Positions 1 to 64,000 of a stretch of DNA of 64,000 nucleotides are shown here, piece by piece; the stretch's first letter is position 1, and each line of letters begins with the position of its first letter. The DNA is from a virus. The stretch lies in the IMG/VR virus record IMGVR_UViG_3300035492_000206; one strand, 5' to 3'. The notes beneath the pieces are model-generated. The model ran no database searches. It was not told the DNA's origin and saw only the letters and a list, made by a program, of their open reading frames with translations. Both the position numbers and the translations under genes were made by a program.

Positions 1-1
1 C

Positions 2-355
2 GGTCATTCAGACAAGGGTAGTAGCGGATATGAGATCACTCAGAAAAGCGAGCAGCTGGCGAACCAGATTGTATTTCTGGCGCGATCGGTGGGATGTCAC
101 GCCACGGTCAAGCGGGTACGCAAAACCTGCACCAATACCGGAGCTCGGGGCATCTACTGGCGCGTCACCATCGGCAGGCAAGTGCATAATATCCCGGTCA
201 GGGTTTCCCGCAAGAAGATTGATAGACCTAAGCGACCGAGAAACCTGCACTTCGGCATCAAGCGCGTTGAGGCACTGGGAGAAGGCGATTACTACGGCTT
301 TGTGCTGGATGGAGATAGGCGCTTTCTTGGGTATGACTTTACCGTGCTCAGGAAT
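2..355 (+). other. C-terminal part of an intein with LAGLIDADG-type homing endonuclease, inserted in the terminase P-loop
   Basis: YEITQKSEQLANQIVFLARSVG is endonuclease-like. Block F/G reads GEGDYYGFVLDGDRRFLGYDFTVLRN and ends at Asn 353-355, followed by +1 Thr of TGKTT. Confidence 0.88.
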
Positions 356-1693
356 ACCGGCAAAACCACCTCAATCGCCAACGTGGTTCTCTGGCACATG
401 CTCTGCTTCCCGCAATCGATCACCCTGCTGACCGCCAACGACATGGATCAGCTCAAGGTGACGCTGTGGAAAGAGATCGGCGTGGCGGTGCAGCGCATCA
501 AGCGCAACCCCGAGCATGGCTGGATCGCGGACCATATCGACATACTGGCGAACGCCACCATGCGCATCAAGGGGTTTGAGGATACCTGGTTCGTTGAGTC
601 CAAGACCGCCAACGACAAGACCGCCAACAAGATGGCCGGTCGCCACGGTGAATGGCTGATGATCATCGGCGACGAGGCATCAACTCTGGGCGATAACGTG
701 CTGACCACCCTGCGCGGTGCGTTGACTGAGCAGCACAACCGTATGCTGTTGACCAGCCAGCCAACCCGAAATGCCGGGTTCTTCTGGCGCACGCATCATG
801 AGCTGGCGAAAGGCAATGGCGGGGAGTGGCACAACCTGACGTTCAGCTCGCTGGAATCGCCACTGGTATCGGATGAAGCCCTGCGTGAGCTCTGGGACAG
901 CTACGACGACGACGAACGCCGTGTGCGTCTGCTGGGGCTGTTCCCGCAAGACAGCTCCAAGCACATGATGAGCCTGCCGGATGCCATGAGCATGTATAAG
1001 CGTGGCCGCATTATCGAGCAGGGAGAGGCCTACGGCTGGCTGTGCCTGGGGGACGTTGCCAGCGGTGAGGGCGTGCGCGACAAGTCGGCTATCGTGCTGG
1101 CGCGCGTGATTGGCTACGGTGACCGCGGGCCCAATGCGCGGCGCGTCGAGGTGGTCCAGATCCCGATCCATACCAACGGCATACGATCGAACCGTATCGC
1201 GTCGGCTGCGGTTGAGGTGGCCAGCGACAAGGAGGGCGTGACCTACGTGATTGACTCCGGTGGCCTGGGTATCAACGTGTGCCAGGACCTTGAGGACATG
1301 AACAAGGTGGTGCACCGGGTGAACTGGGGCAACCCCTGCTTCCAGAACAAGAACAAGGATCGTTACCTGAACCTACGCGCTCAGGCCATGCACCAGGCTG
1401 CGAGAGCGGCGCGAGAGGGTAGGCTGTCCATTCTGACGCAGGAGCACCGAAACGCCGTACAGGCCCAATCCAGCCGCATACCGAAGACGTTCACCGATAA
1501 GGGGCGTGTGCGTGTGCCGCCGAAACACTCGACTGAGTGGGAGGGTATGGCGTCGCCTGACCTCTGGGACAGCATATGCTTCGCATTCCTGGAGAACGTG
1601 GCCTATATCCCGGTGTCGGGCGCAGCCGTGGCCGAGCGCAGCGTAGCCGAGGCGGTGGAAAGTGAGGTGGATGATCTGTTTGCTGAGGTTTAG
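2..1693 (+). CDS. Terminase large subunit, P1 PacB-like, intein-containing, 5'-truncated by the window edge
   Basis: The frame is open from base 2. Walker A remainder TGKTT, Walker B MIIGDEAS, LLTSQPTRNAGFFW coupling motif, nuclease region GDVASGEGVRDKS and C-terminal SPDLWDS. Confidence 0.92.
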   Translation, partial: GHSDKGSSGYEITQKSEQLANQIVFLARSVGCHATVKRVRKTCTNTGARGIYWRVTIGRQVHNIPVRVSRKKIDRPKRPRNLHFGIKRVEALGEGDYYGFVLDGDRRFLGYDFTVLRNTGKTTSIANVVLWHMLCFPQSITLLTANDMDQLKVTLWKEIGVAVQRIKRNPEHGWIADHIDILANATMRIKGFEDTWFVESKTANDKTANKMAGRHGEWLMIIGDEASTLGDNVLTTLRGALTEQHNRMLLTSQPTRNAGFFWRTHHELAKGNGGEWHNLTFSSLESPLVSDEALRELWDSYDDDERRVRLLGLFPQDSSKHMMSLPDAMSMYKRGRIIEQGEAYGWLCLGDVASGEGVRDKSAIVLARVIGYGDRGPNARRVEVVQIPIHTNGIRSNRIASAAVEVASDKEGVTYVIDSGGLGINVCQDLEDMNKVVHRVNWGNPCFQNKNKDRYLNLRAQAMHQAARAAREGRLSILTQEHRNAVQAQSSRIPKTFTDKGRVRVPPKHSTEWEGMASPDLWDSICFAFLENVAYIPVSGAAVAERSVAEAVESEVDDLFAEV

Positions 1694-1694
1694 C

Positions 1695-1730
1695 TTTACA
1701 TATACCACCAGTGGTATATATTGATATCAA
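1695..1730 (+). promoter_or_regulatory. Putative sigma70 promoter and palindromic operators upstream of hicB
   Basis: TTTACA (1695-1700), 16 nt spacer, TATATT (1717-1722). Perfect inverted repeat ATATACCAC-ca-GTGGTATAT (1700-1719) and palindrome TTGATATCAA (1721-1730). Confidence 0.6.
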
Positions 1731-1754
1731 GTTAAGGGATATGTGAGGCAATAC

Positions 1755-2171
1755 ATGCGATACCCAGTAGTCATTCACCATGAGTCCGGCACCGCTTATG
1801 GCGTGATCGTGCCTGATATCCCGGGCTGCTTTTCGGCGGGCGATACCTTCGATGAGGCGCTGGATAACACTCGAGAGGCCATATCGGGTCATATGTCGGC
1901 ATTGGCTGATCGGGGTGAAGTGGCTCCGGCTGCCACCAGTGTTGATGCGCACCTGAATAATCCCGATTACGCCGGGGGTGTGTGGGCGATTGTTGATCTG
2001 GACGTGTCGGCCTTCATGGGCAAGTGCGAGAAGGTTACGGTGACGCTGCCGTCATTACTGGTCAAGAAGATTGAAGATGAGGTGCGCGCGGGGCGCGCCA
2101 AGAACCGATCGTCATTCCTCGCTGATTCGGTCGTCAAGGCGATGATGCAGGATGGACGTTTCAACACTTAA
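1755..2171 (+). CDS. hicB: HicB-family antitoxin (orphan, no adjacent hicA)
   Basis: YPVVIHHESGTAYGVIVPDIPGCFSAGDTFDEALDNTREAISGH, plus C-terminal ribbon-helix-helix-like KVTVTLPSLLVKKIE. ATG at 1755 is preferred over the ORF-track start. Confidence 0.9.
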   Translation: MRYPVVIHHESGTAYGVIVPDIPGCFSAGDTFDEALDNTREAISGHMSALADRGEVAPAATSVDAHLNNPDYAGGVWAIVDLDVSAFMGKCEKVTVTLPSLLVKKIEDEVRAGRAKNRSSFLADSVVKAMMQDGRFNT

Positions 2172-2216
2172 CCGCCAGTCAGGCGGTAACCTGGAACACA
2201 AATCAAGGAGCGACAC

Positions 2217-2948
2217 ATGAAAAAACTACTAACCGTAATGGCTTCCCTGCTGGCGCTGGCGCTGGCTTCACCGGCCATAGCCATTCCTGATGCTGCAAAG
2301 CTGGTCGTGGATAGCAAAGTGGCGGGTGTTTATCGCCCCAGTATCGGTGAAGGCGGCTTGACGTACCTGATGCGCCATAATGACCAGCTTTATGCGGTAC
2401 AGGGCGATCACTCCATCCACTTCATCATTGATGAGGTGCAGGCCAAGCCTGGGGGCTATCAGCAAATGGTGCATATGCTGGATGGTGATGACGAGCTGGT
2501 TACGTTCAAGCTGGCGATGAATCAGGGAACGCTGACGTTTCCGGACGGGGATGCTGTCTACCTGACAAAGGTTCGTGAGCTGACTCGGCGTGATGTTGCA
2601 AAGGTTGAGCCTCATCTTCCGGTAGAAGAGCCTGAGCAGGCTGTTGCGGAAACTGAGTCAGGCCCAAGCTTTGACTGTGCCAAGGCCGGCAACCAGATTG
2701 AATTCCTGATCTGTGGAAGCAGTGCGTTGTCCTCAATGGATCTTGCCATGGCGACCGGCTACAAAACACTGTTGAGCTATGCAGGCGACGAAGAAGGCAA
2801 GGCGTACATCCGCAATCAGCAGCGTGAATGGATTGGCAAGCGCAACACCTGCAGGAATGCGGACTGCCTGATGCAAAGCTATAACGAGCGACTGCTTTTC
2901 ATTGGCGATATGATCGAATACCTGAACAACCCTGATAACTTTAAGTGA
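2217..2948 (+). CDS. Secreted protein with C-terminal LprI/DUF1311 (lysozyme-inhibitor family) domain
   Basis: Signal peptide MKKLLTVMASLLALALASPAIA. PSFDCAKA...IEFLIC....LSSMD...QQREWIGKRNTC...CLMQSYNERL pattern. AAGGAG SD. Confidence 0.75.
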   Translation: MKKLLTVMASLLALALASPAIAIPDAAKLVVDSKVAGVYRPSIGEGGLTYLMRHNDQLYAVQGDHSIHFIIDEVQAKPGGYQQMVHMLDGDDELVTFKLAMNQGTLTFPDGDAVYLTKVRELTRRDVAKVEPHLPVEEPEQAVAETESGPSFDCAKAGNQIEFLICGSSALSSMDLAMATGYKTLLSYAGDEEGKAYIRNQQREWIGKRNTCRNADCLMQSYNERLLFIGDMIEYLNNPDNFK

Positions 2949-2962
2949 TCGGCACCTGAACC

Positions 2963-3003
2963 GGAAACCTGCCAGCAGGCGACCGGCGTAACACCCCTAC
3001 CAT
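2963..3003 (+). promoter_or_regulatory. Putative phage late promoter (GGAAA-N30-TACCAT)
   Basis: GGAAA at 2963 and -10-like TACCAT at 2998. Same geometry as six other late-operon heads. Confidence 0.65.
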
Positions 3004-3035
3004 AGCCCTCAATGCAACTGCACTGAGGGCTTTTT
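3004..3035 (+). terminator. Rho-independent terminator closing the hicB-lprI moron
   Basis: AGCCCTCA...TGAGGGCT stem followed by a T run. Confidence 0.75.
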
Positions 3036-3036
3036 C

Positions 3037-3885
3037 ATGCAGCAACCACCGATCATTACCTACAACCTGAAAGAGCGTGGCCGCAAGTATCGCGGCGTTG
3101 AGCGCAACTTCGATATCCCGTCTCTGGTCGCATCGATCAACGGCCCTGCTACCCAGGAGCGTGTCAAAACCCGCGGCATGCTGGGGTACTTCGGCCACTG
3201 GCCGCGCCTGCGCTTTGGTATGGAGCCTGCAGAGGGTGGCATTGCCGATGGAAAGGCGCAGTCAATCGAGCCTGCTGTGGTGACTGTGTACCTGAAAGCG
3301 CACCCCGATGGCACTGTGGAGCACCAAACCGAGTTCTTGGACACCGAAACCGGACAGCTGGCAGCGCGCATGTATGCCAACCGTGTAGGCGGATTCAGCT
3401 CGGCGATTGATATGGATGCGCCTGAGCTGTATGGCTTCGACTGGGTGAATGACCCCAACTACTCCACCAATCGCGGCTATGAGCTGGCGCTGGATTCTGC
3501 AGCTGATGGCGGTATGTCCATCACCGACGTGATCCTGGCTGAGCAGCAAGAGAAGATCGAGGCGCAGCGTCTGCTGATCGATACCATGGAGCGCAGCATG
3601 GGGCTGGCGCTGGATGCAGCATCCCGACTTGAGCAGGACAACAACGAATTGCTGGATCTGCTGGCGCGACAGAATGCGGCTGCAGCCAAAGTCACTGATA
3701 ACCGACTGGCGTTCGATGATGTGGTGACCGGTGGCGCTAATCCTGAGGCTGTGCGCATGAAGCGTGAGTCCAAGCAGTTCATGGACTCGGCACTGCCGAC
3801 CTTCCTGATCCCGGAAGAGGTCGATAACGACGAGGCTGAAGCGGAATACCTGAGCCTGTCCCGCCGGGTGGTGCCGCATGTTTGA
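3037..3885 (+). CDS. Prohead/head-processing protease, P1 Pro-like
   Basis: MLGYFGHWPR...EPAVVTVYLKAHPDGTVEHQTEFLDTETG...RVGGFSSAI...DWVNDPNY parallels P1 Pro motifs as I recall them. Coiled-coil C-terminus. Confidence 0.75.
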   Translation: MQQPPIITYNLKERGRKYRGVERNFDIPSLVASINGPATQERVKTRGMLGYFGHWPRLRFGMEPAEGGIADGKAQSIEPAVVTVYLKAHPDGTVEHQTEFLDTETGQLAARMYANRVGGFSSAIDMDAPELYGFDWVNDPNYSTNRGYELALDSAADGGMSITDVILAEQQEKIEAQRLLIDTMERSMGLALDAASRLEQDNNELLDLLARQNAAAAKVTDNRLAFDDVVTGGANPEAVRMKRESKQFMDSALPTFLIPEEVDNDEAEAEYLSLSRRVVPHV

Positions 3886-4597
3886 GCCGGTCAAGGCTGG
3901 CCTGGGGGGATTCATGCACCGGTTTTATGCCGGTGTAGTGCCCACCACCACCAGTATGCATGAGTTCGTTGCGCGCGGCTTTCCCTACTGCGTTGCCTGG
4001 GCGCCTACGCGCATGGTCGACAAGGCTGAGGAGATGCTGGCCGCCTGGAACAAAAATGATACCGATCAGGGCGCGACCCGTCCGCCAAAGCTGCCGGTCG
4101 TGCTGGTGGCTGTGGCCAAGGACTACACCCCGATCAGCCGTGACTTCGGCACTCAGATTGCTGATCCAATCGATGTGTTCATTCCGGACGACCCCAAGCA
4201 CCGCTATTTCGAGATGCGCCTGATTCAGGGGGAGATACGGGCGCAGATCGCAATCTTTGCGCATGACGAACCCACGGCCAAAAGTCTTGCCGCCCAGTTC
4301 CTGCTGTTTCTGGACAGTCCAAGCAATCGCGGCTTCAAGGCGGTGTTCCCGTTTGCAGGCGTCGACAATGAGTTTCCGGTACAGATCGAAGCGCCGGACA
4401 ACCCCGCCATGAATATCGACACCGGCAGCAAGAATATGACCGTGTTGGCCGTCGACCTGACCCTGAAATGCTCTGTGCCGTTGTTCCAGGCACCTGCTGA
4501 GGGTGAGCCTAACGACGGCAAAGGTGTGCCGGGCACAGATGACCCTGCAGGCTACCCGCTGGTCGAGGTGGTGGATACCACGGCCAAGGAGGTCTGA
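3878..4597 (+). CDS. Tail terminator-like structural protein (P1 gp24-like)
   Basis: KLPVVLVAV...RAQIAIFAHDEPTAKSLAAQFLLFL...LAVDLTLKCSVPLF resembles gp24. Located in a late operon. Confidence 0.55.
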   Translation: MFEPVKAGLGGFMHRFYAGVVPTTTSMHEFVARGFPYCVAWAPTRMVDKAEEMLAAWNKNDTDQGATRPPKLPVVLVAVAKDYTPISRDFGTQIADPIDVFIPDDPKHRYFEMRLIQGEIRAQIAIFAHDEPTAKSLAAQFLLFLDSPSNRGFKAVFPFAGVDNEFPVQIEAPDNPAMNIDTGSKNMTVLAVDLTLKCSVPLFQAPAEGEPNDGKGVPGTDDPAGYPLVEVVDTTAKEV

Positions 4598-5103
4598 TGC
4601 TCAAGATTCAGGCGAATATTCAGGGCTACATGGGTAAGCCGACCACGGTGCTGGCCGCACTGGATGAAGAGACCGGTATTCTGGTCGTTGCCAAGTCGGT
4701 GCCGATGATTGCGCGCTTTGAGGACAGCTTTCTCATTGCTGCTGATCAGCACGGTGACCGTGATTCGCTGTTTACCGATAGCGATCTGGCCGGGGCGATC
4801 AGCGGTTATTTCAAACTCAAGGGTTCGGTGGCAGAGGATGGCATTACCAGCTGCCTGCGCTTTCGCGAGCTTGCGGCAACGGCTGATCCGGCGGCGGTGA
4901 TTGAGCATGATGGCGTCGATGTAAGCGGTCCCAAGTACCGTATCGCGCCGGATGCCAGTAACGCCCATATCGCCACGCTGGCCATTTGCGCTTATGCCGC
5001 CCGTCATACCGCGATCGATGACACCCTGAGCATGGCTGACGACATTATGGATGTGATGCGGATCATGGACGGCCATGTACTGACGATAGGATTGCATGAC
5101 TGA
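4597..5103 (+). CDS. Conserved phage hypothetical (late operon)
   Basis: 168 aa ORF translationally coupled to both neighbours. Confidence 0.7.
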   Translation: MLKIQANIQGYMGKPTTVLAALDEETGILVVAKSVPMIARFEDSFLIAADQHGDRDSLFTDSDLAGAISGYFKLKGSVAEDGITSCLRFRELAATADPAAVIEHDGVDVSGPKYRIAPDASNAHIATLAICAYAARHTAIDDTLSMADDIMDVMRIMDGHVLTIGLHD

Positions 5104-5438
5104 TGCTTGATCAAAACAACCAAGCGGCCCGTGTGTTCTGGCGACTGGTGCGCGACTTTGCTGAATCGAAAAAGCCCTGGGATGAGGCGATTAACTATGA
5201 CGTGCGCCCGGATGAGCGCTGGGACGCCACGCTGGTGTCTCAACGTGTGTATGGCCGCCGATCCGAGTACATGACCGTTATGGCGGCTGCCGGTATTAGC
5301 TCCGTAGATGAGCCTCTGGAACAGGGCCGTATCGTGCTGCCTACTGAGTCGCAGCTGCGTCAACTCAAGTTCAAGGCAGGTTTCGAGTCGCGCCATGACT
5401 ACCGTGAAAAGGGTGCGCCCACCTGGAGAACTGACTGA
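5103..5438 (+). CDS. LysM/tail-X-like baseplate protein (P1 PmgA-like)
   Basis: ERWDATLVSQRVYGRRSEYMTVMAAAG...LEQGRIVLPT is a LysM-like pattern. Confidence 0.6.
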   Translation: MLDQNNQAARVFWRLVRDFAESKKPWDEAINYDVRPDERWDATLVSQRVYGRRSEYMTVMAAAGISSVDEPLEQGRIVLPTESQLRQLKFKAGFESRHDYREKGAPTWRTD

Positions 5439-6511
5439 TGGCCGGTGATGAAACGCTGATCGGTAAGCTGTCGGGCACGGTTGCCGAAGCCAAAGCGCTT
5501 GCCAGGCAGGATGCTGCGGCACGGAAGCGCGCGCCGCGCATCCTCAATCCGGATGATCTGCGCGGGAATGTCGACGACTTCGATGCTGCTGATCTTCTGA
5601 CCACGACGCTCAATACGCCTGATGGAAAGCCCCGGCCACTGACTGCGGATGATCTTGCTGCTTTCCGGCAAAACGTGCGGATGCTGGGTAAGCGGTTCAA
5701 GGGTGGCATCAACCCCCGCCAGGTCATCGATATGTCGACGGCCATTGACCGCAAACGGGCACGGGAGGAGATATTGGTGGCCGTGCCGGGTAGCTCGGTA
5801 GCTACAAAGGTAGGTGGGCAGGTGAACGGCTTAGAAGTGCGCTTTCTGACCAGTGCCAGCCGCAAATACGGCGCAACACGGCACTTTGTCACGGTCAACT
5901 TCACCGATTACCCCGTTGCGATTGCATCGGGCGCGGATGAAGCGAAGGGGGCGGCGGAGAGGATGCGTAAGCAGGCCGTGCGCTTTGATTGCGACTGTGG
6001 CCGCCACCGCTACTGGTATCGCTATGTGGCCACCATTGGTAACTACCATGCCGGGCGGCCTGAAAACGGCTACCCCAAGGTGCGCAACCCCAATCTGACC
6101 GGCGTAGCCTGCAAGCACGTTTTGCGCGTGATGGCAGAGATTGAAGGCAATTCGTCCGTGCAGTCATTTCTCACTCGGGCGATTGAAAAAGGCCGCAAAT
6201 CTGCCGATGGCTCGGCCAATATCCGCACCCGGCAGAAAGACGCCGATAAGCAGGCAGCTAAGCAGGCAGCACGACCCAAGGCGTCCGGGAATACAGGGGA
6301 TGCTGATTATGACCGATCTCGTGCCGCGCTGCGCAAGCAGAGTCGGGCCACCACCACAAAGCCCAAGCGTGTGGCGTCCGGTAGCAAGCGCATGGCAGCA
6401 CTGGCCGATGTGAGCAACGCTGAGGCCGAGAAGATGTTTATGGAGCTGGCAGCCAAGATTGGCGTAGGCAAAGCCGACCAGCTCATACAAAAAATGAGGG
6501 ACAAAAAATAA
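5438..6511 (+). CDS. Morphogenetic protein with SWIM-like zinc finger (P1 Pmg-like)
   Basis: FDCDCGRHRYWYRY...PKVRNPNLTGVACKHVLRVM (CxC...CxH). Basic C-terminal tail. Confidence 0.6.
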   Translation: MAGDETLIGKLSGTVAEAKALARQDAAARKRAPRILNPDDLRGNVDDFDAADLLTTTLNTPDGKPRPLTADDLAAFRQNVRMLGKRFKGGINPRQVIDMSTAIDRKRAREEILVAVPGSSVATKVGGQVNGLEVRFLTSASRKYGATRHFVTVNFTDYPVAIASGADEAKGAAERMRKQAVRFDCDCGRHRYWYRYVATIGNYHAGRPENGYPKVRNPNLTGVACKHVLRVMAEIEGNSSVQSFLTRAIEKGRKSADGSANIRTRQKDADKQAAKQAARPKASGNTGDADYDRSRAALRKQSRATTTKPKRVASGSKRMAALADVSNAEAEKMFMELAAKIGVGKADQLIQKMRDKK

Positions 6512-7023
6512 TGCTGAACCGCATCCCTATGGGCATCAATGCGATGGCCCGCAATGTGATCATCAACCACCCCAATGCCTTCAATTGCGAGGTGTACCGC
6601 AAGGAAGTGACGCGCACTGATCCCGAGGCCGGTGGCGCACCCACGCTGGGCGGCATGATGGTGTTGAGCTCTGATGATGAGTCCGAGGTGAAGTGGGCGT
6701 TTGTCGGCATGGGCTATTCACTGCCCGCCGATATGTTCCAGGGCGCCTCGATGATGGATCGGCGTGACGCTGCCCTGGGGGAAGAACAGCACCGCTTCCT
6801 GATCGAACCTGAGGAGATGATCGGCAACCCCGGCGGCTTCGAGATCAAGAAAAAGGACGTGATCTATCTACTCCTGGGCGAAGGAGAAGCGGCAGCCAAG
6901 GTGGCGTATGAGATTGTCGACGTGGAAGCCACGGTCAACGTGCCGCCGTATGTGTCGCGCTATATCACCAACCGGCGCGCCGATCTGGACCTGATGCCGG
7001 GGGAGGAGGCGGTAGAGCCATGA
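6511..7023 (+). CDS. Putative head-closure/neck protein
   Basis: 170 aa, beta-rich, in the P1-like late operon. Assignment mainly by context. Confidence 0.45.
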   Translation: MLNRIPMGINAMARNVIINHPNAFNCEVYRKEVTRTDPEAGGAPTLGGMMVLSSDDESEVKWAFVGMGYSLPADMFQGASMMDRRDAALGEEQHRFLIEPEEMIGNPGGFEIKKKDVIYLLLGEGEAAAKVAYEIVDVEATVNVPPYVSRYITNRRADLDLMPGEEAVEP

Positions 7024-7316
7024 TCAATCGAACCCATATTGAACACACTGTTGCAGCAATTGCCATCCAGTCGCTTATCGCCCTGACTGGGCTTGCAGAT
7101 TGGTGGGCCTCCGGCGCAATCGCCTGTGCCGTCTTCCTGGGGCGGGAAATAGCCCAGCATGAATACAAGCATGCCATCAACAACGGCTGGTCGTGGGGCC
7201 AGCCGCTACCGATCAAAGGGTATGAGGGTGTCATAAGCGGATGGACCCTGGATTCCATGCTTGATGTGGTCATCCCTGCTGCTGCCTGCTCCCTGATAGC
7301 CGTCTGCCTGTCGTAG
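7020..7316 (+). CDS. Small membrane protein
   Basis: Three hydrophobic segments. ATGA overlap with the upstream gene. Confidence 0.6.
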   Translation: MINRTHIEHTVAAIAIQSLIALTGLADWWASGAIACAVFLGREIAQHEYKHAINNGWSWGQPLPIKGYEGVISGWTLDSMLDVVIPAAACSLIAVCLS

Positions 7317-7328
7317 GCGGCTTTAACC

Positions 7329-7369
7329 GGAAAATCACCCGAAAGACACGCTCGCAATCGCCGCACACT
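7329..7369 (+). promoter_or_regulatory. Putative phage late promoter (GGAAA-N30-CACACT) for the capsid operon
   Basis: GGAAA at 7329, CACACT at 7364. Confidence 0.65.
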
Positions 7370-7431
7370 GTCTCCACCCGGCCGATTTGGTCGGCTCTAT
7401 TTCCCCAATTGAGATTACGGAGATACAACTC

Positions 7432-9114
7432 ATGGCGAAGAAACAAGACCACACTCGCCGGGCAACCAGCGAAGCGGCCAACTTCGTTGCCGGGCTGAAG
7501 AACGAGTCCATCAAGGGCGGTGCGTTTGATAGCGCTGCAGCTACCGAATTCGTGGACAACGCTCTGGACCGTGCCGGTTCCGTCAAGGTGCCGGAAACCC
7601 TGCAGGCTGTGTTCGATGAAGCCGACGAAAAACAGAAGCGCATGATCACCCGTGCCATTCTGGACGGCGCGGCCAACTACGAGAAGATGCACGGCACCGA
7701 AGCGCCGGGCGACCTGCTGGAGCAGGCAATGCACCTGGCTTACGGCACCACTCGTGTGGCCGCCAAGAAGCTGGCGCTGGATAGCGCAACCTCTGACAAC
7801 CATGATGCCCTGTCTCTGCAGCCAAATCGCGCTGTCGTGGCGATCCTGTCCACTCTGAGCGAGGCAATCCCGTTCGCGCATTACCTGCCTGCAGACCTGC
7901 AGTCGAACGAAGCGCGTCTGGCGATCATGACGCACCAGGCTGGCTCCACGTTCGGTGCCTACCAGCAGGGCGGCCTGATGGATGGCGTGAGCTCAGGCGA
8001 CCGCTATATCTCCACCAGCCGTGAGCATATGTGCGAGATCGTGCTGGATACTGGCGTGCCAACCGGTGCAATCACCGGCAAGCTGACCGCCATTCAGGAC
8101 ACCGACAGCACCTGCGATCCTGCAGCTGCAGCCGTGCCCCTGCTGCGTGGACGCTCCATTGTGTACGTCAACGGTCGCGTTGCCGCTACCGAGATCAGCA
8201 CCTCTGGCTCCGGTAACTCCAGTGTATCCGGTCAGATCGAAGTGGCCGGCACCGTTCATCAGATCGGCGGCACCATCAACACCGATACCGGTGTTATCGC
8301 ACTGACGGCCACCCCGGCACTGCCGGAAGGCAATGAAGTGCTGGTGGAAGGCTTCATCGACTACGAGCGTGACGACACTCTGACGCCGCGTGTGATCACC
8401 GACGTTGAAGTGTTCTCGCTGTACGCGAAGCCGTGGCGCGTGATCACTACTCAGTCTATCGATGCTCGCACTCAGATGAGTAACGAACTGGGTCTGGATC
8501 CGTACTCTGAGGGCGTGATTGCCATTCAGGGTCAGTTTGCCAACGAGCGTCACTACGACGTGCTGCGCAAGGCTAAGCGTCTGTCTGCAGGCAATCAGGA
8601 AACTTTCGACTTTGCGTGGGCAACCCGCGGCGATTACAAGACCCGCGCCGATGTGATGCGCGACCTGTCGTCTGTCCTGGGCAAGCTGTCTCAGAAGATG
8701 GCCAACGACACCATGAACCACGGCATTACCCACCTGTACGTGGGCGACCTGATGGGCGCCATCATGCAGGGTCTGCCGTTGGATATCTGGCAGCCGTCTG
8801 GCGTCTCCGAGCGTCCGGGTATCTACCGTCTGGGTCGCCTGTTCGGCAAGTATGACGTGTACTACGCGCCGAAAGTGGTCATGGAAGCCGTTGATGGCAG
8901 CGCTGCAGAGATCATCTGTGTAGGTCAGGCAACCGACGTAACCCGCAACCCGTTCGTGCTGGGTGATGCCGTTGCGCCGACCGTGATCCCGCTGTCTACC
9001 GGCGCTGATCTCAAGTCCGGCGCGGGCTTCTACGCGCGCAATTTCACCGCCGTTAACCCGCATAACCCGTCTTCCAAGGCGTGTGCGCGGATCAACGTCA
9101 CCAACCTGATCTAA
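7432..9114 (+). CDS. Major capsid protein, P1 gp23-like
   Basis: AGSTFGAY, VPLLRGRSIVYVNG, NELGLD and NPFVLGDAVAP motifs parallel P1 gp23. Strong codon bias. ATG at 7432 after GGAG. Confidence 0.88.
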   Translation: MAKKQDHTRRATSEAANFVAGLKNESIKGGAFDSAAATEFVDNALDRAGSVKVPETLQAVFDEADEKQKRMITRAILDGAANYEKMHGTEAPGDLLEQAMHLAYGTTRVAAKKLALDSATSDNHDALSLQPNRAVVAILSTLSEAIPFAHYLPADLQSNEARLAIMTHQAGSTFGAYQQGGLMDGVSSGDRYISTSREHMCEIVLDTGVPTGAITGKLTAIQDTDSTCDPAAAAVPLLRGRSIVYVNGRVAATEISTSGSGNSSVSGQIEVAGTVHQIGGTINTDTGVIALTATPALPEGNEVLVEGFIDYERDDTLTPRVITDVEVFSLYAKPWRVITTQSIDARTQMSNELGLDPYSEGVIAIQGQFANERHYDVLRKAKRLSAGNQETFDFAWATRGDYKTRADVMRDLSSVLGKLSQKMANDTMNHGITHLYVGDLMGAIMQGLPLDIWQPSGVSERPGIYRLGRLFGKYDVYYAPKVVMEAVDGSAAEIICVGQATDVTRNPFVLGDAVAPTVIPLSTGADLKSGAGFYARNFTAVNPHNPSSKACARINVTNLI

Positions 9115-9127
9115 CCGAGGTGCGCCA

Positions 9128-9571
9128 ATGCGAATGTTGACCATTGGCGCTCCCACCCTGATCGGTGAGAGCGCCGACGCGCTGGCGGCAAAGCTGCAGG
9201 ATGCAGAGTTCCCGCTGGTGCTTGATATCACCAGTCACGCGCCGTTCAACCTGAGCTTGCCGGAAGCCCGTGTATTCCTGCGACCGAGCGAAACCCGTGC
9301 GTTCACCGTTGCTGATGCGGCCTCACTGGCGCGCATGGTTCGCAGTGCAGCCCAAGTAGCCGAGCTGAACTCAAGCGCCAAGCTGGTCACGCTGAAGGCT
9401 GAGTCTCTGGATGAAGCTGAGAATAAGGCTGGTGAGGCTGTTACTGATAGCAAGGCTGATCAGGATCAGGTTGAGCCGGATACCGATGCTCAAGAGCCCG
9501 AAGTAACGACAGAGCCTAAACCGGCAGCGCCCAAGCGCAGCACTACACGCCGCAAACCGGCAACCAAGTAA
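9128..9571 (+). CDS. Hypothetical virion-associated protein
   Basis: 147 aa between capsid and sheath, with an acidic then basic low-complexity C-terminus. GAGG SD. Confidence 0.7.
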   Translation: MRMLTIGAPTLIGESADALAAKLQDAEFPLVLDITSHAPFNLSLPEARVFLRPSETRAFTVADAASLARMVRSAAQVAELNSSAKLVTLKAESLDEAENKAGEAVTDSKADQDQVEPDTDAQEPEVTTEPKPAAPKRSTTRRKPATK

Positions 9572-9585
9572 GAGAGGTTTAACCG

Positions 9586-11235
9586 ATGGCCGTATCTTTT
9601 GTACGCCAGCTGGGTGCCGAATCCGGCGTTCAGCTCAACCCGTTGCGCGACAACTCCGAGCTTCCGAGTGGCAGCAATGCTGATCAGATGTTTGGTATCG
9701 CCATGCGGGCAACCCGAGGCCGTATCGACCGTGCTTTCACGGTCAATGCAGGCAATGTCCGTACCCGTTTGGGTAAGGGCGAATCCATGCGCGTGAATAC
9801 GCAGAATGAAGCCTGGGTACAGGTGGTAGAGGCGCTGAATAAGGGCGCGTACACCGCTGTTGTCAGTCGGTTGCATACTGCTGACGCCAAGCTGAACTGG
9901 ATCGTTGTGACCGAAGTGCTGGACGAAGTGAGCCAGGAGCCTACCGGCGCGCTGTCCTTCGCTGTATCCGAGACTGAGCCGGCCCTGCCGTACCTGCTGG
10001 CGATCAAGCATCTTGATTGCTTCAATGACGGCATCAAGGTCGCGATTCATGCCGATGAAAACCGCGTTGGCGGTGTGAATTCTGCAACAGACGTGATCAC
10101 GCTTCGCCTGCTGGACAAAGATGATGACGTGCTGTCCGAGTACACCGGCTCGCTGGTTCCCGGCGCTCAGGATGACACCGGCAACTCCATCTTCCTGCCG
10201 GACGTGATCGAGCTGCGCACCGATGCGCTCGAGGTCATGGTGGGCGAAACCACCAGCATTGCACCGACATCTGATGCCTATGGTTTCAGCGGCACGCAGC
10301 TAAAGTGGGCAACCTCCGATGTGCAGCTTTACTTCACCGAAGGTAGCACTGTTTACACGGTGGAAGACTGCCAGCGCGCCGCCAAGCAGCTGCAGGATAC
10401 ACAGTACAACTATGCGTATATCGCCTCCGGCGGTACCAAGTCTGCAACCCTGCTGGCCTCTCTGCTGGATCTGATGCACAACACCAACCGCCAGTTGCGC
10501 ATCGATGTGCCGGGTGATCTGACGCCGGAAGAGGCGGTGGCATGGATTGAGCAGATGAACATTTCTGCCAATGCCTCCGCGCACCTTGCGCATGCCTTCT
10601 GGGCTCCGCTCAAGTCGAATGACCCCTCAGGCATCAATGCTAAGGGTTATTTCGGTACCGCTGCGCTCAATATTGCCAAGGCGTGTGCGCGTAACGCTCA
10701 GACCAATGCCAAAGGCTTCGCGCCGAAGAACTACCCGGTTGCAGGTCGTGAATGGCAGGTTGACCGCACCGGCATCATCCAGACCTACACCCCTGACAAT
10801 CAGGAGCTGGATATGCTGGCACGCGCCAAGATCAACCCGGTGATCCATGAGACCTACACCGGCGGCGGTCGCTACGTGTGGCGCGATTCCCTGACCTGCG
10901 CACCGGTGACCAACTCGCTGAAGAAGCTGATCGCCGTGGTCGATATGTCGACCAGCATCGATGATGCCGTGACCCGCTTTGCCAAGGATGCGCTGCAGAA
11001 GCCGATGAAAGTAGCCGTCAAGCGTACCGCTGATTTCCTGCAGGTGCTGTTTGAGGGTGCCGAGGCCTCTGACTGGATCGTGCCTTCGGATGATCCTGCC
11101 ATGGGTGGCGCATCGTTCCGCTTCGTGGTGGCGCCCAATGAGGCCAGCCCTTACGACCGCATGGACGTGAGCTACTGGGTTCGTTATGACGGCACCAACC
11201 GTCAGACCTTTGTTACACAGACTCTGAACCGTTAA
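9586..11235 (+). CDS. Contractile tail sheath protein (P1 gp22-like)
   Basis: 549 aa. C-terminal sheath signature (LARAKINPV...YVWRDSLT...FLQVLFEGA...MDVSYWVRYDG). Confidence 0.8.
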   Translation: MAVSFVRQLGAESGVQLNPLRDNSELPSGSNADQMFGIAMRATRGRIDRAFTVNAGNVRTRLGKGESMRVNTQNEAWVQVVEALNKGAYTAVVSRLHTADAKLNWIVVTEVLDEVSQEPTGALSFAVSETEPALPYLLAIKHLDCFNDGIKVAIHADENRVGGVNSATDVITLRLLDKDDDVLSEYTGSLVPGAQDDTGNSIFLPDVIELRTDALEVMVGETTSIAPTSDAYGFSGTQLKWATSDVQLYFTEGSTVYTVEDCQRAAKQLQDTQYNYAYIASGGTKSATLLASLLDLMHNTNRQLRIDVPGDLTPEEAVAWIEQMNISANASAHLAHAFWAPLKSNDPSGINAKGYFGTAALNIAKACARNAQTNAKGFAPKNYPVAGREWQVDRTGIIQTYTPDNQELDMLARAKINPVIHETYTGGGRYVWRDSLTCAPVTNSLKKLIAVVDMSTSIDDAVTRFAKDALQKPMKVAVKRTADFLQVLFEGAEASDWIVPSDDPAMGGASFRFVVAPNEASPYDRMDVSYWVRYDGTNRQTFVTQTLNR

Positions 11236-11246
11236 GGAGATTCAGA

Positions 11247-11930
11247 ATGAGCAATGCTCTGCGAGGTCATTTGTATGACCTGATGGACGAAGAGCAGCAG
11301 GCCCAGGCACGGAAGGCGGCGCTTGATAGCGCCGTCGAACCGGCGATGGATTCCGCTGCGAAATACGAAACCATGACGGCACGCATGGAAGCGGCTGCTG
11401 CGATCAATCAATGGATTGAAGACGGTGATTTGGACGATGGCGAACAGCTGTCCGATCGCCTGCTTGCACTGATGGTCGGCATTGCCGATGACGATCAAGA
11501 GGGCGAGTTGGAAGACGACGAACAGGAGGTCATGGTGTCCGCATTGGAAGCCGCGTGGGATTACCTGTCCATGATGGGCGTGGATGATGAAGACCTTGAC
11601 CTGCTGTTGAACGAGTGGGACGCCGATGCGGCTGTTCGTGTGCATGATCTGGTCTCTGCCAGCATGGAAGCGGACGCCACCGATGACGAAATGGATAACT
11701 TTGTCTTCGGTGAAGAGGCGCAGGAAGCCGTTTTTGACGCCGTTTACCGCAAGAAAGTGGCGGTGCGCGGTGGCAAGAAAGTGCGCATCAACAAGCGCGT
11801 GGGTGGCAATGTGCGCCTGAGCGGCAAGCAGAAGGTGGCAATCCGCAAGGCTCAGCGTAAAGCGCGTTCTGCAGGTGCCAAGGTGCGCCGCATGAAGTCG
11901 ATGAAAGTCCGGCGCAAGCTAGGTCTGTAA
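11247..11930 (+). CDS. Prohead core/scaffold-like protein (acidic body, very basic C-terminus)
   Basis: D/E-rich core, ending KARSAGAKVRRMKSMKVRRKLGL, reminiscent of the T4 gp68 tail. Carries ALDSA/MDSA/FDAV motifs. Confidence 0.55.
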   Translation: MSNALRGHLYDLMDEEQQAQARKAALDSAVEPAMDSAAKYETMTARMEAAAAINQWIEDGDLDDGEQLSDRLLALMVGIADDDQEGELEDDEQEVMVSALEAAWDYLSMMGVDDEDLDLLLNEWDADAAVRVHDLVSASMEADATDDEMDNFVFGEEAQEAVFDAVYRKKVAVRGGKKVRINKRVGGNVRLSGKQKVAIRKAQRKARSAGAKVRRMKSMKVRRKLGL

Positions 11931-11943
11931 TTGACACACTTCA

Positions 11944-11971
11944 AGCGGTCCTGACGGGCCGCTCCTTTTTT
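11944..11971 (+). terminator. Rho-independent terminator after the capsid-sheath operon
   Basis: AGCGGTCC-tgac-GGGCCGCT then CC and T6. Confidence 0.7.
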
Positions 11972-11984
11972 GAGGTTTCACACG

Positions 11985-12752
11985 ATGGCTGGAAACGAAT
12001 CTGGCACGCTGATGGCTCGCATGGGGTCAAAGTGGGACGGTTTGAGCCGTCACCTGCTGGCCAGCCTGCATGAAGTCGACATTGACGGCAATCCAGTAGG
12101 CGACATCGAGCTGCAGGCTCCGTTTGTCGAAGATGTTCAGCTTGACCTCGAGATGAACTGGCAAAGCCCCTTTGAGGGCGCCGGTGCAGAGGGCGCTGCC
12201 CCGGCTCTGAGTAGCATGCTGCAGTCTGGCGCCATACCGGCAATCACCGAAAAGGTCGGAGAACAGCTGGATACGTCAATATTTGACGGGCTATCAGGTG
12301 CAGCCAAGGCGGCTATAGGTCGTTCTGGCATGACCAAGCTGAACAGTACGCAGATCTTCAACGGTATGCCGCCCTTGCGCATCCAGGGCGAACTGCTGTT
12401 CCGTGCCTGGTCCGATCCTGTCAGTGAAGTGGAAGCGCCGATCGATCAGTTGATTCAGTGGGCGCTGCCTGAGTATCTGGCCCCCGAGGGCACACTGGTG
12501 ACGGCCGTGCTCGATTACGCCACCTCCGATAAGGGCATGATTGAATCCGCCTTCCCATCCAAGGTGCCGGCACTGGTGGCCCTGACCTACAAGGGCCGCA
12601 CCTACTCCCCGATGGTGATTGAGCGTGTGGGCGTGCCGCTTGGCAGTCCCGTTGATCGATTTGGCCGGTTCACCCAAATGAAAGTCCCTGTAACGCTGGC
12701 CACCCTGACAGGTAAAGACCGTGCCGACTGGATGGCTATGAGGAATCGTTAA
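11985..12752 (+). CDS. Tail-tube initiator/baseplate protein (P1 PmgG- or T4 gp48-like)
   Basis: NWQSPFE...NSTQIFNGMPPL...LLFRAWSDPVSEVEAPI...PMVIERV pattern and tail context. Confidence 0.55.
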   Translation: MAGNESGTLMARMGSKWDGLSRHLLASLHEVDIDGNPVGDIELQAPFVEDVQLDLEMNWQSPFEGAGAEGAAPALSSMLQSGAIPAITEKVGEQLDTSIFDGLSGAAKAAIGRSGMTKLNSTQIFNGMPPLRIQGELLFRAWSDPVSEVEAPIDQLIQWALPEYLAPEGTLVTAVLDYATSDKGMIESAFPSKVPALVALTYKGRTYSPMVIERVGVPLGSPVDRFGRFTQMKVPVTLATLTGKDRADWMAMRNR

Positions 12753-13519
12753 TGATCAATATACCGCCGCTACGCACCAAGCGCCTGACGGTGCAGATGA
12801 AAGAGATATCAATGAAGGATGCCATTGCGCTGGCAACTATTCCTGACCGCCTGCAGCAGGCCTCAGCATCCTTTTTTCTGAACGCCGTTATCGAGCAGTC
12901 GGACGGTATTGAAAGCCCTGATGACTGGACCGTGCAAGAGCGGACCATGGCGATTTGTCACTATATGTCGGCCACCTTTGATGATGGGCCTGACTTTGCT
13001 CTGGCAGGCGGCGACGCGCGTTACTCCGACTACCTGATTGGTGGCGAAGACTATCCCGGTGACCACTTTGACCTGGGTGAAGTCGAGGGTGATAAGTGGT
13101 CTATCCGACCCCTGACCGGACGCCTGGCAAGTGCAATCGAGCGACTGGAAGGCGAAGTTGGCGGCATTGCCGGGTACGCACATTGGCAGGTGGGCCTGAT
13201 GGCGGCGCAGATGGTTCCGAATGGTCGCATGGAGCTGCCAGAGCAGGATGGTGAGCTGGATACGCTGCTGCTGGAGCGCATGCGCGTATTCGCTCAGTAC
13301 CCCGAAAGCGTGTTTATACAGCTGCTGGAGCGCTTCCATGCAGGCGCAGATCAGCTCAAACACCTGCTCAATATATCGTTTGACCGTACCGGCATCGTGG
13401 TGCTGCCCAGCGATAAGGAGGGCAATGCGGCAAAACCGCCGGCCAGGTTTCCAGTTAGCACCTGCATCACCTCGTTTGCGCGCCGAATGGGTCGAGAGTA
13501 TGGAGATGATCGCGCATAA
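12752..13519 (+). CDS. Baseplate hub assembly chaperone-like protein
   Basis: 255 aa, coupled to the upstream gene. Context-based. Confidence 0.45.
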   Translation: MINIPPLRTKRLTVQMKEISMKDAIALATIPDRLQQASASFFLNAVIEQSDGIESPDDWTVQERTMAICHYMSATFDDGPDFALAGGDARYSDYLIGGEDYPGDHFDLGEVEGDKWSIRPLTGRLASAIERLEGEVGGIAGYAHWQVGLMAAQMVPNGRMELPEQDGELDTLLLERMRVFAQYPESVFIQLLERFHAGADQLKHLLNISFDRTGIVVLPSDKEGNAAKPPARFPVSTCITSFARRMGREYGDDRA

Positions 13520-13730
13520 CCTGTCCCTGTATGCCTCAACACCCCTGCCTGACGCCCTCGGAATGCCGCATAGCGATGCGTATACATTCTTCGAAGGCAA
13601 AGCCTTTGCTGACTGGCGAAAGGGCAAGGAGGGGGAGTTGAAGCTGCAGGCGGGCATTGCAGATCGTCTGAACAACGTCATTCGCGCGTGCGGCGCCATT
13701 GTGAAAACCATAGCAGGATCGAGACGATGA
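13500..13730 (+). CDS. Small tail assembly protein
   Basis: MEMIAHNLSLYASTPLPDAL... overlaps the 3' end of the chaperone gene and the endolysin start. Confidence 0.5.
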   Translation: MEMIAHNLSLYASTPLPDALGMPHSDAYTFFEGKAFADWRKGKEGELKLQAGIADRLNNVIRACGAIVKTIAGSRR

Positions 13731-14527
13731 CCATCATGAGAATAGGTGACAAAGGGGCTGATGTGCGCACCCTGCAGAGCCAGCTGGGTGCCAATGGTTT
13801 TGCGCTGGTGCCTGATGGGCACTACGGCCCGGCGACAGAGAAGGCTGTTCGTGAGTTTCAGCGTTACATGGGTCTGGTCGTGGACGGTATCGCCGGTAGC
13901 AAGACGCTTAACGCGCTATCTGGCGTGCGTGTTGATTACCTGCTGCAGGACAAGGATCTATACCGTGCCGCCGAAGAACTGGGTGTTGAGATGGCCGTGA
14001 TACGGGCGGTAAATGCAGTCGAGAGCCGGGGTGACGGGTTCTTTGCTGCCGGCCAGCCAGCCATTCTGTATGAGCGCCACATTATGCGCCGTCGATTGCT
14101 GGCCGCTGGTATCAGCGTTGAGGGTCTGCCCCCGAGCCTGGTCAATACCGCAACTGGTGGCTATATCGGCGGCCTGAGGGAATATGACCGACTGGCATCT
14201 GCCATCGAGATCGACCGCGATTGCGCGCATGAATCGTGTTCATGGGGTGCATTCCAAATCATGGGTTACCACTGGAAGGCGCTGGGATACAGCTCAATTG
14301 ATGAATTCGTGTCGCTGATGAAGCGTTCAGAGGGTGATCACCTGGATGCTTTTGTGCGCTTCATAAAGGTCAACTGGACGCTGCAGGCTGCACTCCAGGA
14401 GAAGGATTGGGCTGCGTTTGCGCGCGGCTACAATGGCCCTGCCTACTGGAGGCACGGCTATCACCACCGAATGGCGGCTGAGTACGAGCGCATATCTGAA
14501 GAGGATCGTACCGGCATGGCGGCATAA
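13727..14527 (+). CDS. Endolysin: peptidoglycan-binding domain plus N-acetylmuramidase (DUF3380-type)
   Basis: GDKGADVRTLQSQL...DGHYGPATEKAVREFQ...DGIAGSKT is PG-binding. VESRG, ILYERH, SWGAFQIMGYHW and FARGYNGPAY are muramidase motifs. Confidence 0.92.
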   Translation: MTIMRIGDKGADVRTLQSQLGANGFALVPDGHYGPATEKAVREFQRYMGLVVDGIAGSKTLNALSGVRVDYLLQDKDLYRAAEELGVEMAVIRAVNAVESRGDGFFAAGQPAILYERHIMRRRLLAAGISVEGLPPSLVNTATGGYIGGLREYDRLASAIEIDRDCAHESCSWGAFQIMGYHWKALGYSSIDEFVSLMKRSEGDHLDAFVRFIKVNWTLQAALQEKDWAAFARGYNGPAYWRHGYHHRMAAEYERISEEDRTGMAA

Positions 14528-14531
14528 GGCT

Positions 14532-14572
14532 GGAAAAACAGCACAGTGGTGGAGCATGACGCTGGGTAGAGT
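14532..14572 (+). promoter_or_regulatory. Putative phage late promoter (GGAAA-N30-TAGAGT) for the tail tube operon
   Basis: GGAAA at 14532, TAGAGT at 14567. Confidence 0.6.
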
Positions 14573-14629
14573 GATACTGCCCGGCGCGCTCGCGTTGGGG
14601 TTTGCGATCATCCAAACGTGGAGCCGATT

Positions 14630-15130
14630 ATGACCGTATCCGTTAACCAGTACCTGCGAGGGTACTACGACAAGACCAAGGCCCTCGGTCAGAAGGTGGT
14701 CAACTCCGACTACACCTTCGAGATCGAAGGGTTCGAGGGCATGTACCTGCTGGCCAAGCAGTGTCCGTGGCCCGTTACCACAGTGGCCGGTGAAATTGAG
14801 GTGCCGACCCCGCTGGGCGTACCGATCTATGAGCCGCAGCAGATCAAGCCCAATAAGCAGGGGCAGGTATCCTTCCTGGAAACCGTTGATGCGCCTATCG
14901 ACAACATGCTGGTGGAGCTGATCACCCAGGGTGGCACCTTCAATGCCAAGATCTACGAAGGCACCCCGGACAAGTATCTGCGCTACAAGCGTATTGTCGA
15001 TGCCTTTATCCAGATCGATGACGCCGACCGTGACTGGGAGAACCGCACCCAGATCCTGACCTTCAGCGGCACCATGTTCTACCACTACTACGGCGAGCTG
15101 ATCGAAGGCAACTCCAAGGATTATCGCTGA
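14630..15130 (+). CDS. Tail tube protein (P1 BplB-like)
   Basis: Similar length and pattern to P1 BplB (VNSDYTFEIEG...LLAKQCPWP...GQVSFLETV...GTMFYHY). Strong codon bias. Confidence 0.7.
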   Translation: MTVSVNQYLRGYYDKTKALGQKVVNSDYTFEIEGFEGMYLLAKQCPWPVTTVAGEIEVPTPLGVPIYEPQQIKPNKQGQVSFLETVDAPIDNMLVELITQGGTFNAKIYEGTPDKYLRYKRIVDAFIQIDDADRDWENRTQILTFSGTMFYHYYGELIEGNSKDYR

Positions 15131-15507
15131 TGGCGCTGCTGTCTGAGCTGGTTGATCGTTTCCTGCTGCAAGAGCGCGGCGCGGCCAACATTCTGCCACC
15201 TGAGTCTGTTACGGCGCAGGCGCTGGCAGCGGTGGAGTTCTATGCAGGCTTTGCCGAGCTGGAAACCCCGCCGGAGCTCGGGCAGCCGATCACCGCCAAT
15301 ATCGATATATCCGTGTCTGAGTGGGCTGAAATACGCCCGCTCTTTCTTCTGTATGTGGAGCGCGAAAGTGCGCTGCAGATGGAGGCGACGCGGTCAATGG
15401 GGGCGGAGGTGTTCGGCCGTAACAGCTCAGAAGTGGGCAACGATATTACCCAGATGGAAGCCGATATGCCGCGCCGGGTGTTCTGCATTCCGATCATCAC
15501 GGTGTAA
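15130..15507 (+). CDS. Putative head-tail adaptor
   Basis: 125 aa helical protein coupled to the tube gene. Context-based. Confidence 0.4.
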   Translation: MALLSELVDRFLLQERGAANILPPESVTAQALAAVEFYAGFAELETPPELGQPITANIDISVSEWAEIRPLFLLYVERESALQMEATRSMGAEVFGRNSSEVGNDITQMEADMPRRVFCIPIITV

Positions 15508-15513
15508 CGCCCG

Positions 15514-16407
15514 ATGCAGCTGTTCTATGACACTGACAAGCCGATTCGTGGCGATTTTATCCGTCGCGCGGTACTGCGTTCCGACCTGGTGCCAGTTCCG
15601 CTGACACTTGAGGCGGATATCCGTATTGATGCTGAAAGCGGGCCTTACTTTACCGTTGGCCGGTCGATTCATACCTATGCCAATGACGAGATGGAGATCG
15701 TCAAGTCAGAGGTCATACCGTCCGGACGGGTTCAGGGTGAATCCGAGGCGGCATTCGTGCGCATCATTGCCATCCTGAAGCCAGTGAAGGAGGTGTCGTT
15801 CATCAAGCCTTACGCCATCATCAAGCGTGGTGCGACGCTGGCTGAGATTTACCGGGCTGCAGGCGCAACCTTGCGCGGCATCGAAGGGGATTTTGCCGTC
15901 AGTCGATACACTTGCCTGGTGGGTGAGGTACCCAGCTACCACATTTCACGCGCACTGCAGGAAGCGGGTGGTGTTGTGCGGTGGCGCAATGGTCGACTGG
16001 CATTCATATCCCTTCCTGGCCTGTTCCAGCAATCACCGGTCGATACAGTGCCTGCCGGTAACGCCGAGACAGTGGATTCAGGATTCCGAGAGCGGCATGA
16101 AATACCGTCATTCTACAGCCTGGATGCGGACGGCCAGTTCGTGTACGGCAATCGCAACAAAGTGCGGGCTGTGCGATTCCAGCAAGGCGCAAACGCGCCC
16201 ACATTGCGCAACATGACGGCCTGTCTGGTTGTGGATCGCGTCAGTCGCTTCAAATATGCACCCGTGATCGCTGCAGGTGATCTGGTCGAAGTGCAGGGCG
16301 TTGGCAATCGCGCGGTTATCACGGCTGCCAGTGTGTTCGAGGCGGGCACTGATGGTGAATCGCCGCAGCAGTACACAAAGCTTTGGCTGGGGAGGTTGCA
16401 GCAGTGA
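15514..16407 (+). CDS. Baseplate hub protein (gpD/gp27-like, P1 gp6-like)
   Basis: 297 aa immediately before the spike gene. Context and size. Confidence 0.55.
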   Translation: MQLFYDTDKPIRGDFIRRAVLRSDLVPVPLTLEADIRIDAESGPYFTVGRSIHTYANDEMEIVKSEVIPSGRVQGESEAAFVRIIAILKPVKEVSFIKPYAIIKRGATLAEIYRAAGATLRGIEGDFAVSRYTCLVGEVPSYHISRALQEAGGVVRWRNGRLAFISLPGLFQQSPVDTVPAGNAETVDSGFRERHEIPSFYSLDADGQFVYGNRNKVRAVRFQQGANAPTLRNMTACLVVDRVSRFKYAPVIAAGDLVEVQGVGNRAVITAASVFEAGTDGESPQQYTKLWLGRLQQ

Positions 16408-16871
16408 GTAGTGGCAGCGGTTTGCTGTATGGCAAGTGGCCGGCAGTGGTCACAGCCTACGATCAGGATAGCCGGACCTGCGAGATCGAAATACCGGGTC
16501 AAACGGACGGATCACAGCTGCGCATGATTGCCGAAATCGAATACCCGATTGGCGATAAGTCGCGGCATGCCACCATGACTGAGATCGAGATACTGCCCGG
16601 CGATCTGGTCTGGATTGAGTTCATACAGGGCGATCCACGATACCCGTTGATCACCGGCTGGCGTAACCCGACACAGGGCAACTCAAAGGACTGGCGCCGC
16701 TGGCACCATGCCAACATGGAGCTGCTGATCGATGGTCAGATGCGGACCATTTCCCAAGGCACCATTTACGAGCAGGCTGCCGACAGCATCACGCTGAAAG
16801 TTGGCGGCTCAACCCTTGTTATCACCGGCAGCGATATCACGCTCAAGGCCGGTACGATAAACCTCAACTAA
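16404..16871 (+). CDS. Baseplate spike protein (gpV/gp5-like OB fold)
   Basis: WPAVVTAYDQ...EIEILPGDLVWIEFIQGDPRYPLITG OB-fold signature and short beta-repeat tail. GTG start at 16404. Confidence 0.8.
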   Translation: MSSGSGLLYGKWPAVVTAYDQDSRTCEIEIPGQTDGSQLRMIAEIEYPIGDKSRHATMTEIEILPGDLVWIEFIQGDPRYPLITGWRNPTQGNSKDWRRWHHANMELLIDGQMRTISQGTIYEQAADSITLKVGGSTLVITGSDITLKAGTINLN

Positions 16872-16884
16872 AAGGTGAATTTTC

Positions 16885-17361
16885 ATGGCCAATTTGCTGT
16901 TTTCGTTCGATGATCTGAGCGCCAAAGACAAGGCCGCGCGTGAAGCGGTCAAGCATTTCAAGAAGGCTGGAGCTACTGTTGCCCAGGTCGATGTCAATTC
17001 CACCATCCGCAAAAGTAGCGGTGTGGGCTACCGTGAGCTGCATCTGGTATTTAATGATAGCCAGACCATCGCACTACGCATCAAAGAGACAGGCGATATC
17101 TTCCAGGTCATGCTGAACAAGAAGGTGGTGCCGATTCGCAATCAGGACGATCACGCCAAAGCCATCAAGGAAATGGTGGCGCTAATGGATCGTGGTCGTG
17201 CTGCCTTCCAGAAGAAGCTGGCACGGCAAAAAGTCAAGCTGCCGTCCGGTGTCAAAACAGCAGCGCCGAAAATGGAAGTGGCATTGCAGCAGCGTCGCGA
17301 CGAGCTGGCATCCCAGGTGGCTGCAGCCAAAGCCCAGTTGGCAGAGCTGAACGCCGCCTGA
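16885..17361 (+). CDS. hdf: Hdf-like internal head protein (stand-alone DarA N-terminal domain)
   Basis: IRKSSGVGYRELHLVFNDSQTIALRIKETGDIFQVMLNKKVVPI...MDRGRAAFQKKLAR parallels the DarA_N region of the gene at 18204. Confidence 0.65.
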   Translation: MANLLFSFDDLSAKDKAAREAVKHFKKAGATVAQVDVNSTIRKSSGVGYRELHLVFNDSQTIALRIKETGDIFQVMLNKKVVPIRNQDDHAKAIKEMVALMDRGRAAFQKKLARQKVKLPSGVKTAAPKMEVALQQRRDELASQVAAAKAQLAELNAA

Positions 17362-17362
17362 T

Positions 17363-17860
17363 ATGGCAACCGCCGTCTGGTCACCACCTCCTGGCATCCT
17401 GTTTTCTGAGCAGGAGACCGCGAAAGGCCTCAGTTATCGCATAACCTGCAGTATCGAGGCCGACCCCGCGGCGGTTGAACCTGCGCCTACGATCACCGGG
17501 TATTCAGTCGCGCTGAATCCTACACCCGAAGTCGATGTGCTGAACATCGATGTCGAGGCTGCAGGTGTGACCGTATCGAGCGAGAGCCTGGCCGGGTTAT
17601 TCGGCATCGACTTCATTGACTACTGGGTGAATGGACAGGTTGTGCGCGTGTTTGCGTGGGATGACCTGCCGGAAACTGCCGAGGAGATCGTCGAGTTCAG
17701 GCCCAGCCATGACAAGCAGCGCAGCTACACCCTGAAGGTGACGGCCTTACTATCGGACGGCGGTAGTGAGACGGCTGCATACGACTGCATTGTGTTGCAG
17801 AATTGGACAGCCGGTCGGGACCGGTTGAAGGAGGAAGTGGATGCCCGCCGTCACCCGTAA
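17363..17860 (+). CDS. Hypothetical baseplate-associated protein
   Basis: 165 aa beta-rich ORF overlapping the PAAR gene. Confidence 0.6.
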   Translation: MATAVWSPPPGILFSEQETAKGLSYRITCSIEADPAAVEPAPTITGYSVALNPTPEVDVLNIDVEAAGVTVSSESLAGLFGIDFIDYWVNGQVVRVFAWDDLPETAEEIVEFRPSHDKQRSYTLKVTALLSDGGSETAAYDCIVLQNWTAGRDRLKEEVDARRHP

Positions 17861-18128
17861 AGGCGATGATTGCACCGGCCATGGTGCGTTCGGGCCAAGA
17901 CCCAGCAGCGCCGGAAGCCCCAACGTGCTGATCAATGGCATACCGGCCCATCGCGTTGGTGATGCCTGGCCCAGTCACTGTGACCCCGATACCTGCCATG
18001 ACAGCGTTTTGTCGGGTGGTTCCAGCACCGTCATGGTGAACGGTAAGCCGCTTGGCAGGGTAGGCGATCCTGTCGCGTGCGGATCTGCCGTAGCTGCCGG
18101 TTCGCCCAACGTGTTTGCCGGGGGATAG
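17841..18128 (+). CDS. PAAR spike-tip protein
   Basis: PAVTRKGDDCTGH, PAHRVGD and PLGRVGD repeats with Cys/His metal ligands. Confidence 0.93.
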   Translation: MPAVTRKGDDCTGHGAFGPRPSSAGSPNVLINGIPAHRVGDAWPSHCDPDTCHDSVLSGGSSTVMVNGKPLGRVGDPVACGSAVAAGSPNVFAGG

Positions 18129-18130
18129 CA

Positions 18131-18170
18131 GGAAAAGGGCCGGTTTTCCGGTCGCGTAGCCCCGTAACAT
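18131..18170 (+). promoter_or_regulatory. Putative phage late promoter for the darA operon
   Basis: GGAAA at 18131, TAACAT at 18165 (offset 34 rather than 35). Confidence 0.55.
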
Positions 18171-18203
18171 TGGCCTTAACAATCCAACCGTGTTGAGGCC
18201 AAT

Positions 18204-21200
18204 ATGAAACACTCCGTCGCCTGGACCGAGCAGAACGAGCCTATCGGCCTGTCGCTCGATCAGCTCCTCTATCGTATGCGCCGCCATGACAGCCAGGATG
18301 GCCTGCTGTTTGACAGCGTTACCCTGAACGAAATCCTGCAGGAAGAAGGCGTCGAGCAGTTCGCCTTTGACGCCCTGGTATCCCCGTTTTCAAAGCTCAA
18401 GCGCAAGATGGATATCCTGTCGCGCACCATGGACCGCGCCATTGATGGCTATGGCGTGATCGCCATGCAGGTATCCGATCCGTTCAAGCGCAACGGCGTG
18501 GCTCAGGTTGCCGCCGTGTTCGAGCTGGCCGATGGTCAGACCGTGAGCGTTTACTTCCATAATCCGGACAACACCCCCGGCAAGTTGGCCCCTACTGATG
18601 AAATGATCAGCTGGAAGTGGCTGCTGAACAAGAAAGATATCACCATCGTGGTAGCCCCCGAGCGAGGCAATGACCTGCAGATTCGCGAAGTAGCACGCCG
18701 CATCATGAAGTTGGCGCAGAAGAACAGCGCTGCTTTTGCCAAGGCCAATGCCAAGCGCGCCGAACGTCTGGAGATGATCGAAGGCCTGCGCACTGAGATC
18801 AGCGATCTGGAATACGAACTGTCGGACCTGCAAGACCAGATTGAGGTTGCCAAGGTTGAGGCTGAAAGTCGCGCCATGGCCCCGTACAAGGCGGTCAAAG
18901 CGGCTGGCATGGCTGCACTGAATAGCTTCCGCAAGTTCCTGAGTCGCAGCCAGTACCGCGCCATGGTGGAAGCCATTGAGGGTGAAGAAGGTGCCGGTAT
19001 GGCTGACCGTGCCAAAGCGCTTGCGGCCATTATCGAAGGTATGGCGGCCACCTATGATCAGGACGGCAAGGGCGATAATGCCACCGTCTACCTGCATTAC
19101 TTCCAGAACAGTGCCGACTGGTTCATTACTGAAAAGGACGCTCAGGGCGGCACTCAGCAGGCCTTCGGCTATGCCGATATGGGGCAAGGCGGCGAGCTGG
19201 GTTATATCAGCATCGATGAGCTGACCAAAAACGGCGTCGAGCTGGACCTGTACTTTGATCCCAAGCCGCTCAAGGCGGTTAAGCCGTCCAGTGCCGGTAC
19301 CGATGAAGCCGAGGCCGACCTTGCGAAGGCGCATGCCGAGCTGGATGGACGCATCGATGCCCTGTCTGATGATGAAGCGCAGCGCATGGCGCAAGCTCTG
19401 GAGCTGAAGGTTGGTGCCGGTAAGGATTCGCGCGACGTGATCAAGCAGCAGCATCCTGACGATCAGCGTCGCGGGCTTGAGTTGATCGCCTCCCAGTCTG
19501 AGGCAAGCGAATCGACCGATCCCACAACCCCAGAAGGTTACGCCGCCATCATGGACGACGAGGCAGCACTGACCGCCGTTCAGGACCAGCTCGACAGCCA
19601 CTTCCAGGCGCGCATGATCGAGGTCCGCAACGCCCTGCGCGAACTGGGCTGGGAAGGCGAGCGCTTCAAAACCCTGTCGAAGAATGGCGTAGAGGCGGTA
19701 TTCGACCTGATTCAAGTGGGTGCCGGTGCCAATGTGGCCGGTATGACCATCAACGGCATCCGTGACGACCTGAGCAAAACCCCGGCAGAGTTGGCGGCTG
19801 AAGTGGATGCGCTGGCCGAGCCGGTGATCGAAATCGCCAAGTCCTACCGGAACTATGTCGACGATGCCGATGGTGATCTGTTCGAGGCGGCCAAGGCCTT
19901 TTTCAAGGCTGAGCTACAGGGCAAGGTCGTCAAGACAGTGATCGGCGATGTGCATATGACTGGTGGCGGCTTCAGGGAGATGAAGCGCGGCATGAAGTCG
20001 GATGAACTCAAGGCAAGATTGCTTCCCAGCGTGCCGGATATTCTTTCATCCGGCCGATACGACGGTCGCAGCGAGCTTCATAAGCCGCGCAACGATGGTT
20101 ATGTGGCGTTTCACTTCTTTGAGAAAGAAGTGGAGCTGGATGCCTTGATCGTAACCGCCGGGGTAAACGTCGGCGAGCGCAATGACAAGGCTCTCACCTA
20201 CACGGCATACGGTCTCGGATACGAAGGCGGAATTGGCTGGAAAAACAAAGCCGCATCCGGCGGTGTGCTCGATGCGGCTTCGTTCCGCGGGAAGGTGTTC
20301 CGAGGTCCAGGGGTGCCTAGTGAGCCAACAACCAAGCCCGGATCGACTTCCTTCCCCTTGCTCACTATGGATTCCAGTGTAGGTGCTAATGATGAAATTC
20401 TCAACCTCGTGATCCTTAAAGTGGTAGACAAGACCACAGGCGAAGAGCTGACTGAGTATGAGGATGCGCAGGAAGTCGAGCCCATAGAGTCCGACGGTAT
20501 CGAAGAAGTGCTCGATGAGCCTACAGCCGAACAGGTGCTTATCAACGACTTCTATCAAGCGATTCAGGATGAAACTGCTCACATAGAGTCTGCGATTGCA
20601 GGAATTGACTGGGATGCAATCACGGACGTGGAGACCGGCAACGAGCAGGCCGGGGCGCTACGTGATGCCGTAAAAGGGTATCAGCCTGTTGCCAAGGCGC
20701 TGGAGCAACTGGGCGCAAACGGCATCAATGACGGTAATGCGAGTCTGGCCAAGGTATTCGATTCCGATGCCTATCAGGCCAGGGATGAAGCAATGCTCAA
20801 GCTTCGCGAAACAGTCGACAGCATTCACGATCTGGGCAAAGACCGGCTGCGCAAGGCTGGCGAGGCTGAACTCGCATCATTGCCGGAAGACGCATCTCTG
20901 GAGGACGTAGCCAAAGCAATATTCCGCAAGCATGGCATTGACCTGGGTGAAGCTACGAGCGGTCGTGCGGCAGCCATAGTCGAAGGAATAGAAGAAAAGA
21001 ATGCTGAAATGCTCAGGGGCGTTCTGCTGGCAGGGAATAACCCTGCAAGCAACGAGATTTTCGAATATGCGACAGGCATCAAGCTTGCCAAAACCCAGAA
21101 GCAGCGCGGGGTTCAAATTGACGACTGGGCAGGGATCAGCGAGCAACAGCGTGCAGATATCGAAGCAGCGAAGGTCGCTGACAGGGAGGCTGAAGAGCTT

Positions 21201-22286
21201 GCCCGTGAGGTGTCGTCCGCGTGGGATGAGCTTGGGCGAAGCAGCGTGCGCAGCGAGCAGGGCATTCAGGACGGGCAACGTTATCTGATGGGGTTTGTGG
21301 ATGCAGGCGTGCGCGAAATCGGCACAGCGAAGAAGGGCGCAGCAACTGTATACGGCCTGCGCAACAACGATGGTTTGATCTCTGTAAGCGGCAAGAGCTT
21401 CAACCGCTTCCTGAAGGCGGCTACGGCTTACGGCGGCTTGATGCCTGCGCTTGAGCTGGTTGGTGCAGTAGCGACCAAAAGCCAGGAAGAAGAGGTGGCT
21501 CAGGGTGTGGGTGCTGAGGCGGTAAGCGATCCTGAGCAGGCACTGCAACAGGCGCGCGAACAAACCGATAGAGATCCAACCGATGAGCAGAAGGTAAGCG
21601 GCGACTACCAGAAGGGAGAGCTGAACGCCTTTGGCTTGACCCTGGCAATTGAAAATCCAAAGGGGCATGTCCGATCCGGCAAGAATGAAGGCGGGGACGA
21701 ATGGCAGGTAAGCATGGCGCACGACTATGGCTACATCAAGGGAACCAAAGGCCTGGACGGTGACGAAGTGGATGCTTTTATCGGCCCCAATCTCGAAAGC
21801 GAGAAGGTTTTTGTGATCGAGCAGGTGGATTCGGCGGGGGTGCTTGATGAGCACAAGGTAATGCTTGGGTTTGATGACGAAGAGAGCGCAAAACAGGGAT
21901 ACCTGTCCAGCTACAAAGCAGGCTGGGATGGTCTCGGTGCTATTCGCGAAATGAGCCTTACTGAGCTGAAAGAATGGCTGCCGACTGCCGGCGGGAAATC
22001 CATGCCTTCGCTTGAGCCTGAGCCAGCAGCTGAGCCAGAACCGGTAGAGCCTGAAGCGATGACTGAGCCTGATCAGCAAGCGGTGGAGCCCGAAAAGCAA
22101 GCTGATACCGACTACCTGCAGTCCATCATCGATCAGACCATTGCCGATCCGCTGGCGTCCGATATCGCCGATAAGCTGGGCGAAATCTTCGGTCGCAACG
22201 CCGGTGATGCCGAAATGGAAACCCTGATCGAACAGGCCGCTATGGCCTATCAAAATGCCGTCATGCAGGCCACTGCCAACCTCTAA
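18204..22286 (+). CDS. darA: DarA-family polyvalent internal head protein (DarA_N, DUF2958-like, LPD3-like, inorganic-pyrophosphatase-like, DarA_C)
   Basis: DarA_N: VFELADGQTVSVYFHNPD...MISWKWLLNKKDITIVVAPE. DUF2958-like: DWFITE..QAFGYADMG.GGELGYISIDEL..VELDLYF (~19040-19280). LPD3-like ~19880-20240. iPPase-like: IENPKG..RSG..HDYGYIKGT.G.DGDEVD..DEHKVMLGF (~21585-21980). DarA_C: DTDYLQSII... Confidence 0.85.
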   Translation: MKHSVAWTEQNEPIGLSLDQLLYRMRRHDSQDGLLFDSVTLNEILQEEGVEQFAFDALVSPFSKLKRKMDILSRTMDRAIDGYGVIAMQVSDPFKRNGVAQVAAVFELADGQTVSVYFHNPDNTPGKLAPTDEMISWKWLLNKKDITIVVAPERGNDLQIREVARRIMKLAQKNSAAFAKANAKRAERLEMIEGLRTEISDLEYELSDLQDQIEVAKVEAESRAMAPYKAVKAAGMAALNSFRKFLSRSQYRAMVEAIEGEEGAGMADRAKALAAIIEGMAATYDQDGKGDNATVYLHYFQNSADWFITEKDAQGGTQQAFGYADMGQGGELGYISIDELTKNGVELDLYFDPKPLKAVKPSSAGTDEAEADLAKAHAELDGRIDALSDDEAQRMAQALELKVGAGKDSRDVIKQQHPDDQRRGLELIASQSEASESTDPTTPEGYAAIMDDEAALTAVQDQLDSHFQARMIEVRNALRELGWEGERFKTLSKNGVEAVFDLIQVGAGANVAGMTINGIRDDLSKTPAELAAEVDALAEPVIEIAKSYRNYVDDADGDLFEAAKAFFKAELQGKVVKTVIGDVHMTGGGFREMKRGMKSDELKARLLPSVPDILSSGRYDGRSELHKPRNDGYVAFHFFEKEVELDALIVTAGVNVGERNDKALTYTAYGLGYEGGIGWKNKAASGGVLDAASFRGKVFRGPGVPSEPTTKPGSTSFPLLTMDSSVGANDEILNLVILKVVDKTTGEELTEYEDAQEVEPIESDGIEEVLDEPTAEQVLINDFYQAIQDETAHIESAIAGIDWDAITDVETGNEQAGALRDAVKGYQPVAKALEQLGANGINDGNASLAKVFDSDAYQARDEAMLKLRETVDSIHDLGKDRLRKAGEAELASLPEDASLEDVAKAIFRKHGIDLGEATSGRAAAIVEGIEEKNAEMLRGVLLAGNNPASNEIFEYATGIKLAKTQKQRGVQIDDWAGISEQQRADIEAAKVADREAEELAREVSSAWDELGRSSVRSEQGIQDGQRYLMGFVDAGVREIGTAKKGAATVYGLRNNDGLISVSGKSFNRFLKAATAYGGLMPALELVGAVATKSQEEEVAQGVGAEAVSDPEQALQQAREQTDRDPTDEQKVSGDYQKGELNAFGLTLAIENPKGHVRSGKNEGGDEWQVSMAHDYGYIKGTKGLDGDEVDAFIGPNLESEKVFVIEQVDSAGVLDEHKVMLGFDDEESAKQGYLSSYKAGWDGLGAIREMSLTELKEWLPTAGGKSMPSLEPEPAAEPEPVEPEAMTEPDQQAVEPEKQADTDYLQSIIDQTIADPLASDIADKLGEIFGRNAGDAEMETLIEQAAMAYQNAVMQATANL
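20241..20280 (-). terminator. Minus-strand intrinsic terminator inside darA
   Basis: Perfect 10-bp inverted repeat AAGCCGCATC (20248-20257) / GATGCGGCTT (20271-20280), followed on the minus strand by TGTTTTT. Confidence 0.7.
20241..20369 (-). ncRNA. Predicted ~130 nt antisense RNA inside darA
   Basis: Minus-strand promoter at 20376-20404, 8-bp 5' hairpin (20318-20325 with 20360-20367), and an intrinsic terminator at 20241-20280. The ends are predicted. Confidence 0.55.
20376..20404 (-). promoter_or_regulatory. Minus-strand sigma70 promoter inside darA
   Basis: TTGAGA (20404-20399), 17 nt spacer, TACACT (20381-20376). Confidence 0.65.
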
Positions 22287-22292
22287 GGACGA

Positions 22293-23999
22293 ATGATGAA
22301 TCTTTTTTTCGATGCTACCGAAAGTAGCAAAGCTAAATCGACGCTTGCCAGGCTCCGCCTGGTCGGCGCTTTGGCCAAGGTACGCAAAGATATCCTGGCG
22401 CTGGGTGCGGGGGCTGGCAATATTGTCCAGCGCCTGCAACTGGCCAAAGAAGCCTTGAGCCTGCGTGAGCAGCTGGGCGAGCTTGATGCACCCAACGATG
22501 TTGAATCAGATAATGAACCCGACCGGGAAGCCATTCTGGGCGTATTCAGGCAGCTTGGGCGTGACTACCCAGATCGTAGTATGTCTGTTGCAGGGAATTT
22601 GGCGGGCAGCGTGGTGGCGCTGATCCGTGAGGCAGTAGGGCGCGAGGTCATGCCAGAGGAGCTGAGGCAACTGGTCAGCATGGAGGATCGACGCGCCGCC
22701 TATCGAGAAGGCCAGCGGTCTGTCGACCCTGTCGCAAGCGCCGTTGTTGCCATGCACGATGTGATTGAGGCACAGGCTGATGTCCCTGCTGCTGTCGTGC
22801 GCGACGATATCGGAGCGGTTGACTTTATCTGGGGCGAAGAGGGCAAGGAGCCGACTGCATCCGGTAAGCGCAAAGGTGCCAAGGGTGTGGCGCATATCCT
22901 TGAGGCACGAATGCGCAAGGATGGCCTGAGCCTGGAGGAGGCTGCCGCTGTGGCAGAGGAAGTGGCAAAAGTGGTCGCTACAGGCGAGATTACACTAACC
23001 CATCACCATCAAGATGTGAGCCAAGCTACCATTACAGACGGCAAGTACTCTGCAATCATGGTGAAGCGGGAAGGTAGTAATGCATGGCTGCTGACAGGGT
23101 GGGAAGAAAATAAGGATTCCGATGCCACTGGCAAGGGGGATGACAAAACCAGCGCTACGCACTCCGGGCCTACACCTGCCCGTCCCGGAGAGGGAGCGGA
23201 ACCCTCTGATATCAATATAGCACAATCTCAGGATGAAGGTCAGCCGACCGATGAAGGCAGTGCGTCTACAATAGCTGCCCACGGCCTCGCACTGGAGGTG
23301 CCGGCCATTGATCAGCAGCTGATAGATGATTACAACCGCACGACTCATGTATTTGGTGGCCGCGACTTCAATGCAGAACTCCGCAGCGAAGCGGAAAGCC
23401 TTTTGAATGAACTGGTCGAGCGAAACCACACGCTGGATACCCCGGAGCAGCAGGCACTGGCCAAAGAGCTGATCGAATCCTACCTGCAGGCCCAAGCGGA
23501 GTTCGCGCAGTGGAATGCGCGCTTCAGCACCAGTAACCCATCTTGGATTGTGACTGGCCGCAGTGGTCGCGACATGGGCAAGTACAATCGCGCCAATGAG
23601 CGGCACATGGATGAATACACCCGGCGCGTTGACCAGTTGCAGGCCCAGCGTGACCGCATAGGCGAAACGCTCTACAAGATGCGCCCCCAAGAGGTTCAGG
23701 TAGAACAAGCACTGGGCTCGGACTTGCGCGGCATTACCCAACAGGCCGGGCATATTCTGGGTTATTTGGAGGAGGGTAAAGCCGCGCTGGTTGCGGAAAC
23801 CCGCAAATGGGCCGCACCTAAAGCGCACAAGTTGATCGAGCGCAGCCTGACTGTCGACCGTAACCGCACCCTTGAGCATATCCGCGAGCTGGAAAACTCC
23901 AAGTCCGTACAGGATGCCGGTGGTTTGGCCAAGGTGTTCGGCCCTCGCTCAAAGGCAGGCAAGCTGGTGGAGACGCTTCTGAGTGAGCCTGACTCTTGA
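22293..23999 (+). CDS. Second polyvalent head-targeted protein with a BECR/barnase-colicin-like (PBECR) nuclease domain
   Basis: N-terminal LARLRLVGAL...RLQLAKEALSLREQLG leader. DIGAVDFIWG..KGVAHILEAR..SAIMVKREGSNAWLLTGW domain (~22780-23110). SWIVTGRSG..KYNRANERH segment typical of polyvalent proteins. Confidence 0.65.
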   Translation: MMNLFFDATESSKAKSTLARLRLVGALAKVRKDILALGAGAGNIVQRLQLAKEALSLREQLGELDAPNDVESDNEPDREAILGVFRQLGRDYPDRSMSVAGNLAGSVVALIREAVGREVMPEELRQLVSMEDRRAAYREGQRSVDPVASAVVAMHDVIEAQADVPAAVVRDDIGAVDFIWGEEGKEPTASGKRKGAKGVAHILEARMRKDGLSLEEAAAVAEEVAKVVATGEITLTHHHQDVSQATITDGKYSAIMVKREGSNAWLLTGWEENKDSDATGKGDDKTSATHSGPTPARPGEGAEPSDINIAQSQDEGQPTDEGSASTIAAHGLALEVPAIDQQLIDDYNRTTHVFGGRDFNAELRSEAESLLNELVERNHTLDTPEQQALAKELIESYLQAQAEFAQWNARFSTSNPSWIVTGRSGRDMGKYNRANERHMDEYTRRVDQLQAQRDRIGETLYKMRPQEVQVEQALGSDLRGITQQAGHILGYLEEGKAALVAETRKWAAPKAHKLIERSLTVDRNRTLEHIRELENSKSVQDAGGLAKVFGPRSKAGKLVETLLSEPDS

Positions 24000-24013
24000 T
24001 GATGCTAAAGGTA

Positions 24014-24045
24014 TCGAGTGACAGGCATGGTGTCCTGTCACTCGA
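24014..24045. terminator. 12-bp perfect hairpin between convergent genes
   Basis: TCGAGTGACAGG (24014-24025) / CCTGTCACTCGA (24034-24045). No T-tract on either side. Confidence 0.55.
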
Positions 24046-24061
24046 CCGGCTATAGGCGGGA

Positions 24062-27052
24062 TCAGAGTCTTACGCTTTTGGCGCGCCCAAAGCACTCATC
24101 AATCACGAATGTGACACCATCCTGGTCTCGCAGCGATATCTCCATGCTTGCGTGCTCATCCAGACCCATTTCTGCTGCAATCCTTGGCAGCTGATCAAGC
24201 GAAGGCGACAGCATATCCCAGCAGCCGACTTTGTCGTTGGGGCGAATCTCAACATCTTCCGTTACGTGCCATTCTGCCCAATCTCGCGCCAATCCCGATT
24301 CATTCAAGGCAGGTGAATGGATCTCGAAATACAGGTTCTGATGCCGGTCATACCGGGCGCGAAATCGCACTGTTGGTTGAGGATCGTGCCGAAGATTGAA
24401 ATCGATATAGTGACGACGCGTCAGCCATGCAAGTGCTGTCTTCGATGGGGCGCACCCTGTAATAACCTGCGCTTCAGCTTCAGCCAGCATGCGTTTGGCT
24501 TGATTCTGATCATCCTGCGCCAAAGCGCACATTGCACCATTGTGACCGAACACAAGCGTAGGCGTTATAACAAGTCCTGCCGCCTGCCAGCCGCTGGCAC
24601 CGGCTAGTAGTGCGGCCATTGATTGATCGTTGTGAGTGTATATATTCGCATTGCCCGGATACCTGAAGCAGTCAGCACACCCCTTCAATGATCGAAGATT
24701 ACGATCAAGGATGGCGATATTGGGTGCCTGGACATGCAGGCGTCGATGTCGATTGACGCGCCCCGCGATCTGCACAATGGATGCCGTTGAGGACGGCTCA
24801 ATCACAGACCAGTCAAAATCATGATCGCGACCGACTTCTTCCACTGGCGTAGCCACAACTACAAAGACCAGATCTTCTTCCGGAGCCTGTCGGATCATAT
24901 GATCAAGCTCTGCATCCTGAAAGATGTGTTCGTTCCCTCGCTTGCGGTTAAAAAGCCTGTCCAGTGCGCTTTCCTTCACCCATCGGCGCAACCGGAAATC
25001 CTCAGAATGGTAAGCCGACACCCGGTAGCCTGGCTCGCTCTGCAGCCGGGTAGCTATCTCTACGCAAGGTTCGATGTTGGCAACCCGGACAACGCCGAAA
25101 GAGACGCGCTTACCTGATGGGTGCAACCATGCATGATTGTGGTGCAGTTGTTGTATTGCGGCGCTGATCGAGTGTTGAAATCTATCAATTGGCGTTTCGC
25201 CTTCAGCAACGGTCTGTATGTACGCCAAGCGATAACAGGGTTCCTGGTGTAGGTGGTCGGCAAGCCCATCAAGCCACTGCGCAATGATTGGCTCAATCTC
25301 ATCCGAAGCCCCTGTATGGCTTGAGGGTGACTGGTAGTTGTCTACCAGTGTGATATGGCAGCCTACATGCGAGTGGTGATTGATGGCGCCATGCATGTGC
25401 GCACCGGCCTCAAATGCACGCACCACTGCAGCAGCACATCCCTGCGTGAGTGTCGCGCTGGAGACGATGACGTTACACCCAAGCAGGGCCGCCATTTCAA
25501 TCAGTCGCATCACCGCACCTAGGGATTGAGGGCTGTAATTATCAATTTCATCAAGAATCAAATCACTGCCTGCCACGCGCAGAGCCGCCGTTACATGATG
25601 GCCCTGGCGACCGGGGTTACCCGCATCAATCAGGTAGTCGAGTGTGGATACCAAAAGCGGGGTCCCGAGCAGGGCGCACGTTTTTTCTTCTGAACGGCAG
25701 CCGCCGTAGGTTTCAGCCCATTCACGCACCCACTTTGGGCAAGCAGGATCCACGTTGCCACCAATCTCCCAGATCGCGCGCCCATCAGCCGTGTCGGTTT
25801 CATCCTCATCCTCGTCCACAGCGCCAAGCTTTGCACGCGTGGTGTCGTGTGCCGCCTTCAGAAAGGCATCCCCCATTACGGTTGCTACTTGCTGCCTGGG
25901 CAGGCCAAGGTCTGCGCAAATCGCTTCACCCGTTTGCAGCGTAAGCGAGCGCAAGTTCAGGCCAATAGATATGCGTAACGGCGCTTCTGGTGCTGTCATT
26001 GCATCGGCTATCATCAGGTTGGCGCGCGTCTTCCCCGTGCCGGTGGACGCTGCGTTCAGTACAAGGCGGGGAGTGTTTCGCTGTTCGGGATGCTCATATT
26101 GCGAACGGATATGGTTGACCGCGTCCCGCTGCCAGGCAAAGCGAGATTCAGTACTGTCGCCATGTAGGCGTGCGCGCGCAGCGGTCGAAAGACCTGCAAG
26201 CCCTTCAATTTTGGCCAGCTTTTCTACCCAGCTGGCGGCTTCCTGACCAACGTGCTCAAGATGCCAGTCCAGCGGCTGATCAAGTTTACGCCCGACCCCG
26301 TTATTATTCGGTTTGGTGTTGGCATACAGGCGGTCACTCATGCTATCCACGATTAAGTCACCAGCCATTGAGCGGCTGGACACCTGATGATCTGCGGCAA
26401 TCAGAGCCATTCGGACTATCATGCCCAAACCCTTCCAGTAAGGCGCTTGCTGGTGTTCTTGCGCGGGCAGGTCCGCATCAATACGCTGAAGCACATCCCA
26501 GAGCGCGCTTTCAAGGCTTTCAGGGAAGCCCTGCGTATCGGACGGCATTTGCTTAAACGCATCGACTGGCTGATCGATGAATGGCCTGACATGCGTCTCC
26601 GCCATGGGAATGACCGATCTGTCTTTGTGGCTTGATCGCGCCGTTGGCCCCAACAAGCCGTGGTGTGTCATTACAGCAAAATCGACAACATCGTCAGCCT
26701 TGCATACGGGCGCGACAACAGTCTGCTTAATCATCCGATGGCCCTGCTGCAGGGGCTGCATAAATGCAGGTAGCCGCTCTATGCCATCATCCGCCATTAC
26801 GTGCCAAGCATCCTTCAATGTGGGCGGCGGGGCGGCATTGCCTGCATCGGCACTTTTCTGCCAGGCGCGCATCATGCCTCGCCATGTTTCCAGTACCCGC
26901 ACCGAGATCCACTCATGCCGGATTCGGTCACCACTCAATGCAGACTGCTGTCCACGCAGCTTTTCTTGGAAATGCACAGTGGCTTTCCCAATGTCATGGC
27001 TCAAGCCTGCCGCGCGAGCCAGGAGTGAGGCGAGGTTGGCCCAGCTATTCAT
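24062..27052 (-). CDS. cas3: Type I-F Cas3 HD-nuclease/helicase lacking the N-terminal Cas2 domain
   Basis: LSHDIGKA at residues 17-24, THHG, AADHQVS, ASTGTGKTRAN, LILDEIDNY, SSATL, VVATPVEEVGRDHDFDW and QIAGRVNRHR. Confidence 0.93.
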   Translation of the reverse strand: MNSWANLASLLARAAGLSHDIGKATVHFQEKLRGQQSALSGDRIRHEWISVRVLETWRGMMRAWQKSADAGNAAPPPTLKDAWHVMADDGIERLPAFMQPLQQGHRMIKQTVVAPVCKADDVVDFAVMTHHGLLGPTARSSHKDRSVIPMAETHVRPFIDQPVDAFKQMPSDTQGFPESLESALWDVLQRIDADLPAQEHQQAPYWKGLGMIVRMALIAADHQVSSRSMAGDLIVDSMSDRLYANTKPNNNGVGRKLDQPLDWHLEHVGQEAASWVEKLAKIEGLAGLSTAARARLHGDSTESRFAWQRDAVNHIRSQYEHPEQRNTPRLVLNAASTGTGKTRANLMIADAMTAPEAPLRISIGLNLRSLTLQTGEAICADLGLPRQQVATVMGDAFLKAAHDTTRAKLGAVDEDEDETDTADGRAIWEIGGNVDPACPKWVREWAETYGGCRSEEKTCALLGTPLLVSTLDYLIDAGNPGRQGHHVTAALRVAGSDLILDEIDNYSPQSLGAVMRLIEMAALLGCNVIVSSATLTQGCAAAVVRAFEAGAHMHGAINHHSHVGCHITLVDNYQSPSSHTGASDEIEPIIAQWLDGLADHLHQEPCYRLAYIQTVAEGETPIDRFQHSISAAIQQLHHNHAWLHPSGKRVSFGVVRVANIEPCVEIATRLQSEPGYRVSAYHSEDFRLRRWVKESALDRLFNRKRGNEHIFQDAELDHMIRQAPEEDLVFVVVATPVEEVGRDHDFDWSVIEPSSTASIVQIAGRVNRHRRLHVQAPNIAILDRNLRSLKGCADCFRYPGNANIYTHNDQSMAALLAGASGWQAAGLVITPTLVFGHNGAMCALAQDDQNQAKRMLAEAEAQVITGCAPSKTALAWLTRRHYIDFNLRHDPQPTVRFRARYDRHQNLYFEIHSPALNESGLARDWAEWHVTEDVEIRPNDKVGCWDMLSPSLDQLPRIAAEMGLDEHASMEISLRDQDGVTFVIDECFGRAKSVRL

Positions 27053-27942
27053 GACGTTATGGCCTCCATGCTCACAGCCACCGGATCAATGCAGTCAGAT
27101 GTGACCGCTTTGGGTTGCAGGTGGCGCTGCCGAAAATGGAATAGCGACGCATCATCCAACAGGATGCGGTTCTGGCTATCCAGGCCAAGCTCGCGGCGGG
27201 CAGCCAGTGACTGGTCAGGCGTCATCTTGGGGTTCAGTGAGACGACATACCAGCGGCCCGTCGCACGGCCAATGCCTGAATCTTTGATTGCGTCAATCTG
27301 CAGCTGAATGCTTGGCGTGATCGAGAGGGGGCGAAGTTCGAGCATGCGGAAAAGAACAAATTGCTTTAGAGGGGCGGTTAGTACGTCTTGAGCATCAAAT
27401 TCATCAAAGTCATACCCGGTTACTAGCAGTTGATCAGCAATGCGATGCAATGCGACCGGGTAGATGCATCGCCACCGCGCCTGATCATTCTTTTTCCTGC
27501 CTACATAGCGCACCGAGAAGGCTTTTTTGTGCACCATTGCGTGAAGCAGGGGGGTGTAATCGACCTCATCAGGGAGGCGCTGCGCCCGAATCTTGCCGTA
27601 CTGAACGCTGAGGCTTCCCACAACGCCTGGCGCATCATCAATATCAAGCCCAGCCTGCAGCCGTGTGATGGGGCTAAACAGGATCTCATTCAGGATGGAG
27701 TTGGCGCTGTTCGGGTCTCGTGTATCCAGGGCGACATAACTATGGGGCCGGTAGCAGCGTTTGTCCTGATAAATCAAGTTGCTGTAGGCCGAGCACATCT
27801 GATTGAGAAGGCGATACTTCGTTGCAGCCGAGCCCTCACTGATGCCGTCCAGATCACTTCGGCGGAACTGACCGGTGTGGATTGTCCGGCGCAAAACGTA
27901 GCGTTCGATCATGTCCTGTTGGTAGATAGTTGCAGATGACAA
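27049..27942 (-). CDS. WYL-domain transcriptional regulator (BrxR/CapW-like)
   Basis: LLHAMVHKKAFSVRYVG...RCIYPVALH...LLVTGYD...QFVLFRM is the WYL core. SLNPKMTPDQ..ARRELGL is a CapW-like C-terminus. TTG start with GAGGAG SD. ATGA-coupled to cas3. Confidence 0.75.
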   Translation of the reverse strand: MSSATIYQQDMIERYVLRRTIHTGQFRRSDLDGISEGSAATKYRLLNQMCSAYSNLIYQDKRCYRPHSYVALDTRDPNSANSILNEILFSPITRLQAGLDIDDAPGVVGSLSVQYGKIRAQRLPDEVDYTPLLHAMVHKKAFSVRYVGRKKNDQARWRCIYPVALHRIADQLLVTGYDFDEFDAQDVLTAPLKQFVLFRMLELRPLSITPSIQLQIDAIKDSGIGRATGRWYVVSLNPKMTPDQSLAARRELGLDSQNRILLDDASLFHFRQRHLQPKAVTSDCIDPVAVSMEAITS

Positions 27943-28017
27943 GTTCCAATCTCCTCAAAAAGATAATTCACTTAAAACCATAGAGTTAAATATATATCAA
28001 AATGAAAAATAAAAGAA

Positions 28018-28046
28018 TTGCCACAGGATGAAAATAACTCTAGTCT
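28018..28046 (+). promoter_or_regulatory. Putative sigma70 promoter of the csy operon in the AT-rich divergent spacer
   Basis: TTGCCA (28018-28023), 17 nt spacer, TAGTCT (28041-28046). Confidence 0.55.
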
Positions 28047-28111
28047 AGTGCTCATCGAACAAGCAACGGGAGGATGGCGCGGAGTCATGGACACCAGCGC
28101 CGGGCAAAAGA

Positions 28112-29239
28112 ATGAAAAACTCAGAGCAGCAAAGCGCGCTATCCAACTGGATACTGGACAACCTGGTGCATTTCTCGAACAAGCTCACAAACTCAAACGC
28201 ACCGGGGGGCGGTATTCGGCTGTCAGGCATACAGGCCCTTGACCTGCCTTACGTGAGTGCACGAACGCACCTGCACGACATCAACCGTAAAGCGACCGGG
28301 GCACTTATTGAGCTGGATTACGTAAAGCCCACAAATATCCGGATGAAGGATGTTCGGGTATGCCTGGGCGAGGAAGTCATCAACCCGCCAGAGCTTGATC
28401 TTGCTAAGGATCAGATGAGCGAAGTTGCCGGTGTGTACTTGGATGCAGCATCAGGCCGGCATCCCTGCAAAGTTGCCGACCCGAAGGCACAGACTTTGTC
28501 GCGGCTGAAGCAGATTCTATTGCCACTACCTGAGGATGAGGCTTATTTGGCGGTAAGCCCGCTCAGTGCAGCAGGCATGGCAAAGCTGCTCAATGACACC
28601 TACGCCGCGCGCTTCGACCAGAGCGAGCAGGGCGACAATGGAAAAGGCTTGATCCCCAGGGTGCGTTCATTTCCCTATGGCGGAGACAAGCCGCAGAACG
28701 TGGGCTCTCGCGTCAATGAAGGCTTGAGCCGTCCATTCGTGTTTGATCGCGTGCCCCGTGAAAATGATGACCTGAAATACGCGCATCGCCTGTTTTATCG
28801 TGGCCTAACCTTGCGACTGCCTAAAGCGCTAATCATGGACTACAAGTCATTCCTCGACAGCGTGCGCAGAGAAGGGCGCGACTTGAAGGTATGGCCTGCC
28901 TCGCTCAAGCGTGCAGAGCGTGCCTATCTGCAGCCTCTATGGGGGAGCTGGGAGAATCAGGCCAGAAAGGCTAGGCGCGTACTGGAAGAACACGCAGCTT
29001 CACTGCCGGATTCAAATCCCGCATGGCATGGCGAGACCGAAGAAGCCCGGTTTCAGGCTGGGTGGTTGATGCCTTCAGCGCGAGGGCATGAGTGGAAGAA
29101 ACAAGCAGCTCGCCGATTTGCCAGCCTGCTTTCAGCCAGTCGTGTCGCTGCCGGGCGTGACGGCGAGTCTGGACGGATCGCGTTGAGCCCTACCGATCAG
29201 CACCGCGTTGCCAGTGCAGTCCTGGAGGGCTTCAGATGA
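28112..29239 (+). CDS. csy1: Cas8f (Csy1), divergent
   Basis: KQILLPLPEDEAYLAVSPLSAAG and YGGDKPQNVG motifs. First gene of the csy operon. Confidence 0.82.
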   Translation: MKNSEQQSALSNWILDNLVHFSNKLTNSNAPGGGIRLSGIQALDLPYVSARTHLHDINRKATGALIELDYVKPTNIRMKDVRVCLGEEVINPPELDLAKDQMSEVAGVYLDAASGRHPCKVADPKAQTLSRLKQILLPLPEDEAYLAVSPLSAAGMAKLLNDTYAARFDQSEQGDNGKGLIPRVRSFPYGGDKPQNVGSRVNEGLSRPFVFDRVPRENDDLKYAHRLFYRGLTLRLPKALIMDYKSFLDSVRREGRDLKVWPASLKRAERAYLQPLWGSWENQARKARRVLEEHAASLPDSNPAWHGETEEARFQAGWLMPSARGHEWKKQAARRFASLLSASRVAAGRDGESGRIALSPTDQHRVASAVLEGFR

Positions 29240-30120
29240 ACAAGCGTTATCTATTGCTTCCACGACTGGATGTGCAGCGCGCAAACGCAATGGTGACTGC
29301 GGGTGTGATCTCACTATGTCCTGTCATGCCAGCAGTGCTCATGGGCGAGGCTTTCGGACATGCAACAGGTGCGTTCCCAGAAGGGGTGATGCTTGTCCAC
29401 CATGACGCTTACCTGCTGGCTGATCAAAGCCTTGACCAAGCCCGACCGGGTGGCACTGAGTACTATCCGCATCAATTCCGGGGCGCGACAGCGTTCAACG
29501 GTAAAGATATAGCGGGTGGTGACAAGAAAACACCATCCAACTCGATCCAGCCAACGGCCAGCATGAATGGCACCTGGTCAGTGATCATGTCATTCGACGC
29601 AGATCAGATTGATGCCGACAGTCTGCTGTCAGCCGCAACGCAATTTCTTGGACGTATGGCACGGCTTGCCGGTGGCGTGATTACACACTTTGAAAAGCCT
29701 CAGGTGCAAGATGATCTGGCGGGTATTCTTGCTGCATGCCGAAGTGGTTTTGTGGCTATCGACCGGTCGCCTTGGCTGGTATCGGACACACAGACGCGCA
29801 TCGAGCGTTTGCTGGCGCACACCGATGGAAGCGTTCAGCCCGAGCATCAGGGAAGGCGTCGCTGGCTGGTCCCGGCTGCTCTGGGGTATGCCCTGCTAAC
29901 AGATCCTGTCGATACGGCTGGCGCGCGTAATGGCTTGCCCCATGCGTTCGCAGAAGTGCTCCTGGGGTTGGTGGAGCTGGTCAGCATCCGGCAAACATCC
30001 GCTTTCCCCACGCAAAACGAAACACAGGATATAACACTGATTGAATCATGCTTTTGGCGGCAAAACTGGCCAACACAAGACGTTTTTTTATTGAATCAAG
30101 AGGAGCCCAGCAATGGCTAA
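29236..30120 (+). CDS. csy2: Cas5f (Csy2)
   Basis: LLLPRLDVQRANA, RLAGGVI, WLVPAALGYALL, RNGLPHAFAE.LLGLVE. Confidence 0.88.
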   Translation: MNKRYLLLPRLDVQRANAMVTAGVISLCPVMPAVLMGEAFGHATGAFPEGVMLVHHDAYLLADQSLDQARPGGTEYYPHQFRGATAFNGKDIAGGDKKTPSNSIQPTASMNGTWSVIMSFDADQIDADSLLSAATQFLGRMARLAGGVITHFEKPQVQDDLAGILAACRSGFVAIDRSPWLVSDTQTRIERLLAHTDGSVQPEHQGRRRWLVPAALGYALLTDPVDTAGARNGLPHAFAEVLLGLVELVSIRQTSAFPTQNETQDITLIESCFWRQNWPTQDVFLLNQEEPSNG

Positions 30121-31186
30121 AGTAATGGCAAAACTACCCGGTGTAACCAGCTTCACCCGTCGCAGTGTGATCAGCGATGGCGCATTTTACAGTCTTGTTG
30201 ACGGGGTTGAAGTACCCCTGCCGGTTGTGCGTCACGGAATTCGTGGCACTCAGAACATCAATAACACAAAGGAGCGCGAACCCTCGCAGATCCAGGTAAC
30301 TGAAACAGCGCGCACAGAAGTGAATGCCGACGCCTTCCTGGTGCGGTTCAATCTGCGCTTTCTGCCGCTACAAGAAGGCTTGCACGCGTGTGCGGTCAAT
30401 AAGCAGACCGACAAGGCGTTAACAGAGGCGCTGCGGGCGCAATACGAGGCATTCGTGAGCGCTGCCCGCAACAGTGATGGCTTGGCTGAGGTGTCTCTTC
30501 GCACCGCGCGGAATATCCTCAATGGTCGCTGGCTCTGGCGCAACCGTAGCCTGGGCGAAGCAATCGAGATCAGCGCCAGTACGCAGGACAAGCGCATAAA
30601 CATAGACGGGTTTGATGCGCTTGAGCTGCCGCTGAATGCCTTTGGCGATTACACCCGTGAAGAGCAGCAGCTGGGTGACTACATTCAGCACATGCTTCAG
30701 GGCGAAGCCACTGGCGGCATGACGATTGAAGCGCGCGTAAGCCTTGGGTTCACGGGATCGGTCGAAGTATTCCCCTCGCAGAACTATGTGTCCAAAAAGC
30801 CCAAAGGCTTTGCCCGGCCACTGTATAAGCTGGGAGTGGCCGACAAGTCGCGCACGTTTACTACCGCTGATGACATGCTGGATTACAGTGATATTCGGCG
30901 CATAGGGCAGGCTGCACTGCGTGACCAGAAGATTGGCAATGCGCTGCGCACCATTGATACCTGGTATCCAGACGCGCAGGCGCATGGCTATCGCCCGATT
31001 CCGGTTGAGCCAGAAGGTGCAAACTTGGACTCAATGTCCATGCTGCGCAAGCACAAAGGCGCAAACAGCCCGTCTGCATTTGCACTGGCAACGCGCATGG
31101 CCGAGCTTGACCCAAACAGCGCAGACGGCATGTTCCTGATCGCTGCCTTGATGCGTGGCGGCGTATATGGCGAAGCAGGCGAATAA
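30113..31186 (+). CDS. csy3: Cas7f (Csy3)
   Basis: VRHGIRGTQN, NILNGRWLWRN, EVFPSQ and QKIGNALRTIDTWY. Confidence 0.95.
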   Translation: MAKVMAKLPGVTSFTRRSVISDGAFYSLVDGVEVPLPVVRHGIRGTQNINNTKEREPSQIQVTETARTEVNADAFLVRFNLRFLPLQEGLHACAVNKQTDKALTEALRAQYEAFVSAARNSDGLAEVSLRTARNILNGRWLWRNRSLGEAIEISASTQDKRINIDGFDALELPLNAFGDYTREEQQLGDYIQHMLQGEATGGMTIEARVSLGFTGSVEVFPSQNYVSKKPKGFARPLYKLGVADKSRTFTTADDMLDYSDIRRIGQAALRDQKIGNALRTIDTWYPDAQAHGYRPIPVEPEGANLDSMSMLRKHKGANSPSAFALATRMAELDPNSADGMFLIAALMRGGVYGEAGE

Positions 31187-31216
31187 TGAGGCCCTTGAAA
31201 AGAACGGAGGAAGCCG

Positions 31217-31810
31217 GTGCCCAGCTGGCGTCGGCGACACATGATGAAGCACTACATGGATATTCGATTGATACCTTCCGCAGGCATGACGCCCCCAACA
31301 CTGGCGGCAGAGGTGGTCAAGAAAGTACATGCATGCCTTCAGGTACACCCTGGTGCCATCGCGCTCGCACTGCCTGAGTGCGCAGCCGGACCGGATCGCA
31401 AGATCGGCACGCTGGTCAGGTTATTTGCCACGGACGCAAGTCACTTGAATGCGACTGCAGACGAAATTGAGGCACATAAGGCAATCAGTGGCATGGCGGT
31501 TCCAACGCGTATCCGCGAAGTACCCGCCGAGACTACACGGTGGGTAGCATACACGCGTTTCAGGCTGCCAAATCGACGCCGACAGGCCAAAGACACCGAT
31601 GCCTTTGCAGTCAGGCGGCAGCAGCTACGCGCCGAGCGCATGGCGGTCATCGACACACTGCCCACGCTGTATATGTCATCTGCCACCAATGGGCATCGCT
31701 ATGGCATGGGTATTCAGGTGGTGGAGTGCGACCATGCGTCACCACAGGGCACTCTTAATGGTTACGGACTATCCAGTCAATCAAGCCCGTTCTGGCTACC
31801 GATGGTATGA
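31217..31810 (+). CDS. cas6f: Cas6f (Csy4) crRNA endonuclease
   Basis: HYMDIRL...VKKVH (catalytic His), Arg-rich helix, LYMSSATNGHRY and C-terminal GTLNGYGLS. Start is GTG 31217 or ATG 31241. Confidence 0.9.
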   Translation: MPSWRRRHMMKHYMDIRLIPSAGMTPPTLAAEVVKKVHACLQVHPGAIALALPECAAGPDRKIGTLVRLFATDASHLNATADEIEAHKAISGMAVPTRIREVPAETTRWVAYTRFRLPNRRRQAKDTDAFAVRRQQLRAERMAVIDTLPTLYMSSATNGHRYGMGIQVVECDHASPQGTLNGYGLSSQSSPFWLPMV

Positions 31811-31944
31811 CGTACCCAAAAAAAACGACCAAGGTGCAACTCAATGATATCAGTGCGTTTTTTCAGGGTGTGTTTTTTATGGGTAAATTGGCGGGAGGAC
31901 CGATTGCGCTTGTGTAATCACGGCCTTATAGTGAAATCGCTGTA
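31811..31944 (+). promoter_or_regulatory. CRISPR leader with its own sigma70 promoter
   Basis: A and T tracts as in I-F leaders. TTGCGC (31904-31909), 17 nt spacer, TATAGT (31927-31932), ending 12 nt before repeat 1. Confidence 0.7.
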
Positions 31945-32452
31945 CTTCACCGCCGTGTAGGCGGCTTAGAAATCGAAACCATGCGTCTGCGATCTCCTGC
32001 CGGTCTTCACCGCCGTGTAGGCGGCTTAGAAACCTGTCTGGCACCTTCTCGCTTGATTCAGCCCCTTCACCGCCGTGTAGGCGGCTTAGAAATGAGATGG
32101 GACACCCTCAAGGCGGGGCCTTACCTTCACCGCCGTGTAGGCGGCTTAGAAAATACGCGCCTGCGTCTCTGCGGCTTGCTCCAGCTTCACCGCCGTGTAG
32201 GCGGCTTAGAAAGTTCCAGCGTGGTTTCATCAAGCCGGACGTTCCTTCACCGCCGTGTAGGCGGCTTAGAAAAGCATCGATTTAGCACCGCTTCTTGCGG
32301 CATCCTTAACCGCCGTGTAGGCGGTTTAGAAATCGCAGAGCGCACGCAGGCTGTTGAGGCTTGCTTTCACCGCCGCGTAGGCGGTTTAGAAAAACGAGAA
32401 GGCCGAAGTGGGTATCAACCTGCACTTCACCGCCGCATAGGCGGATTACTTG
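31945..32452 (+). CRISPR. Type I-F CRISPR array: 9 repeats (28 bp, CTTCACCGCCGTGTAGGCGGCTTAGAAA) and 8 spacers of 32 bp
   Basis: Exact 60-bp period, repeats starting at 31945, 32005 ... 32425. Repeats 1-6 are identical and 7-9 progressively degenerate. CCGCC-GTGTA-GGCGG hairpin typical of Cas6f substrates. Confidence 0.98.
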
Positions 32453-32709
32453 CAGGTAGTTGAATGCAGGTCATGACTGGCCTGCATAGCCTGCCAGCTC
32501 TCGGGGGTTGTACCGGTCATGGCGGCAATGCTGCCCGCCAATCCGACATCGCACGGCACGTTACCGCCAATGAATGCTTGCAGGAGTGCAGCATCAACAG
32601 CCATCTGCCGGGATGCTTCGGTCAAGCTCAAGCCCAGCGGGTCGAGTACGTCAGCCTTGAGCGCAATGCCAGGATGAACCGGCTTGCGGGTACGAATGCG
32701 ATTATTCAT
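32446..32709 (-). CDS. higA: HigA-family HTH antitoxin (orphan)
   Basis: PVHPGIALKADVLDPLGLSLTEASRQM...GTTPESWQAMQASHDL is the HigA signature. Confidence 0.85.
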   Translation of the reverse strand: MNNRIRTRKPVHPGIALKADVLDPLGLSLTEASRQMAVDAALLQAFIGGNVPCDVGLAGSIAAMTGTTPESWQAMQASHDLHSTTCK

Positions 32710-32912
32710 ATTTCGAGATCCTTGAATAGCGCGTTGGCACTGTCAAACCGCTTCCCTATGCCGGATTCCAGCTCATCCATCGCGCAAACGGTGATTGCGG
32801 CTGGAGTCTGCGGAGTATCGGCTGAGAATGACCGGGACGGCTGGCGTTCACCACGGTGAATTTCGTCCATCCGCTGCACGCTTTCCATCAGGTCATCAAA
32901 AAAACGGCTCAT
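32706..32912 (-). CDS. Chimeric antitoxin-like peptide (HTH-antitoxin-type N-terminus, RelB/DinJ-type C-terminus)
   Basis: MSRFFDDLMESVQRMDEIHRGERQPSR joined to PAAITVCAMDELESGIGKRFDSANALFKDLEI. ATG at 32912, ATGA-coupled to higA. Confidence 0.55.
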   Translation of the reverse strand: MSRFFDDLMESVQRMDEIHRGERQPSRSFSADTPQTPAAITVCAMDELESGIGKRFDSANALFKDLEI

Positions 32913-32946
32913 GGCAGTTAGCTCTTTTGCGATCGTATGAAGCCAT

Positions 32947-32975
32947 AGTGTATGCACCAGGCGAGAAACAGGCAA
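32947..32975 (-). promoter_or_regulatory. Sigma70 promoter of the antitoxin pair
   Basis: TTGCCT (32975-32970), 17 nt spacer, TACACT (32952-32947). Confidence 0.65.
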
Positions 32976-33011
32976 TGGGACGATTTGCACCCCTGATCTG
33001 GTTTGTTAACC

Positions 33012-33052
33012 GGAAACTCCCCACCTTCAAAGCCATGGCGCTGGCGCACAAT
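33012..33052 (+). promoter_or_regulatory. Putative phage late promoter (GGAAA-N30-CACAAT) for the portal operon
   Basis: GGAAA at 33012, CACAAT at 33047. Confidence 0.65.
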
Positions 33053-33059
33053 CAGCGTC

Positions 33060-34601
33060 ATGGCTACCAAATCCAAAACGCAGCGACGCGGCATATTCTC
33101 CTCTCTGTTCGGCGGCAATACCAAAGCTTACACAGACGAGACAGCGTCAGCGAGCGACATTAAACAGTCGGATACCACCCTATACGGCGCGGGCATGACC
33201 ACGGTCGCCAGTTTGATGGCGTCCGGAAATCGCAAGGCTCGCACCCGTCAAGCCATCTATGACCAATGGTCGATGATGGAGGCGAACCCGATTGTATCCA
33301 CGTCCGTTCAACTGCTGGTGACAGCTGCGCTGGGCGGGCATGAGACCAACGGTAGCCTGGTGTTCATCGAGGAGCGGCCCGGATTCAACGACGATCAGAA
33401 AATGTCGGATTTGGTGCGTGAAGTGCGGGACGACCTTTCCGATCTGTTCAATGCAGTGGCGTTTCAGGTGGCGTATCTTGGGGCTAACTTTGGCGATGCC
33501 TACGCGCGCGTTTACAGCGAAGACAAAAAGGGTGTTGTCGACCTGTACGTGGGTGAAATGATCCGTCCGCCGCTGGTGCAGCCATTCGAGCGCGGCTCCC
33601 GCACGGTGGGCTTTGCGGTCTACACCGGTGAGAAGAACTTTCAGCGCCTCGATAAAACCCAGATGGTGCGCATGAAGATGCCGCGCACGCAATGGATTCC
33701 CCAGCACGGCGTGGTCGAAAAGTCGCTGAAACTTGCGCTTGAAGAGGACAATATCGACAACCTGCCGCTTATGCCCGCCATGGCCGGCGGTTCGCTGCTT
33801 TATGCTGCCGAAGAGCCCTATAACAACCTGGTGTCGAGCCTGCTGGGGCTGGTGGGCCAGCGCTGGATGGACTCCATCGATGAGCAGATGCTTACTGTCA
33901 ACCTGAATGACATGAGCAAGGCGCACCAGAAAAAGTTCATCGAATCGATCACGGCAATGCTCAAGCGCTCGAAAGAAGTGGCTGAGGATGCGGTTAAGGG
34001 TGGACGCCCAATCCTGGAGCGCATTCGGCACGTCATCCCTGTGTTCGGTGACAAGCAGCTCACGACTATTCAGGCGCCCAACGGTGGCCAACCGGGCCGC
34101 GCGGCCAATATCGGCATCGAAGACATCATGCTGCATGCGCGATTGCTGGCCGGTGCGCTGGGTGTCGATCTATCCATGGTCGGCTTTGCTGATCAGATGA
34201 GCGGCGGCTTGGGGGAGGGCGGCTTCTTCCGTACCAGTGCCCAAGTGGCTGAGCGCGCGCGCGTCATCCGCGTAGCCCTGTCCGAATTCTTCAATCACGT
34301 CATCGACATTCACACGCTGAAGAAATACGGCGTTGTGATCCCTGCATCCGAGCGGCCTTGGCAGATCAATTTCTTCGGCTCCATATCGGCGCTTGAGGCC
34401 GAGAAGCAGCGCACCCGCTCCGAAGGCATGAGTGTGGGCTTGATGCTGATTCAGGCCATTCAGCAGCTCAAGGATATGGGTGTCAGTGAGGAGATGGCAG
34501 CCAACTACCTGACTGACCTGATGCAGCTGGATGAAGAGCAGGCCAAGCTGTATGCAAAAACCGTTGCGGCACCGAAGGATGACGATGATGGGTATGTTTG
34601 A
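33060..34601 (+). CDS. Portal protein, P1 Prt-like
   Basis: GIEDIMLHARLLAGALGVDLSMVGFADQMSGGLGEGGFFRT matches the P1 Prt motif as I recall it. ATG at 33060. Confidence 0.85.
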   Translation: MATKSKTQRRGIFSSLFGGNTKAYTDETASASDIKQSDTTLYGAGMTTVASLMASGNRKARTRQAIYDQWSMMEANPIVSTSVQLLVTAALGGHETNGSLVFIEERPGFNDDQKMSDLVREVRDDLSDLFNAVAFQVAYLGANFGDAYARVYSEDKKGVVDLYVGEMIRPPLVQPFERGSRTVGFAVYTGEKNFQRLDKTQMVRMKMPRTQWIPQHGVVEKSLKLALEEDNIDNLPLMPAMAGGSLLYAAEEPYNNLVSSLLGLVGQRWMDSIDEQMLTVNLNDMSKAHQKKFIESITAMLKRSKEVAEDAVKGGRPILERIRHVIPVFGDKQLTTIQAPNGGQPGRAANIGIEDIMLHARLLAGALGVDLSMVGFADQMSGGLGEGGFFRTSAQVAERARVIRVALSEFFNHVIDIHTLKKYGVVIPASERPWQINFFGSISALEAEKQRTRSEGMSVGLMLIQAIQQLKDMGVSEEMAANYLTDLMQLDEEQAKLYAKTVAAPKDDDDGYV

Positions 34602-35463
34602 TTCGATCTCATCGAGCATCGGAGGCCGTGACGTTGTTGGCGGTGCTGTGCGCTCTACCCAGCAGGGCATACAGGCCATTGGCGGCAGTGCTGGTGCGTA
34701 TGGCGTGATCCCCGGCGCAATCGGCAACCGTGCAGCCAGCGAGCTGGGCACGGCAATTGGCCGTGCTGCAGACCGCATACCTCCGGGCGTTCGCGACGCC
34801 ATCAATATCGGCAACCAGGCGGCACAGATCTTTCAGGATCAGGGCTTCGAGGGCGTGCTGGCCAATGCAATCTATGGTCAGTTTGATGGCATTACCGGCG
34901 GTGGACGTGGCGGTTCTGGCCGTTACATGGGTACGCCTACGCCCTTGTATGGCGGTATTACACCGAAGGAAGCCAAGGCGATTCATCAAGAGACTATTGG
35001 CACAAGGCGCAGCAAGAAAAACCTGTTTCTGGTGCGCGTTTCCAGTCCGCTGATGGGCGATGTTTCGAGCGAGTTCAACCTGTTCTGCACTGATATCGAG
35101 CATGGTCCTGTCACCATTACCGGCGACAAGCACAAGGTTGGTACCGCCGTTGTTGATGGCGTATCCGGTACCGAAGTGGACGAGATCCGAATGACCACGC
35201 TGGATGATCAGCGCGGCACTATCCGCAACTGGTTTGAGCAGCATTCAGCGGCGGCGGCATCGGTGGACGGCACCGTAGGCGTGCCTGCTGAGTATGCAAT
35301 CACTATCGAAATCCTGCATTCATTCGTGACCGATTTGGGCGGCTTCAAAACTAAAGGCCTGTTCCGGCCGGTTAGCTACGAGATATCCCTGTCACGGCGC
35401 GACGATGCGCTTGAAGAGGTGCAGATGACCTTCACCCAGCTTGATACCTTCATGAGGCCCTGA
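34588..35463 (+). CDS. Tail-tube initiator protein (P1 Tub-like)
   Basis: Gly-rich N-terminus, then FCTDIEHGPVTI...EIRMTTLDDQRGTIRNWF...DGTVGVPAEY. Confidence 0.6.
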   Translation: MGMFDSISSSIGGRDVVGGAVRSTQQGIQAIGGSAGAYGVIPGAIGNRAASELGTAIGRAADRIPPGVRDAINIGNQAAQIFQDQGFEGVLANAIYGQFDGITGGGRGGSGRYMGTPTPLYGGITPKEAKAIHQETIGTRRSKKNLFLVRVSSPLMGDVSSEFNLFCTDIEHGPVTITGDKHKVGTAVVDGVSGTEVDEIRMTTLDDQRGTIRNWFEQHSAAAASVDGTVGVPAEYAITIEILHSFVTDLGGFKTKGLFRPVSYEISLSRRDDALEEVQMTFTQLDTFMRP

Positions 35464-35465
35464 GC

Positions 35466-38400
35466 ATGGCATTGCAATACGACGAACAGGGCTTCCTGAC
35501 AGGTCAGCGCGTCCAGCAGGATGATCTTCAGGGATATCTTGGCGATATTCTGGACGAGCTGAAGGCTATTTCGCGCGCGATTGGAGCGGTCGGTGCGCCG
35601 GCAACAATGCCTGAAAGCGAAAACACGATTGGCTATACCGGAAGTCGTTCTGCTGCAAATGACCCCATGTCGAGCCGGATTGTTGTAGAACCAGTTGTGA
35701 TTGATTCCGGCCGCTTCGTCGGGGCCAAGACGCCTGATGGTAGCGACAGTGCCGCACCGGGCGTGACTTCTACAGAGCGTCCGAGCGATTCGCGACCTCC
35801 CATAGAGGCGATCACTGCAGATTCGGGTCCAGTCACCGGCGGTGTGGCGCTACCCGCAACGCCACAGACTCAATTGACAGGTGCGCCAGTTTCGCCGGTG
35901 GCAGTGGCCGCTCCTGTCATGGCGCCCACTAATCAGACCGTAGCCAGTCCTGATGCCAAGAAAGCGGGCGCGCAACGAGATGCTTCCGGCCGCTTCGTCG
36001 GGGCCAAGACGCCTGATGATGAAGGCGGTGGTGAAGATGGCGCATTGAGTGGTGCAATCAGCGACTTGGGCGATCGCCTGACCGGCGCGGTGGGCGAGCT
36101 GGCTGTCAGCGAGGAATCTGACCCTGCAGTAAAGGCCTTCAACGAGGTAGCTCAACCCTTGCAGCGTGGCTTCGGCAAGATCTTTGGTGGCGGCGATGCC
36201 GGTCAGGATCGGTGGTATCGGCGCTTCTGGCGTCAGATGCGCCAAGGACGCAAGCGCGACAACAAACAGCACACCGAGATCGTGGATCAGCTCGAAGATA
36301 TCGAGGATGCCCAGGGCGGCAAAAAGGGCGGCCTACTTGGGGCGCTGGGAGGCTTGTTCGCGCCGATTCTGACATTCCTTTCCGGGATCTTGAAAGCGCT
36401 GATCCCGTTGGGCTTGTTGTCGAAAATAGCAGGGTTGCTTGGCGCCAAAGGCCTTGCGGCCAAATTGGCCGGTGCTGCAGCGGGAGGCGGCAAAGCTGCC
36501 AAAGCAGCAACTGCCGGAGTAGGTGCCAAGGCGGCAGGTGCAGCAAAGGCTGGTACAAAAGCGGGTGCAGGTGCTGCCAAGGGTGGCATTCGCGGCATGC
36601 TCAAGACCGGCGGTGGCAAGGCGTTGCGCGGCGCATCCAAGCTGGGCAAGAAGGTGCCCATACTGGGGACATTGCTCAGCCTTGGGCTAATGGCGAACGA
36701 TGTTCACGCCTCTGAAACCAGCGATATGACGCGCAAGGAGAAGGACAAGGCGACCGGTTCGGCGGTTGGTCGTGGCGTCGGCAGCATCGGCGGCATGGCG
36801 GCGGGCGCGACTGCAGGTGCAGCGCTTGGGTCTGTGGTTCCCGTAATCGGTACCGCGATTGGCGGTCTTGTGGGTGCAGCGGTTGGTGGCTGGCTGGGTG
36901 ATTCGGCCGGCGACATTATCGGCGAAAAGGTCGGTGAATGGGTTGGCGATCTGCGCGATTCCAAGATCGGCAGCTCAATCGTATCCGCATGGAACCAGAC
37001 GACAGATTTTGCCTCGCATCTCTGGGGGCAAGCCAGTAGCGCAGTAACGGATAAGTGGAATACCGTCACCAGTACCGTATCAGGCGCGTGGAACTCCGTC
37101 ACTACGACCGTTTCAGATACATGGAATAGCACTACCACAAAGATCAGCGAGACCTGGTCAACGGTAACGGGCACGCTATCGACCGCTTGGGATGGTATAT
37201 CAACCACATTCTCCGAAAAGTGGAACAGCATTGCCGACGGCATATCCGAGAAATGGGACAGCGCCGTTGCAGGCATGGGTGAAGCCTGGGATAAGGTGAC
37301 CGGCCTGGCTGAGCAGTGGTGGGGGTCAATCAAGGACGTTGCCAGCCAAGCAAACGACTACGTCAAAGAAAAGACCGGCATCGATATCGCCGAAACTGTC
37401 TCTACGGCTGGCCAGGTGGTCAGCGAGACCTACTCAGCTGCCAAAGACAAGGCGGGAGAGGTTGTAGAGAGCGCCAAGGATAAGATCGTTGGTGCGGGTG
37501 ATTGGCTCTGGGGTGGAATCAAGAAGGCAGCATCCAGTGTTTATGAAGCCACTGGAGCCAAAGGCGCGGTCAGTGCTGTTCGCAAAAGCTCTAACTATGC
37601 CGAAGGCAAGCAAGCGCTGCGTCAGGAGATGGCGAATTCAGGCATTACCGATCCGATGGAGCAGGCGCAATTCATGGCGCAGATGCACCACGAGTCCGCC
37701 GGTTTTACTCAGGTTGAGGAGAACCTGAATTACAAGCCTGAGCAATTCCTCAAGCTGTTCGGCAAGCGCGCCGGTATTAGCACCGTTGATGAGGCCAAGG
37801 CCATTATTGCCCAAGGCAAGGGGGCCATGGGTGAAGCCATGTATGGCGGCGACTGGGGTCGCAAGAACCTGGGTAATACCGAAGAGGGCGACGGCTATAA
37901 CTTCCGTGGCCGTGGCTACACCCAGCTCACGGGCCGTGCCAACTATGCTGCAGCTGGTGATGCTCTGGGGCTTGATTTGGTGAACAACCCGGATATGGCT
38001 GCTGATCCCGAAGTGGCTGCCAAAATTGCAACCTGGTACTGGAAGAGCCGCCCCGGCCTGAGCGATGCCGCCAAGTCCGGTGACGTTGAAGCGGTCACGC
38101 GCAAGATCAACGGCGGCACCAATGGTCTCGATGACCGCATTGCACTGACTCGGGAATACCTGCCGGAAGCCCATAGCGGGGAGCTGAATGCAACGCCTTC
38201 CGTGGCTGTAGCGGCTGCGCCTCAGGCTGCTGAAAAGCCGCGTGATTTCCAAGCTGAGCAGGATCAGCGTGAGATTGATCAAGCTCTTGCCCGGCAAGAT
38301 AAGATCGTTAACGGGGGCGGTCCCAACGTCAAATACTTCAACACTCAGGCCGAAATGATCGCCTATGAGCGCGAACAGACGCTTGCGCGTATCCAGCGAG

Positions 38401-38699
38401 AGCGTGAGGCATCAGGCATAACCGATGAGAATCTGCGCAGGCCAGCCAATGTGATGAGCGCGACTGCTGACAGCAAGCCTGTTGCAGCGGTATCCGCCAG
38501 TGCTGCACCCAGGCCAATTAAGGCTGCTTCAGTGCCTCCGGTAGCAGTCGCCGATGCGCCTAGCGTTTCAGCGCCAATGGGCGATAGCGCCAAGCCGAAG
38601 AGCGAAGAGCGTAGCCGAGATAGTGGCGACGTAAGCCGAAACATCTCTGATGGCCGCATTGCTCACATTGTCACCGGTGCCTACAGCGGCATGGGGTAG
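35466..38699 (+). CDS. Tape-measure protein with glycoside hydrolase family 19 lysozyme domain
   Basis: 11-residue Trp repeats (WNTVTSTVSGAWNSVTTTVSDTW) and Gly-zipper helices. GH19 motifs AQMHHESAGF, FRGRGYTQLTGRANY and VTRKINGGTNGL. Confidence 0.9.
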   Translation: MALQYDEQGFLTGQRVQQDDLQGYLGDILDELKAISRAIGAVGAPATMPESENTIGYTGSRSAANDPMSSRIVVEPVVIDSGRFVGAKTPDGSDSAAPGVTSTERPSDSRPPIEAITADSGPVTGGVALPATPQTQLTGAPVSPVAVAAPVMAPTNQTVASPDAKKAGAQRDASGRFVGAKTPDDEGGGEDGALSGAISDLGDRLTGAVGELAVSEESDPAVKAFNEVAQPLQRGFGKIFGGGDAGQDRWYRRFWRQMRQGRKRDNKQHTEIVDQLEDIEDAQGGKKGGLLGALGGLFAPILTFLSGILKALIPLGLLSKIAGLLGAKGLAAKLAGAAAGGGKAAKAATAGVGAKAAGAAKAGTKAGAGAAKGGIRGMLKTGGGKALRGASKLGKKVPILGTLLSLGLMANDVHASETSDMTRKEKDKATGSAVGRGVGSIGGMAAGATAGAALGSVVPVIGTAIGGLVGAAVGGWLGDSAGDIIGEKVGEWVGDLRDSKIGSSIVSAWNQTTDFASHLWGQASSAVTDKWNTVTSTVSGAWNSVTTTVSDTWNSTTTKISETWSTVTGTLSTAWDGISTTFSEKWNSIADGISEKWDSAVAGMGEAWDKVTGLAEQWWGSIKDVASQANDYVKEKTGIDIAETVSTAGQVVSETYSAAKDKAGEVVESAKDKIVGAGDWLWGGIKKAASSVYEATGAKGAVSAVRKSSNYAEGKQALRQEMANSGITDPMEQAQFMAQMHHESAGFTQVEENLNYKPEQFLKLFGKRAGISTVDEAKAIIAQGKGAMGEAMYGGDWGRKNLGNTEEGDGYNFRGRGYTQLTGRANYAAAGDALGLDLVNNPDMAADPEVAAKIATWYWKSRPGLSDAAKSGDVEAVTRKINGGTNGLDDRIALTREYLPEAHSGELNATPSVAVAAAPQAAEKPRDFQAEQDQREIDQALARQDKIVNGGGPNVKYFNTQAEMIAYEREQTLARIQREREASGITDENLRRPANVMSATADSKPVAAVSASAAPRPIKAASVPPVAVADAPSVSAPMGDSAKPKSEERSRDSGDVSRNISDGRIAHIVTGAYSGMG
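35705..36018 (+). repeat. 35-bp exact direct repeat in the tape-measure gene (35705-35739 and 35984-36018)
   Basis: TTCCGGCCGCTTCGTCGGGGCCAAGACGCCTGATG occurs twice, encoding SGRFVGAKTPD. Confidence 0.9.
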
Positions 38700-38700
38700 C

Positions 38701-38741
38701 GGAAAAGCCGCCCCTGCCAAACACCTTTGAATGGATAGCAT
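38701..38741 (+). promoter_or_regulatory. Putative phage late promoter (GGAAA-N30-TAGCAT) for the baseplate/fibre operon
   Basis: GGAAA at 38701, TAGCAT at 38736. Confidence 0.65.
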
Positions 38742-38747
38742 AGCCTC

Positions 38748-39041
38748 ATGATCAAAATCACCGGCACCGAACTCGAAGCGATGGTAGAGCACTGGCTGAA
38801 TACGCCGGTGCATGGCTACCTGGGAAGTGGCTACGGCCAAGACATTAAGGCCCTGCTGCAAAAGCCTCACTCTGACCGCGAAGCGAACGCCCTGTTGCGC
38901 AAGCTGAAGGCAGATCTGGTGCTACTTACTTCACTACCACCGGACCAAATCAACCTGTATGGCACCCCGGATGGAATCGACCGCTACCAGATTGTGCTGG
39001 AAGTGTCCGGCCGCACCTTTAACCTGAGCGAGAACGCCTGA
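38748..39041 (+). CDS. Baseplate sheath-initiator (gp25/W-like, P1 gp26-like)
   Basis: MVEHWLNTPVHGYLGSGYG pattern. Precedes the J-like gene. Confidence 0.6.
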   Translation: MIKITGTELEAMVEHWLNTPVHGYLGSGYGQDIKALLQKPHSDREANALLRKLKADLVLLTSLPPDQINLYGTPDGIDRYQIVLEVSGRTFNLSENA

Positions 39042-40540
39042 TGTTTACCCGCGAAGAGTTTGTCCAAAAGGCTATCGAAGCCAGTATTGCCAAGTACCCG
39101 TCTGTTGCGGCGCTGGTGAAGGCGGGCGATCCGCGCGTAATGCAGCAGATTGAAGCGATGGCGACCATGCTTGAGATGTATTCCGCCCAGCTGGAGGTGG
39201 CCCAAGCAGAGCCGTTCGAAAAGTCGCGTGACAGCACGGTAATGGCCGATGCTGCCATGCGCGGCCTAATCCCGAAAGCCGTGCCGGCCAGTGTTGAAGT
39301 TCAGGTCAACAACGCAAGCACTCTTGCTGTGGAGGTGGCACAGGGGCGTAGCCTGATGGACTCGCAAGGGCGCCTGTATCGAGCCGATACCTCAGTCACC
39401 GTTGAGGCAGGCGGTTCCGGCACCTTTGTGGCGGTGCAGTTGTATGCCAAGGAGCAGGTGCATACCGTTGCCGGTTCCCGGCCGTTCTATGAAATACCGG
39501 TTGCGCTGGCGGATGATGACTCGCATCTGTGCGGGCTGTCTGTGCGCGACAGCAGCGGTGCTTACGAGTACCGGGAGCGCTACGTCAACACGGCAGCGGG
39601 TGAAAAGGTCTACCACCTGGAAGTGGACGAGCGTCGTCGCGTGTACGTGCGCTTTGGCCAAGATGGCGTGGTGGGTACTCAGCCGATCGATGGGGCCGAT
39701 ATCACCCTGACCGGTTTCTATTCAATGGGCGCAGTTGATTTTGCGGCCGGTGAGCAGCTGGTGTTTGAAGCGATACAGGCGCCGGTTGAGTCTCAGGTCG
39801 AAATGAAGATCACGGCCCTGCTTGCGGCAGGTCAGAACCCGCCCACCATGCAAACCTTGCGGGAGCTGGCCCGGTACCCATCCGTCTACAACCACAACGC
39901 TGTATTCCTGGGGGAATTTGACTTCCTGGTACGCCGCCACTTCCCGGCCTTGCGCTTCCTGTCTGTTTGGAATGAGCAGGTTGAGGAGTCCGTGCGCGGC
40001 ATGCATCTGGACAACATCAACGCCCTGTTTGTGGCTTGCCTGTCCGAATCCGGTGCTGAAACCGTGCTGGAAGAAACAGCCACAACCGGCCCGGTCGCGC
40101 CGATTGAGTTCACCGAATTGACCGCCACCATGCAGCAGATCAAGGCCAAAATTGAGGCGGCTGACGACAGCTATCGGGTGCGATTCTATTCGGCGATCAA
40201 GCGCGAAATTCCGGTGCAAGTGACCGCAACCGTCGCATCTTCCTACGATGAAAGCGTGGTTGTCAGCCAGATCCGAGCGGCCATTCTGGAACGCTTTGGC
40301 GAGACAGCACCCCAGTCACGCCGGGGGCACTCGACGCCCTTGTATCAGCAGATTTACCAACTGATTCGTGACAAGGTGCCCGCCTTGAGCGTGGGCCGCG
40401 CCGATCTTCGCGTGGCGATTGATGAATCGGCACTTGCCGACCCGCGCCCCGAGCTGTGGCGCTACGTTTCAGAGGCATCTCTACAGGTTGGTGTCACAGC
40501 CGGTAATGTCGTAACACCTTACTGGGGGTCCGGTCTGTGA
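39041..40540 (+). CDS. Baseplate wedge protein (J-like, P1 BplA-like)
   Basis: VYVRFGQDGVVG, NHNAVFLGEFDFLV and other J-like motifs. 499 aa. Confidence 0.75.
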   Translation: MFTREEFVQKAIEASIAKYPSVAALVKAGDPRVMQQIEAMATMLEMYSAQLEVAQAEPFEKSRDSTVMADAAMRGLIPKAVPASVEVQVNNASTLAVEVAQGRSLMDSQGRLYRADTSVTVEAGGSGTFVAVQLYAKEQVHTVAGSRPFYEIPVALADDDSHLCGLSVRDSSGAYEYRERYVNTAAGEKVYHLEVDERRRVYVRFGQDGVVGTQPIDGADITLTGFYSMGAVDFAAGEQLVFEAIQAPVESQVEMKITALLAAGQNPPTMQTLRELARYPSVYNHNAVFLGEFDFLVRRHFPALRFLSVWNEQVEESVRGMHLDNINALFVACLSESGAETVLEETATTGPVAPIEFTELTATMQQIKAKIEAADDSYRVRFYSAIKREIPVQVTATVASSYDESVVVSQIRAAILERFGETAPQSRRGHSTPLYQQIYQLIRDKVPALSVGRADLRVAIDESALADPRPELWRYVSEASLQVGVTAGNVVTPYWGSGL

Positions 40541-42501
40541 GTCAGTTTGATTTTGAATCGTCCCGGGTGCCGGCAGCGGCACCACTGCGCAACAGTCACA
40601 CTGTTGGTGATATCGAGCATGAGCTGAAACAGGTCTTTCTGGAGCTGTTCGATGCACTGGGCCAAGACTCATTCGATGCCAATGTGCTGGGCGCTGCGCA
40701 TCTGGGCTCGTTCGATCTGGTGCGCCGCATGGTCAACCATGACGGGTTGGTTTTGCTGCCAGGTGAGCGAGAAGAAGCGGCAACGCGCTATCTGTACCGC
40801 GCCTGGAAGTCGGGCGATGTGCAAAAGCGCGGGCTGCACTTTGTGCGCACCTACTTGCAACTGCTGTTTCCTGGTCAGGCTGAAGTTCGTCAGCTATGGC
40901 ACCGGAAGGGTGATCCCTACGGCACGTCATTCATCAAGAACGAGCCGCGCGATCCTTACTGGTTTCACTTTCTGGGCGCCAAAGGGCTAAAGCTGGATGC
41001 CAGCTGGCGACTGGGGCAGCCGCTTTCGGATATTACGGACAGCCTTGAAGCGTACAGGCCGGATGAAACTGATCTGTTCCTGACGTCGCGCATCGAGATT
41101 TTGCTGGGTCTGGAATCAATCGCAGAAGGGCGCAATTCGCTTACGGCGGCAAACCGTCCGGTTACCACGGGCCTGCTTGATGTTATTCGAGCGGTCATAC
41201 CGGCGCGCTTGGTACCGGTGTTCAGGTTCTGGCTGCGCTTCGTTCTGGGTGTTCAGGTGCGTATGAGCACATTCCTGGCCATGGATAAGCAGTCGCGCAT
41301 GCGCTATCCGTGGTGCGGTCGAGTGATTACCGCGCAGGATGACGCCTCATGGACGCTGGGCCGCGATGGTGAGCTGGTTACGCTGCCTCAGCCATTGGGT
41401 AGCTTCAAACTGGGTGAGCGGCGTGGCGGATTCAGCGCGTGGCGCCTAAAGGCCTGCAGGATTACATCTGAAACTGATCTGGAGGCCGTTTCAGAACAGC
41501 CTGTCTTTGATATCGCCAAGTTGGGCACGCCTTGGCTTCGGCTTGACCGCACCTGGCAGCTGGGCAGGCATCAGTCTGTGGCGCTGTCCCAGGCCGAGCT
41601 ATCAAAGACAATCAATATTGATCAGGAGTACGACAGCGTTACCACATTTGTGGATCAGCACGTTATCTCTGGCCCCGTACATCCTCAAAAGCTTGGCGCA
41701 TATATCAAAACAGGCCGCTGGCGGCTCAATGGCGACCGGGGCATTGGCAGTCTGCGCACAGGAAGCCAGCTTGGGCGATTCAAGCTTGGCCGTACATCAC
41801 CGGCTGTCGATTATTACCTGAACTGCACCGTATCCGGAGCGGCCACAGCCGGTCCTGTAATGAGCCTCAGTGGCGACCTTAGGCTTGATGGCGAGTGGCA
41901 TCTGGCAGAGCGCAAGGCGCAGGGCGCATCAGTTGTCGATCTGATCAAGCGCGTGGAACTTCCACAATCTGTCGAACTGGATACCACGACATTCCACGAA
42001 GAAATCGAATTCCGGTACCCGCAAAAGCCTGAGCGACTGGCTCGTATCTGGCCATTGGCGGCGGGTTGGCGTTTGCAGGGGCAAAAGCTTGGCGTTCCGG
42101 CGGAACGTAAGGGCTTCCCGCTGCCGCTTCATCAGGATCGGATACTGGTCGAAACCGATATCAGCGCTGAGCTGCAGGGCGAGATCACCCACCGCGCCCC
42201 CGTTGCGCTGCCGCCTTCCAACACGCCGCGGCTGGCTAATCGACAGCGAGCTCTCGATGGTCGCTGGCCTGTTGCAGCCTACAGTCGCTTCGGTCGCTTC
42301 CGGCTTGACGGTACTGAGCGGCTTCGAACTCGGAAAACAACAACAGCCCGCCCGCTTGGATCGTTCACACTTGCACCTGATGAGTATTCAGGCCGAGGCA
42401 TTGCTGACAGAGGCGCTGTATTCCGTCGCCCCTTGAACGGCGATTGGTCACTGGGCAGTCCGGCTACGCCTGAATTCACGATAACGATCACACACGTTTG
42501 A
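40537..42501 (+). CDS. Baseplate/tail protein (I-like N-terminus with repeated LDGxWxLG motifs)
   Basis: KRGLHFVRTYLQLLFP, then LDASWRLG, LDRTWQLG, LDGEWHL, LDGRW and LNGDWSLG repeats. Confidence 0.65.
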   Translation: MSQFDFESSRVPAAAPLRNSHTVGDIEHELKQVFLELFDALGQDSFDANVLGAAHLGSFDLVRRMVNHDGLVLLPGEREEAATRYLYRAWKSGDVQKRGLHFVRTYLQLLFPGQAEVRQLWHRKGDPYGTSFIKNEPRDPYWFHFLGAKGLKLDASWRLGQPLSDITDSLEAYRPDETDLFLTSRIEILLGLESIAEGRNSLTAANRPVTTGLLDVIRAVIPARLVPVFRFWLRFVLGVQVRMSTFLAMDKQSRMRYPWCGRVITAQDDASWTLGRDGELVTLPQPLGSFKLGERRGGFSAWRLKACRITSETDLEAVSEQPVFDIAKLGTPWLRLDRTWQLGRHQSVALSQAELSKTINIDQEYDSVTTFVDQHVISGPVHPQKLGAYIKTGRWRLNGDRGIGSLRTGSQLGRFKLGRTSPAVDYYLNCTVSGAATAGPVMSLSGDLRLDGEWHLAERKAQGASVVDLIKRVELPQSVELDTTTFHEEIEFRYPQKPERLARIWPLAAGWRLQGQKLGVPAERKGFPLPLHQDRILVETDISAELQGEITHRAPVALPPSNTPRLANRQRALDGRWPVAAYSRFGRFRLDGTERLRTRKTTTARPLGSFTLAPDEYSGRGIADRGAVFRRPLNGDWSLGSPATPEFTITITHV

Positions 42502-42511
42502 GGGTGCAGCC

Positions 42512-42895
42512 ATGGCTGAGGCCGTAACACTACTGTCCCACCGGCGACGACTTGCCTCGCAAATGGCAGGTGGCGCGCCGGTGGCGAAAATCGCCTTTAT
42601 GGCGTTTGGAGATGGCGGGCATGACCCGGCCACCTTCAAAGCTGTGCAGCCGTCCGATGAACAGACCGCGCTGAATCATGAGGTGCTGCGCAAGCCACTG
42701 CTTGCCGTTGCCCAAGAGGATGACCTGTCTGTTACCGGTCGCGGCATGCTGGAGCGAGACGAACTGATTGGGGTGCATATCTCAGAAGCGGCGCTCGTTG
42801 ACGAGCAGGGCAACCTGATCGGCATTAAGAACTTTTCACCCAAGGTGAAAGAGAGCGACGAACGCTACGAAATTTCAATCAAGCTGAGGTACTGA
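42512..42895 (+). CDS. Tail fibre proximal/collar-type protein
   Basis: IAFMAFGDGG...QTALNHEV...ISEAALVDEQGNLI resembles P2 gpH N-terminal domains. Confidence 0.7.
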   Translation: MAEAVTLLSHRRRLASQMAGGAPVAKIAFMAFGDGGHDPATFKAVQPSDEQTALNHEVLRKPLLAVAQEDDLSVTGRGMLERDELIGVHISEAALVDEQGNLIGIKNFSPKVKESDERYEISIKLRY

Positions 42896-42896
42896 T

Positions 42897-43820
42897 ATGG
42901 CCCTGCCAAACCCTAAAATCACCCAAATTCCAAACAACGAGCCTGATGCGGTTCCGGCACTTTGGAACGTGCGCTATGACGAGATTGACGAGAACTTCTC
43001 AGACCTCGATCAGCGCGCAAACGCAACTGAAAACGAGCTGGATGCATCCCGTGCCGGCAAGGCGTCCCTCGCTGAGCGTTTGACCGAGTTTGACAGCCTG
43101 TTGGGTCAGGTTACGCCTGAGTTTCAGGATCATCTGGCATCCACGCTGGCGTTTGCTCTTGATCAGGCGGGTGTTGCCAACCGCAGCGTTCTGGCGCTGA
43201 AAGGGCAGTTGCAGCAGGAAGGCCAGATCACGCTGATCAACCGTGGTGTTGTCAGCGGCTGTAGCATTGAGCCATCTACCAATGCGGCACGAAACCTGAA
43301 CTTCTCCGGCGGCTCTGTCTTCATGCGAGGCCGTCAGTACAGCGCGCCGTCTCAGTTGAACGCAGCATCTGTCCCGCCGAACACAACCGGCGCAGCTGCA
43401 GTAGTGCGGGGCTATCTGTATCTGCACCAGGCCAGCGAAACCATGCGCCTGGCGGTGACCGAGATCGGCGATGAGATGCCGGAAGATGCGATCCACATCT
43501 ACAACATCACCATTCCGAGCAACTCGACCGATACGACTGATCCGAATCTGGCCAGCGTAACCATGACCAGCGTCCGTCGCATGGAGCCGAATTTCCCTCG
43601 CTCGCTGAACTCCCCCATTGTTGCGACCGTGGGTATTGAGACCCTGCGCGACACGGATTACCGCCTCGACTTTGACGTGGTGTCATTCAATGGCGGCGTG
43701 TGCGACCCGGACCAGATAAAGGCCACCAGTCGAGCCACCAACGGCTTCACCATCGAGCTGCTGAGCGAATGCGACAACGTGGTGTTGCGCTGGCGTGCAA
43801 GCAAGCTGAACAACAACTGA
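42897..43820 (+). CDS. Tail fibre/trunk protein
   Basis: Coiled-coil N-terminus and beta-rich C-terminus, located between the collar gene and the DGR target gene. Confidence 0.55.
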   Translation: MALPNPKITQIPNNEPDAVPALWNVRYDEIDENFSDLDQRANATENELDASRAGKASLAERLTEFDSLLGQVTPEFQDHLASTLAFALDQAGVANRSVLALKGQLQQEGQITLINRGVVSGCSIEPSTNAARNLNFSGGSVFMRGRQYSAPSQLNAASVPPNTTGAAAVVRGYLYLHQASETMRLAVTEIGDEMPEDAIHIYNITIPSNSTDTTDPNLASVTMTSVRRMEPNFPRSLNSPIVATVGIETLRDTDYRLDFDVVSFNGGVCDPDQIKATSRATNGFTIELLSECDNVVLRWRASKLNNN

Positions 43821-43834
43821 TTGAGGATATATCG

Positions 43835-44158
43835 ATGCAAATCACACTGAAAGAAGCCGGCCAGCGCGTTGCAAACTTCGCCATCGATGGCGCCCGCATC
43901 ACCGTTGACGGCCTGTTGATCGACTGCTCTGAGCGTCAGGCGGACGTGCCTGTTGTCGTCGAAGTGCGCAAGCATGCAGGAACCACCGTAGAGGGCGGCA
44001 AAGATGGTGCTTACCTGGCGCACATCGTCATCCCGGCGCGCACCTACACCGAAAACGAAGTGCCGGGCGTTGGTGATGAAGAAGAGCCGACCATTGAGCG
44101 CATTGCCGATCCGATCAACACCGATGAGATTGCCGTCACCCTGTGGCCGGCTGCATAA
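43835..44158 (+). CDS. Small tail-fibre-associated protein
   Basis: ATG at 43835 after GAGGA. 107 aa, directly before the DGR target. Confidence 0.6.
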   Translation: MQITLKEAGQRVANFAIDGARITVDGLLIDCSERQADVPVVVEVRKHAGTTVEGGKDGAYLAHIVIPARTYTENEVPGVGDEEEPTIERIADPINTDEIAVTLWPAA

Positions 44159-44183
44159 ACTAACGAAGGACAAGGAATAACCC

Positions 44184-45236
44184 ATGCCTACTATCTACAC
44201 AAAAGACCCTTTGCGTGCAGCTGTTGAAGGGGCCAGCGGTGGCAAGATCACCGTCCTCTACACTGAAAAAGGTCAGCCGTCACACATGTACGTGATGAGC
44301 GCGTTCAACCTGGAAGACGTTAACCCAGATCTGGGTACCGGCGTTGACCCCATGTTCAAGGTTGGTGGCCAGACCAAAACTGAACGATTCCTGGGTGCCT
44401 ACCCGGGCGTGCTGATGAACGGCGAACTGATTTCACTGCCGGGCATGCCGCCTCAGAACTATATCACCCATGATGCTGCGCTCGATGCAGCCCGCGCAAA
44501 CGGTGCCGGCTGGGGCTTGATGACTAACAACGACTGGTCCGGCGTGGCGCGCTGGTGTCGCAAAAACGGCTTTGTGCCGCGCGGCAACACCAACTACGGC
44601 CGCAGCTCTGATGCCACTTTTGAAACTGGTGTTCGCGATGACGGTCAGCTTCCGGGCGTGGCATCCGGAACTGCTCGCACTCTGTCCGGCTCTGGTCCTG
44701 CATCTTGGCGTCACGACGGCACGCATGCCGGTATCTCTGACCTGGTCGGAAACGTTTGGGAGTGGGCACCAGGCCTGCGCCTGATGGATGGTGAAATTCA
44801 GGTGATTGCCGATAACAATGCTGCCCTGAGCACCATTGATCTGTCTGCTGCGTCCTCTGAATGGCGCGCCATTGATGGCGAAACCGGTGCATTGGTGATG
44901 CCGGGCGCTGCGACTGCCGTGAAAATTGCCGCCTCTGGTACCGCGAACTACACACTGGTTGTGGGATCTGGTGCAGCATTCGAGGGTATGACCAATCCGG
45001 GTACCACGCCGGTGTCGGCTGCTGCAATCAAGACGCTCAAGCTGTATGGCATCTACCCGGAAGCGCTCGACCTTGACGGAGATGGCATTTGGCACAATGT
45101 GGAAGGCGAGCGCGTCCCGTTTCGCGGCGGCATTTGGAGCAGCGGCGACAGGGCTGGTGTGTCCGCTGTGGACCTCAGCAGCCCGCGTTCGCGCTCGAGC
45201 CACTTCATCGGCGCGCGTCCCGCTTTTTCGCTTTAA
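44184..45236 (+). CDS. DGR target: receptor-binding protein with FGE-sulfatase/C-type-lectin fold
   Basis: GISDLVGNVWEW and C-terminal RGGIW...VDL...IGARPAF variable region. Confidence 0.9.
   Translation: MPTIYTKDPLRAAVEGASGGKITVLYTEKGQPSHMYVMSAFNLEDVNPDLGTGVDPMFKVGGQTKTERFLGAYPGVLMNGELISLPGMPPQNYITHDAALDAARANGAGWGLMTNNDWSGVARWCRKNGFVPRGNTNYGRSSDATFETGVRDDGQLPGVASGTARTLSGSGPASWRHDGTHAGISDLVGNVWEWAPGLRLMDGEIQVIADNNAALSTIDLSAASSEWRAIDGETGALVMPGAATAVKIAASGTANYTLVVGSGAAFEGMTNPGTTPVSAAAIKTLKLYGIYPEALDLDGDGIWHNVEGERVPFRGGIWSSGDRAGVSAVDLSSPRSRSSHFIGARPAFSL
45110..45224 (+). repeat. DGR variable repeat (VR)
   Basis: 115 bp aligned without gaps to 45838-45952. 13 mismatches, every one at a TR adenine. 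Confidence 0.96.
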
Positions 45237-45258
45237 TCTTAGCGCTTTGCGCTTTGCT

Positions 45259-45280
45259 GGGGTGGGCGATAGCCCGCCCC
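45259..45280 (+). promoter_or_regulatory. DGR target-recognition hairpin with GRNA loop
   Basis: GGGGTGGGC-GATA-GCCCGCCCC, 34 nt downstream of the VR. Confidence 0.75.
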
Positions 45281-45312
45281 TATGCTTTTCAAACTTGCAG
45301 TAAGGGCATCCA

Positions 45313-45795
45313 TTGACCAGAAGCACCAAGGCTACCGCGCCACGTTTCAAACGGCCCAAGACACCTCGCTCAGACGACAATCCAGCCCACGACCATAACG
45401 ACAAGCTTTACCAGGATCAGCACTTTCTGCCGATCGGGCAAAGTATTGAGCGCATGATTGTTATGGCTGATGAGGCTTTAGAGCAGTTCCCTCGATTGCA
45501 CAAACCGATACTGGGCAAGCAGATCGAAGGCTCTATTTGGCGTTTACTGGAGCTGGTCACTCGGGCAGGCAGGCGGTATCACAAGAAAACCACGCTCGAA
45601 GATGCGGTAATCGAGCTGGATATGCTGCGCAGTAAATTACGTACAGCCTTCAACCGCAAGATCATTACACCCGGACGCTATCAGGCTTGGGCGCGACTCA
45701 ATAATGAGATCGGCATCGAGCTGGGCGGCTGGTATCGTTCCGAAAAAGGAGCAAGCAAATACAATAACTTAGACAATAAACCTGATGTTACTTAG
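45313..45795 (+). CDS. avd: DGR accessory variability determinant (Avd, four-helix bundle)
   Basis: FPRLHKPILGKQI...TTLEDAVIELDMLR...EIGIELGGW. Confidence 0.85.
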   Translation: MTRSTKATAPRFKRPKTPRSDDNPAHDHNDKLYQDQHFLPIGQSIERMIVMADEALEQFPRLHKPILGKQIEGSIWRLLELVTRAGRRYHKKTTLEDAVIELDMLRSKLRTAFNRKIITPGRYQAWARLNNEIGIELGGWYRSEKGASKYNNLDNKPDVT

Positions 45796-45837
45796 TAGAA
45801 GTTTTGGTACAGTGTTGGCGGGCTTCATGTCAAAGAG

Positions 45838-45952
45838 GCGCGTCCCGATTCGCGGCGGCAATTGGAACAACGGCGACAGGGCTGGTGTGTCCGCTGTGAA
45901 CCTCAACAACCCGCGTTCGAACTCGAACAACAACATCGGCGCGCGTCCCGCT
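45838..45952 (+). repeat. DGR template repeat (TR)
   Basis: Ten AAY codons (RGGNWNNG...VNLNNPRSNSNNNIGARP) and 24 adenines. Confidence 0.96.
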
Positions 45953-46117
45953 CTTGTATCAAAACAGTCAGATCGTGCTGGCTTACGGGCTTGCATGCAG
46001 CACTGAACAAAAGGACATGCGGTCCACGGCGAAAGCCGAAATACTCAATAGGCGGGTTAATTCTGGTAGCCGGTGGCGAACGTTTTGCCCGCCGCCAATT
46101 ATATAAGGCATCCAAGG

Positions 46118-47299
46118 ATGGCAAAGACCTATAACAACCTTTATCCCCTGATTTACGATTTTGATAACCTGTACGCAGCGTATTTAAGAGCGCGAATGGG
46201 TAAGCGTAATCGCCGTGAAGTAATGCGCTTTCACCATGATTATGAAGGCAACTTGATTGATATTCAAAATCACCTTATGTGGGGTACATGGAAGACGGGG
46301 GTTTATCGGCACTTCACCTTGTTTGAGCCGGTATACCGAATAGGCGCCGCATTTCCATTTCGTGATCGCGTACTGCATCATGCTCTGGTCGATGTTATTG
46401 GCCCATGCTTTGAAAGCCGTTTTATAAAAGATACCTATGCCTGCATTCAGGGCCGTGGCACTCATGCAGGTGCAGACCGTGCGCAATCCATGCTGCGTCA
46501 GGTGCAGCGCGTGCATGGTCAGGTGTATGTGTTCAAGGGTGATATATCCGGCTACTTCTACAATATCAATCACGCGATTTTAAAGCGCATCATACGAAAG
46601 CGTATAGCGTGCAAGAAAACGCTTGAACTGATCGATGAAATAATCGATTCCAGTACCGATCCAAACGACCCCAATCCAAAAGGAATCCCGCTTGGAAACT
46701 TAACCAGTCAGTTGTTTGCAAATATATACCTTGCCGAGCTTGATAACTACGTTAAGCATACGTTGCGAGAAAAGCATTATGTTCGCTATATGGATGATTT
46801 CTGTATTATCCACCACGACAAAAAACACCTTCATGATTTGAGGGAAAAGATTGAAGCGTTCGTGGGCGAAAAACTGGCGCTGAAAACCAACCGCAAAACC
46901 CAGATATTCCCGGTCGCCACCACTAATGGCCGGGCGCTGGATTTTCTCGGGTATCGCATGTGGACCACGCATCGCCGGTTACGCAAAGACTCGATCAGGC
47001 GCATCTGCCGAAGCTTAAAGCGATTACAGCGGGAGTATGCAGCAGGTGATATTGGCCTGGGCGACGTGCGTCCGGTGGTGCATAGCTGGCTTGCGCACGC
47101 GGCCCACGCTGACACCTGCGGCCTGCAGCGGAAAATACTATCCGCCTTCCCCTTTGTGCGCGGCGAAAATGCCAGCACCGATGATGAGGAGACTGACCAT
47201 GACCGTACCCCGCCGCCAAGTGATTGCTATCGCGATTGGCCTGATAGTGATCCCGACCTGCGCCGTGATGCTGTCGGCCTGCACTGGCCTGCAGCCTGA
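46118..47299 (+). CDS. DGR reverse transcriptase
   Basis: FRDRVLHHAL, KGDISGYF, GIPLGNLTSQLFANIYL, YVRYMDDF and LDFLGY. ATG at 46118 after AAGG. Confidence 0.95.
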   Translation: MAKTYNNLYPLIYDFDNLYAAYLRARMGKRNRREVMRFHHDYEGNLIDIQNHLMWGTWKTGVYRHFTLFEPVYRIGAAFPFRDRVLHHALVDVIGPCFESRFIKDTYACIQGRGTHAGADRAQSMLRQVQRVHGQVYVFKGDISGYFYNINHAILKRIIRKRIACKKTLELIDEIIDSSTDPNDPNPKGIPLGNLTSQLFANIYLAELDNYVKHTLREKHYVRYMDDFCIIHHDKKHLHDLREKIEAFVGEKLALKTNRKTQIFPVATTNGRALDFLGYRMWTTHRRLRKDSIRRICRSLKRLQREYAAGDIGLGDVRPVVHSWLAHAAHADTCGLQRKILSAFPFVRGENASTDDEETDHDRTPPPSDCYRDWPDSDPDLRRDAVGLHWPAA

Positions 47300-47375
47300 G
47301 CCGTTCAGAACCGGTGTAGAGGTTGCGCCGCCCTATGGCTGTATTGATTACCGCGCACGGGGTGGCCAGTGTTAA
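47199..47375 (+). CDS. Small lipoprotein overlapping the RT 3' end
   Basis: GAGGAG SD, hydrophobic signal, lipobox LSAC and PPYGC...C tail. Confidence 0.6.
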   Translation: MTVPRRQVIAIAIGLIVIPTCAVMLSACTGLQPEPFRTGVEVAPPYGCIDYRARGGQC

Positions 47376-47477
47376 TGGTCTCGGTTTTGTTGTGGATTGC
47401 TACATTCGGTGTGGCAGCTTATTTGGTGCTGAAAGCTTTGGGCGAACAAAGAATAATCAGGGAACGAGGAGTGCGCG

Positions 47478-47828
47478 ATGACTGACCTGAAAAGCACGCT
47501 GCAATCGGTACTTGATCTTGCACATAGCCAGCATGAATACGTGCTGGATATAGAGCAGTACGGCAAAAACGAGCACTGGACTGCAAACCTTGTCGGTGAT
47601 TGCGAAGACTTCGGGCTTTGGTGCCGCGAGCAGCTCAAGCTGCGCGGCATTGCTGCTGATCTGATCTACTGCAAAACGGAGACCGGAGGTGGCCACCTTG
47701 TCTTGCATATTGATGGCTGGATTCTCGACAACCGTCACGGCTGGGTGATGAGCAAAGACGACCTGCCGTACACCTGGATCAGCCTGGGGCGGCCAGATGG
47801 CACCTGGCTTGCCATCGAGTCAGACTGA
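47478..47828 (+). CDS. Transglutaminase-like cysteine peptidase core (BTLCP/LapG-like)
   Basis: GDCEDF, GHLVL and WILDNR form a Cys-His-Asp triad pattern. Confidence 0.8.
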   Translation: MTDLKSTLQSVLDLAHSQHEYVLDIEQYGKNEHWTANLVGDCEDFGLWCREQLKLRGIAADLIYCKTETGGGHLVLHIDGWILDNRHGWVMSKDDLPYTWISLGRPDGTWLAIESD

Positions 47829-47830
47829 CC

Positions 47831-47871
47831 GGAAAAAACCCGCTTCTTGACCCCGGCCACACCGCCACAAT
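47831..47871 (+). promoter_or_regulatory. Putative phage late promoter (GGAAA-N30-CACAAT) for the lysis cassette
   Basis: GGAAA at 47831, CACAAT at 47866. Confidence 0.65.
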
Positions 47872-47901
47872 GAGCCTGTAACCACTTAACCAGGCAACCC
47901 C

Positions 47902-48414
47902 ATGAGCAACCCTGCAGATTGTGACCATCAGGCACGAAACGAAAAGCCGTCGGCACTGGAACGGATCCTGTCCATCATCAAACGCCTTACCATCGAGGTC
48001 GACCTGACAGCGACGCGCTTTTCACTGGCGCTTGCTGAGACATTCTGGGCGGTCAGCTTGTTCTGCACCGATAACGCGCTGAGTGCAGACCACTACGCCG
48101 CCATGACTCAGGCAATGGGGCAAACATCGTGGGCGGTAGTGTTCACTCTGACCGCGCTGGCCCAATGGACAATCCTGATATCAGGACGATACCACGGGCG
48201 CGTTTCCGCCGCATTTGCAGGGTTTAACGCCTTTCTTTGGTGGTACATCATCATCGGACTATTCACCTCGGCAGGTTCGCTGCCGGCCGCAACCGGCAGT
48301 GAGCTTTCGCTTGGCTGCGCTGCAGGATGGGTGTTGATACGTACAGGGATCAAGCGTCGCGACATTCAATGGATGGCGCTACAGAAGAAGGGGCGCGACT
48401 GTGAGCGAAGCTGA
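47902..48414 (+). CDS. Multi-pass membrane protein (holin/antiholin candidate)
   Basis: About four hydrophobic segments. First gene of the lysis cassette. Confidence 0.55.
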   Translation: MSNPADCDHQARNEKPSALERILSIIKRLTIEVDLTATRFSLALAETFWAVSLFCTDNALSADHYAAMTQAMGQTSWAVVFTLTALAQWTILISGRYHGRVSAAFAGFNAFLWWYIIIGLFTSAGSLPAATGSELSLGCAAGWVLIRTGIKRRDIQWMALQKKGRDCERS

Positions 48415-48859
48415 GACTATCAAGGTCCTCATGACAACCGGCGGCGGGGCGGGCGGATTGATCGCGATACTACTGGTACTGCGCAGACTCTGGTCCGACT
48501 TTTCGGCCACGCGGGTCTCCACCATTCAGGATGGCGCCCAGGTCAGTGTCATCGAAACCCTGCGCCTTGAGGTTGAGCGTCTATCACAAGCCCAGCAGCG
48601 CCTGGAACAGCGCCACAAGGACGATATCGAATCCATCAAGCGAGAACATGCCTCTGAGCGTGAAGAGCTGATGAAGCGAATACACGGCCTTGAGACACGC
48701 ATTGCTGATCTGCAGGACCGGCACCACGGTGTCAAGAAGGAGGCGCTGGAAGCGTACATGCTGCTGGGTGAGGGTGTCGGCAATCCCCGCGTTATTGAAG
48801 AGCTCAAGCAGCGACTGATGGCGATCATTTTGAGTGTGGACGAAGAGGTGAAGGCGTAA
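48401..48859 (+). CDS. Membrane-anchored coiled-coil lysis-cassette protein
   Basis: N-terminal TM segment GGLIAILLVL, then VIETLRLEVERL coiled coil. Confidence 0.55.
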   Translation: MSEAETIKVLMTTGGGAGGLIAILLVLRRLWSDFSATRVSTIQDGAQVSVIETLRLEVERLSQAQQRLEQRHKDDIESIKREHASEREELMKRIHGLETRIADLQDRHHGVKKEALEAYMLLGEGVGNPRVIEELKQRLMAIILSVDEEVKA

Positions 48860-49341
48860 TGGATGCAATATCTGCGATTTTATCGATTGGCGATGCGGCC
48901 ATTAAGCGCATCTGGCCGGACCCTGCCCAGCAAGCCGAAGAGCAGCGCAAGCTGACAGAGCTGGCCCAGAAGGGGAGCCTGGCAGAGCTGCAGGCGCACG
49001 TACAGCTGATGCTGGCCCAGGTGGAAGTCAACAAGACGGAAGCCCAGCACAAAAGCCTGTTTGTGGCCGGCTGGCGTCCTATGGTGGGATGGGTGGCGGC
49101 AATCTCGCTGGCGATGGCGTACATGCCAAAAGCGTTGCTACTGACCGCTATGTGGGCATGGAACTGCTATATCGTATTGGGGGCGGGCGTGCCATTGGAG
49201 GGCGATCTGGTGCTGCCTGAGTTCCCGGACCTTGGCTTGACCGATTTGGTCGGGCTGCTGGGGGCGATGCTGGGCATTGGTGCGATGCGCTCGATCGACA
49301 AGCGGGCAGGGGTGAGCACGGAGGCGCTTGGGTCGCGGTGA
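48859..49341 (+). CDS. 3-TM holin (GTA-holin family)
   Basis: SLFVAGWRPMVGWV...LLGAMLGIGAMRSIDK. Confidence 0.85.
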   Translation: MDAISAILSIGDAAIKRIWPDPAQQAEEQRKLTELAQKGSLAELQAHVQLMLAQVEVNKTEAQHKSLFVAGWRPMVGWVAAISLAMAYMPKALLLTAMWAWNCYIVLGAGVPLEGDLVLPEFPDLGLTDLVGLLGAMLGIGAMRSIDKRAGVSTEALGSR

Positions 49342-49359
49342 GATTCGCATTCAGGCATG

Positions 49360-49380
49360 GGCGCTTCGGCGCCTTTTTTT
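49360..49380 (+). terminator. Terminator of the lysis operon
   Basis: GGCGC-TTCG-GCGCC followed by T7. Confidence 0.8.
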
Positions 49381-49385
49381 GTGTG

Positions 49386-49419
49386 AAAAAGCGCGCCATC
49401 TCGGGGAAGAATGGCGCGC
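49386..49419 (-). terminator. Minus-strand terminator beyond attP (sib-like position)
   Basis: 9-bp inverted repeat GCGCGCCAT (49391-49399) / ATGGCGCGC (49411-49419) with A5 on the left. Confidence 0.6.
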
Positions 49420-49431
49420 CAATCAAGGGTT

Positions 49432-49650
49432 ATTTTGACACACGTTTGACACACGTAATTTATTAAAAATATAACCCTTTGATTTTTAAGGCGTAAATCA
49501 CATTTTTCAGAACTGGTTCATGGTGTTCATGGGGCGACCTGAAAATAACGTTTTTGCTTGTTTTTCAATAAATTAGGCTATGTCTTTCCGTACAGTAGTC
49601 GGCCATGATAGGACATAATGTGCCAAATTTTGACACACGTTTGACACACG
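49432..49650. other. attP: two 24-bp arm-site blocks, IHF site and core
   Basis: ATTTTGACACACGTTTGACACACG at 49432-49455 and 49627-49650, each a tandem TTTGACACACG. IHF consensus AATCAAagggTTA at 49484-49472. AT-rich. Abuts the integrase stop codon. Confidence 0.85.
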
Positions 49651-49651
49651 G

Positions 49652-50893
49652 CTATTCAGCCTGCGCCGCACGCTCACGGGCCTCCTCGAGCGCTTTGGTA
49701 AAGTCGTAGTCCTGATGCTTGCCTGCTGCCAGGCGCACCGCCTTGGCGTAGTGCCGCTCGAGCATGGCAAGGCTCGAATGGCCTGCCTGCTGGGCTACCC
49801 ACGTAAGCGGCTTGCCTGCCGCAATCATCAATGAGCAAAACGTGTGTCGGGTCTGCTTCGGTGACCGGTTAGTGTGCCGGATGCCCGCTCTCTTCAGCCC
49901 GCTGGTCCACAAACTTCGAAGGTGGGTCCGGGCCATCCAGTCGTAACGGTTGCCTCGGGTTTTGTTCTTGGGCCTGAATATCAGGCCGCCTGCGAGCTGG
50001 CTGTATTGGCGCTGGTCCTGCAGGGCCTCCCAGGCCGGTGGCAGCAACTCCACAATGCGCTCTTCGCCGGTCTTTGTGGTTTTCAGGTACTCCTCGTTAT
50101 TGGCAAAGCCTACGGCTCTCGATACGGTTATCGTCCGGTTGTTCCAGTCTATGTCGCCCCATTCAACCACCGGGCCCTCCTGCAGGCGCAGTCCGGTGAA
50201 CAGCATAAACTGGTAGTAGTTGCGCACCTGGGGATCGGTGAATGCCTGCAGCAGCAGGTGTATCTCCTCTTCACCCAACGGATCGATGCGCTCTTTCCGC
50301 TGGCGAGTGGTGGCTTGGCCGAGATATTCGGCCAGCCGTATGTGTTGGTAGGGGTGTTTGTCGATAGTGCCTTCGGCCAGAGCCTCGCGCACAATTGGAT
50401 TGAGCAGGCTCATGATGAGCTGGCCATGCGTCAGGCCAAACTCAGCTTTTTCGAGCCATGCCTTGATATGACGACCGGTTAGCTCCGGCAGGGTGAGGTG
50501 GCCAAAATTCGGCTTGATATGCTTTTCAAACATCTTCAAGCGTTCGCCATAGGTGGACTCTTCCCAGCCTTGTGAGCCGGACAGTCTCAGCTTGCGGTCC
50601 ATGCGGTCCTTGACCAGTTCCGCGATGGTTCGCTCTATGATGCGTGCATCTTGAGTCTTGGGCGCGAAATGACGATCAGGGTCATACATGCCCATTTCGA
50701 TCTCAAGCCGAATCTGGCTAATCTTCTGGTTGGCGGCCCGTATGTTGGCCGGGGTAGGCGGGACGTTCAGGGAGTGGCGATAGCGCTTGCGCCTGAAGGT
50801 ATATTGAATTTGCAGGGCTTCTTTGCCCGATGGCGTTTTGCGTATGCTTACGCCGCGTTCCGGCGTCTCCGTGGTTTTTTGCCTTCTACCCAT
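49652..50893 (-). CDS. int: Tyrosine integrase with arm-binding domain
   Basis: FTGLRLQE, QTRHTFCS, VAQQAGHSSLAMLERHY catalytic motifs and an N-terminal arm-DNA-binding region. ATG at 50893. Confidence 0.95.
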   Translation of the reverse strand: MGRRQKTTETPERGVSIRKTPSGKEALQIQYTFRRKRYRHSLNVPPTPANIRAANQKISQIRLEIEMGMYDPDRHFAPKTQDARIIERTIAELVKDRMDRKLRLSGSQGWEESTYGERLKMFEKHIKPNFGHLTLPELTGRHIKAWLEKAEFGLTHGQLIMSLLNPIVREALAEGTIDKHPYQHIRLAEYLGQATTRQRKERIDPLGEEEIHLLLQAFTDPQVRNYYQFMLFTGLRLQEGPVVEWGDIDWNNRTITVSRAVGFANNEEYLKTTKTGEERIVELLPPAWEALQDQRQYSQLAGGLIFRPKNKTRGNRYDWMARTHLRSLWTSGLKRAGIRHTNRSPKQTRHTFCSLMIAAGKPLTWVAQQAGHSSLAMLERHYAKAVRLAAGKHQDYDFTKALEEARERAAQAE

Positions 50894-51054
50894 GCTGACA
50901 TTGCCTTCAAATTGACCCATACCCGGTTGCGATTATCGTAACGATAGTGCAACTCTTCAAGAAGTTCGCCTTCCTCGATGAGTCTGTTCCAGGTTCGGCG
51001 GCTTTCGCCGGTCTGCGCAAGGTACTGGGGAAGTCTTATCCAGTCCATCATCAT
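50848..51054 (-). CDS. xis: Excisionase
   Basis: 68 aa winged-helix-like, WIRLPQYLAQTGES...RVWVNL, overlapping the int start. Confidence 0.75.
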   Translation of the reverse strand: MMMDWIRLPQYLAQTGESRRTWNRLIEEGELLEELHYRYDNRNRVWVNLKAMSAWVEGKKPRRRRNAA

Positions 51055-51264
51055 TGGTCCTCATCTTCCATGGCCGCCCTGATCATCATCCAGGCTGCGG
51101 CCAGTATTGTTGCTGCCAGAAACAGGAACGGCTCAGTCACCGCTTCCTCCTATTCATCTGCCGTGACACCGCTCGCCAGTCCCAATACTGAGGCTGCGCT
51201 GGCCGTGCTTGTGCGGGTTTTGGTGTGCGCTTGTACCATTTCAGTTGGCGTGTGATTTTGTCGT

Positions 51265-51786
51265 TCATGCTGCACTCGATTCACTTTGCTGGAGTTCAAC
51301 CAGCTGGCCTTCAATGCCGCAGCTCCTCAGTACCTCCGTGTCAGCATCGCTATATGCAATCAGACAAGAAGGTGCGCCGCTGTTTGCCTTGGCCCTTGTT
51401 CCGTCTACGTGGTGGAAATGCAGGCGTCCCCTGATAAACAGAATACTGTGCGCTCGCTGCCAGACATGCCGGAAGAACATGTCCGTTTCGGTGCGTGCAA
51501 AGATCAGTGCAATGCCGTTGCCGTGATCTGCCATGCGCTCCAACCACTTTGCCGCCTCCCTGCCGTATGGTGGATTCAACCAAACTCGGCCGAACCATTC
51601 CCAATCCAGACCGTTATCCTCAACGCCTAAATGGACTGTAGCGGTATCCCACGGTCTGCGATCAGCAGGACTGCAAGGGTCAAGATCAAATGGCCCTAGC
51701 ACCTTGATGATCTCCGGCGGCGTTAACCATTCATCCTTCTGCATTGACGGCAGGTGCCTGCCTGTCATGCCCGTTCCAATACTCAC
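51265..51786 (-). CDS. Phage DNA N6-adenine methyltransferase (Dam-type)
   Basis: DEWLTPP, FDLDPC and VWLNPPYG. Confidence 0.9.
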   Translation of the reverse strand: MSIGTGMTGRHLPSMQKDEWLTPPEIIKVLGPFDLDPCSPADRRPWDTATVHLGVEDNGLDWEWFGRVWLNPPYGREAAKWLERMADHGNGIALIFARTETDMFFRHVWQRAHSILFIRGRLHFHHVDGTRAKANSGAPSCLIAYSDADTEVLRSCGIEGQLVELQQSESSAA

Positions 51787-51980
51787 TTTTCACTCACCTC
51801 AATCTTGTGTTCACAATCCCGCACAGCCATGCTGATCGGGATGCCTTTGTAATCCGGGATAACGGGCTCGGCATCCCACTGGCTCCAGGCCAGATGCCGC
51901 TGACAGGTTTCTCGCTCCGGGCACCACTCGACGCCCAGGTCAAAGCCGGTGCAGCGGGATACATCAAGGGGTAGGGTCAT
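51783..51980 (-). CDS. Small Cys-rich phage hypothetical
   Basis: DVSRC...WCPERETCQRH, coupled to both neighbours. Confidence 0.6.
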   Translation of the reverse strand: MTLPLDVSRCTGFDLGVEWCPERETCQRHLAWSQWDAEPVIPDYKGIPISMAVRDCEHKIEVSEK

Positions 51981-52204
51981 TAGGTTTCTCCTTGGCTCAT
52001 CGAATTCAGCTTGTCTGCCAGCGCCTTGAAGTGAATGGCGTCCTGACTATCCCCATACCTCAGCTCTTCAAGTAGGCACCAAAGCCTTCGTGTTGAGATT
52101 GTTTTTTGCTGCTCACAAATCCGGTATAGGTCGGCAAGCCTGTCGCCTCGTGCGCGGCTTGCAGCCTTTGCGATGGTTATGCTGTATCCGTAAGGGTCAC
52201 TCAC
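51980..52204 (-). CDS. Phage hypothetical
   Basis: Coupled early-left ORF. Confidence 0.55.
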   Translation of the reverse strand: MSDPYGYSITIAKAASRARGDRLADLYRICEQQKTISTRRLWCLLEELRYGDSQDAIHFKALADKLNSMSQGET

Positions 52205-52503
52205 TACTCACCCCTCGCCGCCTTCGTCATCTCATGCGCGGCCCTCAGTGCTTCGGCCATCTGTTTGACGCGTTCCGCCAGTGAAGGGAAGTCGCCATCA
52301 TGCTCGGCGGCAATGCGGACTTGACTTAGGTGTGTCATGGCCTGGCGTTCATCCAGACGGGCGCGTTTGACCTCATCCTCCAAGCGCCTTGACTTGGCAA
52401 CCTCATCGCCCTGAACGGTGCGGGATGCCAGCGTTTGCAGCATCCATTTCTGATCGGATAACAGATCATCCAGATTGAATACGCAGGTCATGTATTGGCT
52501 CAC
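52204..52503 (-). CDS. Phage hypothetical
   Basis: Coupled early-left ORF. Confidence 0.55.
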   Translation of the reverse strand: MSQYMTCVFNLDDLLSDQKWMLQTLASRTVQGDEVAKSRRLEDEVKRARLDERQAMTHLSQVRIAAEHDGDFPSLAERVKQMAEALRAAHEMTKAARGE

Positions 52504-52605
52504 GATTGCACCTCCTTGGCTCGCTGGCGGTTAAACCACATGTCTCGGTAAACGGCACGGGTAACAGGGTTTGGGTGCTCAAGCATCAGCCGAAATAGCT
52601 TTGCG

Positions 52606-53085
52606 TCAGACATCACTAGCCTCCTTGGCTTGCTGGCGGAGTTGGTCGATCTTGTCATCCATGAAGTCAACCGCAAACTCGACACCTGGTTGCATGTTGA
52701 GCTTTGCCACGTATGTCATCATCTCTGTCTTTAACCGATCAATCACCTCGGCATCGTGCTGAGCCAGTGAAATATCATTCGGTACCTCTTCTTGCTGGAT
52801 ACACCACAGCTCATCCGACAAGTCGCGGTCATGGACATTCAGATCCATAAAGCGCTGCAGCGCCGCTTTCAGTTGATCGCGCTCTTGCTCCCGATCAATC
52901 ACTTGCTGAGTCTGCGACCCATGCTGGCGACGAAGCAGTTGGTTATCCTCATACAACCGCTCCACCTCAGCCCGAAGCCGCTCAATTTCCTCAGCGGCCA
53001 ATGATACGGTTACCGGCTCGTCCGTTTCTCCGGCTGCTGCCATGCGCTGCGCCAGGGTATGCAGCTCTGTAATCAGGTCAGTCAT
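52606..53085 (-). CDS. Phage hypothetical coiled-coil protein (Ead/Ea22-like region)
   Basis: AAEEIERLRAEVERL. ATG at 53085. Confidence 0.55.
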   Translation of the reverse strand: MTDLITELHTLAQRMAAAGETDEPVTVSLAAEEIERLRAEVERLYEDNQLLRRQHGSQTQQVIDREQERDQLKAALQRFMDLNVHDRDLSDELWCIQQEEVPNDISLAQHDAEVIDRLKTEMMTYVAKLNMQPGVEFAVDFMDDKIDQLRQQAKEASDV

Positions 53086-53401
53086 TCCCAGTACCTCCCA
53101 TGCACTCCCGCGCAAAGTCTTCGCCCATCTCTTCAGCCAGCGACTTGGTTTCAACACCGTAGTTGTCGCGGACGTGATGCCTGGCAACCTGATACAGCTC
53201 TGCGATAGTCAGGTGGGGCGTATCCACAAACCCTGCTTCGTATGCGCCGACCGGGGTTGCTGCGAAATCCATTACAGCCTTTGCAGCCAATGCTTTGGCG
53301 AACTCATACACATACGGGTTCAGGTCTTCGGTGCCGTCCGGTTGGGTTTTCAACTTGAAGCCGTTGGCCAGGGCCAGTTCTTTGATCTGTTCACGATGCA
53401 T
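53078..53401 (-). CDS. Phage hypothetical
   Basis: MHREQIKELALANGFKLKTQPDG...LNPYVYEFA. ATG at 53401. Confidence 0.6.
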   Translation of the reverse strand: MHREQIKELALANGFKLKTQPDGTEDLNPYVYEFAKALAAKAVMDFAATPVGAYEAGFVDTPHLTIAELYQVARHHVRDNYGVETKSLAEEMGEDFARECMGGTGND

Positions 53402-53699
53402 CGTTCTGCTCCTTGGTTTGCATTGCTGGACGAAGGTGTGACAGCTCAATGAGCAAACCCATATCCACTGAGTAGCGGCTGACATCCAGACCCATTGCCG
53501 CACGGCTATCGATAACCGCTGTGGCGGCGGCGTTCAGCTTTTTGAGTTGAGCCTGCAGCCGATCGTTTTCTTCCTGCATCTGCTCAACACAATACTTGGC
53601 AAACAGCTTGGCGCTGACGGTGGTGACGAGGTTGCCGCTTGAGCCCTCCGGGAACTCGATGAACTCATCGAAGGCTTGATCAATGTTCACTGTCTTCAC
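53391..53699 (-). CDS. Phage hypothetical
   Basis: GTG start after GGAG, coupled to neighbours. Confidence 0.55.
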   Translation of the reverse strand: MKTVNIDQAFDEFIEFPEGSSGNLVTTVSAKLFAKYCVEQMQEENDRLQAQLKKLNAAATAVIDSRAAMGLDVSRYSVDMGLLIELSHLRPAMQTKEQNDAS

Positions 53700-53853
53700 T
53701 CCTTTGGTATTCGGTGCATCTGACGATCACCAGGCGTTCGCCTTCCTCTTGCTTGACCACAAGATGCGGCATGTCTTTAAACGGCAGGGCACTGCAGTCT
53801 TCGTTGGTGCGTGTGCAGCTGGCGCACATGCCGCCTTTGGGGATCCACTTCAC
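53680..53853 (-). CDS. Small Cys-containing phage hypothetical
   Basis: WIPKGGMCASC...CSALPF...VRCTEY. GTGA overlap with the upstream gene. Confidence 0.5.
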   Translation of the reverse strand: MKWIPKGGMCASCTRTNEDCSALPFKDMPHLVVKQEEGERLVIVRCTEYQRSEDSEH

Positions 53854-54101
53854 TGCAGCCTCCGGGTTGCCAGCCTGCACAGAGCCTCGATATCGGTCTG
53901 AAGTTCGTAGCGGTTGGGGTGCAGGGCGAAGCGTTCGTTGCCCATGCTGGCGCTGACGCCGGTCTGGTCGATCTGCAGGGTGATGCCCTGGGGCAGGCGA
54001 CCGCTGATGAATGCCAGGCATTCGGCGATGACAGAGTGGTCTTTCTGTTCGACGGTTTCCGCCTGCAGGTATGCGGCGGCTTTACGCTGTATTCCTAACA
54101 T
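53850..54101 (-). CDS. Phage hypothetical
   Basis: 83 aa coupled ORF. Confidence 0.5.
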   Translation of the reverse strand: MLGIQRKAAAYLQAETVEQKDHSVIAECLAFISGRLPQGITLQIDQTGVSASMGNERFALHPNRYELQTDIEALCRLATRRLQ

Positions 54102-55125
54102 GCTGTTTCTCCTTTGCAGGGCTGCTGGCCTGCCATTGCACTGAGGTGCGGCCGTATGGCGACCCTGCCGCGCTCTTGCCGGCTTTGTAGACTCGGTCCT
54201 GCTTGCTCAGGATGGTGAGCGTGGTGGCGACGGTTTCGAAGCGGATGCCGGTTTCGGTTGAGATTTGGCGCGTGGTCTTGGGTTGAAACCGGATGGCATC
54301 GAGGATCATCTGGCGGCAGGTCTTGTCGGGATCGGACAGCTTGTGCTGGGTGGTGGCGACTTCGAGTAGTGACAGCGCCCAGATGCTGGGCCGCAGTTCT
54401 GCCGGTGCGCTGAAGTAGCCGTTCTGGTTGAGCATCGATAGCTGGCGCCGGCTGATGCAGGCCAGGTTGTCGATGTCGAAGTTGCGCCGATCGGTGTCCT
54501 TGAAGATGACGACGTGGCCCTTTGGCAGCGGCTTGTTGTTGGCGACCTCCCACAGGTGGCGTTGCTTGGCGACCCAGTAGGACTCTCGGCCTGTCCATGG
54601 ATTTGGCCCCGGCACTTTGATCTCGATGTAGCCGGTGTTGGCTTCGCGCTCGGCGTACATCGGCATGGTGTTGTCGGGCCGCTGGCCTTTTGAAAAGCTG
54701 CCGCTGTTGGGTTTGCAGACGCCTTTGGTGCCGGCATTCCATGGGGTGCGTGTGCCGAACTGGCCGGTGCGGCCACAGATGATGCCGTTGCGCTTGAGCC
54801 AGGCAATGATCTGGTTGACCGTGAGGCTGGTGCCCCATTGCTGGTTGAACGCATCGGTGACCTGGTGCCGATCGAGCGTTTTGTAATGCTCGATCAGCCA
54901 GGCTGCCTGTTCATCGGTCATCAGCCTGTTTTTGCCCAGCCGGATGGCACCACGTTTGCGGCCGCAGGTGATGCGGTAGTTCTTGAGGGCCGACCGGATG
55001 GTGCCAACGGCTTTATCAGTCCCGAACTGCGCATTGAAGGCGTCCGTCAGTGAGTAGAGATCCAGACGCGGATACTCCTCTCGCAGAAACTGGAGCATCG
55101 CGTCGGTGTATCGGAACCGCTGCAT
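54082..55125 (-). CDS. HNH endonuclease-domain protein
   Basis: GSFSKGQRP...KQRHLWE...PKGHVVIFKD.DRRNFDIDNL plus repeated N-terminal helical units. ATG at 55125. Confidence 0.8.
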   Translation of the reverse strand: MQRFRYTDAMLQFLREEYPRLDLYSLTDAFNAQFGTDKAVGTIRSALKNYRITCGRKRGAIRLGKNRLMTDEQAAWLIEHYKTLDRHQVTDAFNQQWGTSLTVNQIIAWLKRNGIICGRTGQFGTRTPWNAGTKGVCKPNSGSFSKGQRPDNTMPMYAEREANTGYIEIKVPGPNPWTGRESYWVAKQRHLWEVANNKPLPKGHVVIFKDTDRRNFDIDNLACISRRQLSMLNQNGYFSAPAELRPSIWALSLLEVATTQHKLSDPDKTCRQMILDAIRFQPKTTRQISTETGIRFETVATTLTILSKQDRVYKAGKSAAGSPYGRTSVQWQASSPAKEKQHVRNTA

Positions 55126-55126
55126 A

Positions 55127-55372
55127 TCAGGATCCTTTCGGGCCGGTGAGCGCTGCAGGCATATCGCCGGGGCGCCAGCCGGTGTGCTCAACTTTGAACT
55201 TGGCGGCATCCAGCTGGGTGCGCGCATTGTTGACGATGTCTTTGGAGATGCCGGACAGGGCAGTAGCGCGCTTGATCTCGGCTTCGAGTGCGTCGCCTTG
55301 CAGGTCGCTGCTACCCAGGCGGTCCAGCTGGGCGAACAGGTGGGCGTTGAGGTCGTTAAGAGTGTTGCTCAT
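55127..55372 (-). CDS. Conserved phage protein usually adjacent to this HNH family
   Basis: MSNTLNDLNAHLFAQLDRL...EIKRA. Confidence 0.75.
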   Translation of the reverse strand: MSNTLNDLNAHLFAQLDRLGSSDLQGDALEAEIKRATALSGISKDIVNNARTQLDAAKFKVEHTGWRPGDMPAALTGPKGS

Positions 55373-56007
55373 TGCGGATCTCCTTTGAATGGGGCCGTGC
55401 CGTTGTCTTCTGCATCGAGCGCTGCCAGTATCTCGATTTCTGCAAATTCGCGTTCGTGCAGCTCAATCACGAATGCGAGGCAGCACATGGCATGTGCCAG
55501 GTGTGGCAGGCCGGTTTCGGGGTCGCTGTGTTCGCCGATCCGTTGGGCGTTGATGTGGCGCAGGGCGGCTGCGATGTAGCGGTTTTCAGCATCGGGTACG
55601 TGCTGCCAGTTGCCGGGGGCGTACTTGTGGGCGCCGAAGGTGAGCACTCTGGCCAGCATTTCCTCTGCCCTGGGCGGGATCAAGTCAAAGCGGGGTTTGT
55701 CGCCGTCGTGCTTGATGCCGACCTTTTCGTTGGCGTCACCGGAATGGTCCAGCTCAATCAGCCCTTCACGGCTCGAAAGCGGCGCATAAAACTGCCATCC
55801 TGCCCCCTCAGTCCATACCTGATCAGGGGGTTCCGTTCCGCTCATGCGCAAGTATCGATTTGATTTCGGGCAGTAAAATTGTGCTCCTGCCGGCAGTGCT
55901 TCAACTTCAACACTGGCGCAACAGACATGCTGCTGCTCGTCACCCACGTCTTCGAGGTAGTGGTCACCAGTTGCCTGCTGATCAATACGGCTTATCTTGG
56001 TCGCCAT
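55369..56007 (-). CDS. dATP/dGTP diphosphohydrolase-domain protein (DUF5664-like)
   Basis: GIKHDGDKPRFDLIP...VLTFGAHKY..NW...YIAAALRH...TGLPHLAHAMCC. Confidence 0.8.
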   Translation of the reverse strand: MATKISRIDQQATGDHYLEDVGDEQQHVCCASVEVEALPAGAQFYCPKSNRYLRMSGTEPPDQVWTEGAGWQFYAPLSSREGLIELDHSGDANEKVGIKHDGDKPRFDLIPPRAEEMLARVLTFGAHKYAPGNWQHVPDAENRYIAAALRHINAQRIGEHSDPETGLPHLAHAMCCLAFVIELHEREFAEIEILAALDAEDNGTAPFKGDPQ

Positions 56008-56222
56008 GCTGCCACCTTACTTTTATCAATTCGATTGCCCTTCATATCGCGCCAATTAAAATCGGCCTGGAATGTATCCGGGACAAACGGCACGTACTTG
56101 ACAAGCGGCACGACACCGTCGATTACTTGGCCATCAACCATTTTGATTTGTATCCGCTGGCCCTTCCTCGGATGGCCAACCAGGGCCATGGATCTAATCT
56201 CTCTCCAGTTCTCATCAGTCAC
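55992..56222 (-). CDS. Phage hypothetical
   Basis: 76 aa coupled ORF. Confidence 0.5.
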   Translation of the reverse strand: MTDENWREIRSMALVGHPRKGQRIQIKMVDGQVIDGVVPLVKYVPFVPDTFQADFNWRDMKGNRIDKSKVAAWRPR

Positions 56223-56590
56223 AGACTCAACTCCGATAGTTCGCGGTGATACTGGGCAAAGGGCACGGTATCGAGCACGCCTTTGATTTCGTTGACTGCC
56301 GTCAGCAGCGTGGTGTCTGGCACCGCCGCAAGGCGCGACAGCAGGAAGATGTATTCAGGATCTGCCGTGGTGGCCTTGAACTTAACGTCAGACCGGAGCA
56401 CGCGGCGAATGGTCGCGCGCTTATGGTCATCAATGGCGATGCGCTTGCGGATCCGCTGCGATTCAGTCGTGGTGTAAGCGACCATATCCGGGTCAGAAAG
56501 CATCTCCAATCCTGCAATGGTCAGGGCATCACACACCGTTGCAACCAGTTGGTGATTCACGTCACCCGGGCGAATGCGTCCGAAGTTCAT
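56219..56590 (-). CDS. Phage hypothetical
   Basis: 123 aa coupled ORF. Confidence 0.55.
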   Translation of the reverse strand: MNFGRIRPGDVNHQLVATVCDALTIAGLEMLSDPDMVAYTTTESQRIRKRIAIDDHKRATIRRVLRSDVKFKATTADPEYIFLLSRLAAVPDTTLLTAVNEIKGVLDTVPFAQYHRELSELSL

Positions 56591-56593
56591 TGG

Positions 56594-57013
56594 TCACACC
56601 CCCGTGCTACCGAAGCCGCCTTGGCCGCGTTCGGTGCTGTCCAGGTCGTCAGCCCATGCCGCCGGAGTGATCAGGCAGCGCTCGATGATCAACTGGGCGA
56701 TACGATCACCCGGCTTGAACTCAACCATTTCACTACCGTGATTGATCAGGCACACGCGCATTTCGCCGCGGTAATCGCTATCCACGACACCGGCATGCAC
56801 TTGGATGCCATGCTTGGCAGCAAGACCGGAGCGGGGTGCGATGCGGCCGTAGTGGCCGGAAGGGATCGCAACCGAAAGTCCGGTCGGGATCATGGCTTGG
56901 GCGCCAGGGCGAATATCCATGCGCTCGACGGCGTACAGATCAAGTCCGGCGGCATGAGCGCTGCCGCGTGTTGGCAAGGTGGCGTTTTCGTGCAGCTGCT
57001 TGAAGTAGATCAT
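56594..57013 (-). CDS. dut: Trimeric dUTPase
   Basis: AAGLDL, GRIAPRSGLA, GVVDSDYRGE, GDRIAQL and RGQGGFGSTG. ATG at 57013. Confidence 0.96.
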   Translation of the reverse strand: MIYFKQLHENATLPTRGSAHAAGLDLYAVERMDIRPGAQAMIPTGLSVAIPSGHYGRIAPRSGLAAKHGIQVHAGVVDSDYRGEMRVCLINHGSEMVEFKPGDRIAQLIIERCLITPAAWADDLDSTERGQGGFGSTGV

Positions 57014-57029
57014 CTTGGCTCCTTGCCGG

Positions 57030-57497
57030 TCATGCGGCGATTTCGGATTGCTTGGGTTCTTCGTCACGCTCTTTGCGGGCATTGATATCAAAGCGGGCGC
57101 TTTTGGGTACGGTGAAGACAACGCCTTCATCGGTCAGCTGAACGCTGGTGCAATTGGCGGAGGTCGGAACGCTGGGCATGCCTTCCAGGTAGCGCACCTG
57201 AATTTTCAGGGCGCCGGCTTTACCGGACTGAGCCAGCTTCCAACCGCCTTCGTGAACGCGCTTGAGCATCATCTGGCGCGACTCGGCATCGATCAGGATG
57301 TCGACCCGATCGCCCATGATGAAGCGCGCTTTGCTGGCCATCTCGGGGCTGATATCAAGGCGCAATGTGTACCGCACCTCGTCGCCGGGGTTTTTGGGGT
57401 TCTGCCGATCGGTTGCGAGCACGATGCCGCCACCTGGGCGATTGCGGGTAGCTTGTCCAGAGCGGGTGATCAGGGTGTTCAGTGATTCAAAAGCCAT
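57030..57497 (-). CDS. Phage hypothetical
   Basis: 155 aa ORF with GGAA SD. Confidence 0.6.
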   Translation of the reverse strand: MAFESLNTLITRSGQATRNRPGGGIVLATDRQNPKNPGDEVRYTLRLDISPEMASKARFIMGDRVDILIDAESRQMMLKRVHEGGWKLAQSGKAGALKIQVRYLEGMPSVPTSANCTSVQLTDEGVVFTVPKSARFDINARKERDEEPKQSEIAA

Positions 57498-57542
57498 GTG
57501 TTCGGGTTCCTTGATGGGGTTAGAAGGGGGGGGGTGAATGAA

Positions 57543-58487
57543 TCAGGCAGCTACGCCGTCTTTTTCTTGCTCGAGCTGATAAGCATCAGGGTCGGCGTGA
57601 CCACCGAAAGCATCAATTAGCTCCTTAGTCAGACGGGCCAGCTCCAGACCATACCGTACAACCTCTGTTTCCAGCGCTGCTCGCTCATCTTCTGGTGTTT
57701 CGGCGTCCAGCTGCTCCCGATACTCATCGCTCAGGCGCAGTCGGTGAATGCTCAGATCCTCATGGAGCACGAAGCGAAGCATCTGTTGCCACTCGATAGA
57801 CAGGCGCTTGACCAGCATGCCGTTTTCAATGTGAGCGCCAATCTCGTCACAGAGCAGATCTTGGCCCTTGGCGGTGATCTTGCTGCCTTCAGTCATCGGG
57901 TCGCGCAGTTCGCATTCATCCTCAAACGCCCAGCCTTGCGGCATAGCTTCGCCCTGGAGCCAGGAGGTCATCACCTTGTCGGGCGATATCGCTGTTTTAG
58001 GTAGGCGAACATTGAGCGTACCCATAGCCTTTCGCAGGTGATTCAGCAGATCTTCCGAGCGGCTGTGGCTGGACGCATCAATATGAATAAGGCCTTGCTC
58101 CGGGCAGATCAGGGCGTAGGTGATACGGCTTTTCAGAAAGGCTTGAGGCAAAAGGTCAAATATGACTTCATCCTTCAGCTGCAGCTTCTCCTTGCGGTAG
58201 ACCTTCCGGTTTTGTTCGGCCTCGATCCGCTCGACCTTGGCCTGCAGCTGGTCACGCACCACCGCCGGCGGCAGCATGCGCTCTTCCTGCTTCAAAGCGA
58301 TCAGCATGATGCCGTAGCAATCCGCCACCATACCCTCAATGAAGCTGGCAGGTGCTGTCCACCCGCTTCGAGACAGCTCCTGTGAGCCTGGGGATTTGAA
58401 GGGATCGCTTTCAAGCGCGCTGTTTAGCGCAGCCGCATCCGGTAGGTTGGCGGCCTGATAGGTAATGACGTTTTTCATCTGGAACAT
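57543..58487 (-). CDS. rdgC: Recombination-associated protein RdgC
   Basis: RSGWTAP, EERMLPPAVV, EVIFDLLPQAF and FVLHEDLSIHRL. Confidence 0.92.
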   Translation of the reverse strand: MFQMKNVITYQAANLPDAAALNSALESDPFKSPGSQELSRSGWTAPASFIEGMVADCYGIMLIALKQEERMLPPAVVRDQLQAKVERIEAEQNRKVYRKEKLQLKDEVIFDLLPQAFLKSRITYALICPEQGLIHIDASSHSRSEDLLNHLRKAMGTLNVRLPKTAISPDKVMTSWLQGEAMPQGWAFEDECELRDPMTEGSKITAKGQDLLCDEIGAHIENGMLVKRLSIEWQQMLRFVLHEDLSIHRLRLSDEYREQLDAETPEDERAALETEVVRYGLELARLTKELIDAFGGHADPDAYQLEQEKDGVAA

Positions 58488-58500
58488 AGCATTCTCCAAT

Positions 58501-58527
58501 AAAAAGCCCGGTCAATTTGCCGGGCTT
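58501..58527 (-). terminator. Terminator after ssb
   Basis: AAGCCCGG / CCGGGCTT stem with A5 on the left. Confidence 0.7.
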
Positions 58528-58538
58528 ATGGTTTGTGG

Positions 58539-59036
58539 TTATGCGCACATATTGCGCTGGTAGGGCGCGAACGGGATATCGTCGTCGAAGTCAGGGAAAC
58601 CGCCGCCAGGTGGCTGCTGGTTCTGCTGTTGTTGCTGCGGCTGTCGCTGCTGACCTTGCGGCTGGCTGTTGCCGTAGCCGCCTTGTTGGCCTGCATCGTT
58701 GCGACTGTCCAGCATCTGCAAATCGCTGGCGACGATCTCAGTGGTGTATCGGTCTTGACCGTCTTTGTCCTGCCATTTGCGGGTACGCAAAGAACCCTCT
58801 ACGTACACCTTGGACCCTTTCTTCAGGTACTGACCGGCGATCTCGGCCAGGCGGTTGAAGAAGATCACGCGATGCCATTCGGTACGCTCCTGCTGCTGGC
58901 CGGTATTCTTGTCCTTCCAGCTTTCAGACGTTGCCACCGTGATCTGTGTGACGGCGTTGCCGTTGGGCGTGGCGCGCTGATCAGGGTCATTGCCCAGGTT
59001 GCCCACCAGAATGACCTTGTTGATGCCGCGGGCCAT
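58539..59036 (-). CDS. ssb: Single-stranded DNA-binding protein
   Basis: [15 protein letters not shown]...TEWHRV...DFDDDIPF. Confidence 0.97.
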
Positions 59037-59320
59037 CAGTTCGCGCCTCCGTTGATGCGATCCACCAGCATGGCGCTGGGCTTAAACTTCGCGATGCGGC
59101 GCGCTTCTACTACCATCGGCTCACCGGTCTTGGGGTTGCGCCCTTGGCGGGCTTCACGGTCGCGAACCGAAAAGGTGCCGAAGCCTTTCAGGCTCATCGA
59201 TTCACCGCTGACCAGCGTCTCTTCAATGGCGCAGAGCAGGGCATCGAGTGCCCGGCCTGCTGCTGCTTTGGTGATATCGGATTCGGCGGCGATCTTGGCG
59301 ATCAGCTGTGCTTTATTCAT
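59036..59320 (-). CDS. HU-family DNA-binding protein
   Basis: MNKAQLI...[19 protein letters not shown]...KFKP. Confidence 0.95.
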
Positions 59321-59323
59321 GGC

Positions 59324-60367
59324 TCAATCCTTGCGATAAACAGTAGCGTTAAAGACGATGGCGATCAGTCCGGCGGGCTGCCAGATGCCGATCGGTGTCA
59401 GGGGCGCCTCTTCGGAGGTTTCGATGGCGGCCTGCTCGACTTGTGCAGCGGTGGCCTTCACTACCTTGGCGGCAGTCGGGTCGGACAGGGCGCCGAAGGC
59501 AAAGGTTTCTTCAACGGCATCCTGCACGGGCGGTGCCAGTTCAGGTTCCGGCTCCAGGGGTTGGGGAACGGGATCCGGCTCAGGTGCAACCGTTTCAGTT
59601 GCAGCTTTACGCTGAGCCTCTTCTTCGGCCCGGCGCTGTTCGGCTGCAAGGCGCTGGCGCGTGCGCTCTTCGGCGACTCGTTCGCGCTCCCGTTCAGAGT
59701 CCAGCAAGGCGCTCAGGCGCTGGTCGTACTCATCATCGGGCGCAAACAGGAACGTCTCGACGTGTGCGCGGGACAAGGGGGCGGCCAAGCCGGCCTTGTA
59801 TGACTGGTTCTCGAGGTGTAGCAAGCGCATTTCAGTCTGTTGCTGCAGCTGCTTGTCGGCCTGTACCCGGTTATTCAGCTCATTGGACAGCGCTGCACTG
59901 AGTTTGCCGGTTTTGGTCAATCCGGTCAGTTTCACCAGATCATCCACAATTGACTGCCGAAACTCATCAGCAACACCCAGCGCTTCCCAGGCGGCAGCAC
60001 GCTCATCAACCAGCACGCGCAGCACTTGTGCGCGGGTTTCGTCTTCAAATACTTTGACCTGATCGAGTACGCGCTGGCGACCGTCTTTACACATCTGCTC
60101 AAGCGATTTGGCCTTATCGTCAAAATCCTTGATCGGTGCACTGACTTCGGCAACGGCCTCTTTGCGGCGCTTGCTGATTTCACCGGCCAACTTGTTCAGC
60201 TCAGTAGCCAGTTTCTTGCTGCCGGCCAGCGTCTCAGCCGTCACAACAATGTCGTACTGCTGCAGTTCCTGCTCAAGCCAGGCGCGGGTTTCTTCGTAGT
60301 TGAAGGCGATGGCGGCCGGGGTGGTGCTGATCGAAATCAGCGCAGTGTCGTGTATCGGGGCATTCAT
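59324..60367 (-). CDS. DUF1351-like coiled-coil protein of RecET modules
   Basis: IAFNYEE...Y.IVVTAE...KKLATELNK...PIKDFD. Confidence 0.7.
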   Translation of the reverse strand: MNAPIHDTALISISTTPAAIAFNYEETRAWLEQELQQYDIVVTAETLAGSKKLATELNKLAGEISKRRKEAVAEVSAPIKDFDDKAKSLEQMCKDGRQRVLDQVKVFEDETRAQVLRVLVDERAAAWEALGVADEFRQSIVDDLVKLTGLTKTGKLSAALSNELNNRVQADKQLQQQTEMRLLHLENQSYKAGLAAPLSRAHVETFLFAPDDEYDQRLSALLDSERERERVAEERTRQRLAAEQRRAEEEAQRKAATETVAPEPDPVPQPLEPEPELAPPVQDAVEETFAFGALSDPTAAKVVKATAAQVEQAAIETSEEAPLTPIGIWQPAGLIAIVFNATVYRKD

Positions 60368-61383
60368 GCGGGGTTATCTCCTTTGATGATGCGCTGTTTC
60401 ATATGGAAGGCCTGGCGAACAGTGTCCAGATTGACCTCAGGGTGCTCTTCGGCGAACTCCTTGATGTCCTGTCCCCAGTGACCCAGCTCTTCGGCGCTGG
60501 CGCACTCCTTGATACCATCAATCATGGTCTGCAGCGCACTGGTAAAGTCGCGGGCGGGCTGCTCATCAAAGTTCGGCATGGCCTGGGGCGCATCACGCGG
60601 AGCCGGTTCGGCATCGATGGGTTCGCGGGTCTTCTTCATGCGATTCTTGAGCGAGCTGGCTTGAGTGGCGCCTGCTGCCGGGTTGATCTCACGCTCTGCG
60701 GGCGGATCGACCGGCTCGAATTCATCCTGGGTATAAACACCCAGGATCACATCCGGGCAGTAACGTCGCGCGAACTTCTTCAGTGCGGCATAGCTGATCT
60801 GCTGCTGAGGATCGGTTGCCCACTGGGTTGAAAAGCGAGGGTAACACTGAGTCATCAGCAGCTTGAGCTCGCGGGCTTCTTCTTCGCCGCGAAGTCGTGC
60901 CCTGACAATGACGCCAAGGCCTGCTTCGTCAGTAGCGTTCCATCCGGCGACATAATACTTGCCGCCTTTGTCGGACTTGCGCTCCTGCACCTTGCCCAGA
61001 ATCTTGTCCCAGTCACCAAAGAACTCGTAATCTGGACGGCCATCGAACGGGCCATTTGAGGTGATGACCGCGTTGACTAGCTGCGCCTCATATCCCAGCT
61101 GTCCGCCCTGGGTAAGGTGGGTCTTCTGAGCCACGGCAAATGGGTTCATGCCCCACTGGGCCGCTTGCATTACCACCGCCATACAGTCGGCTTTGTTCTT
61201 GCGCAGATGCTGGGGCACCGTTGCAACACCGCCGGCCATCATGTTGGCGAAGCTGTCGAGCGCCTGCATGATCTGCGGGTTCATCAGCATATTGGCCGTG
61301 TGTGTGGCGTAAGGGGCCTGCATATCAGGCTGGTGTTCGGCAACAGCGTGCTGCTGGTAGGCCTGCATGGGGTTCTCGTTCAT
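60364..61383 (-). CDS. recT: RecT-family annealase
   Basis: ADCMAVVMQAAQWGMNPFAVAQKTH...LGYEAQLVNAV...W.TDP.QQ...VILGVYT.DE. Confidence 0.9.
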   Translation of the reverse strand: MNENPMQAYQQHAVAEHQPDMQAPYATHTANMLMNPQIMQALDSFANMMAGGVATVPQHLRKNKADCMAVVMQAAQWGMNPFAVAQKTHLTQGGQLGYEAQLVNAVITSNGPFDGRPDYEFFGDWDKILGKVQERKSDKGGKYYVAGWNATDEAGLGVIVRARLRGEEEARELKLLMTQCYPRFSTQWATDPQQQISYAALKKFARRYCPDVILGVYTQDEFEPVDPPAEREINPAAGATQASSLKNRMKKTREPIDAEPAPRDAPQAMPNFDEQPARDFTSALQTMIDGIKECASAEELGHWGQDIKEFAEEHPEVNLDTVRQAFHMKQRIIKGDNPA

Positions 61384-62285
61384 GACATTCTCCGTTCATC
61401 GTTGCGGACCGCCCAGCCCGGACGTTCCAGGCGGCGGATATGCACCCAGTCATCGTTGACTCGGCACTGGTGATAGGTTTCGAGGGCTTCGCGGTACAGC
61501 TCTTGGCCGCGGCGCACCCAGTCGGGATCGAGATCAACCACGTCAACGGCGTAGCGACCGGCACTGACGCTGGAGCTGACTGCGAGGAAGACAAAGTCCG
61601 GCTCGACGCCGAAGTGCTGCCGGTAGCCTTCGCAATACATGGCGTGCTGGACGTGGTACCTGAATTCTTCAATGTGCTTCTCGAAGCGATCCATGCCGTC
61701 TACTTTCTTCACGTCCACAATAATGTGGTGATCGGTCAGGATGCGGTCGGGGCGCACCCGGCAGAGCTCGCCGGTCTGCTCATCGGTCCAGTAGATCGAG
61801 GCCTCGTTCACGCCCTGCTGCTCGAAAATCCAGCGCGCGGTCGGGTGGGCCTGAACGCTGTCCGCCATGATCATCAGCTTTTGGTGATCATCTGCCGACA
61901 TAATGATTTTGTGACCGTGTTCGGCCTCAAACTCGGCCTTGGCCGCTTTGCCATCATTCGTGCGCAGATTGAACGCGGGTGCAACGGCAAACTGGCTTTC
62001 AAACTCGTGCGGCTCAAGCAACAGCGTGTGCAGGGCGGTACCGAAGTCCAGCGCCTTCAGCTTCTCCCCATGCACCGGCGCTTCACGCGACCAGGGCAGT
62101 GAAGAGGGGCAGTGCGCCACCAGATCCAGACCGCTCTTGCTGATGCCGGGGCCAGAGTGGTATTCGCTGTTGCTGAGGTGAGTGTAAAAACCCGGCGCAC
62201 CATCAAACGGTTTGCGCTGGGCAGAAAAAACCGGCTCAGTGGCCGGCGCGTTGATCAGATCGAATGGGTTGACGGGGGCATTCAT
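61380..62285 (-). CDS. recE: RecE/ExoVIII C-terminal-type PD-(D/E)XK exonuclease
   Basis: YH..PGISKSGLD, FGTALHTLLLEP, EASIYW, CRVRPD, DVK and YHVQ.AMY. Confidence 0.88.
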   Translation of the reverse strand: MNAPVNPFDLINAPATEPVFSAQRKPFDGAPGFYTHLSNSEYHSGPGISKSGLDLVAHCPSSLPWSREAPVHGEKLKALDFGTALHTLLLEPHEFESQFAVAPAFNLRTNDGKAAKAEFEAEHGHKIIMSADDHQKLMIMADSVQAHPTARWIFEQQGVNEASIYWTDEQTGELCRVRPDRILTDHHIIVDVKKVDGMDRFEKHIEEFRYHVQHAMYCEGYRQHFGVEPDFVFLAVSSSVSAGRYAVDVVDLDPDWVRRGQELYREALETYHQCRVNDDWVHIRRLERPGWAVRNDERRMS

Positions 62286-62446
62286 TCAGCGGGCCTCCTG
62301 CTTGCGGCGCACCCAGATCAGCTTTTTGCCGTGGCTGGCCAGTGTGGTGATCACCTGGCGCTGAGTCATGCGCGGGTGAATGAAGATCGCCGAAGATGGC
62401 GTTGAAGCTGCGTTCAAAGTGTTCATTGTTCAGCATCCGTGTGGCC

Positions 62447-62839
62447 TCAGGCTGCGTCGTCGCAGGCGTCTTCGGCATTGATCTTGGCGTCATACTCAAT
62501 CGACGCTTCGGCGATGTCGCGAATAGCCTCTGCCATCAACCGTTCATCCAGTTCCGCAAAGTCGCGACCCAGCGCTTCAAGCTCGGCAGGATCGGTTGTC
62601 AGATCGAAGCGCTCGGCCATTTCGATCATCTCGGGGTGATCCATCACCTCGGTGCGAGCGTGCAGCAGGGTCAGGTACTGGCCGTATGCCCAAAGGCCTT
62701 TATGCTGATGGAAAGCATCTACCTTTGACTCAACCAGCGCTGCATGCGCTTCTTCCTGATCGATACCGGCAAGGTAATCGGCATAGTGGCGGTTGCGTGC
62801 CGCCTCGAAGTGGGCTTCAGGGTTCATAACGTTCACCAT
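62447..62839 (-). CDS. Phage hypothetical (early-left)
   Basis: 130 aa acidic ORF. Confidence 0.55.
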   Translation of the reverse strand: MVNVMNPEAHFEAARNRHYADYLAGIDQEEAHAALVESKVDAFHQHKGLWAYGQYLTLLHARTEVMDHPEMIEMAERFDLTTDPAELEALGRDFAELDERLMAEAIRDIAEASIEYDAKINAEDACDDAA

Positions 62840-62985
62840 TCATTCAGTAGCGGTTGGATCGCGGTGCGCACACAGCGACCGTTTGCCTTGGCGTGGATTG
62901 CGGTACCAGCGATAACGCACAGCCAGCCGGTAATGAAGATGCCGCACAGGGCGACACAAAAAGCGATGATCAGAAAAGCATCCAT
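62833..62985 (-). CDS. Small membrane peptide
   Basis: MDAFLIIAFCVALCGIFITGWLCVIAG after a GGAG SD. Confidence 0.45.
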   Translation of the reverse strand: MDAFLIIAFCVALCGIFITGWLCVIAGTAIHAKANGRCVRTAIQPLLNEW

Positions 62986-63106
62986 GTTGATCTCCTGTTT
63001 CGATTCCGGTAGCACCCTGTTGCCAAGGCGCTACGAGAATTTTTCAGGTCTTGCTTATGTTGCGTTCGCTTACTCGCCAGCGAAGGAGGCGGTGATTTAT
63101 CAACCG

Positions 63107-63670
63107 TCAGACCTTGACAGGATCTCTGCCATGGTTGGGGTGAAACCCATACCTGTTTTCGGCAGACTTTCTTGCACAGATGGCATCAAATTTATCGGCA
63201 TGAAGGCCAAGGCAGATTTGTTTTGTATTTACCCTGATTTGCGCACGCCACTTCTGGCTTCTCTTTGTCCAAACAACACCCGTGACACCGGATGTGTTGT
63301 TCTTGAAGCGCGCGCGGTTGCGTAGATTGGTGGTTCTATCTACTGAGCGAAGGTTTACGAGCCGGTTATCTGTACTACAGCCGTTGATGTGATCTATATC
63401 ATCGGGCCACTGGCCGTGAACTAGCATCCATATAACACGGTGAGCCAGCAGCCTTTTGCCCATAACGCAAACCTTGACGTACTTCTGATCAAGAATCTTG
63501 TTGTGAAAAACATAACCAGCGCTCATGCCTGACCACCTTTTAATCCAGTCCCGGTGACGATAGTCGCTGGTAAACCATTCTCTTTCCCTTGGTTTCCAAG
63601 TGAGAATGCCTGTTTCGGGGTTGTATTCCAGCAGCTCCTGCAGCAATTCGCGCGTGATCTCAATAGCCAC
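63107..63670 (-). CDS. HNH endonuclease with AP2 domain
   Basis: AHRVIW...IDHING..TDNRLVNLR...NTSGVTGV.W...KWRAQI...LG. Confidence 0.9.
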   Translation of the reverse strand: MAIEITRELLQELLEYNPETGILTWKPREREWFTSDYRHRDWIKRWSGMSAGYVFHNKILDQKYVKVCVMGKRLLAHRVIWMLVHGQWPDDIDHINGCSTDNRLVNLRSVDRTTNLRNRARFKNNTSGVTGVVWTKRSQKWRAQIRVNTKQICLGLHADKFDAICARKSAENRYGFHPNHGRDPVKV

Positions 63671-63887
63671 TTAATGCCTCCCTATATTCACTTCTGGCAG
63701 CACAGCCACGGCAGCGCTCTCAGAAATAAACGTGGTGAAACACGCCCGACACACCTACCGGCTTTCGTTCAGAGGCTCGGTTCGGTCACAGCTCGCCACT
63801 TCGGGATTCGGCTTGCGCCTCGTGGGTCAAAGCTGGGCAGGTTCCGCCTGCTCGGCTGATGGTTAAACCACGTAACCAACGCGATTA

Positions 63888-63947
63888 ACTGTAACCATGG
63901 TTAAAGTTAAGGTCAAGCGGAAACGGTTAAAAAATTTAACCTTGGTT
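63888..63947 (-). promoter_or_regulatory. PL-type early promoter with repressor operators
   Basis: TTGACC (63916-63911), 17 nt spacer, TACAGT (63893-63888). Perfect palindrome TAACCATGGTTA (63892-63903) and near-copy TAACCTTGGTTT (63936-63947). Confidence 0.75.
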
Positions 63948-63976
63948 TATCGGGATTTGACGAGGCGCGAGACAGC

Positions 63977-63996
63977 AAAAACCCGCCGAAGCGGGT
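63977..63996 (-). terminator. Terminator of the next leftward gene (probably the repressor, outside the window)
   Basis: ACCCGC-CGAA-GCGGGT with A5 on the left. Confidence 0.75.
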
Positions 63997-64000
63997 CGTT

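What the first reader, a model, noticed from the sequence alone, without database searches (positions are those of the whole stretch)
20241..20404. Complete antisense sRNA gene hidden in darA directly after the LPD3-like domain
Seen on the minus strand: TTGAGA-N17-TACACT, a predicted start near 20369, an 8-bp hairpin (TAGTGAGC/GCTCACTA), then a perfect 10-bp stem with a T tract. All of it lies inside the open darA frame, whose peptide here (KNKAASGGVLDAAS...TMDSSVGANDEILN) looks like a by-product of the DNA signals. Inference: a constitutive RNA of about 130 nt that silences leaky darA mRNA in the lysogen, or acts as an RNA antitoxin for the adjacent putative nuclease. The domain and its RNA would then travel as one cassette inside a virion protein. 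I know of no description of this arrangement.
Basis: partly seen in the sequence, partly recalled or inferred. Interest (0 to 1): 0.78.

Follow-up and report, generated by a model that had tools for sequence, protein, structure and literature searches.

The report
Antisense small-RNA gene behind LPD3 domain
A complete small-RNA gene (promoter, folded RNA, terminator) is written backwards inside the flexible linker that follows one domain of a giant phage virion protein, and nearly every relative of that domain keeps it, so domain and RNA seem to travel and work together, most likely with the RNA keeping the domain's expression in check.

Summary
In this window alone the promoter match is at chance level. 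Comparison with relatives is what makes the unit convincing.

- **Conservation:** 12 of 16 genes of this LPD3 clade keep a -35/17-nt/-10 promoter, a folded RNA and a hairpin plus U tract at the homologous place; the other 4 keep it in part. So do six of seven more distant LPD3 domains.
- **Not a coding by-product:** both signals exceed a null that keeps each protein and its codon usage (Fisher 4e-13 and 7e-16).
- **Covariation:** the helices covary, and one loop motif is read in all three frames.
- **Core:** the window's RNA (about 129 nt) has an 88-nt pseudoknotted core that is 74-91% identical across phages whose neighbouring codons are saturated.
- **Stand-alone copies:** the core also occurs intergenically in other mobile elements.
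- **Databases:** no Rfam family matches, and the paper that defined LPD3 mentions no such RNA.

This scan has reported LPD3-linked antisense RNAs on other DNA before.

I read it as a real cis-antisense sRNA gene that travels with LPD3 and probably represses it. No transcript could be shown and the function is inferred.

The parts
18204..22286 (+). Host gene: 1360-aa polyvalent virion protein (DarA_N aa 53-175, LPD3 aa 558-661, InPase aa 1128-1259)
   Evidence: ORF list and translation; Pfam hits all above the curated cut-offs
19875..20186 (+). LPD3 domain as matched by Pfam. Protein homology among relatives continues to about aa 754 (nt 20465), so it spans the RNA gene
   Evidence: 52.4 bits against a 27-bit cut-off. 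BLASTP and alignment of 20 homologs. AF2 model: core confident, aa 692-734 pLDDT < 50
20399..20404 (-). -35 hexamer TTGAGA of the antisense promoter. It overlaps the Leu-Asn codons of ILNLVIL
   Evidence: Best promoter-like site at the same aligned place, always with a 17-nt spacer, in 13 of 14 clade genes. Exceeds the synonymous-codon null
20376..20381 (-). -10 hexamer TACACT. Its first two bases (TA) come from the GTA valine codon that follows the conserved LDS-type motif (TMDSS here)
   Evidence: TAnnnT is kept in nearly all relatives through NTA codons
20241..20369 (-). Predicted antisense sRNA, about 129 nt, from the inferred start to the end of the U tract
   Evidence: Start inferred from the -10 position. 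Fold -57.4 kcal/mol, z -3.8. No conserved ORF or ATG in the homologous RNAs. No transcript data
20284..20371 (-). 88-nt conserved core of the 'long-type' RNA, 74-91% nucleotide identity in 7 gene copies from divergent phages and prophages; 4 stand-alone copies also match the core model
   Evidence: Covariance model R1 recovers every copy among the loci searched at 88-115 bits and nothing else
20360..20367 (-). Pseudoknot helix S2, 5' arm UAGUGAGC, at the 5' end of the RNA
   Evidence: 97.7% of cells paired; U-A replaced by C-G in two sequences
20318..20325 (-). Pseudoknot helix S2, 3' arm GCUCACUA. It lies in the apical loop of the S3/S1 hairpin and contains the family-wide GGCUC motif
20350..20356 (-). 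Helix S3, 5' arm GGGAAGG
   Evidence: 6 of 7 pairs change on both sides across the 11 copies
20289..20295 (-). Helix S3, 3' arm CCUUCCC
20337..20346 (-). Helix S1 with its UCGA extension, 5' arm UCGAUCCGGG
   Evidence: (two pairs with double changes; G-U/A-U/G-C interchange at one pair)
20300..20311 (-). Helix S1 with extension, 3' arm CCUGGA-CC-UCGG
20241..20282 (-). Intrinsic terminator: 12-bp stem (CGAAGCCGCAUC / GAUGCGGCUUUG), 13-nt loop, UUUUU
   Evidence: Covariation: 6 of 11 pairs with double changes, and a wholly different stem at the same place in L003. P = 0.004 against the synonymous-codon null

Best explanation
Positions 20241-20404 hold a real, independently transcribed small-RNA gene on the strand opposite to the polyvalent 'DarA-like' gene.

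**Anatomy.** A sigma-70-type promoter (TTGAGA-17 nt-TACACT) starts an RNA near 20369. The RNA folds into a long hairpin (helices S3 and S1). The apical loop of that hairpin pairs with the RNA's own 5' end to form the pseudoknot helix S2. Transcription ends at a hairpin plus U tract at about 20241.

**Relation to LPD3.** The gene is overprinted on the disordered linker that follows the LPD3 domain. It is an ancestral, obligate companion of that domain. Relatives carry either this ~130-nt 'long' form or a ~78-nt 'short' form (a 5' hairpin plus a long terminator hairpin) at the same place.

**Most likely mode of action (inferred, not shown).** It acts as a cis-antisense regulator.
1. The RNA is made from a promoter with no conserved operator.
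2. It pairs with the perfectly complementary stretch of the polyvalent mRNA just 3' of the LPD3 codons. Pairing probably starts at a YUNR-type loop (GGCUC-R).
3. The duplex leads to cleavage, for example by RNase III, or to a block of the mRNA.
4. LPD3-containing protein is therefore made only when late transcription outruns the RNA.

**Confidence by step**
- The unit is under selection as a nucleic-acid element: shown.
- It is a transcribed sRNA gene: about 0.85.
- It acts by antisense repression of its host gene: about 0.5.
For: 1. **Promoter.** In 13 of 14 clade genes the best promoter-like site on the antisense strand is at the same aligned place, always with a 17-nt spacer, scoring 8-11 of 12.
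   - It stays 17 nt from the -10 even where the protein has insertions (L001, L032).
   - It is present where the NIVIL motif is absent (L043: TTGTCA-17-TATAAT).
   - Against a null that keeps each protein and its own codon usage, the score exceeds the null mean in 14 of 14 genes. P < 0.05 in 10 of 14; Fisher 4e-13, assuming independence.
2. **Terminator.** An 8-14 bp hairpin plus T-rich tail lies at a fixed distance, giving an RNA of 78-80 or 115-131 nt, in 12 of 14 genes. P <= 0.03 in 11 of 14; Fisher 7e-16. The stems covary while the peptides encoded on the arms differ (KAAS/DAAS, EAS/DAS, KAS/EAF).
3. **Whole-gene scan.** Across 12 polyvalent genes (46.7 kb, both strands) the homologous site is hit in 10 of 12, with only 3 hits anywhere else.
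4. **Structure.** On 11 long-type copies, 89% of cells are paired against 33-46% with slid partners. 15 pairs change on both sides against 2-6. 0 of 500 shuffles reach the observed values.
5. **Nucleotide-level selection.**
   - RNA core 74-91% identical, against 24-44% third-codon identity in the adjoining LPD3 core.
   - The loop motif GGTCAARAGCC is read in phases 0, 2 and 1 in L028, L029 and L032.
   - A complete copy lies intergenically in another mobile element (L019).
6. **Strand.**
   - Promoter and U tract make sense only on the minus strand.
   - G-U outnumbers A-C 23 to 8, once one invariant A-C is set aside.
   - The minus strand folds better.
7. **More distant LPD3 domains** also have the unit: L039, L040, L047, L048/L049, L050.
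8. **Architecture** resembles known antisense RNAs whose terminator loop is the recognition loop and carries a 5' YUNR motif (PMC6562991).
Against: - **No transcript evidence.** The only RNA run holding the region gives one unstranded 260-nt contig (20088-20347, depth 3). It runs past the terminator and stops short of the predicted 5' end, so it looks like mRNA or DNA, not the sRNA.
- **The window's promoter is middling.** It is only 9/12 and, alone, at chance level.
- **Conservation is higher than cis-antisense needs.** A purely cis-acting antisense RNA needs no conserved primary sequence. Yet helices S1 and S2 and the loops of the long form are almost invariant across phages in which helix S3 has diverged to saturation. 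That points to an additional or different partner in trans.
- **Orphan copies.** Stand-alone copies lie in assemblies where no LPD3 gene was found, so there is no cis target there.
- **Non-independence.** The Fisher P values treat related genes as independent.
- **Some relatives are imperfect.** L005 has a weak -35, L002 a weak terminator, L032 a poor U tract, L044 an unclear promoter, and L045 has no evident unit.
Confidence: 0.55

Rival explanations
1. The RNA is real, but it works by binding the LPD3 domain protein as an inhibitor, cofactor or chaperone. This would be like a type III RNA antitoxin. Its antisense position would then serve only to keep the two genes linked.
For: - The pseudoknot and loops of the long form are almost invariant in primary sequence, while a neighbouring helix covaries freely. 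That fits recognition by a protein.
- Type III antitoxin RNAs are pseudoknots (own knowledge).
- The LPD3 core weakly resembles BECR-fold RNase toxins such as CdiA-CT, BrnT and RelE/HigB (best Z 4.7; about 20 of the top 50 rows).
- The RNA follows the domain, not the host gene, through many architectures.
- Earlier scan notes report small stand-alone LPD3-like genes with a convergent sRNA (not checked here).
Against: - There are no tandem repeats and the RNA is not on the toxin's strand.
- RNA bodies differ widely between LPD3 subclades (long, short, closed-stem forms) while the LPD3 core stays alignable.
- On the LPD3 tree the long form is not clearly tied to one protein clade, although the tree is unresolved.
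- The fold match is below the tool's noise level.
Confidence: 0.2
2. The RNA is a weapon or an immunity factor between mobile elements. A resident phage or island makes it to silence, in trans, the polyvalent gene of incoming relatives that share the conserved core.
For: - Stand-alone copies exist outside any LPD3 gene. L019 is intergenic, with a TTGACA-17-TAGGAT promoter and a terminator, next to umuD-like, umuC-like and DUF3987 genes. L018 and L020 are further copies.
- No LPD3 was found in the two assemblies that hold such copies.
- The core is nearly identical in unrelated phages, so one RNA could pair with many targets.
- According to earlier notes, this phage already carries a CRISPR system aimed at sibling phages (not tested here).
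Against: - Targeted phages should escape by diverging, yet the core is conserved.
- Three of the four stand-alone copies are damaged: L018 has no promoter match, L020 has no terminator, and L037 is decayed. They may be relics of degraded prophages.
- The assemblies are incomplete MAGs.
- The unit is universal inside LPD3 genes, which a purely offensive role does not explain.
Confidence: 0.12
3. There is no antisense transcript. The conserved helices act in the sense mRNA (ribosome pausing at a domain boundary, recoding, mRNA processing) or as a DNA homology patch for domain shuffling. The promoter-like pattern would then be incidental.
For: - Every helix can also form in the sense strand (z -2.3).
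- With the invariant A-C pair counted, G-U against A-C is 23 to 19, which gives no clear strand signal.
- The element sits exactly at a domain junction of a mosaic protein family.
- The one RNA contig is compatible with sense mRNA.
Against: - No conserved slippery heptamer precedes the pseudoknot (sequences), and short-type genes have no pseudoknot.
- On the sense strand the hairpin is preceded by an A run, which has no known role. On the antisense strand the same bases form a U tract directly behind the stem.
- The -35/17-nt/-10 pattern exceeds the codon-preserving null and keeps its spacing through protein insertions.
- A complete intergenic copy exists (L019).
- A recombination patch would not show compensatory changes.
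Confidence: 0.08
4. Chance, or a by-product of protein coding. Lys codons give the T run, [IVLF]-Asn codons give TTGA, and Ala-rich peptides give the hairpin.
For: - The amino-acid sequences alone already give null promoter scores of 5.4-8.4 of 12.
- The window's promoter is at chance level on its own.
Against: - Promoter and terminator both exceed the protein-preserving null.
- The helices covary while the peptides on the arms change.
- A conserved motif is read in three frames.
- Only 3 background hits in 93 kb, against 10 of 12 at the homologous site.
Confidence: 0.02

Closest known systems
Phage lambda OOP RNA: short antisense RNA from promoter pO, complementary to the 3' part of cII, RNase III-dependent (Krinke and Wulff 1987, 1990, as listed in PMC5869508; its 77-nt length is from my own knowledge)
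   Same: A phage-borne, short, promoter-to-terminator antisense RNA that overlaps a coding region and has no conserved operator. The short-type RNAs here have almost the same length (76-84 nt).
   Different: OOP overlaps the end of a small regulatory gene and an intergenic space. This RNA gene, promoter and terminator included, lies wholly inside the codons of a linker in the middle of a 1360-aa structural or injected protein. It follows one protein domain through domain shuffling. No transcript or RNase III dependence has been shown here.
Type I toxin-antitoxin loci with antisense RNAs that overlap the 3' end (Bacillus subtilis txpA/RatA, bsrG/SR4, yonT/SR6; PMC6562991, PMC3834814)
   Same: A convergent antisense RNA pairs with the region just 3' of the controlled coding segment. 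The terminator loop may serve as the recognition loop, and a YUNR-type motif is present (here GGCUC-R in the apical loop). The expected outcome is mRNA cleavage.
   Different: The partner is not a small hydrophobic peptide but a soluble domain of about 150 aa inside a polyvalent protein. Toxicity of LPD3 is unproven. The RNA gene lies in frame inside the same ORF rather than behind a stop codon.
Type III toxin-antitoxin systems (ToxIN, CptIN, TenpIN; own knowledge)
   Same: A structured, pseudoknotted RNA genetically tied to a protein that may have an RNase-like fold; the pair is mobile.
   Different: No tandem repeats. The RNA is antisense, not upstream on the same strand. There is no evidence that LPD3 processes or binds it.
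LPD3-linked antisense or convergent sRNAs noted earlier in this scan (e1-5288013, e1-5301406, e1-880742, e1-880622, e1-843228, e1-1063189, e1-1365147, e1-5327331)
   Same: The same design: a promoter-sRNA-terminator unit on the opposite strand, directly behind an LPD3 or LPD3-like domain, and absent from Rfam. In my own small sample of more distant LPD3 domains, six of seven have such a unit.
   Different: Those notes concern other lineages (candidate-phyla-radiation bacteria, gut phages, Clostridia) and RNAs of about 75-90 nt. The window's RNA is a longer variant with an 88-nt, highly conserved pseudoknotted core that also occurs as stand-alone copies. I did not compare sequences with theirs.

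Membership tests
Cis-encoded antisense sRNA gene (OOP-like) | Own promoter on the strand opposite to the target gene | tested here: met
   -35/17-nt/-10 at the homologous place in 13 of 14 clade genes. It exceeds the codon-preserving null and the whole-gene background. This is sequence evidence only.
Cis-encoded antisense sRNA gene (OOP-like) | Intrinsic terminator that gives a short discrete RNA | tested here: met
   Hairpin plus U tract at a fixed distance in 12 of 14 genes, with covarying stems.
Cis-encoded antisense sRNA gene (OOP-like) | Transcript of the predicted strand and size exists | not testable with these tools
   Only unstranded Logan contigs were available. There was one RNA-library contig, which does not match the predicted ends.
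Cis-encoded antisense sRNA gene (OOP-like) | Lowers expression of the sense gene | not testable with these tools
   Needs promoter knock-out and expression assays.
Type I toxin-antitoxin | Toxin is a small hydrophobic peptide whose mRNA the RNA pairs with | tested here: not met
   The sense partner is a 1360-aa polyvalent protein. The LPD3 core is a soluble alpha/beta domain.
Type III toxin-antitoxin | Antitoxin is a tandem array of RNA repeats upstream of the toxin on the same strand | tested here: not met
   No tandem repeats in 19900-20700. The RNA is antisense.
Any Rfam 15 family | Match to a curated covariance model | tested here: not met
   No match at E <= 1 in window 19000-21500. No match at E <= 0.1 in 13 related loci.
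LPD3 (PF18798), for the host domain | Score above Pfam's gathering cut-off | tested here: met
   52.4 bits against 27, aa 558-661.
   Foldseek found nothing at E <= 0.001. In VIA-align the best Z is 4.7 (6cp9_A, rmsd 3.8 A over 91 residues). Many BECR toxins appear among the top rows, but all are below the tool's noise level of Z 7-8.
-1 programmed frameshift signal (sense-strand reading of the pseudoknot) | Conserved slippery X XXY YYZ heptamer 5-9 nt upstream of the structure | tested here: not met
   The conserved upstream bases are ..GTTCCGAGG.. (TGTTCCGAGG in most copies), with no slippery heptamer. Short-type genes have no pseudoknot.

The most novel reading that the evidence does not exclude
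LPD3 plus its overprinted antisense RNA may be a portable, RNA-controlled toxin cassette. On this reading LPD3 is a BECR-like RNase delivered with the virion, and the RNA is its antidote, acting by pairing with the mRNA, by binding the protein, or both. A resident prophage or island that makes the RNA would then be protected from its own LPD3 and from LPD3 of incoming relatives. That would explain the near-invariant core shared by unrelated phages and the orphan copies in other mobile elements. It would be a toxin-antitoxin-like module whose antitoxin gene is written inside the codons of the toxin's own polyprotein.
Probability: 0.2. Interest if true: 0.9.

Novelty: new variant of a known kind. 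Interest (0 to 1): 0.72.

Why it matters
**For polyvalent proteins.** These virion proteins are read as strings of protein domains. Here one 'linker' is also a complete RNA gene, and its peptide motifs (the NTA codon after LDS, the [IV]-N ten codons later, the KxK run) are largely the imprint of a -10, a -35 and a U tract.

**For LPD3.** The domain has no known function. A conserved RNA partner gives a direct handle on it, because the idea that LPD3 is harmful and needs an RNA brake becomes testable.

**For annotation.**
- Domain boundaries and 'low-complexity linkers' in phage giants can hide regulatory genes.
- Synonymous recoding of such genes could destroy those hidden genes.
- Covariance models for these RNAs could mark LPD3 cassettes.

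**For phage conflicts.** The highly conserved long-type core and its orphan copies hint at RNA-level interactions between competing mobile elements.

Tried and rejected
**Searches that added little or nothing**
- **RNA evidence.** Sequencing-run look-up and read laying gave only contigs. The RNA-library run X15 gave one 260-nt unstranded contig at 20088-20347, depth 3. This says nothing for or against the sRNA.
- **Cultured phages.** The INPHARED phage records have no DNA or protein match, so no cultured phage with expression data was found.
- **Exact-pattern scans.** Most 17-20-mer hits were chance matches (L006-L010, L012-L017, L022, L024). IMG/VR added only one true copy (L011, the same as L005).
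- **More loci.** The search for related loci failed with the broad alignment. With a narrower one it added three loci: L031 and L032 were new, L030 duplicated L027.
- **Other genomes.** Profile and covariance-model searches of 400 and 150 sampled genomes found no further copies.
- **Second target.** No other site in the window is complementary to the conserved loops at up to 3 mismatches.

**Analyses that were inconclusive**
- **LPD3 tree against RNA type.** The tree is unresolved. The long type needs 4 changes on the ML tree, but a single origin is not excluded.
- **Fold searches.** There is no clear fold match for LPD3.
- **Short-type alignment (A4).** It was not in register for stem counting, so I used per-sequence hairpins and folds instead.

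**Readings I rejected**
- **A mistake of mine, corrected.** At I read the two Pseudomonas plasmid homologs (L039, L040) as lacking the unit. They have it: GTGATA-17-TAnnnT and a long-range closing stem plus U tract. My hairpin finder allowed loops only up to 33 nt.
- **Sense-strand frameshift signal.** There is no slippery site.
- **Overprinted antisense protein.** Several homologous RNAs have stops in all three frames, and most have no ATG.
- **Attachment site or fragment of a host RNA gene.** There is no Rfam match, and the covariance model hits nothing in the sampled genomes.
Full report
**The observation**

- TTGAGA (20404-20399), 17 nt, TACACT (20381-20376).
- The arms TAGTGAGC (20367-20360) and GCTCACTA (20325-20318).
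- A perfect 10-bp stem, AAGCCGCATC / GATGCGGCTT, which extends to 12 bp with one G-U and is followed by TTTTT (20245-20241).

All of this lies in the open frame 18204-22286. That frame encodes a 1360-aa protein with DarA_N (aa 53-175), LPD3 (aa 558-661) and InPase (aa 1128-1259) domains. The finding covers aa 680-734.

Taken alone, the promoter is unremarkable. It is a 9/12 match, and 5 such sites were found in 7 kb against 2.9 +/- 1.6 in shuffles. The predicted 129-nt RNA does fold unusually well: -57.4 kcal/mol, z -3.8. The sense strand gives -48.9 kcal/mol, z -2.3. No Rfam family matches.

**What the relatives show first**

Twenty homologs of the LPD3 region were found. Their protein homology runs through to about aa 754, so it spans the finding.

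A subset shares an almost identical peptide here (FRGPGVPSEPTTKPGSTS.PLLTMD). That subset includes proteins only 38% identical overall. The DNA under this peptide explains why.
- An 88-nt block (20284-20371) is 74-91% identical at nucleotide level between phages.
- In the same phages, the adjoining LPD3 codons are 24-44% identical at third positions, which means they are saturated.
- Exact-pattern scans found further copies of the block in MAGs of Nitrosomonas, Halothiobacillaceae and other Proteobacteria.
- Three of those copies have no LPD3 reading frame around them (L018, L019, L020). A fourth such copy, L037, turned up later in the same MAG as L019.

**Promoter and terminator are conserved, also where the block is missing**

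I fetched the DNA of LPD3 homologs that lack the block (L025-L029, L031, L032). I expected them to serve as negative controls. Instead they carry the following on the antisense strand, at the homologous place:
- TTGAnn-17 nt-TAnAnT.
- About 80 nt further on, a 9-14 bp hairpin followed by a T run.

The tallies are as follows.
- The best promoter-like site is at the same aligned position, always with a 17-nt spacer, in 13 of 14 genes.
- The spacing is kept where the protein has insertions (L001, L032).
- The promoter is present in a helicase-type protein that lacks the NIVIL motif altogether (L043: TTGTCA-17-TATAAT, 11/12).
- Counting all 16 clade genes with DNA, 12 have the whole unit clearly and 4 have it in part: L005 has a weak -35, L002 a weak terminator, L032 a poor U tract and L044 an unclear promoter.

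**Controls against a coding by-product**

I resampled synonymous codons. Each protein sequence was kept and each gene's own codon usage was applied.
- The observed promoter score exceeds the null mean in 14 of 14 genes. P < 0.05 in 10 of 14; Fisher 4e-13.
- The hairpin plus T tail reaches P <= 0.03 in 11 of 14 genes; Fisher 7e-16.
- The genes are related, so the combined values overstate the case. The direction is nevertheless uniform.

Three further observations point the same way.
- A scan of 12 entire polyvalent genes on both strands (93 kb) for 'promoter, then hairpin and T tail 60-160 nt downstream' hit the homologous site in 10 of 12 genes and only 3 places elsewhere.
- The peptides encoded on the two hairpin arms differ between genes (KAAS/DAAS, EAS/DAS, KAS/EAF), while the pairing is kept.
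- The loop motif GGTCAARAGCC is read in codon phases 0, 2 and 1 in three genes.

The predicted RNAs have no conserved ORF or ATG.

The AlphaFold model places aa 692-734, where the RNA body and the -10 lie, in a segment with pLDDT < 50. That segment sits between a confident LPD3 core and a short ordered stretch. The RNA gene therefore occupies a disordered linker.

**Structure of the RNA**

On 11 long-type copies I counted a four-helix structure.
- S2: the RNA's 5' end pairs with the apical loop.
- S3: GGGAAGG / CCUUCCC.
- S1: GAUCCGGG / CCUGGACC, extended by UCGA / UCGG.
- The terminator.

The counts:
- 89% of cells are paired, against 33-46% when partners are slid.
- 15 pairs change on both sides, against 2-6 in the slid controls.
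- 0 of 500 shuffles reach the observed values.

S3 and the terminator covary heavily. S1, S2 and the loops are nearly invariant.

Once one invariant A-C is set aside, G-U outnumbers A-C 23 to 8 on the minus strand. With it counted, the figures are 23 to 19. This is modest support for the minus strand. The promoter and the position of the U tract add to it.

Short-type RNAs (76-84 nt) fold as a 5' hairpin plus a long terminator hairpin. The 7-nt apical loop of that hairpin begins CUCR, which is a YUNR-type motif. The GGCUC motif is shared with the long type. z-scores run from -3.3 to -5.5.

**How far the association reaches**

- Two cultured Pseudomonas plasmids carry LPD3 homologs at 39-41% identity. 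I first misread them as lacking the unit. They have it: GTGATA-17-TAnnnT, a closing stem and a U tract.
- A Pfam LPD3 search of 400 sampled genomes gave four more domains. L047 and the tandem pair L048/L049 have the unit; L045 has none that I can see.
- A second LPD3 gene in one MAG has it too (L050).
- No Rfam family matches any of these loci.
- The paper that defined LPD3 and polyvalent proteins mentions no antisense RNA or promoter, and it leaves the function of LPD3 open (PMC5512222).
- Earlier notes of this scan describe LPD3-linked antisense or convergent sRNAs in other lineages. So the scan has found this theme before on other DNA. My results agree with those notes, and the evidence here was computed independently of them.

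**Stand-alone copies**

- L019 is intergenic. It lies between a umuD-like gene and an HTH gene, near umuC-like and DUF3987 genes. It has TTGACA-17-TAGGAT, the core and a terminator. Its similarity to the phage genes ends at the -35 on one side and at the U tract on the other.
- L037 is a decayed second copy in the same MAG.
- L018 lacks the promoter match, and L020 lacks the distal terminator arm.
- No LPD3 domain was found in the two assemblies with such copies. Both are incomplete MAGs.

**Mechanism**

Three things are shown: selection on a nucleic-acid unit with the anatomy of an sRNA gene, its strand bias, and its linkage to LPD3. That the unit is transcribed is inferred.

The most economical function is cis-antisense control of the LPD3-bearing mRNA. 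The parallels are lambda OOP and cII (RNase III-dependent; references in PMC5869508) and the Bacillus type I systems whose antisense RNAs overlap the 3' end of the toxin mRNA. In those systems the terminator loop with a YUNR motif starts the pairing (PMC6562991). The promoter spacer is not conserved, so no shared operator is evident.

Two things sit badly with a purely cis role: the near-invariant primary sequence of the long-type core, and the orphan copies. They keep two alternatives alive.
- A protein-binding role like that of a type III antitoxin.
- A role in trans between competing mobile elements.

The resemblance of the LPD3 core to BECR-fold RNase toxins is suggestive but below noise. 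The best Z is 4.7, although many CdiA-CT, RelE-like and BrnT chains appear among the top rows. Foldseek found nothing significant. The 'nuclease' label therefore remains unproven.

**Verdict**

The kind of element, a phage antisense sRNA, is known. This arrangement is a new variant, because a whole sRNA gene is overprinted on a protein linker and inherited with one domain. It is absent from Rfam and from the literature I could search.

Noticed in passing
window 23095-23243 (minus strand), inside gene 22293-23999: The next gene carries a PBECR1 RNase-type domain (aa 167-275, ending at nt 23118). Directly behind it, on the antisense strand, lies CTGACC-18-TATATT with a TG extension. After that a long-range closing stem (GAGGGUUCCG / CGGAAUCCUU) is followed by a U-rich run. 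The design is the same as behind LPD3. However, the fold z-score is only -0.7 and I did not examine homologs.
   Followed up: partly
L019:2109-2288 (+), L037:870-1034 (+), L018:4472-4641 (+), L020:1304-1468 (+): Copies of the long-type RNA unit stand outside any LPD3 reading frame. L019 is complete and intergenic, beside umuD-like, umuC-like and DUF3987 genes. The other three are damaged to varying degrees. No LPD3 domain was found in the two assemblies searched.
   Followed up: partly
window 20367-20375 (peptide M-D-S of TMDSS) and the homologous place in all relatives: The motif [LM]-D-S just before the -10 is kept in the same frame in every LPD3 homolog seen, including distant ones (GTLDST, GMLDSE). 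It looks like a protein-level feature. The RNA's first transcribed bases (GAAUC) are its reverse complement.
   Followed up: no
L048 and L049 (one 600-aa ORF in genome G365): Two tandem LPD3 domains in one reading frame are each followed by their own near-identical antisense unit: TTGACA-17-TAAGTT or TATGTT, an 89-nt RNA closed by a long-range stem, and a U tract. This suggests that domain and RNA duplicated together.
   Followed up: partly
L028:1908, L029:2399, L032:974: The same 11-nt motif GGTCAARAGCC, which forms the apical part of the antisense terminator hairpin, is translated in three different codon phases (SRA, QKP, KSP) in three homologous genes.
   Followed up: yes
window 16885-17361 and L001:484-960, L026:1-345, L027:1-450: A separate small DarA_N-only gene sits shortly upstream of the polyvalent DarA_N-LPD3 gene, both in the window and in several relatives. 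DarA_N is therefore present twice in these modules.
   Followed up: no
window 19900-20700, as seen in public runs: Near-identical DNA of this phage region occurs in tar-pit, hydrocarbon, gas-well, rock, soil and sludge metagenomes from at least a dozen studies. One gut metatranscriptome contig covers 20088-20347.
   Followed up: partly

What the first reader, a model, noticed from the sequence alone, without database searches (positions are those of the whole stretch)
24062..32452. Phage-encoded, interference-only type I-F CRISPR-Cas inserted in the virion morphogenesis region
Seen: intact cas3, csy1-3, cas6f and an 8-spacer array between the dar-like genes and the portal, with no cas1, no cas2 and no Tn7 genes. 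Known: ICP1's I-F system includes cas1 and cas2-3, and transposon I-F3 systems lack cas3. Phage systems without adaptation genes are reported, so the class is not new. The specific combination of Cas2-less Cas3, WYL regulator and temperate P1-like carrier appears unusual. Inference: a weapon for phage-phage competition or lysogen defence.
Basis: partly seen in the sequence, partly recalled or inferred. Interest (0 to 1): 0.88.

Follow-up and report, generated by a model that had tools for sequence, protein, structure and literature searches.

The report
Phage CRISPR weapon aimed at sibling phages

Summary
Window 24062-32452 holds cas3f, a WYL regulator, csy1-4 and a 9-repeat/8-spacer I-F array between Dar-like virion genes and the portal.

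A metagenome contig (L191) joins the two window ends. The phage genome is therefore 71,772 bp, and none of it encodes Cas1 or a Cas2 domain.

Cas3 starts exactly where the Cas2 domain ends in its nearest relatives. Its HD and helicase motifs are intact.

The regulator folds like CapW/BrxR.

57 related phages were fetched from IMG/VR. Only one other carries the locus, and most of the rest have a ~2150-aa darB at that site.

Three of the 8 window spacers match sibling phages: two sites in darB (best match 1 mismatch) and terS. So do five of the 10 spacers of the sister allele, which add the portal. Every match with 6 or fewer mismatches in darB or the portal has a 5'-CC PAM. The phage's own copies are absent, or diverged and without a PAM.

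The inter-phage competition reading is supported in silico.

The carrier has P1-like virion genes but an integrase and a CI/Cro switch, so it is not a plasmid prophage.

Loss of cas1 and Cas2 is derived within a mobile-element-associated I-F clade. I rate it a new variant of a known kind. This scan has previously noted adaptation-less type I-C and I-E loci on phages, but none of type I-F.

The parts
22030..30900 (.). Block shared at 99.3-100% nucleotide identity with the sister phage allele (IMG/VR contig 3300029199_000244). The left flank has no detectable similarity and the right flank is about 83% identical. This is a recently exchanged cassette: PBECR1 gene, cas3, WYL, csy1, csy2 and most of csy3.
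   Evidence: the same breakpoints appear in two further metagenomes (loose ends at 22047 and about 30926-31118)
22293..23999 (+). PBECR1-domain polyvalent protein (568 aa). Only its first ~66-78 residues match the N-terminal leader of DarB in sibling phages. It occupies the start of the darB slot.
24062..27052 (-). cas3f: HD nuclease-helicase, 996 aa, without the N-terminal Cas2 domain. Catalytic motifs are intact.
27049..27942 (-). CapW/BrxR-family wHTH-WYL-WCX regulator (297 aa). Its stop codon overlaps the cas3 start codon.
27943..28111 (.). AT-rich divergent intergenic region between the WYL-cas3 and csy operons. It is the presumed control region; no promoter or operator was identified.
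28112..29239 (+). cas8f (csy1), 375 aa, from a rare divergent clade. The C-terminal helical bundle is retained. It has a deletion of about 35 aa relative to its siblings.
29236..30120 (+). cas5f (csy2), 294 aa
30113..31186 (+). cas7f (csy3), 357 aa
31217..31810 (+). cas6f (csy4). The likely true start is the ATG near 31241. It is only 68% identical to the cas6f of the sister allele.
31811..31944 (+). CRISPR leader. It shares motifs with the leaders of the sister allele and of the complete sister system L008, but not with a chromosomal I-F leader.
31945..32452 (+). CRISPR array: nine 28-nt repeats and eight 32-nt spacers. The six leader-proximal repeats are identical and the last three have drifted.
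32153..32184 (+). Spacer W4. It is shared with the sister allele (2 differences, at positions 12 and 24). It has a remote match in codon phase to the terS of relatives. The phage's own terS copy has 9 mismatches and a GC flank.
32273..32304 (+). Spacer W6. It matches the 5' end of darB in the nearest sibling (4 mismatches, CC PAM). The phage's own homologous site, 22314-22345, has 8 mismatches and a CA flank.
32393..32424 (+). Spacer W8, the oldest. It matches the darB helicase motif in 24 related phages with a CC PAM. The best match has 1 mismatch, at position 12. There is no darB in this genome.

Best explanation
This is a working, interference-only type I-F CRISPR-Cas cassette carried by an integrative temperate myovirus. 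It is used mainly against closely related phages.

Shown by sequence:
- The locus encodes a full Csy complex (Cas8f with helical bundle, Cas5f, Cas7f, Cas6f).
- It encodes a stand-alone Cas3f whose HD and helicase motifs are intact but whose Cas2 domain is cleanly missing.
- It has a CapW/BrxR-type WYL regulator and a polarised array.
- The 71.8-kb genome has no Cas1 and no Cas2.
- The cassette, together with a PBECR1 gene, sits where siblings carry darB.
- Its spacers match darB, the portal gene and terS of those siblings, and every match with 6 or fewer mismatches in darB or the portal has the I-F PAM 5'-CC.
- The phage's own copies of these targets are absent, or mismatched and without a PAM.

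Inferred:
- Cas6f processes the array transcript.
- The Csy complex finds CC-flanked protospacers in an incoming or resident sibling genome.
- The Cas8f helical bundle recruits Cas3, which degrades that genome. This gives superinfection exclusion in the lysogen and/or removal of a resident rival.
- The WYL protein represses both operons until a DNA-damage or ssDNA signal arrives.
- New spacers come in trans, from Cas1-Cas2/3 of a same-clade system in the cell, or by recombination between arrays.
- The cassette spreads between sibling phages by homologous recombination.
For: - Gene identities and intact motifs.
- Absence of the Cas2 domain and of Cas1 across the closed genome.
- Purifying selection and deep conservation of the Cas2-less layout. 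csy3 dN/dS is 0.14 against the sister allele. The L005 lineage has Cas3 64%, WYL 73% and Csy1 60% identical with the same gene order next to a PBECR1 gene.
- Regulator fold.
- Cas8f helical bundle: the top two of 48,161 chains are AcrIF3 (Z 7.0) and the Csy1 helical bundle (Z 6.8).
- Site replacement: 55 of 57 portal relatives lack the locus, and the closest ones have a 2150-2190-aa darB directly upstream of the portal.
- Targets:
  - W8 matches darB in 25 relatives. All 24 matches with 6 or fewer mismatches have a CC PAM; the best has 1 mismatch.
  - W6 matches the darB 5' end (4 mismatches, CC).
  - Sister-allele spacers L4 (darB) and L5 (portal, 3 mismatches, CC) also match. About 7e-6 matches with 4 or fewer mismatches are expected by chance in the 1.1 Mb searched (my estimate).
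  - W4/L8 and L2 match terS.
- Self-avoidance.
- Cassette exchange.
- The allele is found in tar-pit, hydrocarbon, gas-well, wastewater and aquatic metagenomes. Array contigs differ there beside identical cas pieces.
Against: - No experiment, no RNA data and no identified host.
- Five of the eight window spacers (W1-W3, W5, W7) have no target in INPHARED, PLSDB, the fetched relatives or IMG/VR exact scans.
- The terS matches are remote (5-9 mismatches).
- Cas8f is recognised only weakly by HMMs, and its N-terminal 217 residues could not be modelled.
- No promoter or operator was found by the simple scans.
- The difference between the two arrays is partly due to a swap of the cas6f-leader-repeat module, so it does not prove ongoing acquisition.
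Confidence: 0.8

Rival explanations
1. General lysogen defence. The system mainly protects the lysogen against unrelated phages and plasmids, and the sibling-directed spacers are a minority by-product.
For: Five of the eight window spacers have no identified target. CapW/BrxR-type regulators normally control host-protective defence systems.
Against: Every spacer that could be mapped (3 of 8 here, 5 of 10 in the sister allele) hits the same phage family, and none hits anything else. The oldest conserved spacer targets the gene that this cassette replaces.
Confidence: 0.1
2. Frozen relic. An adaptation-less remnant that no longer interferes and is carried passively.
For: There is no cas1 and no cas2. 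The distal repeats have drifted. The window Cas8f has a ~35-aa deletion relative to its siblings.
Against: All six ORFs are open with catalytic motifs intact. There is purifying selection. The Cas2-less layout is conserved down to 64% Cas3 identity. The six leader-proximal repeats are identical. Target matches have the correct PAM. The block has recently moved between phages.
Confidence: 0.05
3. Counter-defence decoy. The phage Cas proteins, for example a Cas2-less Cas3 or the Csy proteins, poison or hijack the host's own I-F system, as orphan viral cas genes do.
For: Viral cas homologues acting as anti-CRISPRs are documented (bioRxiv 10.1101/2023.06.24.545427). The leader-proximal repeats of the sister allele are identical to chromosomal I-F repeats.
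Against: This is not an orphan gene. It is a complete effector set with its own array, with intact nuclease and motor motifs and with spacers matching rivals.
Confidence: 0.03

Closest known systems
Type I-F CRISPR-Cas of Vibrio phage ICP1
   Same: It is a phage-encoded type I-F system, used offensively against a competing mobile element. Its Csy complex and Cas3 activity have been shown biochemically (PMC6452262; PMC10161043).
   Different: ICP1 is lytic. It keeps cas1 and a Cas2/3 fusion, targets the PLE satellite rather than sibling phages, and has a compact Cas8f without the helical bundle. Here cas1 and the Cas2 domain are absent, the helical bundle appears to be retained, a WYL regulator is present, and the carrier is temperate.
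I-Fa CRISPR-Cas on the Acinetobacter baumannii phage-plasmid PPTOP (bioRxiv 10.1101/2023.09.20.558655)
   Same: A type I-F system carried by a temperate element that is proposed to fight a rival prophage.
   Different: The PPTOP system has cas1 and cas2_3 and two arrays, and it alternates with an R-M system. The carrier is an episomal phage-plasmid and the rival is an unrelated prophage. Here the system is adaptation-less, the carrier is integrative, and the targets are its own siblings.
Adaptation-less CRISPR-Cas loci of huge phages, and virus-borne mini-arrays used in inter-viral conflict
   Same: They are phage-borne interference modules or arrays without cas1/cas2, with spacers against other viruses including close relatives.
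   Different: Those are mostly on huge lytic phages or archaeal viruses and are of other subtypes. Here a 72-kb temperate phage carries a full I-F effector with Cas3, placed at the allelic position of the gene it targets.
Complete sister I-F systems of the same clade (L008/L009 and IMG/VR L187-L190)
   Same: They have the same clade of Cas3, Cas7f and Cas8f, a related repeat and related leader motifs. L008/L009 also have the same WYL regulator (52% identical) upstream of cas3 and divergent from the csy operon.
   Different: They keep the Cas2-Cas3 fusion (about 1090 aa). L008 and three of the four IMG/VR loci also have cas1 placed after cas6f, next to the array; the fourth locus (L187) ends at csy3.
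CapW / BrxR WYL-domain regulators of CBASS and BREX
   Same: The full-length fold matches (Foldseek E 3e-11 to 1e-7). The size is similar (about 290 aa) and the gene lies next to a defence operon.
   Different: Sequence identity is only 13-20%. Here the protein is coupled to cas3 of a type I-F system. Its ligand and operator are unknown.

Membership tests
Type I-F CRISPR-Cas (I-F1 layout) | Cas7f (Csy3) backbone protein | tested here: met
   TIGR02566 scores 226 bits against a cut-off of 157.6; PF09615 E 2e-56
Type I-F CRISPR-Cas (I-F1 layout) | Cas6f (Csy4) endoribonuclease and a 28-nt I-F repeat | tested here: met
   TIGR02563 scores 55 bits against a cut-off of 36. Rfam CRISPR-DR4 scores 40.1 bits against a gathering score of 35 on six repeats.
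Type I-F CRISPR-Cas (I-F1 layout) | Cas5f (Csy2) | tested here: met
   PF09614 scores 35.7 bits against a cut-off of 25. The NCBIfam hit is below its cut-off.
Type I-F CRISPR-Cas (I-F1 layout) | Cas8f (Csy1) large subunit with a C-terminal helical bundle | tested here: inconclusive
   PF09611 scores 17.8 bits, below the 22.7 cut-off. Homologue P0126 carries PF09611. The C-terminal region 229-375 matches AcrIF3 and the Csy1 helical bundle at Z about 7. The N-terminal model has low confidence.
Type I-F CRISPR-Cas (I-F1 layout) | Cas3f HD nuclease-helicase | tested here: met
   TIGR02562 E 8e-162. The score of 540 bits is just under the 566-bit cut-off because the Cas2 part is missing. Motifs are conserved relative to PDB 5b7i.
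Type I-F CRISPR-Cas (I-F1 layout) | Cas2 fused to the N-terminus of Cas3 | tested here: not met
   The HMM and PDB alignments start at model position 104 and at residue 119. The Cas2 domain of the nearest relative finds nothing in the genome. The WYL stop codon overlaps the cas3 start codon.
Type I-F CRISPR-Cas (I-F1 layout) | Cas1 integrase | tested here: not met
   tblastn with the sister system's Cas1 gives a best E of 0.4 in the window and nothing in the gap. No Cas1 Pfam tag appears on the L191 genes.
Type I-F CRISPR-Cas (I-F1 layout) | 5'-CC PAM on protospacers | tested here: met
   All matches with 6 or fewer mismatches in relatives' darB and portal genes have CC (Ideonella sequence read directly). 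This is in silico only.
Type I-F3 (Tn7-associated) | No cas3; tnsABC/tniQ adjacent | tested here: not met
   An intact cas3 is present. No transposase was seen among the annotated ORFs; the only recombinase is a tyrosine integrase 17 kb away.
Type I-F2 | No Cas8f; Cas5fv/Cas7fv variants | tested here: not met
   A 375-aa Csy1 homologue is present between the regulator and csy2.
CapW/BrxR-family WYL regulators | wHTH-WYL-WCX three-domain fold | tested here: met
   The AF2 model has pLDDT 90. The top 15 Foldseek hits are CapW and BrxR, aligned over about 280-315 columns, with E down to 3e-11.
CapW/BrxR-family WYL regulators | Pfam WYL domain (PF13280) | tested here: inconclusive
   The protein itself scores 19.2 bits against a cut-off of 21.8. 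44 of 50 aligned homologues match, with a best E of 5e-10.
CapW/BrxR-family WYL regulators | Ligand (ssDNA)-dependent derepression of the neighbouring operon | not testable with these tools
   No operator was found. This needs EMSA and reporter assays.
P1-like phages / phage-plasmids (Punavirus sense) | P1-type virion module (portal Prt, sheath, baseplate, Dar-like internal proteins) | tested here: met
   The portal is 28% identical to P1 Prt over 89% of its length. PHROG hits include sheath, baseplate and DarB-like families.
P1-like phages / phage-plasmids (Punavirus sense) | Plasmid prophage maintenance (RepA/ParAB, Cre-lox type) | tested here: not met
   The genome instead has a tyrosine integrase, an S24 CI-like repressor, Cro, a DnaT-like initiator and a lambda-P loader. 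One relative is classed as a provirus and another lies inside a 709-kb replicon.

The most novel reading that the evidence does not exclude
The cassette may act as a natural CRISPR 'homing' or gene-drive-like element among sibling phages. Its conserved spacers cut darB, which is the alternative allele at the cassette's own locus. Repair of the damaged rival genome could use the phage's RecT/exonuclease pair (60364-62285) with the cassette-bearing genome as template. That would convert darB into the PBECR1 plus CRISPR-Cas cassette.

This would explain why the 8.9-kb block is 99.3-100% identical between phages whose flanks are unrelated or about 83% identical. It would also explain why the PBECR1 gene keeps only the darB leader as upstream homology.
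Probability: 0.1. Interest if true: 0.9.

Novelty: new variant of a known kind. Interest (0 to 1): 0.6.

Why it matters
Phage-borne CRISPR-Cas is known mostly from ICP1 and from huge lytic phages. This case differs in four ways:
- An ordinary-sized temperate phage carries a full type I-F effector that has shed Cas1 and the Cas2 domain.
- The system is placed at the exact position of the gene it targets in its siblings.
- It sits in a block that has recently moved between phage genomes.
- It belongs to a mobile-element-associated I-F clade in which the Cas2 domain was lost repeatedly.

The locus gives a concrete system for three questions. How do temperate phages exclude close relatives with sequence-specific weapons? 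Can I-F Cas3 work without the Cas1-Cas2 partnership that normally restrains it? How do adaptation-less arrays stay current?

It may also be of practical interest as a compact I-F interference module with a stand-alone Cas3.

Tried and rejected
- Megablast of the locus against INPHARED phages and PLSDB plasmids gave no match.
- The window's own assembly is not held.
- A Cas3-based scan of GTDB genomes found no relative.
- Host identification from the repeat failed:
  - The window's repeat variant occurs in none of the 100 returned genome stretches. That list may be capped.
  - None of the 1013 spacers extracted from the first 80 of those stretches hits the window.
- The 17 spacers of the complete sister system L008 do not hit this phage family.
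- Exact IMG/VR scans, with N at every sixth position, found nothing for W1 and W2. For W4 they found only the sister allele's own array. I did not scan W3, W5 or W7.
- The metagenome scan for the repeat returned only a second assembly of the sister allele.
- Simple promoter and terminator scans and an inverted-repeat search of the divergent intergenic region gave nothing usable.
- The Cas8f N-terminal 217 residues could not be modelled with seven sequences.
- Look-ups of P0007 and of the window's TerL fragment found no contig.
- I first read the array difference between the two alleles as rapid turnover in 94%-identical phages. I rejected this after finding that the figure averages a 99.3-100% block and a swapped cas6f-leader module.
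- The Aquirhabdus locus L104 is an unrelated I-F system.

Full report
OBSERVATION

- The leftward operon holds a 297-aa regulator (27049-27942) and a 996-aa Cas3f (24062-27052). The regulator's stop codon overlaps the cas3 start codon.
- The rightward operon holds csy1 (28112-29239), csy2 (29236-30120), csy3 (30113-31186) and cas6f (31217-31810).
- A 134-nt leader follows, then nine 28-nt repeats with eight 32-nt spacers (31945-32452). The last repeat is degenerate.
- Rfam calls the repeats CRISPR-DR4 on the + strand.
- Upstream lie a 1360-aa Dar-like internal virion protein and a 568-aa PBECR1 protein. Downstream lies the portal (phrog_1497, E 4e-168).

CAS3 WITHOUT CAS2, AND NO CAS1 ANYWHERE

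The Cas3f HMM match begins at model position 104 of 1110. The alignment to P. aeruginosa Cas2-3 (PDB 5b7i) begins at residue 119. The HD, second His/Asp, Walker A (GxGKT), DExD and SAT motifs are conserved.

The N-terminal 100 residues of the closest Cas2-3 fusion (P0003) and the Cas1 of the same system find nothing in the window. For the Cas2 probe, only residues 100-120 align, at the Cas3 start. For Cas1 the best E is 0.4.

A JGI contig (L191) is 100% identical to window 62715-64000 at one end and to window 1-1553 at the other. It therefore bridges the window's two ends. The genome is 64,000 + 7,772 = 71,772 bp.

The bridged 7.8 kb encodes an S24 CI-like repressor, Cro, a DnaT-like initiator, a lambda-P loader, NinB, YbcO, an HTH protein, TerS and the intein-bearing 5' part of TerL. 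It has no Cas1 or Cas2.

THE CARRIER

- The portal is 28% identical to P1 Prt. It is 61% identical to Xanthomonas phage Rb1, 65% to an element inside a 709-kb Ideonella dechloratans replicon, and 48% to an 88-kb Burkholderia vietnamiensis plasmid.
- The sheath, baseplate and tape-measure/lysin genes are of the same module.
- The genome also has a tyrosine integrase (49652-50920), a RecT/exonuclease pair, and CI/Cro.

It is thus an integrative, lambdoid-regulated temperate phage with a P1-like virion module, not a plasmid prophage. The host is unknown. The relatives point to Beta- or Gammaproteobacteria.

THE LOCUS REPLACES darB

In Rb1 and in the Ideonella element, giant virion proteins run directly into a small gene and then the portal.

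An alignment-based scan fetched 57 IMG/VR portal relatives. Only L068, which lies on the sister-allele contig (the same contig as L001), carries the cas genes. Most of the others, including the closest (portal 86-94% identical), carry a 2150-2190-aa DarB directly upstream of the portal.

The window's PBECR1 protein shares only its first ~66-78 residues with those DarB proteins. The nearest sibling is G002 (67 kb, with terminal repeats). It is 93% identical in nucleotides over 14 kb of structural genes and has darB at this site.

WHAT THE SPACERS HIT

- W8, the oldest window spacer, is identical to spacer 10 of the sister allele.
  - It encodes the DarB helicase motif NEKAEVGINL.
  - It gave weak hits to darB of P1-like phages and plasmids (28-30 of 32-33 positions).
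  - In the fetched relatives it matches darB in 25 genomes. All 24 matches with 6 or fewer mismatches have 5'-CC immediately upstream.
  - The best match has a single mismatch, at position 12, in the nearest sibling.
- W6 matches the 5' end of darB in that sibling (4 mismatches, CC).
- Sister-allele spacers L4 and L5 match its darB and portal genes (4 and 3 mismatches, CC).
- W4 (about the same as L8) and L2 match two sites 55 bp apart in terS of relatives. These matches have 5-9 mismatches, mostly at third codon positions.

By my own estimate, about 7e-6 matches with 4 or fewer mismatches are expected by chance in the 1.1 Mb searched.

The phage's own sequences are safe:
- darB is absent.
- The W6 homologous site has 8 mismatches and a CA flank.
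- The terS site has 9 mismatches and a GC flank.
- The portal site of L5 has a CG flank and a mismatch at seed position 3, in both alleles.

In a gas-well metagenome that holds the sister allele at high depth, two contigs match only the W8 spacer. On both sides they continue into darB-like sequence, and the flank before the match is GCT rather than GCC. This is a synonymous loss of the PAM and is compatible with escape.

W1-W3, W5 and W7 remain unmatched.

THE REGULATOR

- Pfam WYL is below threshold for the protein itself.
- An exhaustive HMMER search gave 62 homologues, and 44 of 50 aligned ones hit PF13280.
- The AF2 model (pLDDT 90) has CapW and BrxR as its top 15 Foldseek hits, aligned over the full length (E down to 3e-11), followed by PafBC and DriD.
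- The same regulator (52% identical) precedes cas2-3 in the complete sister system.

It is therefore an ancestral part of this I-F clade, not a replacement for cas1.

CAS8F

- Only six homologues exist at E below 1e-5 among 5.8 billion proteins, and one of them carries PF09611.
- The model is confident only for residues 220-375, an all-helical domain.
- The two best matches of that domain among 48,161 chains are AcrIF3, the known mimic of the Cas8f helical bundle (Z 7.0), and residues 302-433 of a solved Csy1 (Z 6.8).
- These Z values are middling for helical proteins, so I treat the match as suggestive.

It implies that this system keeps the Cas3-recruiting bundle, unlike ICP1 (PMC10161043).

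EVOLUTIONARY PLACE

- The closest Cas3 (P0002, 64% identical) is also Cas2-less. It sits in the same layout, PBECR1 - cas3 - WYL | csy1-3.
- The next relatives (P0003 and P0004, 51% and 44%) are full Cas2-3 fusions.
- P0003 has the order WYL-cas2/3 | csy1-4-cas1-array, with a related repeat.
- Four further IMG/VR contigs (Cas7f 44-47% identical) also have the Cas2-3 fusion. Three of them also have cas1 after cas6f; the fourth ends at csy3.
- In a 60-sequence tree, the window's Cas3 and P0002 form a supported pair beside P0003 and P0004.
- In their 15-member clade, 7 members lack the Cas2 domain, scattered among fused sisters. In the mainstream I-F1 clade, 1 of 45 lacks it.

Loss of the adaptation parts is therefore derived and recurrent in this clade. 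Some of these cases could be start-codon miscalls.

MOSAICISM

The window and the sister allele (L001/L003) are 99.3-100% identical from 22030 to about 30900. Left of that there is no detectable similarity. Right of it, identity falls within the last 280 nt of csy3. Cas6f is 68% identical in protein, the leaders differ, and the region down to the portal is about 83% identical.

In the sister allele the five leader-proximal repeats are a different variant. That variant is identical to repeats of chromosomal I-F arrays in Panacagrimonas, Pseudomonas and an Ideonella MAG. The distal repeats are of the window type.

The leaders share motifs with the complete sister system L008 but not with the chromosomal leader examined.

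I conclude that modules are shuffled by recombination. Spacer gain in trans, most plausibly by a same-clade Cas1-Cas2/3, remains an inference. L008 comes from the same metagenome as L191.

Pieces identical to the window allele occur in hydrocarbon and aquatic metagenomes, with different sequence around spacers W4 and W5. This hints at array variation beside identical cas genes. Contigs built over repeats are unreliable, however.

VERDICT

- The class, phage-borne and adaptation-less CRISPR-Cas used in inter-element conflict, is known.
- New here are the subtype (I-F with a stand-alone Cas3f), the temperate carrier, the allelic relation between the cassette and its main target darB, and the evidence that the cassette moves between sibling phages.
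- Interest 0.6; a new variant of a known kind.

Noticed in passing
window 44184-47299: A complete diversity-generating retroelement. The target is a tail-fibre-like gene (44184-45236) with its variable repeat at 45110-45227. An Avd-sized ORF lies at 45313-45795, the template repeat at 45838-45955, and the reverse transcriptase at 46073-47299. 13 of the 14 template-to-variable differences are at template adenines.
   Followed up: yes
window 1-1553 and 62715-64000; L191 1-10611: Contig L191 joins the two window ends at 100% identity, giving a 71,772-bp genome. The 7.8-kb gap carries CI-like and Cro repressors, DnaT-like and lambda-P replication genes, NinB, YbcO and TerS. TerL starts in the gap and contains an intein (Hom_end/LAGLIDADG), so the window ORF 89-1693 is only its C-terminal part.
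   Followed up: partly
L001 9733-9764 versus L001 10801-10832 and window 33192-33223: Spacer 5 of the sister allele matches the phage's own portal gene with one mismatch, at seed position 3. The flank there is CG instead of CC. Sibling phages have CC. This looks like a tolerated near-self spacer, or a past escape.
   Followed up: partly
run X5, laid on window 32393-32424: In a gas-well metagenome that holds the sister allele, two contigs match only spacer W8 and continue into darB-like sequence. The codon before the protospacer is GCT rather than GCC. This is a synonymous change that removes the CC PAM.
   Followed up: no
window 32446-32990 (- strand): Two small genes face the end of the array. 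One (32446-32709) hits phrog_1381, 'plasmid antitoxin with HTH domain'. The + strand ORFs 31981-32463 and 32464-32859 are probably spurious.
   Followed up: partly
window 28112-29239: The window's Cas8f lacks about 35 residues (alignment columns about 195-233) that all five closest homologues have. The sister allele carries the same deletion.
   Followed up: no
window 32153-32184 versus L001 9913-9944: The shared spacer W4/L8 differs only at positions 12 and 24. Both are 'every sixth' positions that type I Cascade does not pair, and both are also third codon positions in the target. Drift at unconstrained positions cannot be told apart from independent capture from target variants.
   Followed up: no
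window 49652-50920, 54082-55227, 57543-62285: A tyrosine integrase, an HNH endonuclease, and a recombination module (recombination-associated exonuclease, RecT-like annealing protein, exonuclease VIII-like).
   Followed up: no
Cas3 tree of P0001-P0060: In the 15-member clade around this Cas3, 7 proteins lack the Cas2 domain, scattered among fused sisters. This suggests repeated loss. One (L014) lies next to YqaJ/Gp3-like phage recombination genes.
   Followed up: partly
window 24062-32452 in public runs: The locus, or large parts of it, is held by runs from at least 10 studies: tar pit (probable source), gas well, rock and subsurface, hydrocarbon, wastewater and aquatic metagenomes. No RNA run was found.
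   Followed up: partly

What the first reader, a model, noticed from the sequence alone, without database searches (positions are those of the whole stretch)
26900..27052. Cas3f begins precisely where the Cas2 domain normally ends
Seen: the protein starts MNSWANLASLLARAAGLSHDIGKA, and the start codon overlaps the WYL stop, leaving no room for Cas2. Known: I-F Cas3 is a Cas2-3 fusion, Cas1 binds via Cas2 and restrains Cas3, and some anti-CRISPRs such as AcrIF3 contact the fusion. Inference: a clean deletion that uncouples this nuclease from host Cas1 and may alter Acr sensitivity.
Basis: partly seen in the sequence, partly recalled or inferred. Interest (0 to 1): 0.6.

Follow-up and report, generated by a model that had tools for sequence, protein, structure and literature searches.

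The report
Phage Cas3 nuclease missing its Cas2 domain
A temperate phage carries a cut-only type I-F CRISPR-Cas unit whose Cas3 nuclease has lost its usual Cas2 head; the same loss has happened many times in bacteria and was seen only where the spacer-acquiring gene cas1 is also gone.

Summary
The gene at 24062-27052 (-) encodes a 996-aa type I-F Cas3 that begins about 18 residues before the HD motif. That point corresponds to about residue 105 of P. aeruginosa Cas2/3, just after the Cas2 domain (1-94) and linker (95-104). Its ATG overlaps the stop of the upstream WYL gene (ATGA), and an in-frame stop lies 11 codons upstream.

No Cas2-like or Cas1-like sequence was found in any frame of the 64-kb window. 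The WYL protein folds end to end as a BrxR/CapW-type regulator and is no longer than its orthologues that sit beside intact cas2-3 genes.

- WYL-cas(2-)3 facing csy1-4 is an ancestral layout of this I-F lineage.
- Cas2-less Cas3f arose at least 13 times on a 62-sequence tree.
- In informative loci it tracks cas1 loss exactly: 27 of 27 Cas2+ loci have cas1, and 0 of 7 Cas2-less loci do.
- It also occurs in genomes with no Cas1f at all, so there is no Cas1 to "escape" from.
- AcrIF3 binds the Cas3 body, not Cas2.

This is an interference-only variant of a known system. It is tidy and, as far as my searches show, undescribed, but functionally expected.

The parts
24062..27052 (-). cas3f: 996-aa HD nuclease / SF2 helicase that lacks the N-terminal Cas2 domain and linker
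   Evidence: TIGR02562 E 8e-162, profile 104-914 of 1110. Pfam Cas3-like_C_2 and Cas3_HD. PDB 5b7i/8flj Cas2/3 at E 1e-76 from chain residue 113 onward. HD, helicase motif I (GTGKT), motif II (DEID) and motif VI residues are invariant in the 15-sequence alignment.
27049..27052 (-). ATGA overlap: the cas3f start codon shares bases with the WYL stop codon (translational coupling)
   Evidence: Sequence. Similar tight junctions (TAATG, TGATG, ATGA) occur in related WYL-cas(2-)3 loci.
27049..27942 (-). WYL-domain regulator (wHTH-WYL-WCX, BrxR/CapW-like), first gene of the leftward operon
   Evidence: Pfam WYL E 0.0012. AF2 model pLDDT 85. Foldseek finds CapW at 6e-11 and BrxR at 1e-8. VIA Z 9.1 over residues 4-296 to BrxR 3-278. 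Orthologues have the same length next to Cas2-containing cas2-3 genes.
27943..28111 (.). 169-bp divergent intergenic region between the WYL-cas3f and csy operons (presumed promoters and operator)
   Evidence: Coordinates. Function not tested here.
28112..29239 (+). cas8f (csy1), 375 aa, with the C-terminal helical bundle retained
   Evidence: Weak Pfam Cas_Csy1 hit. AF2 model pLDDT 83. It aligns over 1-375 to P. aeruginosa Cas8f 48-427 (Z 10), whereas ICP1 Cas8f aligns only to about 1-220.
29236..30120 (+). cas5f (csy2)
   Evidence: Pfam Cas_Csy2 7e-09 and TIGR02565.
30113..31186 (+). cas7f (csy3)
   Evidence: Pfam Cas_Csy3 2e-56 and TIGR02566 6e-67.
31217..31810 (+). cas6f (csy4)
   Evidence: Pfam Cas_Csy4 4e-22 and TIGR02563.
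31945..32448 (+). CRISPR array: 9 I-F-type 28-nt repeats and 8 spacers of 32 nt. It directly follows cas6f, where cas1 sits in related loci.
   Evidence: the repeat finder, spacing 60. Sequence. Position of cas1 in relatives.

Best explanation
The window is a temperate myovirus-like phage genome. It holds terminase, portal, sheath, baseplate, integrase and RecT genes, and it carries an interference-only type I-F1-like CRISPR-Cas cassette. The cassette descends from an I-F lineage laid out as [cas1<-cas6f<-csy3<-csy2<-csy1][WYL->cas2-3]. In the phage branch (this phage plus the P0003 contig), cas1 and the roughly 100 codons for Cas2 plus linker have both been deleted. That leaves a Cas3f that starts at the first helix of the HD domain and is still translationally coupled to the WYL regulator gene. 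I infer the following mechanism. Cas6f processes the 8-spacer array. The Csy complex (Cas8f, Cas5f, Cas7f, Cas6f) finds a target. The retained Cas8f helical bundle then recruits the Cas2-less Cas3f directly, as in P. aeruginosa and unlike ICP1, where Cas1 bridges the two. The HD nuclease and helicase then degrade the target. The Cas2 domain serves only spacer integration and Cas1-mediated restraint of Cas3, so it becomes dispensable once cas1 is gone and is lost. The phage cannot add spacers with the genes seen in this window. Shown: the anatomy, the absence of Cas1 and Cas2, the recurrence of the loss and its link to cas1 loss, and the folds. Inferred: activity, the recruitment route, and the order and cause of the two deletions.
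For: Domain boundary. No Cas2 in the window: I-F Cas2 HMM over six frames, best E 4.9; tblastn best E 0.12; no Cas2 Pfam family among 44 small intergenic ORFs. No Cas1: Cas1f HMM best E 2.5, with the seeds verified as TIGR03637; Pfam on the large ORFs. The sister P0004 has Cas2. Tree: the window and P0003 form a clade at 99*, and at least 13 changes of Cas2 state are forced. Co-loss: Cas2+ loci 27/27 with cas1, Cas2-less 0/7, Fisher p 1.9e-7; cas1 lies more than 3 kb from the cas2-3 5' end in 24 of 27 loci. Genomes with Cas2-less Cas3f and no Cas1f. Catalytic residues are invariant. The Cas8f helical bundle is present. The P. aeruginosa system cleaves without Cas1, and Cas1 is mildly inhibitory (10.1101/2024.03.09.584257; PMC12259127).
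Against: No activity data exist. TIGR02562 scores 540.5, below its 565.95 cut-off, as expected when about 100 profile positions are missing, but this is formally sub-threshold. The window is not the whole phage, so cas1 or cas2 elsewhere in the genome cannot be excluded. The tree was built with FastTree and has some long branches.
Confidence: 0.8

Rival explanations
1. One reading: Cas2 was removed adaptively so that the phage nuclease cannot be captured and repressed by a host I-F Cas1, and so that it escapes anti-CRISPRs that contact the fusion.
For: Cas1 represses Cas2/3 nuclease activity in P. aeruginosa (PMC12259127; Rollins 2017, cited). Adding Cas1 mildly inhibits P. aeruginosa interference. 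The co-loss needs two separate deletions in most lineages, which hints at selection rather than one accident. G274 holds a Cas2-less locus beside a complete I-F locus with Cas1f.
Against: The same loss occurs in bacterial genomes with no Cas1f at all (G024, G107), where there is nothing to escape. No locus pairs a Cas2-less Cas3f with its own cas1. AcrF3 binds the HD/RecA1/RecA2/CTD groove and was solved bound to PaCas3(106-1076) (PMC5859409). The host and its CRISPR content are unknown.
Confidence: 0.15
2. The cassette is decaying: Cas3f is an N-terminally truncated pseudogene, or the system acts only by binding DNA without cutting.
For: The adaptation genes are gone. The distal repeats of the array are degenerate. 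TIGR02562 scores below its cut-off.
Against: The ORF is a full 996 aa with no internal stops. All HD and helicase motifs are invariant. A 64%-identical orthologue has the same length and start. GGAGG is followed by ATG coupled to the WYL stop. Six leader-proximal repeats are identical. The Cas3 protein is 100% identical in three assemblies.
Confidence: 0.05
3. Cas2 function is supplied from elsewhere: by a stand-alone cas2/cas1 outside the window, or by the C-terminal domain of the WYL protein.
For: The last ~70 residues of the WYL model weakly resemble small alpha/beta domains such as the Lrp/AsnC C-terminal domain and the subtilisin propeptide (Z 4.0-4.4). From memory, these belong to the same broad ferredoxin-like class as Cas2. 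The window does not cover the whole phage.
Against: That domain is the ordinary C-terminal (WCX) domain of BrxR/CapW, which align end to end with the model. WYL orthologues beside intact cas2-3 genes have it too and are the same length. There is no sequence similarity to Cas2. No Cas2 chain appears among the listed structural matches.
Confidence: 0.03

Closest known systems
P. aeruginosa PA14 type I-F1 system and its Cas2/3 (PDB 5B7I, 8FLJ)
   Same: Same gene set for interference (Cas8f with helical bundle, Cas5f, Cas7f, Cas6f), 28-nt repeats and 32-nt spacers. Cas3 HD, RecA1, RecA2 and CTD align from chain residue 113 to 887.
   Different: No cas1. Cas3 lacks residues equivalent to 1-104 (Cas2 plus linker). 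A WYL regulator gene precedes cas3. The cassette is phage-borne.
Vibrio phage ICP1 type I-F system
   Same: A phage-encoded I-F CRISPR-Cas with a Cas3f homologue (27% identity).
   Different: ICP1 keeps cas1 and a Cas2/3 fusion. Its Cas8f lacks the helical bundle, and Cas1 bridges Cas2/3 to the Csy complex. Here the reverse holds: the bundle is kept and cas1 and Cas2 are lost.
Laboratory truncation PaCas3(106-1076) used for cryo-EM with AcrF3
   Same: Almost the same N-terminal boundary as the natural protein here (M1 at about P. aeruginosa residue 105).
   Different: It is an engineered construct, not a natural gene. Its interference activity is not described in the text I read.
Adaptation-less CRISPR-Cas loci on phages and plasmids, and transposon-borne I-F3 systems (general knowledge; PMC11656645 and PMC7145637 were listed but not read)
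   Same: A mobile element carrying effector genes and an array without cas1/cas2.
   Different: I-F3 systems also lack cas3 and carry tniQ, whereas here cas3 is kept. I found no paper in the library describing a natural Cas3f without its Cas2 domain.
BrxR / CapW WYL-domain regulators of defence systems
   Same: The WYL protein has the same three-domain fold over its full length. WYL genes next to I-F cas genes have been noted before (PMC12887000).
   Different: Here it is translationally coupled to cas3f. Its ligand and operator are unknown.

Membership tests
Cas3f (type I-F Cas2-3, TIGR02562) | HD nuclease domain with the H-D, H, HH and D-H motifs | tested here: met
   H19 D20, H46, H130 H131 and D221 H222 are invariant in alignment A1. 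Pfam Cas3_HD and TIGR01596 hits.
Cas3f (type I-F Cas2-3, TIGR02562) | SF2 helicase core and Cas3 C-terminal domain | tested here: met
   GTGKT 338-342, DEID 501-504 and the QxxGRxxR block 761-768 are conserved. PF22590 at 3.6e-22. Aligned to 5b7i up to chain residue 893.
Cas3f (type I-F Cas2-3, TIGR02562) | N-terminal Cas2 domain fused to Cas3 | tested here: not met
   The profile match starts at position 104 of 1110. No PF21384 hit, although relatives score 82 bits. A stop lies 11 codons upstream.
Cas3f (type I-F Cas2-3, TIGR02562) | Score above the curated equivalog cut-off | tested here: not met
   540.5 bits against a cut-off of 565.95. The shortfall matches the missing Cas2 segment.
Type I-F1 CRISPR-Cas locus | cas8f, cas5f, cas7f and cas6f plus a 28-nt-repeat array | tested here: met
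Type I-F1 CRISPR-Cas locus | Adaptation module (cas1 plus Cas2) | tested here: not met
   Six-frame Cas1f HMM best E 2.5. Cas2 HMM best E 4.9. This applies to the window only.
Type I-F3 (Tn7-associated) | No cas3; tniQ/tns genes adjacent | tested here: not met
   An intact cas3f is present. The flanking genes are phage structural genes. tniQ was not searched for specifically.
ICP1-type compact phage I-F | Cas8f without helical bundle; Cas1-dependent Cas2/3 recruitment | tested here: not met
   The Cas8f model aligns through the C-terminal helical region of P. aeruginosa Cas8f, while ICP1 Cas8f covers only about 1-220. No cas1.
BrxR/CapW-type WYL regulators | wHTH + WYL (Sm-like barrel) + C-terminal WCX domain | tested here: met
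   Foldseek E 6e-11 to 1e-8. VIA Z about 9 over residues 4-296. Pfam WYL at 0.0012, below its cut-off.
BrxR/CapW-type WYL regulators | Binds an operator in its own promoter and responds to a nucleic-acid ligand | not testable with these tools

The most novel reading that the evidence does not exclude
The exact coupling of Cas2-domain loss with cas1 loss is not passive decay but a rule enforced by selection. The coupling is 27/27 against 0/7, across many independent lineages, even though the two lie at opposite ends of the locus and need separate deletions. On this reading, an orphan Cas2 domain on Cas3f is harmful or mis-regulating without Cas1. The Cas2-less Cas3f would then be a naturally de-repressed nuclease that mobile elements and secondary loci favour. 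A corollary concerns the long, uniform arrays in Cas1f-less loci and genomes (46-65 repeats in L034, L044, L061 and L130). These would imply that spacers are supplied in trans by another element or another CRISPR type.
Probability: 0.25. Interest if true: 0.6.

Novelty: new variant of a known kind. Interest (0 to 1): 0.4.

Why it matters
It gives a natural, repeatedly evolved answer to what the Cas2 half of the I-F Cas2-3 fusion is for. Evolution removes it at the domain boundary whenever cas1 is gone and keeps the rest under constraint. This argues that Cas2 plays no necessary part in interference when Cas8f keeps its helical bundle. It contrasts neatly with ICP1, where Cas1 and Cas2 have become part of interference. 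It provides compact natural Cas3f proteins for tool building. It also flags annotation problems: such proteins fall just under the TIGR02562 cut-off, and one in the hit list is named only "HD domain-containing protein". For phage biology, it documents a temperate phage with a fixed-memory CRISPR weapon governed by a WYL regulator.

Tried and rejected
1. Hidden Cas2: tblastn of seven Cas2 domains and a Cas2 HMM over all six frames of the window found nothing better than E 0.12 and 4.9. Pfam over 44 small intergenic ORFs found only PAAR, BTLCP, a tail-fibre N-terminus and two weak leucine-zipper hits.
2. Cas2 inside WYL: rejected on length and colinearity with orthologues and on the fold. No Cas2 chain was among the listed matches. 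The list is not exhaustive.
3. Hidden Cas1: rejected.
Scans of viral contigs with P0001, P0003 and P0004 returned only this phage or distant Cas2+ loci.
5. Host via the repeat: the exact 27-nt repeat core occurs in one genome, Phytohalomonas tamaricis. There it is an orphan 7-repeat array, and no Cas3f or Cas1 was found in that genome. Nothing else in that locus resembles the window.
6. Spacer targets: an exact search with spacer 8 found only the array itself. The array against INPHARED phages gave no match.
7. Megablast of the cassette against phage records: no match.
8. Literature: four searches found no description of a natural Cas2-less Cas3f.
Full report
**What is in the window.** The 64-kb window is a temperate, myovirus-like phage genome.
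- Large terminase (2-1693), tail sheath (9586-11235) and a DarA-like polyvalent protein (18204-22286).
- A PBECR1-nuclease protein (22293-23999), portal (33003-34601) and tape measure with lysin (35466-38699).
- Baseplate genes, a reverse transcriptase (46073-47299) and an integrase (49652-50920, minus strand).
- Dam, RdgC and a RecT/PD-(D/E)XK recombination module.

Between the dar-like genes and the portal lies a type I-F CRISPR-Cas cassette.
- cas3f, 24062-27052 (-).
- A WYL-domain gene, 27049-27942 (-).
- Facing the other way: csy1/cas8f (28112-29239), csy2/cas5f (29236-30120), csy3/cas7f (30113-31186) and cas6f (31217-31810).
- An array of nine 28-nt repeats and eight 32-nt spacers (31945-32448).

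**Checking the observation.** The Cas3f ORF begins MNSWANLASLLARAAGLSHDIGKA.
- Its ATG (27052-27050) shares bases with the TGA of the WYL ORF (27051-27049), giving an ATGA overlap.
- The Cas3 frame is closed 11 codons upstream.
- GGAGG sits 10 nt before the ATG (my reading).
- TIGR02562 matches from residue 2 to profile position 104 of 1110.
- PF21384, the I-F Cas2 domain, is absent here but scores about 82 bits on residues 1-78 of the 51%-identical relative P0004.
- Against P. aeruginosa Cas2/3 (8flj), residue 9 aligns with residue 113. Published boundaries are Cas2 1-94 and linker 95-104 (PMC12259127). The protein therefore starts at about residue 105, the first residue of the Cas3 body.
- The Cas3 protein is 100% identical in two other assemblies.
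- The closest homologue (P0003, 64% identity, 998 aa) starts at the same position.

**Is Cas2 or Cas1 hidden elsewhere?**
- tblastn with seven Cas2 domains gave nothing better than E 0.12. A profile built from them, run over all six frames, gave nothing better than E 4.9. The same searches found the domain in every other Cas3f locus from IMG/VR.
- Forty-four small intergenic ORFs have no Cas2 Pfam family.
- A Cas1f profile, with seeds verified as TIGR03637, gave a best E of 2.5 in the window. Pfam on the large ORFs found no Cas1.
- The WYL protein (297 aa) aligns end to end with orthologues that sit upstream of intact cas2-3 genes, so it has gained no extra domain.
- Its AlphaFold model (pLDDT 85) matches CapW and BrxR over residues 4-296 (Foldseek E 6e-11 to 1e-8; Z about 9).
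- The last ~70 residues weakly resemble small alpha/beta domains (Z about 4). This is the normal C-terminal domain of that regulator family, not a transplanted Cas2.

**What the surroundings in other loci show.** I collected 80 metagenomic, 9 viral and several genomic Cas3f loci.
- Homologues of this WYL protein lie immediately upstream of cas3f or cas2-3 in at least 15 non-redundant loci. Eleven have the Cas2 domain and four lack it.
- The junctions are usually tight or overlapping: TAATG, TGATG or ATGA.
- In these loci cas1 sits at the far end of the csy operon, after cas6f. That is exactly where the array begins in the window.
- The ancestral layout is therefore [cas1<-cas6f<-csy3<-csy2<-csy1][WYL->cas2-3]. 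The WYL gene is not a replacement for cas1 or cas2.

**Recurrence and co-loss.**
- On a tree of 62 non-redundant Cas3 cores with the Cas2 region removed, the Cas2-less proteins are scattered. At least 13 changes of state are forced by well-supported branches.
- The window and P0003 form a clade (99*) whose sister, P0004, has Cas2. The loss therefore predates their 64%-identity divergence.
- Other Cas2-less genes start 12-35 residues before the HD motif. Some (P0010, P0039) keep only the last Cas2 strand.
- Among loci where the cas6f end of the operon is in view, all 27 Cas2-containing loci have cas1 and none of the 7 Cas2-less loci do (Fisher p 1.9e-7).
- Every Cas2+ locus 'without cas1' is simply truncated before cas6f.
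- In 24 of 27 loci cas1 is more than 3 kb from the 5' end of cas2-3, so two deletions are needed.
- In a sample of 301 genomes of one bacterial family, four Cas3f genes lack Cas2. Two of those genomes (G024, G107) have no Cas1f anywhere. A third (G090) has only a weak, sub-threshold Cas1-like hit about 70 kb away. The fourth (G274) also holds a complete I-F locus with Cas1f.

**How it most likely works.**
- All HD and helicase motifs are conserved.
- The Cas8f model (pLDDT 83) aligns over its whole length with P. aeruginosa Cas8f, including the C-terminal helical bundle. ICP1 Cas8f lacks that bundle and covers only the first ~220 residues.
- In P. aeruginosa the bundle recruits Cas2/3 and Cas1 is not needed for cleavage. 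In ICP1, Cas1 bridges Cas2/3 to the Csy complex.
- I therefore infer ordinary I-F1-type interference with direct, Cas1-independent recruitment of a Cas2-less Cas3f, no autonomous spacer uptake, and expression under a BrxR/CapW-like WYL regulator.

'Clean deletion' is right. 'Uncouples from host Cas1' is possible, because Cas1 does repress Cas2/3. It is unnecessary, though: the same loss occurs where no Cas1f exists and was never seen with a resident cas1. 'Alters AcrIF3 sensitivity' is unlikely on structural grounds. The AcrF3 dimer binds the HD/RecA1/RecA2/CTD groove and was solved bound to PaCas3(106-1076), a construct with nearly the same N-terminus as this natural protein (PMC5859409).

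**Novelty.** Phage-borne and adaptation-less CRISPR-Cas systems are known, and WYL genes beside I-F loci have been noted (PMC12887000). Four full-text searches found no description of natural Cas3f proteins without the Cas2 domain or of their strict association with cas1 loss. That is absence of evidence in this library only. I rate it a new variant of a known kind with moderate interest. The result is what the known roles of Cas2 predict, but the exactness and recurrence of the co-loss are worth a proper census.

**Limits.**
- There is no functional test.
- The window is not the whole phage.
- The tree is a FastTree tree with some long branches.
- The metagenomic sample is biased toward relatives of this protein.
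They do not refute it either.

Noticed in passing
L034:1566-4330, L044:2277-5300, L061:155-4100, L065:15-1071, L130:1183-4725: Cas1-less, Cas2-less I-F loci carry long, very uniform arrays (46, 51, 65, 18+ and 60 repeats) directly after cas6f. In G090 (L130) the genome showed no Cas1f above cut-off. Either the spacers were acquired before the loss or they are supplied in trans.
   Followed up: partly
L091:5958-6348 (Phytohalomonas tamaricis NZ_PVRV01000021.1): An orphan 7-repeat array has the same 27-nt repeat core as the phage array. No Cas3f or Cas1 was found in that genome, which hints at a Halomonadaceae-like host range.
   Followed up: partly
window:46073-47299: A reverse transcriptase (PHROG 1423, E 6e-134) sits among tail and baseplate genes. 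It looks like a diversity-generating retroelement, but no template or variable repeat was searched for.
   Followed up: no
L008:9696-10930 (IMG/VR UViG_641522603_000005): A Cas2-3 gene has its reading frame broken inside the Cas2 domain: residues 1-51 are in one ORF and the rest begins in another. This may be an intermediate on the way to Cas2 loss, or a sequencing error.
   Followed up: no
P0010, P0039 (protein database hits): These Cas3f proteins keep only the last ~25 residues of the Cas2 domain (KLLWVVG...), so deletions end at variable points inside Cas2.
   Followed up: partly
G274: C27:165868-170138 and C25:74245-76521 (L129): One genome holds both a complete I-F locus (Cas1f next to Cas2-3) and a second, Cas2-less, cas1-less I-F locus with about 32 repeats.
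   Followed up: partly
window, small intergenic ORFs (set A5): Among 44 small ORFs, one has a PAAR motif (2e-21) and one a BTLCP transglutaminase-like peptidase domain (3e-12). Which ORFs these are was not resolved.
   Followed up: no
L061:11018-12130: A second, different WYL-WCX regulator (Pfam WYL 3e-13, WCX 5e-13) lies downstream of a Cas2-less cas3f, on the opposite strand, rather than upstream.
   Followed up: no
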